Below are positions 1 to 35,933 of a stretch of DNA of 35,933 bases, in pieces. The translations under genes were made by a program, and so were the position numbers. Below the pieces are notes generated by a model. That model was not told the origin of the DNA. It saw only the letters and a list, made by a program, of their open reading frames with translations, and ran no database searches. The stretch is from Chloroflexota bacterium (GTDB taxonomy: Bacteria > Chloroflexota > Dormibacteria > Dormibacterales > Dormibacteraceae): assembly GCA_005879675.1 (NCBI GenBank), contig VBJE01000214.1, positions 1 through 35,933 of the forward strand, in the 5' to 3' direction. Numbering within the stretch: position 1 is the first letter of the stretch; each line of letters opens with the position of its first letter.

Positions 1-1
1 A

Positions 2-607
2 GTCGAGGCCGCACACCTCGGTCGTGAACACCTCGGCGAGGCCTTCGTGGATCACCCACTCGACGAGGTTGAAGCTGGTCTCGATGTTCGGCGTGCGGAG
101 GTTGTGGACGAGCTCGTGCACGCCGCACGCGCCGATGCGGCTGAGGTTGTAGTCGGTCGGCCACGCGACGAGCCAGATCGTGCCCGGGGTGGCGCCCATC
201 CCGTAATAGCCATGAGTCCGCTCGACGAACACAGGATCGTCGGGGTTGCCCAGCGTCAGCCTCACGTCGATCCGGTCAGGGTGGTGGATCCCCGGAAGCA
301 CCGAGCGCTGGTACTCCCAGGCGCGGGCGAGGTCGCGGCGGAGCTGTCCCCAGGCATCCGCGTCGACCAGGCGCTGCAGCGCCGGCGCGTACCGCGGGTC
401 TTCCTCGTGGACTCGAAAGCCGTCGCCATGCTCGTGGACCTCGCGCAGTCGCGTCATCGCGGCCTGGTCGAAGGACGAAGCTCCGTAAATCTCGGCGAGC
501 CCCTCGAGCCGGGCGCCTATGGGCAGGGTGAAGATGCGCGCCAGCGCGGCCGCGTCATCGTGGACGTCAAGCTCTATCTGGTCGTCGGTCGTGATGATCA
601 CAGTCAC
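2..607 (-). CDS. DUF2268-like predicted Zn-dependent protease, N-terminal ~200 aa only (gene runs off the left edge)
   Basis: Not in the ORF track because no stop lies inside the window. Hand translation of the minus strand from GTG at 607 gives VTVIITTDDQIELDV...YYGMGATPGTIWLVAWP...GACGVHELVHNLRTPNIETSFNLVEWVIHEGLAEVFTTEVCGLD. The HExxH followed by EGLAE is the pattern I associate with DUF2268. There is a GTGA start/stop overlap with the upstream MFS gene. The listed 47..652 + ORF is its antisense shadow. Confidence 0.6.
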   Translation of the reverse strand, partial: MTVIITTDDQIELDVHDDAAALARIFTLPIGARLEGLAEIYGASSFDQAAMTRLREVHEHGDGFRVHEEDPRYAPALQRLVDADAWGQLRRDLARAWEYQRSVLPGIHHPDRIDVRLTLGNPDDPVFVERTHGYYGMGATPGTIWLVAWPTDYNLSRIGACGVHELVHNLRTPNIETSFNLVEWVIHEGLAEVFTTEVCGLD

Positions 608-1806
608 GCTTGCTCGGCGCTGGGGCGCATCGGTTCGGGCTGTTCCGCGTAGCGCTCGATCTCAACCTCGCGCGGCAGGAACCACGCGAGACCCACGGTC
701 GCGATGACCAGGATGACGTGGCTGAGCAGGGACTCCTGCAGCCCGATGGCGTCCCCGATGGCGCCGTTGATGGGCACGCCGACCGCTCCGGTCACGAAGC
801 CGAGACCCATGACAAGCCCTGAGGCAAGGCCGGCCCGGGATGCCATCAGCTGCTGCGCCATGAGGAGCATCAGAGGCGCCGTCGACGCGGCCAGGAAGCC
901 GATGAGGATGGCGGTGGCGAAGGCCCACGGCCCGGGATAGAGCGTGTAGAGGAGGATCGCGGGCACCGACAGCAGCAGCGTGACGATGATCACCGTGCGC
1001 CTTCCAAAGCGGTCGGCGAGGGAGCCGCAGCCCACGGTGCCGACGGCGCTGGCGAGCACGAGGGTGGTCGCCAGCGGACCATAGAACTCGGGCCCGTAGC
1101 CAAGCTGCCGGTACCAGGTCGGGGTGAAGGCCTGGAAGACGTTGACCGTCCAGCTGCGCGACATCATCACGCCGATGACAGCCGCGAGGGCGAGCACAGG
1201 CACGGCCCGCGACGTCACGCCTGCCCCGCGCACCGCGGCGCCGGCCGCAGCCACGCGGCCGCGCATGCGCCACAGCAGGTAGCCGCCCGTGGCGAGGCCC
1301 GGCAGGACCAGGAAGCCGGTGCCGTGGATGCCGAAGACGCCGAAGAGGAAGATGCCGATGAGCGGCCCGGCCGCGACGCCGACCGTCCCCGCCGTGACGT
1401 ACACGGACATGCCCAGGCTGCGGCGCCACGCCGGCAGCAGCCCACGCACGTCGAGCGCGCCCAGCGGATGGAACGCTCCGGAGCCGAGGCCGGACGCGAG
1501 CGCCAGCCCGACCAGCAGCGGAAAGCTGTCCACGAAACCGATGACGGCGAAGGTGATCGCCGTCCACGCGAGAGCCAGGCCGGTGAAGCGCGTGCCGAAG
1601 CGGTCGGCGATCAGGCCGAAGATCGGCTGCGAGATGGCCGCCATCCCGCCGTACGCCAGGCTGACCAATCCGACGGTGGCGAGGCTGAGGCTGAACCTCC
1701 CGATGAGCAGCGGATAGAGGATCGGGATCACGCCGACGTAGCTGTCGACGGTGAAGTGGCCGAGCATCAGCGTCAGCAACTTCCCGTTGCGGAGAAAGTC
1801 GCGCAC
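604..1806 (-). CDS. MFS transporter
   Basis: C-terminal 400 aa of ORF 604..2136. The hydrophobic pattern resembles 12 TM segments. MFS motif A occurs twice (GLIADRFGTRF and GSLADRFGRRT). The N-terminal 110 aa of the tracked ORF are low-complexity and overlap the divergent OCD gene, so I start at GTG 1806 (MRDFLRNGKLLTLMLGHF). ATG 1767 is the alternative. Confidence 0.8.
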   Translation of the reverse strand: MRDFLRNGKLLTLMLGHFTVDSYVGVIPILYPLLIGRFSLSLATVGLVSLAYGGMAAISQPIFGLIADRFGTRFTGLALAWTAITFAVIGFVDSFPLLVGLALASGLGSGAFHPLGALDVRGLLPAWRRSLGMSVYVTAGTVGVAAGPLIGIFLFGVFGIHGTGFLVLPGLATGGYLLWRMRGRVAAAGAAVRGAGVTSRAVPVLALAAVIGVMMSRSWTVNVFQAFTPTWYRQLGYGPEFYGPLATTLVLASAVGTVGCGSLADRFGRRTVIIVTLLLSVPAILLYTLYPGPWAFATAILIGFLAASTAPLMLLMAQQLMASRAGLASGLVMGLGFVTGAVGVPINGAIGDAIGLQESLLSHVILVIATVGLAWFLPREVEIERYAEQPEPMRPSAEQA

Positions 1807-1813
1807 CAACTCT

Positions 1814-2773
1814 ATGATCGCGGCGGTGGGCGAGCTCCTGTACCTGAGCCGCGCGGACGTCGAGCAGCTGCTGGACGTCGACGCGATGCTCGACGCGCTC
1901 GGTGACGCGTTGGTCGCGTATTCGTCGGGCGCGGCGTCGGCCCCCCCGCGCAGCGCCGTCCGCGTCGAGCGTGGGCTCCTCGGCGTGATGCCTGGGTACG
2001 TCCCCGGCGCCGCGCTCGAGAGCAAGCTCGTCTCGGTGTTTCCGGGAAACGAGGAGCATGGCCTGCCCTCGCACCAGGGGGTCATCGCGCTGTTCGACGA
2101 GCAGACGGGGACACCGCTAGCGCTGATGGACGGCACCTACATCACCGCGATCCGCACCGGCGGCACAGCCGCGGTGGCGGCGCGAGTCCTCGCTCGCCAA
2201 GACGCCGCCGTGCTCGCGATCCTCGGCGCGGGCGTCCAGGGCTGGTCGCACCTGGAGACGTTTCCCCGCGTCCGCGACTTCAAGGAGATCCGGATCGCGT
2301 CGCGCAACAGCAAGCGGGCCAGCGACCTGGCCGCGCACAACCCCCGCGCGCGCGCCGCCATCTCGTTCGAGGACGCCGTGCGCGGCGCCGACGTTGTCGC
2401 CTGCTGCACCGACGCCCGCGAGCCCATCCTCCTGCGCGAATGGTTGAAGCCGGGCGCTCACGTCAGCGCCGTCGGCGGCACCTTCGGACCAGAGCTGGAC
2501 GCCGAGACCGTGCGCGCCTGCAGCGTCTTCGTGGAGTGGCGCGGCGCCGTGACCAGCCCTCCCCCCGCCGGCGCGCATGAGCTGCAGGGCCTTGACCCGG
2601 CCACGGTGACGGAGGTCGGCGAGGTCATCGCGGGGACAAAGCCTGGCCGCCGCTCGCCGGAGGAGATGACGTTGTACAAGTCGACCGGCATCGCGGTCGA
2701 GGACGCGGCCACCGCGGGGCTCGTCTATGCGCGCGCCGTTCGGGAGGGCGCCGGGACCCGCCTTCCCCTTTAG
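1814..2773 (+). CDS. ornithine cyclodeaminase / mu-crystallin family protein
   Basis: ORF 1751..2773 trimmed to ATG 1814 (MIAAVGELLYLSRADVEQLL). Rossmann-type AILGAGVQG, a TAIRTGG motif and a C-terminal LYKSTGIAVEDAA are typical of the OCD/mu-crystallin family. Confidence 0.85.
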   Translation: MIAAVGELLYLSRADVEQLLDVDAMLDALGDALVAYSSGAASAPPRSAVRVERGLLGVMPGYVPGAALESKLVSVFPGNEEHGLPSHQGVIALFDEQTGTPLALMDGTYITAIRTGGTAAVAARVLARQDAAVLAILGAGVQGWSHLETFPRVRDFKEIRIASRNSKRASDLAAHNPRARAAISFEDAVRGADVVACCTDAREPILLREWLKPGAHVSAVGGTFGPELDAETVRACSVFVEWRGAVTSPPPAGAHELQGLDPATVTEVGEVIAGTKPGRRSPEEMTLYKSTGIAVEDAATAGLVYARAVREGAGTRLPL

Positions 2774-3414
2774 ATATCGATCATCCGCGACGGGACCACG
2801 TTGATGACGCGCGTCGGCCCCACGCGGCGCTCGGGCAGCAGCCGGCCGTAGGGATGGATGTGGCCGTGGACCGCGAGCAGCGGGTGAAAGTTGCGGATCA
2901 GGCGCAGGAAGGCGACGAAGCCGACGTGCGCCGAATCCTCCGCCTCGGCCGCTCCGTACGGCGGAGCGTGTGTCACCAGCGCGTCGAGCTTGCGCCCGTC
3001 GCGGACCCTGCCCAGGCGGATGCGAAGCTCGAGCTTGAGGGCGCGGCGGCCCATCTGCCCTTGCGAGTACTGGTTCGGTCCCGCCTTGTAGCGAAGGCTG
3101 CCGCCGAGGCCCGCGATGCGAAGCCCGCGGACCTCGAGAAGGCGGCCGTCGATGTTCACGCAGCCCTGCGGGCCGGGAGCAGGTCGCTCGAGGTCGATCG
3201 CGCGCAGGGGCGTCCACGTGGTGTCGGGCGGCCGGAGGCTCGGGTCGTGGTTGCCGGGGACGTAGAGGAGCGGGACGTCGAGCCGGCTGACCAGGTATTC
3301 GAGGTAGTCAAACGGAAGGTCGCCGCAGCTGAGCACAATGTCGGGGCGGAGGTTGGGCAGCCGATCGCCGTAGAGCGACTCGTCGACCTCGTCGGCGACC
3401 GCCAGGATGCGCGT
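2770..3414 (-). CDS. metallophosphoesterase family protein (start codon unresolved)
   Basis: C-terminal part of ORF 2770..3882: TRILAVADEVDESLYGD...SCGDLPFDYLEYLV...YVPGNHD...LVTHAPPYG...AVHGHIHPYG (GD / GNHD / GHxH phosphoesterase motifs). No in-frame ATG/GTG/TTG lies between the upstream stop and the conserved RILAVAD. The codon where homologues would have Met reads ACG (3414..3412). ATC 3408 and CTG 3405 are the only nearby alternatives. Confidence 0.7.
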   Translation of the reverse strand, partial: TRILAVADEVDESLYGDRLPNLRPDIVLSCGDLPFDYLEYLVSRLDVPLLYVPGNHDPSLRPPDTTWTPLRAIDLERPAPGPQGCVNIDGRLLEVRGLRIAGLGGSLRYKAGPNQYSQGQMGRRALKLELRIRLGRVRDGRKLDALVTHAPPYGAAEAEDSAHVGFVAFLRLIRNFHPLLAVHGHIHPYGRLLPERRVGPTRVINVVPSRMIDI

Positions 3415-3424
3415 GGCCGGCCCG

Positions 3425-3875
3425 CTAGACCTTCTTGAAGCGGAGCGCCGTCCAGGTTTCGTCGACGGCGACGAAGGCCGCCGGCTTGTAGCCCTTCTCT
3501 CCCGTGATCTCGCCCAGGACGTCCCGCTGGACCCACAACGGGGTGGCGGGCAGGTCGGTGGCGCGGCCGGATCCTCGGATACGCAACCCACAGAAGGCCG
3601 TTGGGCCTGGCCGCGCTGATGGCAGCGGGGCCGCGCTGCCGCAGCTCGTCGACGTCTTTGACGAAGAGCAGGACCGCGTCGTAGACGTGGTCCTGCTGCG
3701 CCTCGGTCGCGATGTCGCTTGGCCCGGGCCGCAGCAACGCGGCATAGCCGGGGGGCGCATTCAGGACGAGGACCCTGTTGCCGGCGACGAGACGAAGCTT
3801 CTTGGCAAGGGGGCTGAACCCGGTCTTGTCCGCCCCGATGGCGGGCAGCGACCTCTGAGAATCGAGATGGCCCAT
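3425..3875 (-). pseudogene. DUF3052-like small protein, disrupted by a frameshift near 3575
   Basis: The N-terminal half is in the frame of ORF 3156..3875 (MGHLDSQRSLPAIGADKTGFSPLAKKLRLVAGNRVLVLNAPPGY...DAVLLFVKDVDELRQ...NGLLWVAYP). The C-terminal half is in the frame of ORF 3425..3760 (GSGRATDLPATPLWVQRDVLGEITGEKGYKPAAFVAVDETWTALRFKKV*). Joined, they read as one contiguous domain. The span is 451 nt, which is 3n+1. Confidence 0.55.
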
Positions 3876-3937
3876 GGCGCACAGATTAATAAGGAATGAG
3901 CGGGGGTTGGCCGTCTCCGGGCATAATCGCCCGCGTC

Positions 3938-4414
3938 ATGCACCCCCGCGACGCGCTGGCGGCCGTCCTGGTCTGCGCCGCGGTCGCATGCAGCTCGCCG
4001 AGCCCCACGTTCTCTCTGGCGGCCGCCTCGGTCGACCCGACCTACTGGTGCCCAGGCGGCGCCAGCGACGCGGCCTACGACCTGCACGCGACGGTGGATG
4101 CGCGCAACGGCACGTCCAAGGAGGTCACGATCCAGTCCGCGACCGCGGTGATGGTGCTGACGTCGGTGAGCGGCGCCTGGCTCGAGAAAATCGGCGCGCG
4201 CTACGACGCGGGCACCGTCAACGTGACTCCGGCGAGCGTCGCCGCCAGCTCGAACGCGAAGCTGGGCGTGACCATTCCCAGCGCATGCACGAGCGCCCGC
4301 TATGGAGCGAGCGCGTCCAGCTCAGGCAGATACACGGTGACGGTGCGGCTCGTCACCTCGGCCGGCACCTTCTCGATCGCCGCCGCCAACCCGCACGAGA
4401 TTCTGGCCGCCTAG
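3938..4414 (+). CDS. putative lipoprotein, function unknown
   Basis: ORF 3896..4414 trimmed to ATG 3938. The N-terminus MHPRDALAAVLVCAAVAC-SSPS looks like a signal peptide with a lipobox-like AVAC. The mature part is Ser/Thr/Ala-rich and beta-rich. Confidence 0.55.
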   Translation: MHPRDALAAVLVCAAVACSSPSPTFSLAAASVDPTYWCPGGASDAAYDLHATVDARNGTSKEVTIQSATAVMVLTSVSGAWLEKIGARYDAGTVNVTPASVAASSNAKLGVTIPSACTSARYGASASSSGRYTVTVRLVTSAGTFSIAAANPHEILAA

Positions 4415-5466
4415 CCAGTCGCCTGGAGGATGTCCAGCGCGCGGGTCCCGGCCGCCATCCAGGCCGGGTCGTTGAGCCAGGTCTCGACTCCCCACATCAG
4501 GACGACCTGGAGCGGCTCCTGCCTGTAGTCGATCGCGCTCTCGACCAGGTCTTCGGGCGCGAAGGTCCCCGACGAGTCCCAGGGCTGTGCCTGCATCTCG
4601 GCGAGCCACACGTCCTTGCCCATCGCGTGCGCCCGGCCGGCCCAGAAGCTCACGGTCTGCTGCTTCCACTTCGACCGCAGGTCGACGCTGGTCAGGTCGC
4701 GCAGCGGGACGCTTGGGCCGTCGACGTAGACGTCGAGGCCGAGCGCGTCGCCGACCTGCAGGGCCGCCTCGGGATGCCCGACCGTTCCCATGTGCGTGAC
4801 GAGCTGGGGCGCCAACAGCTCGAGCATGTCGACCGTCGTGTTCACGCCGTTGTATGTCGTGGTCGCAGCCTTATGCCACGGGTCGAGCCGGTGCACCTCC
4901 GCAATCTCCCACGCGAGCTGCTCGCGGCTGATCTGGTCGTCGCCTGTGAGCTCGTTGCTGACGACGTCGAGAGGTTCGTTTTCGACCTGCCACGCGTAGA
5001 GAAGCGGGGACGAGCGATATCGCTTGATGCTCGTGTCGAAGTACCTGCGGTACGCAAACCGTGACTGAGCGATGCCGATCCACGGCTGGCTCCGCTCACC
5101 TGCCCATGCCGGTTGGTGCAGCTCCGGATAGAGAAAGTTGCGAGCGCCGATGGTGAGCACCACGCGCGTCTGCCGTTCGGCGGTGGCGTTGTGCCTGGCG
5201 ACGACGTCGAGCAGCGAGTCGACGGAGCTGAAGTCGAGCGTGCGTGGCGTCGGCTGCACAAGCTCCCAGTAGACGGGAAGGCGGACGAGGTCGGGACTCG
5301 TGGCGTCGAGGAGCCGCGCCAGGTCCTGGGCCGGGTCGCGATTCGCGTCCCGCGACGTGATCGGGCTGAAGCTGAAGCCGGCCAGCGGAGGCGGAGGCGT
5401 CGATGCGGGCCACGATTCGCTTCCCAGCGCCACCGCGGCAACGATCAGCAGGATGAGCGCCCTCAC
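4411..5466 (-). CDS. secreted glycoside hydrolase, clan GH-A (TIM barrel, GH5/GH42-like)
   Basis: Signal peptide MRALILLIVAAVALG. The WQVENEP motif (acid/base Glu of clan GH-A) is present and the length fits a (beta/alpha)8 fold. Its stop overlaps the convergent lipoprotein stop (CTAG at 4411-4414). Confidence 0.7.
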   Translation of the reverse strand: MRALILLIVAAVALGSESWPASTPPPPLAGFSFSPITSRDANRDPAQDLARLLDATSPDLVRLPVYWELVQPTPRTLDFSSVDSLLDVVARHNATAERQTRVVLTIGARNFLYPELHQPAWAGERSQPWIGIAQSRFAYRRYFDTSIKRYRSSPLLYAWQVENEPLDVVSNELTGDDQISREQLAWEIAEVHRLDPWHKAATTTYNGVNTTVDMLELLAPQLVTHMGTVGHPEAALQVGDALGLDVYVDGPSVPLRDLTSVDLRSKWKQQTVSFWAGRAHAMGKDVWLAEMQAQPWDSSGTFAPEDLVESAIDYRQEPLQVVLMWGVETWLNDPAWMAAGTRALDILQATG

Positions 5467-5549
5467 AGCCAGAGCAACGCGGCGGCGCCTCCAGCCACGG
5501 GTTTTTGGCTCCGGTCAAGCGTTGCTCGACTGGAGGGCCGGACGTCCAC

Positions 5550-6479
5550 ATGCCACGTACCTTGATCGTCGTCCTCGGTTTCCTGCTGTCGGGCCTCGTG
5601 GGGCTCGGCGCTTACTTCCTGCCCCTGTTTCAGACCGCGGCGACCGCGAGCGCGGTGCCCCGTGGGCTGCCGAACCTGAACCCGATTCAGCCTCCGAGCC
5701 AGCCGTTCACGGTCCTCTTGCTCGGCAGCGACGACGATTCGAAGTTCGTCCCCGACCAGCTCAACACGCAATCGATGATCCTGCTCCGGGTCGATCCGGC
5801 GACCAAGCAGGCAACGATGCTTTCGATCCCGCGCGACCTCTGGGTGCAGCTTCCGAACCAGGGCATGGGCAAGATCAGCTGGGCGTATCGGAGCGGTGGC
5901 CCGCAGGGCGCGGTCGACGCCGTCGAGAGCACCTTCAAGGTCCACATCGACGACTACGTATGGATCGGTCTCAACGGGCTGGTGAAGCTGATCGACAGGC
6001 TTGGCGGAGTGAACCTTCAAGTCACCAACCCGGTCATGGACGACTACTACCCCGCGGACCTGAATGCCTCCGAAGATCCATACGGCTACTACCGCGTCGC
6101 TGTGCTTCCGGGTGCGACGCACATGGACGGCGTGCACGCGCTGCAGTACGTCCGCTCGCGCCACGGCGACGTGCGCGGAGACTTCGCGCGATCCGAAAGG
6201 CAACAGCAATTGCTGCTCGCGATCAAAGCCGAGGCTTCGCACCTCAACTTGACGGACCTGCCGGCGCTGGCGAGCGCCTTCAACGGCGAGATCAAGACGA
6301 GCATGGGGCTCGACAGGCTGCGCTCGTTGCTGACGATCGCCAATGAGTTCAATGGTCCCAACGTACATCGCGTGGTCCTCGTGCCGCCTTATACGTCGGA
6401 GGGCTACGCGGGAGACCAGAGCGTGGTCTTCCCCGATTGGAATCGCATCCTGCCTCTCGTCCACCAGTCGTTCCCCTGA
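5550..6479 (+). CDS. LCP (LytR-CpsA-Psr) family protein
   Basis: ORF 5505..6479 trimmed to ATG 5550, which leaves one N-terminal TM (TLIVVLGFLLSGLVGLGAYFL). Family motifs: FTVLLLGSDD, ILLRVDP...LSIPRDLWV, ALQYVRSRHGDVRGDFARSERQQQLL. Confidence 0.8.
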   Translation: MPRTLIVVLGFLLSGLVGLGAYFLPLFQTAATASAVPRGLPNLNPIQPPSQPFTVLLLGSDDDSKFVPDQLNTQSMILLRVDPATKQATMLSIPRDLWVQLPNQGMGKISWAYRSGGPQGAVDAVESTFKVHIDDYVWIGLNGLVKLIDRLGGVNLQVTNPVMDDYYPADLNASEDPYGYYRVAVLPGATHMDGVHALQYVRSRHGDVRGDFARSERQQQLLLAIKAEASHLNLTDLPALASAFNGEIKTSMGLDRLRSLLTIANEFNGPNVHRVVLVPPYTSEGYAGDQSVVFPDWNRILPLVHQSFP

Positions 6480-7486
6480 TGCGCTGGGCGATCGGGGTGG
6501 GTCTCGTGGCCGCGATGCTGGCCTTCGGCGTCGGCGTCTACGAGGCGGCGGGCTTGCTGCGCGCGAACCAGCACACCGTCCACCGGCCGAGCGAGGTTTC
6601 CGCGCCGTCGTTGCCCGGGACGATGTATGTCGTCCAGGCCGGGGCGATCTATCGCTTCCAGCACGGGTCGTTCCAGCAGATCACCTCCGAGAGCGGTTGG
6701 ATGCAGCCGAGCACCGCGCCCGACGGCCAGCTGGTCGCCGTCAGGCGCCAGGGCAACTACTCGGACCTCTACCTCCTCTCCAGCTCCGGCAAGACGACAT
6801 CGCAGCTTTCGCACAACGCATCGACGCGAGCGGTCGAGGACAACCACTGGGCCTTCTATCCGCGCTTCAGCCCTGACGGCCAGTCCTTGTTCTACGACTT
6901 CGACCCCAAGGACGCCTTCAGCAGCTACCGCATCGACCTCGCGATCTTCGTGAGCCCGATGACCCCAGGGTCGCGAGCACAGGAATTCACGAATCCGAAC
7001 GACTACACCGGCGGCGATGTCCAGCCGGTGCCGATGCGCGACGGCAGCCTGATCTACACCAAGTTCTCGATCGACGACTCCTTTCAGGTGCATTCCCAGG
7101 TCTGGATCCAGCGGCGAGCCGGGAGCGAGGGCGCAGCGCTCACGAGCGCGGACGCGGGCTGCGGGCAGCCGGCCGTCTCGCCTGACGAGAAGCTGATCGC
7201 CATGGTGTGCACCAAGGGCTCGAGCCAGTCCGCGGAGCTGGACGTCGCGAGCCTCGACACCTCCAATCTCACCCTGGGCTCGCCCGCGACGCTTGTCAGC
7301 GGGCGCATGGTCGCTTCCCCCTCGTTTTCCCCTGACGGCAAGACCATCGCCTTCCTCGCGCCCGACAGCCCAGGAGGCCATTTCCAGCTGTGGACAGTGG
7401 GCTCGTCCGGCCCGGCGTCGGTCCGCCAGATCACCTCCGACCTGGCCCTCGACTCCAGTTCGGCGCCGGTCTGGATCAACGGATAG
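6479..7486 (+). CDS. TolB-like / PD40 beta-propeller protein, membrane anchored
   Basis: ORF 6437..7486 trimmed to ATG 6479, which overlaps the LCP stop (TGATG). It has an N-terminal TM and repeated PD40-like motifs (TAPDGQLVAV, FSPDGQSLFY, VSPDEKLIAM, FSPDGKTIAF). Confidence 0.7.
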   Translation: MRWAIGVGLVAAMLAFGVGVYEAAGLLRANQHTVHRPSEVSAPSLPGTMYVVQAGAIYRFQHGSFQQITSESGWMQPSTAPDGQLVAVRRQGNYSDLYLLSSSGKTTSQLSHNASTRAVEDNHWAFYPRFSPDGQSLFYDFDPKDAFSSYRIDLAIFVSPMTPGSRAQEFTNPNDYTGGDVQPVPMRDGSLIYTKFSIDDSFQVHSQVWIQRRAGSEGAALTSADAGCGQPAVSPDEKLIAMVCTKGSSQSAELDVASLDTSNLTLGSPATLVSGRMVASPSFSPDGKTIAFLAPDSPGGHFQLWTVGSSGPASVRQITSDLALDSSSAPVWING

Positions 7487-7580
7487 CCAAAGAGGCCATG
7501 CATCGGTGGAATCCAAGAACCGTCCAATAGTGGTAGTAGCCACGTGGCTGGGTGCGCGTTTTCTCGGTAGGAGAAGAGTG

Positions 7581-7760
7581 GTGAGGTTCAGATCCAAGTC
7601 CGACGCGCCCGACATGCACACCCAGCTCGAGTCGATGCTCGACCAGGTGTGGCGGTCGGAGGCCGACTGGCGGTTGTGGGATCGCCTCGATGCCGCGGTG
7701 ACGCTGGAGGCCCAGCGCGAGAAGCGCCTCAAGGACCGCGACATCAAGGAGGCGGCCTGA
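7581..7760 (+). CDS. small hypothetical protein (~59 aa)
   Basis: Tail of ORF 7293..7760. AGGAG at 7569-7573 lies 7 nt before GTG 7581. Third codon positions are strongly G/C. The product is VRFRSKSDAPDMHTQLESMLDQVWRSEADWRLWDRLDAAVTLEAQREKRLKDRDIKEAA, predicted helical. I recognise no family. Confidence 0.4.
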   Translation: MRFRSKSDAPDMHTQLESMLDQVWRSEADWRLWDRLDAAVTLEAQREKRLKDRDIKEAA

Positions 7761-7784
7761 GATGGAGCCCACCCCAAACTCGCG

Positions 7785-8690
7785 ATGAGCGCCTCCCCCG
7801 CCGCCCAAGGCGCTACGGGGAAGGGACCCTGCGCCTTCGTACTCTCCGGTGGCGGAAGCCTGGGCGCGGTCCAGGTCGGGATGCTGAGAGCGCTGTTCGA
7901 GCAAGGCGTCTGCCCCGACTTCGTCGTCGGCACCTCGGTTGGAGCCGTCAACGCCGCCTGGATCGCCGGATGCCCCGACCCCGATGGGGTCCTGGAGCTC
8001 GGCGAGATCTGGAAGGGCCTGCGCCGGCAAGACGTGTTCCCGCTGAGCCCGATCACGAGCGCGAGAGGCCTCATCGGTCGCGCGAACCACTTCATCTCGA
8101 ACGAAAACCTCCGGAACCTGCTCGAGCGGCACCTCCCCTTCAAGCGCCTCGAGGAGTCGAAGGTGCCGGTCCATGTGGTGGCCACCGAGCTGAAGAGCGG
8201 GCGCGCGACGATCCTGACGTCGGGACCGGCCGTGCCGGCGCTGCTCGCCAGCTGCGCGATACCGGGAGTCTTCCCACCGGTCACGATCGGACGCCGCGAA
8301 TTCGTCGACGGTGGGGTCGCGAACCACACGCCGATCACGGTCGCGATCGAGCTGGGCGCGGTCAAGATCTACGTCCTGCCCGTCGGGTACCCGTGGTTGA
8401 ACCGCGAGCCGACGAACGCACTGGGCATGGCCCTGCACGCGCTGGCGCGCATCGTGGAGCAGAAGCTCGATGCGGAGGTCGACGCCAACCGCGGCGTGGC
8501 CGACATCCACGTCCTGCCGGCGCTGGACCTGGCGGACGTGTCGCCCGCGGACTTCAGCCACACCCAGGAGCTCGTCGATTGGGGCTACCGGGCGGCGCGG
8601 CGCTACCTCGGATCGTCGGCGAACGGGCGCGGAGTCGTGCCCGAGAAGGCCCGGCGGACCCTCAGGCTCGACCCCGCTCGAGCCGCGTAA
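7785..8690 (+). CDS. patatin-like phospholipase
   Basis: Oxyanion motif SGGGSLGAVQVG, nucleophile GTSVG (GxSxG) and Asp dyad FVDGGVANHTP. Confidence 0.85.
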   Translation: MSASPAAQGATGKGPCAFVLSGGGSLGAVQVGMLRALFEQGVCPDFVVGTSVGAVNAAWIAGCPDPDGVLELGEIWKGLRRQDVFPLSPITSARGLIGRANHFISNENLRNLLERHLPFKRLEESKVPVHVVATELKSGRATILTSGPAVPALLASCAIPGVFPPVTIGRREFVDGGVANHTPITVAIELGAVKIYVLPVGYPWLNREPTNALGMALHALARIVEQKLDAEVDANRGVADIHVLPALDLADVSPADFSHTQELVDWGYRAARRYLGSSANGRGVVPEKARRTLRLDPARAA

Positions 8691-8720
8691 GTTCGCGGCG
8701 GAAACCCTGCCGGGTTCCCT

Positions 8721-9080
8721 CTAGAGAGCTTTTCTGATCCGGGCGCGAAGCTCGTCGCCCAGGTCGCGCAGGTCGCTCATCCTCTCACCGCCCCGGTCGC
8801 GCAAGCCGCCGATCCGCTCCGCGCTCATGTGCCGCAGGTCGCTCACGCGCCCGGGAAGGGTCGCCTGAAGCTGCTCGACCAGCGTGCGCCGCCGCCGGCT
8901 GCGGTAGAGCATCCAGGCGAGCAAGCCCACTCCGAGGAGCGCTGCCCCGATGCCCGCCACGACCACCGTGGGTGGTATGCGCCGCGGTTCGAGCTCGTCG
9001 GCCTCTTCGCCGGCCATCTCGATCGTCTGCCTGCCTGCGTTGATCCGGTCGTTGATGTCGTCGTCGGCCATGGTGCTCAT
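8721..9080 (-). CDS. small single-TM protein, function unknown
   Basis: ORF 8721..9098 trimmed to ATG 9080, which is preceded by GAGGAG. It has an acidic N-terminus, a TM segment (VVVAGIGAALLGVGLLAWMLY), and a basic tail with reiterated SDLR/LRD motifs. Confidence 0.55.
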   Translation of the reverse strand: MSTMADDDINDRINAGRQTIEMAGEEADELEPRRIPPTVVVAGIGAALLGVGLLAWMLYRSRRRRTLVEQLQATLPGRVSDLRHMSAERIGGLRDRGGERMSDLRDLGDELRARIRKAL

Positions 9081-9231
9081 CGCATTCTCCTCTTTCACGC
9101 CAGTTCGGGTCTCCCTCCCAATTGAGAACGAACTCGAAGCCGGTAGCGGCGATGGCGGCGGCGTTTTCTAGGTGAGGCGCTCGGGCCGCAAGGTTCGCGC
9201 GCCTCAAACCGCAAGGGGAGGTGAAACCCCG

Positions 9232-9399
9232 ATGAAATGCGACGTCTGCAACGCGGAGGTTGCGAACTCGGAGGAGCTCAAGGCTCACATGGAGCGCGAA
9301 CACCCGGTGGGTGAGCAGGGCGACGAAGAGCTCGAGGCGCCCGACATGCTCAAGGAAGCCCAGGAAAAGGGTGCCCCGGTGATCCCGGGCAAGAACTAA
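9232..9399 (+). CDS. 55-aa protein with a single classical C2H2 zinc-finger motif
   Basis: ORF 9172..9399 trimmed to ATG 9232, preceded by GGGGAGG. MKCDVCNAEVANSEELKAHMEREH reads as C-x2-C-x12-H-x4-H with the conserved hydrophobic Leu. The C-terminal tail is acidic. Confidence 0.6.
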   Translation: MKCDVCNAEVANSEELKAHMEREHPVGEQGDEELEAPDMLKEAQEKGAPVIPGKN

Positions 9400-9416
9400 G
9401 AGCACAAGGGTCCAGG

Positions 9417-9454
9417 GCCGGCGGCGTGAAATGCGCCGCCGGCTTCTGCATTTT
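9417..9454 (+). terminator. rho-independent terminator after the zinc-finger gene
   Basis: Perfect 10-bp GC stem gccggcggcg (9417-9426) / cgccgccggc (9434-9443), a 7-nt loop, then the T-rich ttctgcatttt. It sits between convergent genes. Confidence 0.6.
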
Positions 9455-9470
9455 CAGGCCGGGTTCCCGG

Positions 9471-10406
9471 CTACGGGGTGCCCGCCTCCACCGGCTCCGC
9501 CTCGTCCAGCGTGGCGCGCCGGGTCGTGAGCTCGCCGACCGGCGACTTGGGCGGCGGGTTGACCGCCCACCCCTCATTCTCGATCAGCCGCCATGCCCAT
9601 TTCGGGTTGCGCCGTATGCGCTCGCGAGCCGCATAGAGCGCCTTCGACATCAGCTTGATGCCGGACAGGCCAGGCAGCTTGGCGATCGTGGCGTCGAGCT
9701 CGAGCAGCTCTTCCTCGCCCTGCTCATCGTCGAAGAGGTAGATCGCGAGCGCGTCCACCTCCTCCTGCTTCTTGACGCCTTGCCCGACAGGAACCCACAC
9801 GCGGTCGAGCATCCATCTGTCGACCTTCTGGGCCCGCTCGTTGCCGCTCAGCCACTCCTTGGCGGAGTTGAAGTAGAAGGCGTAGTGACGACGCTCGTCC
9901 TTGATGATCCGGCTCAGCAGGTCCTTCAACACCGGGTGGCCCGACTTGCGGATGAGCGCCCCATAGCCGGTGAGCGTCGAGAGCTCGTTGATCGCGCCGA
10001 TGGTCAGGTAGACGGCGGAGAAGTCCTTCAACAGCCACGAGCCCGCCATCGTGGAAATGAGGCTCACGCTGTTCTGGAAGCCGAGATTCGCGCGTACGTT
10101 GGCGATGCGCTCCTGGGTATCGAACTCGATGCCGTAGAGGTTCAGCAAACGGCCGATGTTCTCGCCGTGCCACAGCTCCTCGTAGTTCCAGCAAGCGAGG
10201 AACGCCGTGAGGATCGGATCCATGCATGCGCGCGTGACCAGCAGGTGCGAGAGGTAGAGAGGAACGTGGTTCTCGATGTCCATCATGTAGTGAAGGCAGA
10301 ACAGGTCGCCCTTGGACAGGGGATGGACCGCGACCTGGTCCCATTCGATGCCCGTGACGTCGACCTTCTTCGACTCTTCCTTGTACCGCTCGATGCTGAA
10401 GCTCAT
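9471..10406 (-). CDS. ferritin-like diiron protein, acyl-ACP desaturase-like
   Basis: ORF 9471..10442 trimmed to ATG 10406 (a GAGG lies upstream). The diiron ligand pattern is E...EELWH...E...DERRH (WNYEELWHGE and IKDERRHYAFY), which resembles soluble acyl-ACP desaturases. Confidence 0.65.
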   Translation of the reverse strand: MSFSIERYKEESKKVDVTGIEWDQVAVHPLSKGDLFCLHYMMDIENHVPLYLSHLLVTRACMDPILTAFLACWNYEELWHGENIGRLLNLYGIEFDTQERIANVRANLGFQNSVSLISTMAGSWLLKDFSAVYLTIGAINELSTLTGYGALIRKSGHPVLKDLLSRIIKDERRHYAFYFNSAKEWLSGNERAQKVDRWMLDRVWVPVGQGVKKQEEVDALAIYLFDDEQGEEELLELDATIAKLPGLSGIKLMSKALYAARERIRRNPKWAWRLIENEGWAVNPPPKSPVGELTTRRATLDEAEPVEAGTP

Positions 10407-10552
10407 ATCAACCTCTACGAATTCGAACCAACGATGGATCAATAAGGAATCACGGCCAACTCACAGCACCTTCCCAATGCCTCCTGAGCGGCCGCCGCCA
10501 GTCTAGGTCGCGACGCTCGGCGTGTGGGCGATCAAGAACAGGAGGACGAAAA

Positions 10553-10813
10553 ATGGTCCAGGGAGTTCGAAGATTGGTCGTTGCGGGAGCCGTGGCAGGC
10601 TCGATGCTGGTCGGAGGGATTGGAGGGGCCGCCCTCTACGCGACGACGCTGGCCGCCTCTGCGGCCTCGCCGTCACCGAGTCCGTCGAGTGGCTCTGGCT
10701 CGAGCACCGCCTCTGGCAAGTTCGTGCCCAACGAGGACCCCGCTCACGAAGCCACGGAGAGCGCGGCCCGAGAGGCCCAGGAGGACGCCGGCCAGGTACC
10801 GACCGTACCGTAA
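10553..10813 (+). CDS. small secreted or membrane-anchored protein, function unknown
   Basis: Strong RBS (caGGAGGacgaaaaATG). It has an N-terminal hydrophobic segment, then an SPSPSPSSGSGSS linker and an acidic tail (NEDPAHEATESAAREAQEDAG). Confidence 0.55.
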   Translation: MVQGVRRLVVAGAVAGSMLVGGIGGAALYATTLAASAASPSPSPSSGSGSSTASGKFVPNEDPAHEATESAAREAQEDAGQVPTVP

Positions 10814-10821
10814 CCCGCGCC

Positions 10822-11742
10822 CTAAGGCAGGAGTTGCCTCGCCACGAACCACATGTTGGCGGGGCGCTCCGCCAGGCGCCGCAGGTACCACGCGTACCAC
10901 GCGTCGCCGTATGCGATCAGACATCGCACCCCGTATCCCTCCCGCGCCAGGCGCAGCTGCTCGTCGGTGCGGATCCCGTACAGCATCGCGACCTCGAAAT
11001 GCGCTCGCTCCATGCCGAGCGCCTGCGCAAACCTCCACGCCTTCGCGATGAGCACCGTGTCGTGCGTGGCGAGGACGAGGCGCAGGTTGCGGCGCTTGAC
11101 CTCCGGGAGCAAGAAGGCGCACAGGGCGAGGTAGTTCTCGTCGACCTCGCGCTTGCGCATGAAGGCGATCTCAGCAGGTTCCGCGTAAGCGCCCTTGACC
11201 AGGCGGATCGCGGCCTTCAACGGCAGCAGGGTCGCGACGTCGCTCACGGTCCGGTGCAGGTACGCCTGGAGGGCGACGCCCACGTTGGCGTGCTCCGCGC
11301 GCAGGGTCTTGTAGAGGTCGAGGGTGCGCTCGGTGTACGCGCTGCCCTCCATGTCGATCCAGAGAAAGCTCTTCGCGTTGGCGGCCGCTCGCGCGAGGCG
11401 CAGCAGGTTGGCGTAGGCCGCGTCGGGGTCGATGTCGAGGCCGAGCTGCGTCGGCTTGACGGAAACCTCGGCCTCCACTCCCGCGGACGCGGCGAGGACC
11501 TCTTCGTAGTGCTCGACGACGCGGTTCGCGTCCGCGAGGTCGGTGACGTTTTCGCCCAGGAGCGTGAACAGCGCGCCGACGCCCCTGGCCTTGAAGTCCG
11601 TCGCCGCCTTCAGCGCGGCCTCAAAGCCCTCGCCCGGAAGAAACCTCTTGACCGCGCGCCGCGCAAAGCGCCAGCGCGGGACGTGGGTCGCCAGCCACCG
11701 ATTCCCGGCGGCCCACAAGAAGAGCGCTCGCATCGAGAACAC
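10822..11742 (-). CDS. proline dehydrogenase (monofunctional PutA-like)
   Basis: Family-typical stretches: VSVKPTQLG, IDMEGS, ALQAYL, IRLVKGAY, LATHD, EVAMLYGI, and a C-terminal YLRRLAERPAN. The start could be GTG 11742 or ATG 11733. Confidence 0.85.
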   Translation of the reverse strand: MFSMRALFLWAAGNRWLATHVPRWRFARRAVKRFLPGEGFEAALKAATDFKARGVGALFTLLGENVTDLADANRVVEHYEEVLAASAGVEAEVSVKPTQLGLDIDPDAAYANLLRLARAAANAKSFLWIDMEGSAYTERTLDLYKTLRAEHANVGVALQAYLHRTVSDVATLLPLKAAIRLVKGAYAEPAEIAFMRKREVDENYLALCAFLLPEVKRRNLRLVLATHDTVLIAKAWRFAQALGMERAHFEVAMLYGIRTDEQLRLAREGYGVRCLIAYGDAWYAWYLRRLAERPANMWFVARQLLP

Positions 11743-11783
11743 AAGGTATATGAGCGGGCGCGAGCGGGCGCCCGCTCAGTCAC

Positions 11784-12017
11784 CTAGGCAGGCCGATTGC
11801 CCCCCAGCGAGCATTCGACGCTGCAAAAGGCCTCCGCCCCTCGCCACACAGCGCCGTACTCGATCGGCGACGCGCACGAGGCGCAGAAGCTCGGCGTGCC
11901 GCCCGCCACGATGCGGAGCGGCGGCCGCCCGGCGTTCGGCCGCGCCTGGCCCTGGCGGAACGCGATGCGCTCCGCCTGGCCGGCCAACCTACCGACCGGG
12001 AACTGCACGATCCCCAT
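11784..12017 (-). CDS. small Cys-motif protein, TRASH/YHS-like zinc ribbon
   Basis: ORF 11784..12032 with ATG 12017 as the likely start. Third codon positions are G/C-rich. FCASCASPIEYGAVWRGAEAFCSVEC reads as C-x2-C-x16-C-x3-C, and the GxxxFCSxxC tail is typical of TRASH/YHS modules. Confidence 0.45.
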   Translation of the reverse strand: MGIVQFPVGRLAGQAERIAFRQGQARPNAGRPPLRIVAGGTPSFCASCASPIEYGAVWRGAEAFCSVECSLGGNRPA

Positions 12018-12171
12018 TCCCCGTCCCTCCAAGCCCAGACTCCAGCTGAATCAAGGCAAGTATCGACGTCGCGCAGATTCTGTCACCGTACGGTTGTAGG
12101 AGACAACCCTCCTACCCCTCGTAAATTGTTGTGAGGAAAACGAAGAGGACGCCGGGTAAGCGGGGCCCGGG

Positions 12172-12507
12172 TCAGCCCCTGCGCGAGCGCGAGTGGCCCG
12201 TGCGGCCTCCCTTCATCAGCTGGCGCCAGCCTCGGGCCTCGATCTCGACGCCGTACTTGCGCGCGGCGATGCGGATCCGCCGCCAGGCGGCGTCCCGTTC
12301 CTTGTCGGTCACACCCTCGACCTGGTCGAAGCGGGCGATCGCGTTGCGCACGTGACGGGCGTCGTTGAGCGGCTCCTTGCGCTCCTGCGGGAAGGCAAAT
12401 GTGTCGGCGGGCATTCGGTCTCGCTGCCCGGTCGACAGGCCCGGCGAGCGCCTGGCGCCATGCGTGGTGTTGCGCCGTGCCGCGGTCTTCTGGCGGGTGG
12501 TGGCCAT
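12172..12507 (-). CDS. DUF6582-like protein
   Basis: ORF 12172..12549 trimmed to ATG 12507, preceded by GGAGG. The core FAFPQERKEPLNDARHVRNAIARFDQVEGVTDKERDAAWRRIRIAARKYGVE matches my memory of that family. Confidence 0.6.
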   Translation of the reverse strand: MATTRQKTAARRNTTHGARRSPGLSTGQRDRMPADTFAFPQERKEPLNDARHVRNAIARFDQVEGVTDKERDAAWRRIRIAARKYGVEIEARGWRQLMKGGRTGHSRSRRG

Positions 12508-12572
12508 GCGAAAACCTCCTCGAGGTGGAATTTCTCCGTAACCGGGCAACGCGTCGAGTCAGCCGCGCACCC

Positions 12573-12608
12573 GCAAAGAAGAAGGGCCGGTCCCGAAGGA
12601 CTCGGCCC
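12573..12608 (-). terminator. rho-independent terminator for the 12643..12969 gene
   Basis: On the minus strand: gggccgagtccttcgggaccggccc (12608-12584, about a 10-bp stem with one bulge and a ttcg loop), followed by ttcttcttt. Confidence 0.55.
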
Positions 12609-12642
12609 TACAGCTCCCCTGAGGAGGTCAGGGAGACCTTTG

Positions 12643-12969
12643 TTACGAAGGAGACGGCTTAGCGCTGGGCGAAGCGTTGCCGCCGCCACCGCTGGGCATT
12701 GGCGACGTCACGCTCGGGTTGTTGACGGTCGAGCCGCCAGAGCGAGTGCCGAACCAGTTCCACTGCGTGAAGCCGAAAAACAGCAGGATCAGCACAAGCA
12801 AGGCCAGGATCGCCGCCGCCATGCCCGCTCCCGCCCCCGAACCCGTGTCGCCGGTCTCGACGACCTCGGTGCCCGCCGGGCTCCAGTACCGGCGAACGCT
12901 GTACCCGCCTGCTCCGAGAAGCACGGCCAGTACGAGGATGACGAGCAGGATGAATAGCAGAGTTCCCAA
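12643..12969 (-). CDS. small two-TM membrane protein
   Basis: TTG start at 12969 with AGGAGG 8 nt upstream. Two hydrophobic segments (LLFILLVILVLAVLLGAGG and AAAILALLVLILLFFGF) and a Gly/Ser/Pro-rich tail. Confidence 0.6.
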   Translation of the reverse strand: MGTLLFILLVILVLAVLLGAGGYSVRRYWSPAGTEVVETGDTGSGAGAGMAAAILALLVLILLFFGFTQWNWFGTRSGGSTVNNPSVTSPMPSGGGGNASPSAKPSPS

Positions 12970-13092
12970 GCACGAACCTCCTTTGAGATCGGTACGACCC
13001 TTGCTTCCTCAGCGAGTGGCGTCGGGCCGCTCGTCTCGGTAACGCCCAGGGGTCCGGCGACTACCTGTAGCCGAATACGGCCTGAACTCGGG

Positions 13093-14106
13093 CTAGCTCG
13101 CCGTTTTGGCCCGCCGGCGCCTGACGACGCCCACCGCCAGGGCGAGCGCCATGACGAGGCCGAGGGAGGCGCGCTGGAAGATCGACCGCCGCGGCGGTTC
13201 CACGGGGTCGCTCTCGGCCTGCCTCTCCTTGATCGCCTCGACGGGTTTTCCCTTGTCGCGTGACTCGTGCATGGGGCTGGCGACGATGCCCAGGCGCGCG
13301 GGCTCGCCGAGGCGGAACCGGTTGAAAACCGCGCCCAGGAGGACCAGCTGGCTCAGGAGGTAGAACCACGTCGCGAGCAGGAAGAAAAGCGCGAACTGCG
13401 CGCCGTAGGTGTTGAACCCCCCCGCGATCTTTGCGTACAGCGGAAAGACGAGCGACAGCGCCTCGATCAGGACGCCCGCGACCAGCGCGCCCGGCAGCAC
13501 CTCTCGGAAGCGGAACGTCCGGTTCGGAACGAATCGATAGAGGGCGACCAGCAGCGCCACCATCACGAACGCGCCGGCGACGAAGCCGATGATCCACGTC
13601 GCCCAGGACGCCAGCGGGAAGAACGCCGCCCCCGAGTTGATGGCGACCGTGAGCACGATCGCGGCGACGAGCAGAAGCATCATGACAAGCCCCATGAGGC
13701 GCTGGCGGAGCATGTCGCGCTGCCGGGTGCCGAAGATCTGGGTGAGGGCGAACTCCATGGTGGAGAAGATGCTGCTCGCGCTCCAGAGCAGGCCGGCGAA
13801 CGAGATGACTCCCAACCAGCCGGCAGACTGCCTCACGCCCCCCAACGCCTTCTGCAGCTCGGGCTGCGCGCTGGCCGGAAACACCTGGAGGACAAGCGAC
13901 TGGACGTGGGCCGCGGTCGCGGGATCGCGCGTCGCCAGGCCGATGATCGCCAGCGCGCCGAGCATCATCGGGAACATGGCCATGAAGCCGGCGAAGGCGA
14001 GGGCGAGCGCGTAGTTGCTTGCCTGGCTCTCGCCGTACGCGATGAGCACCCGCGCGGGAAGCGTGCGCTGGGCGCGCTCCATCATCCGCTGGATGCGGCC
14101 CTTCAT
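13093..14106 (-). CDS. YihY/BrkB family membrane protein
   Basis: ORF 13093..14211 trimmed to ATG 14106. SNYALALAFAGFMAMFP, the LLWSASSIFSTME..L..IFG signature and six TM-like segments are typical of the YihY (RNase BN-like) family. Confidence 0.85.
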   Translation of the reverse strand: MKGRIQRMMERAQRTLPARVLIAYGESQASNYALALAFAGFMAMFPMMLGALAIIGLATRDPATAAHVQSLVLQVFPASAQPELQKALGGVRQSAGWLGVISFAGLLWSASSIFSTMEFALTQIFGTRQRDMLRQRLMGLVMMLLLVAAIVLTVAINSGAAFFPLASWATWIIGFVAGAFVMVALLVALYRFVPNRTFRFREVLPGALVAGVLIEALSLVFPLYAKIAGGFNTYGAQFALFFLLATWFYLLSQLVLLGAVFNRFRLGEPARLGIVASPMHESRDKGKPVEAIKERQAESDPVEPPRRSIFQRASLGLVMALALAVGVVRRRRAKTAS

Positions 14107-14116
14107 GCCGCGGAGG

Positions 14117-14563
14117 CTACTCCGCCTGTGGCGCGGCGTACCGGTCGTCGGGGGCGCTCGCGATTCTCTCCAGGAGCGCCGAGCCGGCGGTGCCGACCAG
14201 CACCGGAGCAACCTTGCGCAGGATGTCCTCGACCGTCCCCGGCTCCTCCTGCGTCTTCTCGTTGACCCTCACGGTCACGGAAGGTAAGCGGTCCTTGAGC
14301 CGACCGGAGACTTCCCGGGCGAGCGACCGCAGGTTCTCGACGGAGAGGTCGTCGATGCGGTCGCGCAGCGTCGGCCGCCGCATGCGGCGGTAGATGAGCA
14401 AGCCGACCCCCGCGACGACCGCCACCCCGGCGACCATGGCCGCGATGCGACCGTAGCGCTTGGCGTTGGACGCGGCTCGTCCCTCGAGCTGCGTCAGGTT
14501 CGTGTCCATCCGCTCGCGCGTCTCTTTTATCTGCCGTTCGATTTCACGCGCCGAAGCGCCCAT
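14117..14563 (-). CDS. DUF3618 domain protein
   Basis: ORF 14117..14698 trimmed to ATG 14563, preceded by GAAGGAG. The N-terminus MGASAREIERQIKETRERMDTNLTQLEGR is the DUF3618 signature. One TM follows. It overlaps the upstream holin-family gene by 37 nt. Confidence 0.75.
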   Translation of the reverse strand: MGASAREIERQIKETRERMDTNLTQLEGRAASNAKRYGRIAAMVAGVAVVAGVGLLIYRRMRRPTLRDRIDDLSVENLRSLAREVSGRLKDRLPSVTVRVNEKTQEEPGTVEDILRKVAPVLVGTAGSALLERIASAPDDRYAAPQAE

Positions 14564-14898
14564 TCCTTGTTCTCCTTCAAGCTCTCGACCGTGCGGGGCG
14601 GAAGGCCGATGCGCATCCGCGCCTTGCCCACCAGTACGAGGGCCAGCCCGATCACCACATACGCGGCGACCCAGACCGCGGCGGCCTCCCACTTCCACGG
14701 CACGAGGGCGATCACCAGAGATGGGACGGCGACGAGGATCGCGAGCACGACGAGCAGACCGCCGAAGGCGATGAGGCCGCCGGCGATCGCGTTTCCCTTC
14801 GCGAGCTCCTTCGCCTCCTGCTTGGCAAGCGCGACCTCAAGCGAGACCAGCCGCTGCGCGTCGCTGATCACGGAGGCGATCAGCCCGCGCGAGCTCAT
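14527..14898 (-). CDS. holin-X (holin superfamily III) family membrane protein
   Basis: ORF 14527..14937. MSSRGLIASVISDAQRLVSLEVALAKQEAKELAKGNA followed by two TM segments matches the actinobacterial 'phage holin family protein' pattern. The start is ATG 14898 or GTG 14937. Confidence 0.7.
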   Translation of the reverse strand: MSSRGLIASVISDAQRLVSLEVALAKQEAKELAKGNAIAGGLIAFGGLLVVLAILVAVPSLVIALVPWKWEAAAVWVAAYVVIGLALVLVGKARMRIGLPPRTVESLKENKEWALRRVKSNGR

Positions 14899-14989
14899 GT
14901 CCTGGTCCTTGCGGGTGGTGTCGACAGGCGCGCGCACTCACAGGTTGAACGCGTCGCGTATTGGCCATACGCAGGCGCGTTTTCAGTAG

Positions 14990-15985
14990 GTGAGCATGAA
15001 GCCAGGCGTCGGGCGCGGTGTGGAAATCGGCTACACCCTGTCGAGCGAGGAGAGGCAGCCGGACGAGCTGGTCCGGTACGCGCAGATGGCCGAGGCGTCA
15101 GGGTTCGGCTACGCGCTGATCTCCGACCACTTTCACCCCTGGACCGACAGGCAGGGCAGCTCCCCCTTCGTGTGGTCTGTGCTGGGCGGCATCGCCGCCA
15201 CCACGAAGCGGCTCCGCGTCGGCACCGGCGTGACCTGTCCGATCATGCGCGTCCACCCCGCGATCATCGCCCAGGCCTCGGCGACCATGGGCTGCCTGAT
15301 GCCGGGCCGTTTCTTCCTCGGCGTGGGCAGCGGGGAGAGCCTGAACGAGCACATCACCGGCCAGACCTGGCCGCCCCCGGACATGCGCCAGGACATGCTG
15401 GAAGAGGCGGTCGAGGTGCTGCGGCTGCTGCACCGGGGCGGCGAGCACAGCCACCACGGACGGTTCTTCCAGGTCCAGGATGCCCGCGTCTACAACCTGC
15501 CCGACGAGCAAATCCCCATCTACGTCGCGGCCGCCGGCCAGCTGGCCGCGAAGCTGGCCGCGAGGGCCGGCGACGGGATGATCTGCTCCGCGCCTTCGGC
15601 CGAGTCCGTGGCCGCGTTCGACGGGAACGGCGGCGCAGGCAAGCCGCGTATCGGTCAGCTCACCGTGTGCTGGGCCAAGACCGAGGACGAGGGCGTGCGC
15701 ACGGCGCACGAGCTGTGGCCCATCGCCGGGCTCTCAGGCCAGTTCAAGAACGAGCTGCCGCGGGTGGCGTACCTCGAGCAGGCGAGCAAGACCGTGACGC
15801 CCGACCTCATCAAGGAAGAGGTGGTCTGCGGACCCGACCCGCAGCGCCATCTCGACGGCATCGCGGAGTTCGTGAAGGCGGGCTTCGACCACGTGTACGT
15901 GCACCAGGTCGGTCCGGACCAGGAAGGGTTCATGCGCTTCTACGAGCGCGAGATCTTCCCCCACGCGGGAGCAATCGCCGCCTAG
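14990..15985 (+). CDS. LLM-class F420-dependent oxidoreductase (G6PDH-related subfamily)
   Basis: IGYTLSSEE..PDELV..AQMAEASGFGYALISDHFHPW and GVGSGESLNEH are hallmarks I associate with the F420-dependent LLM/G6PDH-family TIM barrels. Confidence 0.8.
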   Translation: MSMKPGVGRGVEIGYTLSSEERQPDELVRYAQMAEASGFGYALISDHFHPWTDRQGSSPFVWSVLGGIAATTKRLRVGTGVTCPIMRVHPAIIAQASATMGCLMPGRFFLGVGSGESLNEHITGQTWPPPDMRQDMLEEAVEVLRLLHRGGEHSHHGRFFQVQDARVYNLPDEQIPIYVAAAGQLAAKLAARAGDGMICSAPSAESVAAFDGNGGAGKPRIGQLTVCWAKTEDEGVRTAHELWPIAGLSGQFKNELPRVAYLEQASKTVTPDLIKEEVVCGPDPQRHLDGIAEFVKAGFDHVYVHQVGPDQEGFMRFYEREIFPHAGAIAA

Positions 15986-16000
15986 CGCCGCGCTCTGGCC

Positions 16001-17476
16001 TCAGGCAAGCAGGAGCTGGGCCAGGTAGACGACCGCACCGACGGCCATCACCGCGGTCGCCGCCCATGTCAGCGTCAGGCTCAAGCGACCGCTTCGACGC
16101 CGGCCCATGACCTTGTGGTCCGACCCGAGCAGCACGATCAGCACCATCAACGGCACGGCGACGATGCCGTTGATGATGGCGGCGATGAACAGGGCGCGGA
16201 TCGGGTCGACCTTGAGCAGGTTGATGGCCAGGCCCGCAAGGGTGGCCACGACGATGATGCCGTAGAAGGTCGGCCGGTGCCAGGGCTTGTCCGAAAGCGT
16301 GCCCCTGAACCCGAAGAAATCCTTGACCGCGTACGCGGCCGACCCGGTGAGGATCGGCATCGCGAGCAACCCGGTCCCGATCATCCCGCCCGCGAAGAGC
16401 ACGAAGGCAAACGGACCCGCCAACGGGGCCAGCGCCTGCGCCGCCTGGTCCGCCGACTGGATGTCGGTCTTGCCGTGCGCGTGCAGGACCGCGGCGGCGG
16501 TCAGCATGATGAAGTACATCACGAGGTTCGAGAAGAACATGCCGATGAGGATGTCGGTGCGCGCCTCTCGAAGCTCGGCGAGGTTCACCCCGCGCCTCTC
16601 CCTCTCCGTCAGCTTCCCCGCGGCGCGCATCTCGTCGACCTCGGACGAGGCCTGCCAGAAAAACAGGTAAGGGGAGATCGTCGTGCCGAAGATCGCGACC
16701 AGCGCGGCGATGAACTCCTTCTTGAGCTCGATGTGCGGCACGACGCTGGCGACCACGACCTCGCGCAGGTCTGGGTGGACGACAAACCCCGTGATGACGT
16801 AGGCGAAGAGGACGAGCGTGAGCCACTTGAAGATCTTGAAAATCGCCGCGTACGTGAAGAACAGCTGGAACCCGACTATCACGACGGCCACGGGCACCAG
16901 GAGCCAGAGCCGCGGGATGATCCCGCGCGACAGCATCGAGCCGCCGGCGGCGACAGCGCCCAGGTCGGCGCCGACGTTGATGGTGTTGGCGACGAACAGG
17001 GCGGCCACGCAGAGGCCGACCATCCAACGGGGAAACTTTCGCTTCAGCGACGTCCCGAGGCCGACCCCGGTCTCGAGCGCGATGCGGGCGCAGAGCTCCT
17101 GGACCGCGGCCATGAGGGGGAACGTGAACACCGCGGTCCATAGCAGCCCGTAACCGAACTGGCTCCCGACCTGGGAGTAGGTCCCGATTCCGCTCGGATC
17201 GTCGTCGCTCGCGCCCGTGATCAGCCCCGGTCCGAGCATCTGCAGGAGCCCGAGCGGCCCCTTGCGCCCGGCTTCGTCGACCGCGGTCCGTCCCGCAACC
17301 GGGGTGCCGGTGGCGGCCTGGTCCGGGCCGCTCGAGCCGCCCTTCAGCAGCTCGTCCGGCGCTGGCTCAGTGTCCGGGCCGGGTGGCACGACCCTGAGCA
17401 GCGGATCGCGAATGCCGCCGTCGGGTGGCCGGACGCCCTCGCCTTCGGACTCCGGCCGCGGCCGCCTACGCTTCAC
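16001..17476 (-). CDS. NRAMP-family divalent metal transporter
   Basis: [32 protein letters not shown] plus about 11 TM segments. GTG start at 17476 with a long, Pro-rich cytoplasmic N-terminus. Confidence 0.85.
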
Positions 17477-17552
17477 AATCGGGAAACGCCGGATCGGGCC
17501 CGGTTCGACGCCCGCGGCAAAGAACTCAGATGGCCGAAGCGTTTTCTAAGGG

Positions 17553-18110
17553 ATGGAGCTGCCCGCCCTCGAGCCGCCGCGGATCCTCCCTGAGACGGTC
17601 GACCGGCGCCTGTATCGGCTGATCCACGGGCTCCCCCACTCGCCGCTGGGCGACAAGTACGTATCCACCCTTTCCGACCTCGGCGAGGGGCTTGGATGGG
17701 TGGCGGCCGGGGCCGCGCTCGCATGGCTCGGCGGCGCGAAAGGGCGCCGCGCCGGCCTGGCCGCCGCAATCGCATCGCTGGGTACCACCTACGTCGTGCA
17801 GCGCCTCGTCAAGCCCGTGTTCAGGCGCCGGCGTCCGTGGGTCGAACGCGACGTCCTGGTGGTCGGAATCAGGACGACCGACGCGTCGTTTCCGTCGGGG
17901 CACTCGGCGTCGTCATTCGCCGCCGCCACCACGCTCGCGACTTTCTATCCGCAGGCCGCCCCGCTCGTCTTCGCGCTGGCGACCGGCGTGGCCCTGTCGC
18001 GTGTCCACCTCGGTCATCACTTCCCGAGCGACGTCGCGGCCGGCGGGCTTCTCGGCGTGGCGAGCGGAACCGCCGTGGCCTGGATGCTCAGGACGGCGAA
18101 GGCGATCTAG
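17553..18110 (+). CDS. PAP2 family phosphatase
   Basis: All three PAP2 motifs are present: KPVFRRRRP, PSGH, SRVHLGHHFPSD. Confidence 0.85.
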   Translation: MELPALEPPRILPETVDRRLYRLIHGLPHSPLGDKYVSTLSDLGEGLGWVAAGAALAWLGGAKGRRAGLAAAIASLGTTYVVQRLVKPVFRRRRPWVERDVLVVGIRTTDASFPSGHSASSFAAATTLATFYPQAAPLVFALATGVALSRVHLGHHFPSDVAAGGLLGVASGTAVAWMLRTAKAI

Positions 18111-18119
18111 CCCAAACAC

Positions 18120-18159
18120 AAAAAAAGATGGAGGGCTCGGCCATTGCTGGCCAAGCTCC
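18120..18159 (-). terminator. intrinsic-terminator-like hairpin oriented for minus-strand transcripts
   Basis: The minus strand reads ggagcttggcc-agcaat-ggccgagccctcc, followed directly by atcttttttt (seven T, equal to A7 at 18120-18126 on the plus strand). On the plus strand the hairpin has no downstream U tract. Confidence 0.45.
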
Positions 18160-18331
18160 CCCACCTCGTTAACGGGTCAGCGCGCACAAATACCGACGAT
18201 TTGTTGGCGCCGCGGGTAGAAAAACCCCGATGTGAGCCGTCAAATCGACTGTCCACGGTGCCGGCGCGCGAGTAAGCCTCGAGCTCTCGGACGTTTTTTT
18301 CGTAGCGGATTTCTGGGCTCTGGAGGTTTTG

Positions 18332-18751
18332 ATGGCGAAAACAGTTCGCGACGTCATGACGCGCGACCCGGTGGCGTTGAGCTCCGACTCGTCGGTGATC
18401 GACGCCGCGAAGGCGATGAAGGACATGCGCATCGGATCGGTCGTGGTGATGGAGAAGGACAAGCCGTGCGGCATCGTCACGGACAGGGACATCACGGTAC
18501 GAGCGGTCGCGACCGGCAGCGACCCCGCCAGGACCAAGCTGGGCGACATCTGCAGCCATGACCTTGCGGCGGTGCGACCTGATCAGTCGATCGACGACGC
18601 GATGCAGGTGATGAAGTCCCATGACGTCAAGCGCGTGGTGGTGATGAGCGACAGCAAGCTCGAGGGCATCCTGTCCCTGGGCGACCTGTCCAGGCGGGGC
18701 GAAGGCGAAGACGTGCAGGAGGACATCAGCCGGGCCGAGCCGAACAGCTAG
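18332..18751 (+). CDS. CBS-pair domain protein
   Basis: ATG 18332 preceded by GGAGG. Two CBS repeats (VRDVMTRDPVAL...GIVTDRDI and ICSHDLAAVRPD...GILSLGDL). Confidence 0.85.
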   Translation: MAKTVRDVMTRDPVALSSDSSVIDAAKAMKDMRIGSVVVMEKDKPCGIVTDRDITVRAVATGSDPARTKLGDICSHDLAAVRPDQSIDDAMQVMKSHDVKRVVVMSDSKLEGILSLGDLSRRGEGEDVQEDISRAEPNS

Positions 18752-18764
18752 CCGGGGAGGTCGC

Positions 18765-19268
18765 TCAGCCGCTATCCGGTCGAGGCCGCCCTTTCTTCTC
18801 GACGGGGGCTTCGACCGGGGCCGCCTCCATGGCGCCCGCGGCGCCCATGATCGCCTCGGCGTCGGCCAGCCGCGGTCCGGCGACCGTGACGAGGAACCGG
18901 CCCGACTCGACCTCCTGGTCGTAGAAGAGCGCACGGTCGCCCGACGCCGCCATGCTCAGGAGCCCACCCGCGAGCCCGCCCGTGGCCGCCCCGGCGACCG
19001 CCGCAAACAGGAAGGTGAACAGGACGTTGCCCGGTACAAGCGGTTTGACCCCGGGCACCATCCCGGTGACGATCGCGCCGACGAGCGCCCCCAGCAGGGT
19101 GCCCACGACGATCCCCGTCAGGACCTTGAGGCCGTAGTGGCCCCGCCGGGCGATCCGGGGCGTGGCGAGCGAGACCTGGTCCGGTCCGAAGCCCGCCTCC
19201 TCGAGTTTTCGAAGGGCTAGCTCGGCTTCCGGGCGGCTCCTGAACAGGCCGGCGACGGTGTCTGGCAT
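18765..19268 (-). CDS. general-stress-type membrane protein (YflT/DUF1269-like ends, glycine-zipper TM core)
   Basis: The N-terminal VAGLFRSRPEAELALRKLEEAGF and C-terminal ALFYDQEVESGRFLVTV flank Gly-rich TM segments. The family assignment is from memory only. Confidence 0.55.
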   Translation of the reverse strand: MPDTVAGLFRSRPEAELALRKLEEAGFGPDQVSLATPRIARRGHYGLKVLTGIVVGTLLGALVGAIVTGMVPGVKPLVPGNVLFTFLFAAVAGAATGGLAGGLLSMAASGDRALFYDQEVESGRFLVTVAGPRLADAEAIMGAAGAMEAAPVEAPVEKKGRPRPDSG

Positions 19269-19312
19269 TTACATAGGTAACGCCTACCGGCACCGCCTAT
19301 CCTGTTTCGGCC

Positions 19313-19789
19313 ATGGCCATCCGCTCCGAGCTCGCGGGCTACAGCACAGCCGAAGCGCGGCGCGCCCTGGAGGGCCTGCCCCGGTGCGACTACGAGGTGG
19401 TGATCAAGCCGCTGCGCTATCGCTGGGGACCCCACCTGGCCGCCCGGTGCGAGTTCGACGACCGCCGGATCGTCCTCCAGGTCCCGATTCCGTTCCGCGC
19501 CTTCAAGGAGCCGGTCATCTATGCCGCGCGGCGCAAGCGCGGCGTGGGGATGCGTTTCGCCTGGGCTTCGGAGACAGTCCCATTCCGCAGCCGGCGCGAC
19601 GTGCTGAGGTTTCTCTACTGCCACGAGTGGATGCACTGGTACCTCCACGAGGTCCTCGGCAAGGGAGCCGCCGCCGAGACGGCATGCGATCGGTTTGCCC
19701 TCCGCAACTTTCGCCGCCGCTATGTCACGAGCGACGACGCCGACGCCGCGCTCAGGCGGCGGACGCTGAAGGCACGCGCGTCGGGCTGA
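19313..19789 (+). CDS. hypothetical protein with HExxH motif
   Basis: G/C-rich third positions throughout. The only recognisable motif is CHEWMHWYLHE (HExxH followed by HE). The 3' end overlaps the convergent DUF72 gene by 38 nt. Confidence 0.55.
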   Translation: MAIRSELAGYSTAEARRALEGLPRCDYEVVIKPLRYRWGPHLAARCEFDDRRIVLQVPIPFRAFKEPVIYAARRKRGVGMRFAWASETVPFRSRRDVLRFLYCHEWMHWYLHEVLGKGAAAETACDRFALRNFRRRYVTSDDADAALRRRTLKARASG

Positions 19790-20513
19790 GGCCGGCCGCG
19801 GCCGCGAGCTCCGCGAACGCGGTCGCGTCCCGGATCGCGTAACCCGCCGCGTCATTGTTGAAGTACACGTAGACGTCTTCGTTGCGCGACCACGTCTCCG
19901 CGACGCGCTCGACCCATCGCCGAAGGACGTCGCGCTCGTATCCCGGCGCGTGCGCTCCCTTGCCCTCGTGGAAGCGGACAAACCCCCAGCCGGCGGTCCG
20001 CCACATGGCCTGCTTCCTGCGCGGGGAGTCCGCAAGACACAGGGCGACGCCGCGCCGCTCGAGCACATCCGCGGTGTCGCGCACAAACCAGCTCTCGTCG
20101 CGGAACTCGACCGCGACGCGTAACGATGGGCCCAACAGCTCGAGCGTTCTATCGAGCCGCTCCAGGTTCGCGGAGAAACGCGGCGGCAGCTGGATGAGGA
20201 CCGGGCCGAGCTTCTTGCCCAACGCCCGGGCGCGGTCCATGAAGCGATCCACCGGCTCGGCCGGCTCGCGCAGACGCTTGAGGTGCGTGAGAAACCGGCT
20301 CATCTTCAGCGCGAAGATGAAGTCGGGCGGCGCCGCCTTCCTCCAGCTCTCGAACACCGACTTCTCGGGCAGGTTGTAGAAGGTGTTGTTGACCTCCACC
20401 GTCTGGAAGCGCTCGGCGAAGTACGGCAGCCACAGTCGCTGGGGAAGCTTCTCCGGATAGAAGACGCGCCTCCAGTGCGCGTACTGCCAACCCGAAGTGC
20501 CTACATACAGCAC
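19752..20513 (-). CDS. DUF72 (YecE-like) family protein
   Basis: YVGTSGWQYAHW..VFYP, FQTVEVNNTFY, LGPVLIQLPP and VYFNND are the DUF72 signature blocks. GTG start at 20513, 4 nt after the upstream stop. Confidence 0.85.
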   Translation of the reverse strand: MLYVGTSGWQYAHWRRVFYPEKLPQRLWLPYFAERFQTVEVNNTFYNLPEKSVFESWRKAAPPDFIFALKMSRFLTHLKRLREPAEPVDRFMDRARALGKKLGPVLIQLPPRFSANLERLDRTLELLGPSLRVAVEFRDESWFVRDTADVLERRGVALCLADSPRRKQAMWRTAGWGFVRFHEGKGAHAPGYERDVLRRWVERVAETWSRNEDVYVYFNNDAAGYAIRDATAFAELAAAAGLSPTRVPSASAA

Positions 20514-20517
20514 CGCT

Positions 20518-20895
20518 CTATGAAAACGCTTCGGCCTCGCTCTTGCGCAGCAGGACGATGACGGCGATGGGCAGCGCGACGTTGACCATCAGCGAAACGG
20601 GGCCACCGTTGAACCCGATCGGCAGCAGGAGCAGAACGGCCGAGCCGAACAGGCAGACGACCTCGAGCGCGACCGCCAGGCCGCGCGCGCGGCGCCGGCG
20701 CCACAGGACGCCGATGCCGACCAGCAAGGTTGCGAGCGCGAGCAGCATCGTGGCCACGGAGAGCGCGGCCATGAAGACCTCGCCGCCGAGCACGAAGGGC
20801 GCAGCGGAGACGCCGGCGATGAGCCAGAACAGGCCCTGCATCAGCAGGAGCACGAAGGCGGCCTCGGGGCGGGATGAGCTTTCATGCCTGATCAA
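20518..20895 (-). CDS. four-TM membrane protein, function unknown
   Basis: Four hydrophobic segments. It overlaps the upstream gene by 14 nt and lies in the same operon as the two-component system. Confidence 0.55.
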   Translation of the reverse strand: MIRHESSSRPEAAFVLLLMQGLFWLIAGVSAAPFVLGGEVFMAALSVATMLLALATLLVGIGVLWRRRRARGLAVALEVVCLFGSAVLLLLPIGFNGGPVSLMVNVALPIAVIVLLRKSEAEAFS

Positions 20896-21958
20896 TTTTT
20901 CTCACCAGCTTTTCATCGAAATCGACCGCGAACCGGCCGCTGGGGTTGTCGACGATCCAGACGTGCAGCATCGCCGGGGTGGTGATGGCTATCGCGCCGA
21001 GCGGGCACGTCGCGGTGGGCGTCATGAGGCTGAACTCGAAGCCCAGCGGCGTGAAGCAGATGTTTTCGTGCTGATGCCACGCCGTGACCGGGCCGCCGGG
21101 ATCGGGCCCGAACTCGCCGATGCGCTTCATCTGAAACATGGCGCCGAGGAGCTGAGGACCGTGCTTCGTGTTGGCGTAGACCAGGCCCTGAGGGTGCCTC
21201 GGATCCAGGACGTAGCCCGCGTCGACGTAGCGCTGGTTCATCCAGTGCGTGGACGGCATCGTCTGCGAGCCGCCGGGCCGGTACCCATCGGCCCATGCCT
21301 TGCGCCAGTCGCGGTACGGCGCGATCGCAGAGGACGTGTCGTTGTACAGCTTCTGGGCCGCGGCCTCCTGCCCGGGCGTTGCCACCTCGTTGGTCGCCTG
21401 CAGCAGCGCGCCGGCGTGCGCGTGCCGTTCGTCGGGCCGCGCGAGCGCGTCGATCCACACCACCGCGACCGTCATCACGGTCAGGACCGGGATGGCAACA
21501 CCCAGGGTGCGCCATCGCAGCTTTCGCCGCGACGTCTCGCCGCGAACCGGGACGAGGACGAGCGCCAACGCCAGGAGCTCGATGAGCTTGGTCGCGATCG
21601 CGACCTGGTCAGGACCATCGAAGCCGAGGACGATGTAGACGAGATATCCAAGCAGCGTGCCCGCGATCAGCGCCGCTGAGGCTGGCCGCCACCACCGCCA
21701 GGTGAACAGCTGCGAGAGGGCAAGGTAGGCGATCCCGTTGAGGACGAACAGCACGGCGGTGACGCCCTCTTCGAGGTGGGTCCATACAAGTCCGAGATGG
21801 ATGGCGCCTGAGGTCGCCATCAGGACGCTCGCCCCCAGCACCGTGCCAGGCACCCGGCTCGCCGCCGCGTGCCGGAACTTCAGGGCGAGAACGGCGAACG
21901 GTAAGGCGAGGAGACCCGCGTATAGACCGACTGCGTGATCCGGCGCGATGTCGAACAT
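20882..21958 (-). CDS. membrane protein with His/Trp-rich extracytoplasmic C-terminal domain, function unknown
   Basis: ORF 20882..22318 trimmed to ATG 21958 (MFDIAPDH), because the upstream part overlaps the kinase gene. About five TM segments are followed by a ~190-aa soluble domain carrying HAHAG, STHWMNQ, WHQHENICF and TATCPLG. Confidence 0.6.
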   Translation of the reverse strand: MFDIAPDHAVGLYAGLLALPFAVLALKFRHAAASRVPGTVLGASVLMATSGAIHLGLVWTHLEEGVTAVLFVLNGIAYLALSQLFTWRWWRPASAALIAGTLLGYLVYIVLGFDGPDQVAIATKLIELLALALVLVPVRGETSRRKLRWRTLGVAIPVLTVMTVAVVWIDALARPDERHAHAGALLQATNEVATPGQEAAAQKLYNDTSSAIAPYRDWRKAWADGYRPGGSQTMPSTHWMNQRYVDAGYVLDPRHPQGLVYANTKHGPQLLGAMFQMKRIGEFGPDPGGPVTAWHQHENICFTPLGFEFSLMTPTATCPLGAIAITTPAMLHVWIVDNPSGRFAVDFDEKLVRKIDQA

Positions 21959-21980
21959 GCCCCGAGCGTGGCGGCCCTGG

Positions 21981-23315
21981 TTAAGAAGGGCGTAAGAGCG
22001 GGAGGTCGACGAGGAATGCCGCGCCGCCGATTGTCGCGTCGCCGGCGACGATGCGGCCGCCGTGCTGCTCGGCGATCCAACGTGCGATCGACAGGCCGAG
22101 ACCGGCGTGCGAGCCCTCGCGCGACTGCTCCACGCGGTAGAACCGCTCGAAGATTCGCTCCCGGTCGCGAGCCGGAACGCCGGGACCGTCGTCGGCCACC
22201 GTGAGGCGAGCCCAGCCCGAGTCTGTGGACAGCCGGAGCTCGACGGTCGAAGCCGCGTGGCGAAACGCGTTGTCGAGGAGGATCCAGACGAGCTGGCGGA
22301 TCGCGTCCTCATCGCCATCCAGGGCGGCAGGTCCCGCGGCGACGTTCAGCTTCTGGCGCGGATGCAGGGCCGCCGCCTGCCGGCCGACCTCTTCCACCAA
22401 AGCCTTCAGTTCCACGGGCGCCCGGGCGAGGCGCGTTCCCGAGTCGGCGCGGGCGAGGGTCAGCAGGCGGTCGACGAGCCTGGCCATGCGGCCGCTCTCC
22501 TGGACGACGTCCGCGGCAGCGGCCTGGCGCACCTCCTCGCTGACCTGCTTCGCGGCCAGCAGACCCGCGTTGCCCTGGATGGTCGTGAGCGGCGTGCGCA
22601 GCTCGTGCGACGCATCGGAGACGAACTGCTTCTGCGACTCGTACGCCTCCTGAAGGCGGTTCAGCATGCCGTTGAAGCTCGACGCCAGCGCGGCCACCTC
22701 GTCGCGACTCCGCGGCACGGGCAGCCGCCGCGCGAAATCCCGTTTGCGGCCGATGTCTTCGGCGGCGACGGCGACGGCATGGAGCGGCGCGAGGGCGCGG
22801 CCCGCGACCAGCCACGAAGCGATGAGGGCCGCGATCAGCGCCGGGACCGCGGACACGACCAGGAAGACGACGACGCCCGACAGGTTCGACTGCGGCACGC
22901 GCGTGGACTGGCCGGCCACGATGTAGCCGCCCGCGTACGGAGACGCGTACATGCGCAGCGAGCCCTGGGTCGTGAAGGCTCCGTTGTGCCGCGTCGCGTC
23001 GTCGAGGAGGGTCCGCGGTGCCGAGGGCGGGCGGCCGTCGAGGGTGGCCGTCGTGTACAGGACGGATCCGTCGGACGCGAGCAGCTCGACGTAGAGGTCG
23101 TCGCTCTTGTTGAGATTCGCCGCGGCGACCGGGCTTTGCGACGGGGGAAGACCATGCAGCGCCGAGGCGGCGTCGCGCGCTCGCGCCCGCAGCGCGTCGT
23201 CCTGGTTGCTGACGACGCCGCGCGCCAGCAGCGCGTAAAGGAGCAATCCGAAAACCGCCAGCGCCAGGGCGACAACCCCCGCCCCGAAGAGGGCCAGCCG
23301 CAGGCGGAGCGGCAT
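21981..23315 (-). CDS. sensor histidine kinase (two TM, HAMP, HisKA, HATPase_c)
   Basis: H-box FVSDASHELRTPLTTIQG, an N-box (LDNAFRH), G1 (DDGPGV) and G2 (GLGLSIA). The start is immediately adjacent to the regulator stop (TAGATG). Confidence 0.9.
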   Translation of the reverse strand: MPLRLRLALFGAGVVALALAVFGLLLYALLARGVVSNQDDALRARARDAASALHGLPPSQSPVAAANLNKSDDLYVELLASDGSVLYTTATLDGRPPSAPRTLLDDATRHNGAFTTQGSLRMYASPYAGGYIVAGQSTRVPQSNLSGVVVFLVVSAVPALIAALIASWLVAGRALAPLHAVAVAAEDIGRKRDFARRLPVPRSRDEVAALASSFNGMLNRLQEAYESQKQFVSDASHELRTPLTTIQGNAGLLAAKQVSEEVRQAAAADVVQESGRMARLVDRLLTLARADSGTRLARAPVELKALVEEVGRQAAALHPRQKLNVAAGPAALDGDEDAIRQLVWILLDNAFRHAASTVELRLSTDSGWARLTVADDGPGVPARDRERIFERFYRVEQSREGSHAGLGLSIARWIAEQHGGRIVAGDATIGGAAFLVDLPLLRPS

Positions 23316-23972
23316 CTACTCGTGCAGCGAGTAGCCCGCGCCGCGCACGGTGTGGAGCAGCCGCGGTTCGCCCAGCTTCTGACGGAGATAGCCGACGTAG
23401 ACCGCGACCACGTTGTCGGACTCGGCCTCGCCGCTCCACACGGCATCGAGCAGCTGTTCCCGGGACAGGACCTGGCGCGGGTGGCGGAGGAAGTGCTCGA
23501 GCAGCTCGAACTCGGTCGCCGTCAGCTCGAGAGTGCGGTCGGAGCGCCACGCGGCGCGGCTCGCGGGCTCGAGCCGCACGTCGCCGAAGCGCAGGTGCTC
23601 GGAGGGTGCCGTCCGGCGCAGCAGGGCGCGAACGCGCGCGAGCAGCTCTTGATAGGCGAACGGCTTGACCAGGTAGTCATCGGCCCCCGAGTCGAGGCCT
23701 CGCACGCGCTCCTCGGTGCCGCCGAGCGCCGTGAGCAGGAGGATGGGCACCGAGCCGGTGGCGCGCAGGCGCTTGCACACCGCGATGCCGTCGAGGCCCG
23801 GCAGCATGATGTCGAGGACAACGAGGTCGAAAGGCCGCTTCTGAGCTCTGCGGAGGGCCTCGTTGCCGTCCCCGGCGACCTCGACGTCGTACGTCTCCGC
23901 GGCCAGGACACGATCCAGCGTCGCGGCGAGGCGCGGGTCGTCCTCCACGACCAGGATTCGCGAGCTGTCCAT
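23316..23972 (-). CDS. OmpR-family response regulator
   Basis: Receiver domain (ILVVEDD, LVVLDIMLPGLDG, DDYLVKPF) plus a winged-helix output domain (LTATEFELLEHFLRHPRQVLSREQLLDAVW...VYVGYLRQKL). Confidence 0.9.
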   Translation of the reverse strand: MDSSRILVVEDDPRLAATLDRVLAAETYDVEVAGDGNEALRRAQKRPFDLVVLDIMLPGLDGIAVCKRLRATGSVPILLLTALGGTEERVRGLDSGADDYLVKPFAYQELLARVRALLRRTAPSEHLRFGDVRLEPASRAAWRSDRTLELTATEFELLEHFLRHPRQVLSREQLLDAVWSGEAESDNVVAVYVGYLRQKLGEPRLLHTVRGAGYSLHE

Positions 23973-24078
23973 CGGGTCGATTTATAGACCTCGGGGTGTG
24001 AATTTCGTAAGAGATGTCGATTTCCGCCCCGCCGGTTCGTCGTCGTGGGTAGAAGCCAGACTCAAGGAGGAATCACAG

Positions 24079-24396
24079 ATGGCGAACTTCGTTCTTCTCT
24101 ACAGCGGCGGCAGCGCGGGCACGAACCCGGCGGAGCGCGAAAAGGTCATGCAGCAGTGGGGCGCATGGTTCGGCAAGCTCGGGGACAAGATCGTCGACGC
24201 GGGCAACCCGTTCGCCGAGCACGCCAAGAGCCTCTCGAACGGCTCGGTGCACGACGGCGCGGTCGGCACCCCGGCGACCGGCTACTCGATCCTGAAGGCC
24301 GACTCCCTCAACGCGGCGACCGAGCTCGCGAAGGGATGCCCGGTGCTGCAGTCGGGCGGCAAGATCACGGTCTACGAAGTCACCCCCGCGATGTAA
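24079..24396 (+). CDS. YciI-like (DGPF-type) small protein
   Basis: Tail of ORF 23863..24396 from ATG 24079, preceded by AAGGAGG. MANFVLLYSGG...MQQWGAWFGKLGDKIVDAGNPF...GYSILKADSLNAATELAKGCPVLQSGGKITVYE matches that family as I remember it. Confidence 0.65.
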   Translation: MANFVLLYSGGSAGTNPAEREKVMQQWGAWFGKLGDKIVDAGNPFAEHAKSLSNGSVHDGAVGTPATGYSILKADSLNAATELAKGCPVLQSGGKITVYEVTPAM

Positions 24397-24413
24397 TACA
24401 GGCTTAAGCCCCT

Positions 24414-24446
24414 CTCCCCAGCCCTCTCCCCGATGGGGAGAGGGAG
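24414..24446. repeat. REP-like palindromic element, copy 1
   Basis: ctccccagCCCTCTCCCCgatGGGGAGAGGGag, with a perfect 10-bp stem at 24422-24431 / 24435-24444. It is 32/33 identical to the reverse complement of 34557-34589. Confidence 0.8.
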
Positions 24447-24460
24447 CTCGCCGAGTCCAC

Positions 24461-24487
24461 AGCCCTCTCTCCGATGGGGAGAGCGAG
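24461..24487. repeat. REP-like palindromic element, degenerate copy 2
   Basis: agCCCTCTCTCCgatGGGGAGAGCGag. It has the same loop and arms as copy 1, with one G-U wobble pair and one mismatch in the stem. Confidence 0.6.
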
Positions 24488-24500
24488 CAATCGCTGAGGG

Positions 24501-25367
24501 TTACTCGACCCCGGTCAGGGTGACCCGCTTGGTGGCCGTCAGGCTGCCGCGGGCTCCTGACCGGTACGTGCCGGAGGTCGGCGCGACGTCCGAGTAGTCG
24601 GCGCCGACCGCGACCGTCACGTAGCCGAGCCCGCCATGGCTCGCGTGCGTGGGATCGAAGGCGTGGGCGACGGCGTCCCCCGTCCCGTCGCGAGTCGGCA
24701 TCACCACCTCGACCCACGCGTGCGTCCCGCCCTGGCCGAGCAGGTGGCCGGACACGTAGCGAGAAGGGAGGCCGCAGGCGCGGCAGAGCGCGAGCATCAC
24801 GTGCGCGTAGTCCTGGCAGACGCCGGCGCCCAGGGCGAGCGCCTCGGCGGCCGTGGTCCGGACGCCGGTCACCCCATGGCGGTAGGTCATCGACTGGTAG
24901 ACCCAGTCGTTGATCCGGTCGGCGAGCGGCAGCCCCCACTCCGAGACCTCGGACAGGTCGTCGGCCGCCCGCAGGATGGCGTCGTCGGCCTCGGTCAGCC
25001 GCGACGGCTGCAGGAGATACCCGTCGGCCAGCCAGCCGTCGGGAAGCCGGTTTGGCTGCGCCGCCCGCCGCTCGATGGAAACCTCGGCGACGAACTCGAT
25101 CACGTCCGGCACGCGCGGGGCGAAGACGTCGACGATCATGTTGCCGAAGCGATCTGTCCGGTTCTCCACCCGCGCGCCCTCCAGCGCCACCGAGACGTTG
25201 TGCCTGAGGCGCCGCTGGTCGCCGAAGCGCTCCGGGGGGATGACGATCAGGCGGTGGCTGAGGTCGCGGATGGGCTGCGGGTAGACGTAGCGAAATGTCT
25301 GCAGCAGCTGGTACGAGGCGCGGCGCGCCGAGCTCCAGTCGACCGATGCGGGGTCGATCGCCATCAC
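24501..25367 (-). CDS. transglutaminase-like family protein (Bact_transglu_N + TGase core)
   Basis: The N-terminal YQLLQTFRYVYPQP region is followed by a core with Cys (GVCQDYAH), His (THAWVEV) and Asp (FDPTH). GTGATG start region at 25367/25364 overlaps the upstream stop. Confidence 0.8.
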   Translation of the reverse strand: MMAIDPASVDWSSARRASYQLLQTFRYVYPQPIRDLSHRLIVIPPERFGDQRRLRHNVSVALEGARVENRTDRFGNMIVDVFAPRVPDVIEFVAEVSIERRAAQPNRLPDGWLADGYLLQPSRLTEADDAILRAADDLSEVSEWGLPLADRINDWVYQSMTYRHGVTGVRTTAAEALALGAGVCQDYAHVMLALCRACGLPSRYVSGHLLGQGGTHAWVEVVMPTRDGTGDAVAHAFDPTHASHGGLGYVTVAVGADYSDVAPTSGTYRSGARGSLTATKRVTLTGVE

Positions 25368-26239
25368 GATTTCGTCGGTGCGCCCTGCGCGCGCCCGGCG
25401 GATTCCATCGCTGCGCCCTGCGCGCGCTCCGCGGACTCTTTATCCCTGTCGGCCCAGACCACCATGGACTTGAACGTTGCAGGACCGAAAGTGGTCAGCA
25501 TCGCCACGTCCAGCGCATCCCGGCCGCGGCCGATAAGCACGCGTCCGACGCGCCGCGCGTTGTTGCGCGGGTCGAACGTCCACCAGCGGTCGCCGAGGTA
25601 GACCTCCATCCAGGCGGCGAAGTCCATCGGGCTGTCCGGCGGAGGCACGTACAGGTCGGGGAGGTAGCCGAACACGTAGCGAGCGGGGATGTTGAGCGCC
25701 CGGCAGAAGGTGATCGCCAGGTGAGCGAGGTCCCGGCAGACGCCCTTCCGCTGCTCCAGGACGTCGACGGCCGTGGTCAGCGGGTTGCTCGTCCCGTACT
25801 GGAACGTGATGTTGTCGTGCACCCAGTCGCAGACCGCCTGCACTCTCGCGCCGCTGGGGTCGGTCTGGCCGAAGAGCTCCCAGGCCATGCCCATGAGCTG
25901 GTCGGACAGGCAGTAGCGGCTGGGCAGGGTGAAGTGCAGCAGCTCGCCCGGGATGTCATCGACCGGGACCTGGGGCGCGGCCGAGCCGTCGAGGTCCGGC
26001 TCGTCAGGCGCGGAGACCACGGCGTCGTAACGCAGGGTCAGGGGGCCGGCCGGCATGACCAGGCGCTTGACGGGGTTGCCGTAGAAGTCGCTGTACTCGT
26101 CTATGGGAACCGGCGGCTGCGTCGTCCACGTCTCGGTGACGAGCTGGTGGGTGGAGTCGGAGCGAGGGCGGACCTGGACGGTCGCCACGGTGGGAGCGCT
26201 CACGTCGTACCTGAACTCACAGCCGACCCGTAAGTTGAT
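25364..26239 (-). CDS. transglutaminase-like family protein, His-less paralogue, non-canonical start
   Basis: C-terminal 291 aa of ORF 25364..27760: NLRVGCEFRYDV..., GVCRDLAH, MDFAAWMEVYLGDRWWTFDPRNN, RVLIGRGRDALDV. No ATG/GTG/TTG lies near the domain start, so I place the start provisionally at ATC 26239. Everything upstream in the tracked ORF is antisense to the ATP-grasp gene. Confidence 0.65.
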   Translation of the reverse strand: MNLRVGCEFRYDVSAPTVATVQVRPRSDSTHQLVTETWTTQPPVPIDEYSDFYGNPVKRLVMPAGPLTLRYDAVVSAPDEPDLDGSAAPQVPVDDIPGELLHFTLPSRYCLSDQLMGMAWELFGQTDPSGARVQAVCDWVHDNITFQYGTSNPLTTAVDVLEQRKGVCRDLAHLAITFCRALNIPARYVFGYLPDLYVPPPDSPMDFAAWMEVYLGDRWWTFDPRNNARRVGRVLIGRGRDALDVAMLTTFGPATFKSMVVWADRDKESAERAQGAAMESAGRAQGAPTKS

Positions 26240-26251
26240 CGTCTTCTCAGG

Positions 26252-27748
26252 TTGCGGGATGGCGGAGACACTATAGCGGTGGCTTTCGGGAATCTTGACG
26301 CCAACTACAAGGTCAACGGGTTCTATGACGAGATGCTTGCGGGCCCTGGCCGGCCCCGCCCTCCTTACCGTCGACTCTACGAGGAGCTGAACCGGCTCGG
26401 CCCGGTCGAGCTTGGGCGCCGGTGGGCGCTGGCGATGGAGATGTTCCGCAACCACGGCATCACCTTCGCCGTGTACCCGGACGCCCAGGGGACCGAAAAG
26501 GTGTTTCCGTTCGACGTCATCCCCCGCCTGATCGAGGCGAACACATGGCGCCGGCTCGAGCGTGGCCTGACCCAGCGGCTGCGGGCCCTCAACCTGTTCC
26601 TGGACGACGTCTACGGTCGCAAGCTGATCCTGAAACAGCGCGCGATCCCGCCCGAGATCCTGCTCAGCAGCTCGCTGTACATGCGCGAGATCGAGGGCCT
26701 CGGCGTGCCCCACGGCATCCACTGCCACATCGCCGGGATCGACCTCGTTCGGGACGAGAAGGGCGAGTTCTTCGTCCTCGAGGACAACCTGCGCACGCCG
26801 TCGGGCGCGTCGTACGTGCAGGCCAATCGTTACGTGATGAAGCGCATCCTGCCCGACCTGTTCGCCGGCTATCCCGTGCGGCCGGTCGAGGGCTACGTGC
26901 ACGAGCTGCTGCGGTACCTCCGCTGGCTCGCGCCCGCGGGCGTCGACGACCCCACCGTGGTCCTCCTGACCCCGGGCATCAACAACGCGGCGTACTACGA
27001 GCACCTCTACCTGGCCAAGCAGATGGGCGTCGAGCTGGTCGAGGGCAGCGACCTGGTCGTCGACGACGACAAGGTCTTCATGCGCACGACCCACGGCCTG
27101 CGGCCTGTGCACGTCATCTACCGCCGGATCGACGACGAGTGGCTGGACCCGATCTTTGGGCGCCAGGAGTCCCTGGTCGGCGTGGCCGGGCTGGTCAACG
27201 CCCACCGGGCAGGCAACGTGGCGCTCGCGAACGCGCTCGGCAACGGCGTCGCCGACGACAAGGCGGTCTACGCGTTCGTGCCCAAGGTCATCCGCTACTA
27301 CCTGGACGAGGACCCGATTCTGCCCAACGTCGAGACGTACCTGTGCGCCGTCGAGTCCGAGCGGAAGCACGTGCTCGAGCACCTCGACAGCCTGGTGGTG
27401 AAGACCACGGACGCCTCGGGCGGCTACGGAATGCTCATCGGGCCGGCGTCGACGCGAGAGGAGCGCGAAGAGTTTCGGCGCCGCATCGTCGCCAGGCCGC
27501 GCTCGTTCATCGCCCAGCCCGTGGTCGGCCTGTCGGTGCAGCCGGTGCTCGACGGCGACAGGCTGCGGCCCGGGCACCAGGACCTGAGGCCGTTCGTCCT
27601 CACGGGTCCAGACGTGTACGTCACGCCTGGCGGCCTGACGCGGGTCGCGCTGAAACCAGGCTCCCTGATCGTCAACAGCTCCCAGGGCGGCGGCAGCCGC
27701 GACACCTGGGTCATCGCCGACGACGGCGCGGAGAACGCCGATGCTTAG
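26252..27748 (+). CDS. circularly permuted type-2 ATP-grasp protein (DUF404/DUF407-type)
   Basis: FYDEM...RPPYRRLYEELNRL, FVLEDNLRTPSGASY, AGNVALANALGNGVADDKAVYAFVPKVIRYYLDEDPILPNVETY and GGYGMLIGP match the family as I remember it. The start is TTG 26252 or GTG 26279. Confidence 0.8.
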   Translation: MRDGGDTIAVAFGNLDANYKVNGFYDEMLAGPGRPRPPYRRLYEELNRLGPVELGRRWALAMEMFRNHGITFAVYPDAQGTEKVFPFDVIPRLIEANTWRRLERGLTQRLRALNLFLDDVYGRKLILKQRAIPPEILLSSSLYMREIEGLGVPHGIHCHIAGIDLVRDEKGEFFVLEDNLRTPSGASYVQANRYVMKRILPDLFAGYPVRPVEGYVHELLRYLRWLAPAGVDDPTVVLLTPGINNAAYYEHLYLAKQMGVELVEGSDLVVDDDKVFMRTTHGLRPVHVIYRRIDDEWLDPIFGRQESLVGVAGLVNAHRAGNVALANALGNGVADDKAVYAFVPKVIRYYLDEDPILPNVETYLCAVESERKHVLEHLDSLVVKTTDASGGYGMLIGPASTREEREEFRRRIVARPRSFIAQPVVGLSVQPVLDGDRLRPGHQDLRPFVLTGPDVYVTPGGLTRVALKPGSLIVNSSQGGGSRDTWVIADDGAENADA

Positions 27749-28688
27749 CCGCGCCGCCACCTCCCTGGCCCTGCTCGGCCGTCACCTCGAGCGCGCCGAC
27801 CACCTCGCCCGCATCCTGGGAGTCCATGTCGCGCTCTCGCTCGACCGCACCGATGAGCCAGGCACCGAGTTCTGGGTGCGGTTCATGGAGCTCGCGGGTT
27901 GGCGCGGCAGCGACACCGGCCGGCGGGATCAGGCGGTCGAGATGGTCGTCGCGGGCACCCTCGGGCCTTCGGTCCGCTCGAGCATCGCGTCGGCCAGGCT
28001 CGCCGCGCAGGCCGTGCGCCCTTCGCTGCCAAGCGAGCTCTACGAGCAGGTCAACGCGCTTCACTGGCGCGTGCAGGAGGCGGTCTGGCAGCCCGACCTG
28101 TACCGGTTTCTCATGGACGTGCAGATGAGCATCCGGCTGGTCGACGGCCTGCTCGAGGACACGATGTTCCACGACGAGGCGCGCGACTTCGTGCGCCTGG
28201 GCAAGTTCGTCGAGCGGTCCGCGAACGTGACCGCTGTCGTGACGCACAAGGCCGCCGAGCTCGCGGACACGCCCGAGGACGCGCTCGAGTGGACGGCGGT
28301 GCTCAAGTCGTGCTTCGCGTTCGAGTCGTACCAAACGCGTTATGGCGGCGGCGTGACGGAAGAGCGCGTGATCGAGTGCCTCCTCCTCGACGGCGCGCTC
28401 CCTCGCTCGGCCAGGTTCGCGGCGTCAAGCGCGCTGGAGGCCGTCGCCCGCATCGAGGGCAACGCGCGGCGTTCCAAGCCTCTGCGCCTGTTGATCCGGC
28501 TCAACGGCATGTACCAGCAGGCCAACACGCAGTCGATCACGGAGCAGCCACTCGATTTCGAGGCGGAGTGCCGGACGATCCTGCGCATGCTCGAGATCGC
28601 GCTGCGGGAGACCTACTTCCACCCGAGCAAGGTCCCGGCCGCCGTGGCCGGCGAGGAGGGGCGCGGCATGCCGCAGCAGCAGCAGTGA
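27741..28688 (+). CDS. alpha-E domain protein (DUF403-type)
   Basis: The N-terminus MLSRAATSLALLGRHLERADHLARIL is the alpha-E signature. It overlaps the ATP-grasp gene by 8 nt. Confidence 0.8.
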   Translation: MLSRAATSLALLGRHLERADHLARILGVHVALSLDRTDEPGTEFWVRFMELAGWRGSDTGRRDQAVEMVVAGTLGPSVRSSIASARLAAQAVRPSLPSELYEQVNALHWRVQEAVWQPDLYRFLMDVQMSIRLVDGLLEDTMFHDEARDFVRLGKFVERSANVTAVVTHKAAELADTPEDALEWTAVLKSCFAFESYQTRYGGGVTEERVIECLLLDGALPRSARFAASSALEAVARIEGNARRSKPLRLLIRLNGMYQQANTQSITEQPLDFEAECRTILRMLEIALRETYFHPSKVPAAVAGEEGRGMPQQQQ

Positions 28689-29527
28689 AGCTCGAGATCG
28701 TCCACAGCACGCGGTACCGCTACACGGCGCCGATCGCGGAGACGGTCATGGAGGTGCGGCTGCGGCCGATGGACGGGAACGGCCAGCGCTGCCTGGAATT
28801 CCGCCTCGAGCTCAGCCACGGCGTCAAGGCGCGCGCTTACGTGGACGGGTTCGGCAACCACGTCCACTACTTCAACCTGGTGAGGCCACACGCCGGGTTG
28901 AGCGTGATCAGCCGTTCCACCGTCGAGACCGGGCTCGCCCCGGACGAGGACCCGGGCGAGGAGCTCGTGCAGGACTTTCTCCGTTTTCGGTCGCCGGTCA
29001 AGGACGTCGACGGCGTGCGCGAGCTTGCGCGCCGTCACGCCATCGCCGACGCCGGCTCACCCGCCGCGGCCGAGCAGGCGCTCGACGAGCTGACGGCGAC
29101 GATCAGCCGCGAATTCACGTATGACCGCACCGTGACCAACGTCTACAGCGCGGTCGACGACGTGCTCGCATTGCGAGCGGGCGTGTGCCAGGACTTCGCG
29201 CACCTGTTCATCGCCGTCGCGCGGGCGATGGGCGTCCCCGCGCGCTACGTCAGCGGCTACATCCACTTCCCGGGCGACAAGACGCTGACGTCGGCGTCGC
29301 ACGCCTGGGCCGAGGCCTGGGTGGCCGGACGGGGATGGATCGGGTTCGACGCCACTCACCCGGTCCGGACGACGCCGCACCACGTGCGCCTGGCGGTGGG
29401 CCGCGACTACACCGACGCCGCGCCGACGCGCGGGATCTATGTGGGCTCGGCGGGGAGCTCGATGTCGATAAGCGTGAGGACGCGCACGGTGGGCGCCGGG
29501 CACGCGGAGGGCGCCGATTCGACCTAG
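28685..29527 (+). CDS. transglutaminase-like family protein (Bact_transglu_N + TGase core)
   Basis: GTG 28685 overlaps the alpha-E stop (GTGA). VKLEIVHSTRYRYTAP, GVCQDFAH, SHAWAEAW and FDATHP give a complete Cys/His/Asp triad. The 5' part of tracked ORF 27899..29527 is a shadow frame. Confidence 0.85.
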   Translation: MKLEIVHSTRYRYTAPIAETVMEVRLRPMDGNGQRCLEFRLELSHGVKARAYVDGFGNHVHYFNLVRPHAGLSVISRSTVETGLAPDEDPGEELVQDFLRFRSPVKDVDGVRELARRHAIADAGSPAAAEQALDELTATISREFTYDRTVTNVYSAVDDVLALRAGVCQDFAHLFIAVARAMGVPARYVSGYIHFPGDKTLTSASHAWAEAWVAGRGWIGFDATHPVRTTPHHVRLAVGRDYTDAAPTRGIYVGSAGSSMSISVRTRTVGAGHAEGADST

Positions 29528-30183
29528 AAGCGTTTGCCCCGGACGTGCTCGATGTCGAACTTCGCGGTGTCCGCGATCAGCATCACCGCCATCACGCCGG
29601 CCTCGACCGGGTCGGTGACGACCACGTCCGCGGCGTCAGGCACGGAGCCCGCCATGTTCGTGCACAGGACGAGAATCCCCGACTCGCGGATCTCCCGCAC
29701 GGCGCGTGTGATCTCCCCGCCCATGATCGCTCCCGCGAGGACGAGCGCCCGCGCGCGGTGGAGGCGGGCGACAGCGCGAACGGCGTCGGCCAGCTGCTCC
29801 TCGCCCACCAGCGGGATGGTGTCGACCGAGATGCGCTCGCCGCGGATGTTGTGGCGATCCGCCTCCGAGATTGCGCCCTGAGCGACCATGCCGACCTGCG
29901 CGCCGCCCCCGATCACGATCACGCGCTTGCCGTAGATCGTCTGGAAGGTGGGCACGACGCCGACGTGCGTCACGCCGGGGACTCCCTCCAGGTCCGCGAT
30001 CAACCGGTGCTCGTCGGGGGCGCCCGACACCTCGAGCTGCAGGTCGGCGAGCGCCTCGCGTCGAGCCCCGCCCGCGACATAGCTGATGTTCGCGTTGTGG
30101 CGAAGGATCACGTCCGTGATCCTGTGGAGCACGCCGGGCTCATCCCGACACTCGACCAGGAGCCCGATCGTCTCCGCCGCCAT
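29524..30183 (-). CDS. ACT-domain protein with C-terminal uncharacterised alpha/beta domain (DUF5612-like)
   Basis: ACT-like N-terminus (IGLLVECRDEPGVLHRITDVILRHNANI), then a VIVIGGGAQVG Rossmann-like segment. Its stop overlaps the convergent TGase stop (CTAG). Confidence 0.6.
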   Translation of the reverse strand: MAAETIGLLVECRDEPGVLHRITDVILRHNANISYVAGGARREALADLQLEVSGAPDEHRLIADLEGVPGVTHVGVVPTFQTIYGKRVIVIGGGAQVGMVAQGAISEADRHNIRGERISVDTIPLVGEEQLADAVRAVARLHRARALVLAGAIMGGEITRAVREIRESGILVLCTNMAGSVPDAADVVVTDPVEAGVMAVMLIADTAKFDIEHVRGKRF

Positions 30184-30310
30184 GGCGGAGAACGATAGTC
30201 AGAATCAGGCCTCGGCCGCGCCCCTGTCGCCGCCGCACCAAACAGCGGCCAAGGGATTGGAGGCCGGAACCATGCGCGCGACGGCCGCGATGCCTTAGGC
30301 TTCCGGCCAC

Positions 30311-30367
30311 ATGCGCAACAGCCGCGCGATCGCGATCGAGATTACCCGGGGAGGTCCCCCGACTTAG
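30311..30367 (+). other. candidate Ile-rich leader peptide (18 aa) of the citramalate synthase leader
   Basis: ATG CGC AAC AGC CGC GCG ATC GCG ATC GAG ATT ACC CGG GGA GGT CCC CCG ACT TAG gives MRNSRAIAIEITRGGPPT. It has three Ile codons within five positions and ends inside the 5' arm of the antiterminator. There is no clear SD. A second mini-ORF, MRATAAMP (30272..30298), has a good GGAGG. Confidence 0.3.
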
Positions 30368-30391
30368 CGCGCGGCGCTGATGTCGGTTGGG

Positions 30392-30424
30392 CCTCCCGGC
30401 CAGAGAAGGTCGGGAGGTTTTTTT
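30392..30424 (+). terminator. attenuator terminator immediately upstream of cimA
   Basis: Stem cctcccggc (30392-30400) / ggtcgggagg (30408-30417, with one G-U pair), then seven T (30418-24), then ATG 30425. The cimA Shine-Dalgarno GGGAGG forms the 3' arm. Confidence 0.6.
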
Positions 30425-31997
<1,573 letters not shown>

Positions 31998-32020
<23 letters not shown>

Positions 32021-34550
32021 GGAGTCCGCCCGGCAGGAGATCCCGCCCGAGCTGAGGCGCGATGTGCGCCTGCTCGGCGACATGCTGGGCAGGGTCATCG
32101 CGGACTACGGGGGCGCGACGCTCCTGCGCGACGTCGAGCGGCTGCGCAGCCTCGTCATTCGCGCCCGCGACGACGACCGCTTCGAGCGCGAGGCCGAGAA
32201 GCTGGTCGCCTCCTGGAAGCTCGAACGCGCCGAGCTGGTGGCGCGCGCGTTCACCTGCTACTTCCATCTCGCGAACCTCGCCGAGGAGCACCACCGCGCG
32301 CGCGTCATCCGCGAGCGGGACCGTGGCCCCGAGCCTCTGCCCGAGTCCATCGCGGCGACCGTGGGCACGCTGCAGCCTCGTCTCGGCCGCAAGCGCCTGA
32401 CGGCACTGGCCGCTGGCCTCGAGGTGCACCCTGTCTTCACCGCCCACCCGACCGAGTCGCGCAGGCGCGCGGTCGTGACCGCCATCCGGCGCGTGGGCGA
32501 GCAGCTCGAGCGGCTGGACGACCCGAGGACGTCGGACACGGAGCGCGCCGACGCCGAACGGCGTCTCGGCGAAGAGATCGACACCCTCTGGCGGACGGCC
32601 CAGGTGCGCACCGCGCACGTGCGTCCGCTCGACGAGGTGCGGTCGTTCATGGCGGTGTTCGACGAGACGCTGTTCCGCATGGCGCCCGAGGTTCTTCGCG
32701 CCTTCGACACCGCGCTTGGCGAAAGCGTCCCGCCGTTCCTCCGGTTCGGCAGCTGGATCGGCGGCGACCGGGACGGCAATCCGTCGATCACGGCCGAGGT
32801 CACCGCGGAGACGATGGCGATCCACTCCGAGCACGCCCTGCTGGCGCTCGAGACCGTCGCCGATCGAGTGGGCCGCTCGCTCACGGTCGACCTCGAGACG
32901 ACTCCGCCTTCACCCGCGCTGCGGCGGCGGCTGCCGCGGCCGGCGGCCGAGCCGCACCGCGAGTTCCTCCTCCACGTGGCGCGCCGCCTGCGCGCGACGC
33001 GGCTCGTCGAGCGCGAGCTCGCCTACGGGTCCGCGCGCGACCTTGTCGAGGACCTGCGCTGCGTGCGCGACTCGCTCGACGCCGCCGGGGCTGCACGCCT
33101 TGCCTCAGGCGAGGTGCAGCAGCTCGTGTGGCAGGCCGAGACGTTCGGGTTCCACCTGGCCGAGCTCGAGGTGCGGCAGCACAGCGGCGTGCACGAGCAC
33201 GCGCTCGGCGAGGTTCGCGGACGGGGCAAGCTTTCGGCGCAGTCGCGCGAGGCGCTGGACACCCTCGGCGTGATGGCGAAGCTCCAGTCGCGATACGGCG
33301 CCGAGAGCTGCCGGCGCTACGTCGTCAGCTTCACCCGCGACGCGCGCGACGTGGCCGCGGTTTACGAGCTGGCCAAGCACGCGACAGGCGGGCGCGCCCC
33401 AGTCCTCGACGTCGTGCCGCTCTTCGAGACTCTCGACGATCTCTCCCGCGCGACCGCGGTCATGGACGAGGTGGTCGAGCTCGGCCCGGTGCGCAAGCGT
33501 CTCGCGGCCAACAATCGGGCGGTCGAGGTGATGCTCGGCTACTCGGACTCGGCGAAGGAGATCGGTCCGCTGTCGGCGACGCTCGCCCTGCATGACGCGC
33601 AGGCGGCGCTGACCGCGTGGGCGAAGAAGCGGGGTTTGCGACTGACCCTGTTCCACGGCCGCGGCGGAGCTCTCGGCCGGGGCGGCGGCCCGGCCAACAG
33701 GGCAGTCAGGGCCCAGGCGCCAGGCTCTGTCGCGGGACGCTTCAAGGTCACCGAGCAGGGAGAGGTCATCTTCGCGCGCTATGGCAACCGCGCCATCGCC
33801 CGCCGCCACATCGAGCAGGTCACGTCGGCGGTGCTGGAGGCGTCGGCGCCGGGCGGCTCGCGTCGCGACCCCGCCCACTCGTTTCGCGAGCTGGCCGCGG
33901 CGATCGACGGCCCATCGCGCGCCGCGTACCGCCGGCTCGTCGAGGCGGGAGGGTTCGAAAGGTGGTTCCTGCAGGTCAGCCCGATCGAAGAGCTGGGCAA
34001 GCTGCGGATCGCATCGCGGCCGCAGCGCCGGGCGGGCAGCCGGAGCCTCGAGGACCTGCGCGCGATCCCGTGGGTGTTCGCGTGGTCGCAGATGCGCCTC
34101 AACCTGCCCGGCTGGTACGGAATCGGCAGCGGGCTCGCTGCCGCGGCGCTGCCGGAGCTCCGGCGCGCCTACTCGGAATGGCCGCTGTTCAACGTGATGC
34201 TCGACAACGCCGAGATGAGCCTCGCCAAGACCGACCGCCGGATCGCCGAGCGCTACATGGCGCTGGGCGACGGGCCCGAGCTCGCGGCGATGGTGCTGGA
34301 GGAGTACGAGCTGACGATGGAGCGGGTGCTCGCGGTCACCGGCCACCGCCGCCTGCTCGAGGACCGGCGGGTGCTGTCATGGGCGATCGAGCTCCGCAAT
34401 CCTTACGTCGACGCGCTCTCGCACCTCCAGCTGCGTGCGCTGCGCGCGTTGCGCAACCGCAGGACTCCGCGCGCCGACCGCAAGCGGGCCGAGCGGGTGT
34501 TTCAGCTCAGCGTGAACGGGGTCGCGGCCGGACTGCAGAACACGGGGTAG
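31998..34550 (+). CDS. ppc: phosphoenolpyruvate carboxylase
   Basis: LRRDVRLLGDMLG, VFTAHPTE, GYSDSAKE, FHGRGGALGRGGGP and a C-terminal LQNTG. GTG 31998 overlaps the cimA 3' end by 23 nt. Confidence 0.9.
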
Positions 34551-34556
34551 GAATGA

Positions 34557-34589
34557 CTCCCTCTCCCCCTCGGGGAGAGGGCTGGGGAG
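34557..34589. repeat. REP-like palindromic element, copy 3 (inverted relative to copy 1)
   Basis: ctCCCTCTCCCCctcGGGGAGAGGGctggggag. Its reverse complement differs from 24414-24446 at a single loop base. The flank motif aggggcttaa (34641-50) matches ttaagcccct at 24404-13. Confidence 0.8.
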
Positions 34590-34650
34590 CAATCAGATGG
34601 CGAAGCGAGCTTGCGAGCCGTCCTTATCGCGCTTGCGCGCAGGGGCTTAA

Positions 34651-35610
34651 TCAGGCAGCGCCGAGATGATGCAACGTCGGCAGCTCCGTGGCCAGGAGCT
34701 CGACCGTCTCCGGGTCCCACTGGGTGCCCGAGCCGGCGCGGAGCACCGCCAGGGCCTCCTCGGTCGACCGGCGCGTGCGGTAAGGACGGTCGTTGACCAG
34801 CGCGTCGAACGCGTCGCAGACGGACACGATCCGCGCGACGCGTGGAATCTCCCGCGCCTTCAGCCCGTCCGGGTAGCCCGACCCGTCGTAGCGCTCGTGG
34901 TGGTGACGGATGATCGGCAGCAGGCCCGACGTCGAATGCAGCGGACGGACGATGCTCTCACCGATCTCGACATGCGCCTGCATAAGCGGCAGCTCGATCG
35001 CGTTGAGCGGTCCGGGCTTGTGGAGGATCGAGTCCGAGACGCCGATCTTGCCGATGTCGTGGATGATCCCGCCCCGGTACAGGGTGTCGAGCGTCGGCTC
35101 CGAGAGCCCGAGCTTCTGACCGAGCAGGCGCGCCGACTCGCCGACACGGTGCGTGTGGCGCTCGGTGAAGGAGTCCTTGGCTTCGACCGCGGTGGCGAGC
35201 GAGAAGATCACATGCTCGGCGCTGTCGAGGGTGTTGTAGAGCTCTTTCAGCCGCAGGGCCGAGCGGACCCGCGCGATCAGCTCCGCACCCTCGACCGGCT
35301 TGGCCATGAAGTCGTCGGCGCCGGCTTCGAGCGCCATCACCCGGTGCGTCGTCTGGCTGAGGCCGGTGATCATCACCACCGGCAGCAGGCGTCCGCGCGG
35401 CATCGCCTTGATCCGGCGGCACACCTCGTAGCCGTCCATGCGCGGCATGCGGACATCGAGCAGGACGAGGTCGGGCGCCTGGGCCTCGATCATCTCCAGG
35501 GCGGTGACACCGTCCCCCGCTTGCTGCACGTCGACGTCGATCGTGGAGAGGTAGATGCGGATCATCTCGCGGTTCGGCGCGCTGTCGTCCACGACCAGGA
35601 CTACCGGCAT
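34651..35610 (-). CDS. response regulator with HD-GYP phosphodiesterase output domain
   Basis: ORF 34651..35634 trimmed to ATG 35610, preceded by GGGGAG. Receiver domain (VLVVDD, LVLLDVRMPRMDG, DDFMAKP) plus HD-GYP motifs (IIHDIGKIGV, HHERYDGSGYPDG). Confidence 0.85.
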   Translation of the reverse strand: MPVVLVVDDSAPNREMIRIYLSTIDVDVQQAGDGVTALEMIEAQAPDLVLLDVRMPRMDGYEVCRRIKAMPRGRLLPVVMITGLSQTTHRVMALEAGADDFMAKPVEGAELIARVRSALRLKELYNTLDSAEHVIFSLATAVEAKDSFTERHTHRVGESARLLGQKLGLSEPTLDTLYRGGIIHDIGKIGVSDSILHKPGPLNAIELPLMQAHVEIGESIVRPLHSTSGLLPIIRHHHERYDGSGYPDGLKAREIPRVARIVSVCDAFDALVNDRPYRTRRSTEEALAVLRAGSGTQWDPETVELLATELPTLHHLGAA

Positions 35611-35726
35611 CAGATCAACTCCCCCTCGAGCCACCGATTGGGCTGGGCCACCTGGCCCCTATTGTTAGCTCAGGAGGGTGGCGACTCGCAAGTAGAAACG
35701 CCTGGCGATCGCCCGCCAACCGCTCG

Positions 35727-35933
35727 TCAGGCGATCGCTGTGCGCGCGTCCTGGACAGGTGTTCCGCGCATTCCCAGGGCTGCCAGCGCGCGTCGGAGGT
35801 GCCGGTTCGCCGCCACCAGGTCGCCCCGGGCCTCCAGGAGGTCGGCGTAGAGGGCGTGGCCGCGGGCCAGCCAGTCGGTGGCGTCCGCCGACTCGAACTT
35901 CCCGAGCGCTGCCGCGAACTGCGCATCGGTGGC
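35727..35933 (-). CDS. C-terminal 68 aa of an unidentified protein (gene enters from the right edge)
   Basis: Not in the track because no start lies in the window. Hand translation gives ATDAQFAAALGKFESADATDWLARGHALYADLLEARGDLVAANRHLRRALAALGMRGTPVQDARTAIA*, with G/C-rich third positions. It looks helical/TPR-like. The tracked 35615..35926 ORF is a different, shadow frame. Confidence 0.35.
   Translation of the reverse strand, partial: ATDAQFAAALGKFESADATDWLARGHALYADLLEARGDLVAANRHLRRALAALGMRGTPVQDARTAIA

Follow-up and report, generated by a model that had tools for sequence, protein, structure and literature searches.

The operon of circularly permuted (CP) ATP-grasp, Alpha-E and transglutaminase (TGase)-like genes (COG2308-COG2307-COG1305) is described as the core of the 'Anbu operon' (Iyer, Abhiman, Burroughs & Aravind 2009, summarised in PMC3495828, PMC5666114 and PMC3235984). 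The system is very widespread in bacteria and has had no known substrate since its prediction in 2008-2009. In the literature searched, the core triad is still biochemically undefined and the only published activity is the release of phosphate from ATP by a Yersinia orthologue of the ligase (PMC6376114). TGL peptidases were predicted to reverse the tags added by ATP-grasp enzymes, with inactive TGL domains acting as peptide binders (PMC3495828). The Burkholderia cenocepacia cluster I35_5080-5083 codes for an ATP-grasp protein, Alpha-E, a TGase and a large TGase and is NtrC-dependent (PMC5491218), while Skermanella pTT6-1 carries a 1108-aa TGase with ATP-grasp and Alpha-E genes. RimK/RimB and RloABC (Pseudomonas) pair an ATP-grasp glutamate ligase with a counteracting peptidase, and RloB is an inactive transglutaminase. 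The glutathionylspermidine synthetase/amidase of E. coli consists of a synthetase related to this ATP-grasp clade and a papain-like thiol amidase acting on the same amide, and Rv2409c-Rv2411c of Mycobacterium tuberculosis is presumably a member of the CP-ATP-grasp/Alpha-E/TGase-like system.

The window (the whole stretch of 35,933 nucleotides analysed) comes from a soil-dwelling member of the phylum Candidatus Dormibacterota and contains the known ligase/Alpha-E/TGase-like operon together with an adjoining, conserved accessory pair of TGase-like genes (Table 1). The five-gene locus is a real and recurrent variant of the known predicted system rather than a system of a new type. Profile search and sequence reading confirmed the five genes, the Pfam family of each and the three junctions at which genes overlap, and the frames and strands of exactly these five genes were backed by a GC3 frame plot. 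The three core families, their order, the translational coupling of P1-P2-P3 and the triad of P3 are the same as in the classic operon. Anbu is frequent in the classic operon but not obligatory, and a Pfam scan of the flanking genes (19752-35658) found no Anbu or proteasome-like gene; the flanks encode a two-component system, ACT/DUF5612, a LeuA-like gene, PEP carboxylase and an RR-HD protein. The divergent P4-P5 pair is absent from classic proteobacterial and cyanobacterial operons (e.g. Sinorhizobium). The Burkholderia and Skermanella clusters likewise have more than one TGase-like protein per CP-ATP-grasp/Alpha-E core, but there the additional TGase is one large protein with several domains, whereas the present locus has two small proteins from different orthologous groups, of which P4 lacks the catalytic His. 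The likeness to RimK/RimB and RloABC is a functional analogy only (a ligase with a reversing peptidase and, in Rlo, an inactive transglutaminase-domain partner), and no homology of the systems is claimed: their ATP-grasp is RimK-type and not circularly permuted, their peptidase is a retropepsin, and P4 is soluble, unlike the 7-TM membrane protein RloB. The write/erase logic of the E. coli enzyme matches that proposed for the present locus, but its activities are fused and its amidase is a CHAP domain, in place of the separate TGase-like proteins and Alpha-E found here. No candidate tag peptide or target gene was found in the cluster, and NCBIfam produced zero matches for the nine proteins tested. 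A YCII-like small ORF adjoining P5 (about 24079-24396, plus strand) was rejected as a sixth component because it was syntenic only in close Dormibacterota relatives (elsewhere in L011).

Table 1. Coordinates of the five genes and of the spacer between the divergent transcription units.
Feature	Coordinates	Strand	Description
P5	24501..25367	-	TGase-like, Bact_transglu_N + Transglut_core; second gene of divergent pair
P4	25364..26242	-	3ISR-like TGase-like protein, His -> Ala; predicted start ACG 26242 or ATC 26239
Divergent intergenic spacer	26243..26278		about 36 bp; alignment A4
P1	26279..27748	+	Circularly permuted ATP-grasp amidoligase, 489 aa from probable start GTG 26279
P2	27741..28688	+	Alpha-E protein (Pfam)
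P3	28685..29527	+	Core TGase-like protein, Bact_transglu_N + Transglut_core (Pfam)

Pfam assigned the families named in the preliminary description to all five proteins, with the Bact_transglu_N match of P4 below threshold. In the 26252-27748 frame, P1 matched CP_ATPgrasp_2 (PF14403, 5e-157) and CP_ATPgrasp_1 (PF04174, 1.9e-141), both over the full length (523 and 471 bits), and PDB 3N6X, whose deposited name is 'putative glutathionylspermidine synthase', with E = 3e-153. P2, encoded immediately downstream of the ligase, matched Alpha-E (PF04168) at 1.8e-54 (186 bits, profile positions 1-294 of 294); a sequence search found no solved structure for it. P3 contained Bact_transglu_N (1.2e-21) and Transglut_core (1.2e-23), both above the cut-off, and P5 contained the same two domains (1.3e-7 and 2e-19). 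The Cys-His-Asp triad was intact in P3 and P5 (alignment A1) and was present in 29/29 orthologues of P3 and in 30/32 orthologues of P5 in other loci. A search of plasmids with P5 gave no match at 1e-20. Three TGase-like paralogues around one ligase had been described earlier and were found; calling two of them a 'doubled' pair was misleading, as the mutual identity of P3, P4 and P5 is 27-29%, compared with 40-60% to orthologues in other phyla. Judged by these identities, the three are ancient paralogues belonging to three orthologous groups, with no recent doubling.

P4 matched Transglut_core at 1e-24, while its Bact_transglu_N match reached only 20.8 bits (cut-off 27 bits). Its Cys-His-Asp triad was incomplete: Cys and Asp were kept and His was replaced by Ala (DFAAW; alignment A1). 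Ala stood at this position in 120/120 close Dormibacterota homologues, and family-wide, also in an unbiased sample, the position was variable (A/S/C/H/N); among aligned P4 orthologues, Cys and Asp were present in 82/82 and the His position was A/C/S/V in 74/82. A phmmer comparison of P4 with PDB 3ISR gave E = 4.5e-43 over residues 4-249, and the AF2 model of P4 (pLDDT 85; about 90 for the N-terminal strand 2-13) matched 3ISR in Foldseek with a TM of 0.82 and E = 1e-30. The 3ISR protein, a putative cysteine protease of Cytophaga hutchinsonii from structural genomics, aligns with P4 over the full length, including SRYCxSD and the catalytic Cys and Asp, but keeps the His (DFHACFE). The PSRYCxSD motif of P4, shared with 3ISR, holds a second near-invariant Cys, Asp and Arg that are specific to the P4 subfamily (alignment A2, 29 diverse P4 relatives). 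By these similarities, P4 is a member of a separate, widespread TGase-like subfamily related to 3ISR, and it is probably a pseudoenzyme or an altered enzyme. The earlier idea of a scaffold subunit gains support from the lost His.

Translational coupling on the plus strand was found as claimed, with an 8-nt overlap of P1 and P2 at 27741-27748 (ATGCTTAG) and a GTGA overlap of P2 and P3 at 28685-28688, both read from the sequence. On the minus strand, P4 and P5 also overlap by GTGA (25367-25364), with an in-frame ATG directly after it. The head-to-head coupled pair had been placed at 26239-25364 and 25367-24501; the overlap stood, but 26239 is a non-canonical ATC and was not upheld as a start. 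The first canonical start of P4, GTG 26203, comes only after the sequence of the conserved N-terminal strand INLRVGCEFRYDV; the ACG codon at 26242-26240 is GTG or ATG in relatives (alignment A4, eight Dormibacterota-type loci). P4 has no canonical start before the conserved strand and is predicted to begin at ACG 26242 or ATC 26239. The ATP-grasp gene described at 26252-27748 kept its family and frame but not its start: TTG 26252 falls within the unconserved spacer, the CAC complementary to GTG 26279 is invariant in the eight relatives (alignment A4), and the gene most likely starts at this GTG. With both starts corrected, the divergent spacer is only about 36 bp. Alignment A4 shows an invariant TATAGT box (minus strand, 26275-26270) at a distance of 3 nt from the start codon of the ATP-grasp gene; the purine-rich stretch GAGAAG (26248-26243) stands just ahead of the P4 start. 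A scan with the sigma-70 consensus found no promoter, so the promoter function of the spacer is suggested by conservation alone; the TATAGT box at the ATP-grasp start would fit co-regulation from one tight control region.

The linkage of the P4-P5 pair to the ligase was analysed in a sample of 80 loci from other species, found with alignment A3, which is narrower than A2 (too divergent for the locus search). Linkage, defined as a CP-ATP-grasp gene within 3 kb, was scored in the 52 loci flanked on each side by 4 kb or more. Such a gene accompanied the P4-P5 pair in 11/13 fully flanked loci, compared with 5/39 for P4 without P5 (Fisher p = 4e-6; 3e-4 after thinning of close relatives). Overall, 17 of the 80 loci combined a P4-type gene, a P5-type gene as its next downstream neighbour and a CP-ATP-grasp gene within 3 kb. 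The linked pair was present in three phyla (Dormibacterota, Chloroflexota and Actinomycetota), and the genes were ordered in at least three ways: divergent (Dormibacterota L004-L009, Ktedonobacteraceae L011, Jiangellaceae L043 and Mycobacteriales L050), co-directional P4-P5-P1-P2-P3 (L032, L042 and L057) and Alpha-E-less (L027, L029 and L047). Because the pair tracks the ligase far more closely than P4 without P5 does, the proposed co-conservation of the divergent pair with the ATP-grasp core was borne out, with non-random placement in three phyla, and its linkage in all three orders supported the view of the locus as an expanded version of the triad system. An accessory pair whose presence tracks the ligase gives an extra handle on the substrate question, and those cultivable Actinomycetota relatives that have co-directional operons would offer a route to genetics. 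Most triads elsewhere were without the pair. P4-type genes lay away from any ATP-grasp gene in 44/80 loci and were also found on proteobacterial plasmids, mostly without the ligase, so P4 clearly also has ligase-independent roles. ORF clustering around solitary P4 revealed no recurrent partner, with no neighbour family in more than 8/81 loci outside the TGase/triad clusters; this clustering suffered from shadow ORFs that are conserved in high-GC DNA, and single linkage merged the TGase and triad gene clusters with them.

The reading that we favour somewhat is that the cytosolic five-gene variant is an ATP-dependent amide write/erase module with P3 and P5 as thiol amidases and P4 as a pseudoenzyme partner. 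P1, aided by Alpha-E (P2), would use ATP to form an acyl-phosphate, followed by an amide bond, most likely of the peptide or gamma-glutamyl type, to an acceptor. The papain-fold proteins P3 (core) and P5 (accessory) would act on that amide as thiol amidases or transamidases, trimming the added group, transferring it or taking it off, while P4, with Cys and Asp kept and the general-base His lost, would be a non-hydrolytic substrate-binding or regulatory partner of the coupled P5. With P3 and P5 active and P4 a non-hydrolytic partner, the P4-P5 pair could be an added 'reader/eraser' module through which the specificity of the core write/erase cycle is broadened or gated. This mechanism is supported by the gene families and their coupling, by the close relation of P1 to the solved CP-ATP-grasp 3N6X, by ATP hydrolysis in the Yersinia orthologue, and by the C-H-D kept in P3 and P5 orthologues, the loss of His in P4 and the linkage of the pair to the ligase. 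The predicted tag-reversing TGL peptidases, RimK/RimB and RloABC serve as precedents for it. We lean slightly towards a protein or peptide acceptor (Iyer-Aravind model) rather than a small amine or metabolite. The natural pseudoenzyme/enzyme contrast of P4 with P5 and P3 could be used for substrate trapping.

Instead of protein tagging, the P1 ligase and the P3/P5 amidases might form and cleave a gamma-glutamyl or thiol-amine conjugate in a small-molecule cycle, with the synthetase half of glutathionylspermidine synthetase/amidase or the gamma-glutamyl-amine ligases of nitrogen scavenging as models for P1; we consider this rather unlikely. The name of 3N6X, the nearest solved relative of P1, points this way but is an unverified structural-genomics label. 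Rare natural fusions link the P4-type domain to gamma-glutamyl-processing enzymes (GGACT x2 in P0148 and the class-II amidotransferase GATase_4 in P0124), but each of the two is one protein from a metagenome, and neither GGACT nor GATase_4 turned up significantly among the neighbours in 86 loci and the window. Nitrogen control is consistent with such a cycle: the homologous Burkholderia cenocepacia cluster (DUF404/407, DUF403, TGase and large TGase) depends on NtrC/sigma-54 and is thus induced when nitrogen is limiting (PMC5491218), and N-limited Pseudomonas putida up-regulates Anbu (PMC5666114). Three separate proteins of the amidase type look like more than one small-molecule amide would call for, however, and M. 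tuberculosis Rv2411c and Rv2567 made no GABA-trehalose (2026 preprint), a single negative.

It is distinctly improbable that P4-P5 forms an independent TGase-like protease or cross-linking module, adjoining the ligase through shared regulation or lineage-specific synteny and with no biochemical coupling to it. P4 homologues are mostly solitary or with other TGase-family genes and no ATP-grasp, as on Methylocapsa and Roseovarius plasmids and in the 44 genome loci given above; the plasmid genera with P1 are largely disjoint from those with P4; and in at least two fully flanked loci (L015 and L016) the 10 kb around P4-P5 hold no ATP-grasp gene. Against these stand the 11 of 13 informative loci, which span three phyla and include co-directional, operon-like orders, and a probability of chance adjacency to a gene present in 1-2 copies of well under 1% by rough estimate. 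The pseudoenzyme assignment is itself open to the unlikely alternative that P4 is still an enzyme, in which Cys and Asp, perhaps with SRYCxSD, carry out a His-independent reaction, for example as a thioester acyl carrier or transamidase. The strict conservation of Cys and Asp (82/82) while the His drifts (A/S/C/V/H) suggests that P4 may be catalytic by an altered mechanism and not a mere binder, and the second near-invariant Cys, Asp and Arg of PSRYCxSD agree with this, but structural residues can also be conserved. A very improbable extension makes P4 a Cys-only acyl acceptor, holding a thioester from the carboxylate activated by ATP-grasp/Alpha-E because it could not hydrolyse it without the His; P5 would transfer the group to an amine and P3 would remove it. 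This would amount to an E1/E2/E3/deconjugase-like cascade in bacteria, with an ATP-grasp ligase and proteins of the transglutaminase fold as its parts.

The large 3ISR-like TGase subfamily shows repeated loss of the catalytic His with Cys and Asp kept, which matters for the annotation of many genomic 'transglutaminase-like cysteine proteases'.

The window has a G+C content of about 69%, and in a codon-position GC plot the coding signal matched exactly the frames and strands given in the preliminary description for five genes at 24501-29527. The genes code for a circularly permuted (CP) ATP-grasp protein (P1), an Alpha-E protein (P2) and a core transglutaminase (TGase)-like protein (P3), and, head-to-head with them, an accessory pair of TGase-like proteins (P4 and P5). 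Every family proposed for them was matched in Pfam. The three overlapping junctions were also as described, namely ATGCTTAG between P1 and P2 (8-nt overlap), GTGA between P2 and P3, and GTGA between P4 and P5, the last followed directly by an in-frame ATG. Small coordinate corrections aside, the original observation was confirmed. The system is a variant of the known, still uncharacterised ATP-grasp/Alpha-E/TGase-like kind. Many public genomes contain the five-gene variant, with no annotation beyond 'transglutaminase family protein', and it offers a better-equipped way into a long-standing question; a second point of value is a large TGase-like subfamily that has lost the catalytic His.

Pfam matches of the five genes and assignments of the flanking genes
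Feature	Position	Strand	Assignment
P1		+	CP_ATPgrasp_2/1 (523 and 471 bits)
P2		+	Alpha-E (186 bits, full length)
P3		+	Bact_transglu_N + Transglut_core
P4		-	Transglut_core (87 bits); N-terminal domain (20.8 bits, below cut-off)
P5		-	Bact_transglu_N + Transglut_core
Flanking gene			OmpR-type two-component system
Flanking gene			small YCII-like ORF
Flanking gene	29524-30183	-	ACT/DUF5612 protein
Flanking gene	30380-32020		LeuA-like or citramalate-synthase-like
Flanking gene	31998-34550		PEP carboxylase
Flanking gene			response-regulator-HD protein

Two start codons were revised. The P4 start had been placed at 26239, where the codon is ATC, and the first canonical start is GTG 26203. For P4 a non-canonical start, ACG 26242 or ATC 26239, is probable, because its conserved first beta-strand (INLRVGCEFRYDV; pLDDT ~90, part of the predicted fold) is encoded upstream of GTG 26203, and because the minus-strand codon 26242-26240 is ACG in the window and five others, GTG in L006 and ATG in L009 in an eight-locus alignment with the relatives L001 and L004-L009. 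P4 family N-termini in public data are inconsistent between gene callers (254-338 aa). The ATP-grasp start, formerly set at TTG 26252, falls in an unconserved spacer of the same alignment, in which GTG 26279 is invariant as the start, as is TATAGT on the P4 strand (26275-26270), 3 nt from GTG 26279. With both starts corrected the divergent control region is only ~36 bp, so one operon's promoter must extend over the other's start.

One genome per species was searched in a profile-guided scan, which gave 80 loci with 10-kb flanks, from Dormibacterota, Chloroflexota, Actinomycetota, Eremiobacterota, Planctomycetota, Proteobacteria, Myxococcota, Acidobacteriota and Leptospira. Relatives of P1-P5 were located by tblastn, and linkage was defined as a CP-ATP-grasp gene within 3 kb. 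A P4-P5 pair was linked in 17 loci and unlinked in 13, many of these cut by contig ends; P4 alone adjoined the ligase in 6 and had no ligase nearby in 44. Among the 52 informative loci, flanked by 4 kb or more on each side, the ligase accompanied 11 of 13 P4-P5 pairs (2 without) and 5 of 39 genes for P4 alone (34 without), with a Fisher p of 4e-6, or 3e-4 with close relatives collapsed. Across relatives the pair is not placed at random with respect to the ligase gene, and the reading of the locus as an expanded system was supported at the comparative-genomics level. The conclusion from these neighbourhoods is that P4 on its own forms a free-standing family and that, in soil Terrabacteria lineages, the P4-P5 pair is a true accessory module to the ATP-grasp core. 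Many triads have no P4-P5 pair: Sinorhizobium has the plain triad, and Skermanella one large TGase instead. P5-type genes were absent from the plasmids searched, and among plasmids the P1-carrying and P4-carrying genera barely overlapped.

The linked loci showed several gene orders. The divergent order, P3-P2-P1 facing P4-P5, was found in Dormibacterota, Ktedonobacteraceae (L011), Jiangellaceae (L043) and Mycobacteriales (L050), and the co-directional order P4-P5-P1-P2-P3 in Limnocylindria (L032), Chloroflexota (L057) and Actinomycetes (L042, a MAG). P4 alone was attached to the triad in L035, L063, L077 and a Deinococcus plasmid. Alpha-E is dispensable in some versions of the system, since in three Pfam-checked divergent loci (L027 at 7517-9852, L029 and L047) the TGase gene comes straight after the ligase gene, with no Alpha-E gene, and the two still face a P4-P5 pair. 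Identity between lineages was 27-33% for Alpha-E and ~50-60% for P1 or P4. Three contigs with the locus (L004, L007 and L047) bear the labels Candidatus Sulfotelmatobacter, Verrucomicrobiia and Candidatus Micrarchaeaceae archaeon. L004 and L007 have 81-88% identity to the Dormibacterota window, and the arrangement of L047 is that of the Dormibacterota loci L027 and L029; the three labels are probably MAG binning errors.

The TGase-like genes had been described as three paralogues, two of them a doubled divergent pair. The three proteins are old paralogues and did not arise by a recent doubling: P3, P4 and P5 have 27-29% mutual identity, whereas each is 40-60% identical to its orthologues in other phyla. 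In the alignment, the catalytic Cys (GVCxD) and Asp (FDP/FDA) are present in all three, and the His position is HAW in P3 and P5 and Ala in P4 (DFAAW). DFAAW was found in 120/120 close P4 homologues. By its sequence, P4 is assigned to a distinct, large TGase-like subfamily (484 clusters at 50% identity, E < 1e-30) with a specific PSRYCxSD motif and A, S, C, H or N at the His position. In 82 P4 orthologues from genome loci, a sample partly biased by search patterns, this position was A in 57, C in 13, H in 8, S in 3 and V in 1, with Cys and Asp in 82/82. The Cys-His-Asp triad was found in 29/29 P3 and 30/32 P5 orthologues. The only solved relative in the P4 subfamily, the Cytophaga structural-genomics protein 3ISR, superposed on the AF2 model of P4 (pLDDT 85) with a TM of 0.82; it keeps the His, in contrast to the Ala of P4. 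Two metagenomic representatives are rare fusions of a P4-type TGase domain, P0148 to two GGACT/AIG2 gamma-glutamyl cyclotransferase domains and P0124 to a class-II glutamine amidotransferase GATase_4 domain; a third, P0150, seems to be a read-through of P4 and P5 across a frameshift rather than a true fusion. A Methylocapsa (L087) and a Roseovarius (L089) plasmid carry clusters of two or three genes annotated as 'transglutaminase family protein', one of them P4-type, without an ATP-grasp gene, which suggests that TGase-like paralogues tend to work in sets, ligase system or not.

The triad was noticed together with Anbu by Valas and Bourne. Iyer and colleagues viewed it, as restated in PMC3495828, as a peptide-ligase system in which a TGL peptidase reverses tags added by the ATP-grasp protein; inactive TGL domains are proposed there as peptide binders. 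In two papers on Anbu structures, Anbu was neither active nor in complex with its operon partners, the only activity shown being phosphate release from ATP by a Yersinia ATP-grasp protein. Burkholderia cenocepacia has a four-gene, NtrC/sigma-54 dependent version with two TGase-like proteins, and in a 2026 preprint M. tuberculosis Rv2411c and Rv2567 were negative for one unrelated reaction. A literature search found no paper defining the substrate of the system and no account of either the P4-P5 module or the loss of the His; the neighbourhood may already have been depicted by Iyer et al. (2009).

Beyond the observed gene content, translational coupling, residue status and genomic linkage, a mechanism may be proposed in which P1 with Alpha-E would form an amide bond at the cost of ATP, P3 and P5, as complete Cys-His-Asp enzymes, would hydrolyse or transfer that amide, and P4, without a general base, would be a binding or regulatory partner of P5. 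RimK/RimB offers an analogy for the pairing of ligase and peptidase, and in the Rlo system an inactive transglutaminase is the genetic partner of a peptidase and an ATP-grasp enzyme. A further analogy is glutathionylspermidine synthetase/amidase.

The strict retention of Cys and Asp is consistent with a different role for P4, which may be a His-independent enzyme or an acyl carrier. There are also weak hints that the amide is made and broken on a small molecule, namely the label 'putative glutathionylspermidine synthase' carried by 3N6X, the solved structure closest to P1, the control by nitrogen limitation seen in Burkholderia and Pseudomonas, and the cyclotransferase and amidotransferase fusions. 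Such associations did not recur in the 86 loci examined.

The nearest P4 homologues (78-90% identity) came from Candidatus Dormibacterota MAGs, some filed under the earlier name 'Chloroflexi bacterium'. The genes on either side are of ordinary kinds, and none of those scanned (19752-35658) was an Anbu, further ATP-grasp or further TGase gene. The five genes behave as a single unit, since L001 keeps them, together with the ACT/DUF5612 neighbour, while the genes beyond P5 differ. This neighbour converges on P3, with stop regions overlapping by 4 nt, and its synteny extends to the close relatives in Dormibacterota (L001, L004, L005, L008 and L009) and no further. Compared with L001, four genes are inserted at 20518-23972, between the small YCII-like ORF and a DUF72 gene. 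Two of them code for a response regulator and a HAMP-HisKA kinase; the other two are ORFs of 478 aa, with a weak DUF7475 match, and of 125 aa, without a family. The insertion is common to L004 and L005. The LeuA/citramalate-synthase-like gene runs 23 nt into the start of the PEP carboxylase ORF, and the PEP carboxylase match falls in two stretches, the ORF having 850 aa against a 919-position profile.
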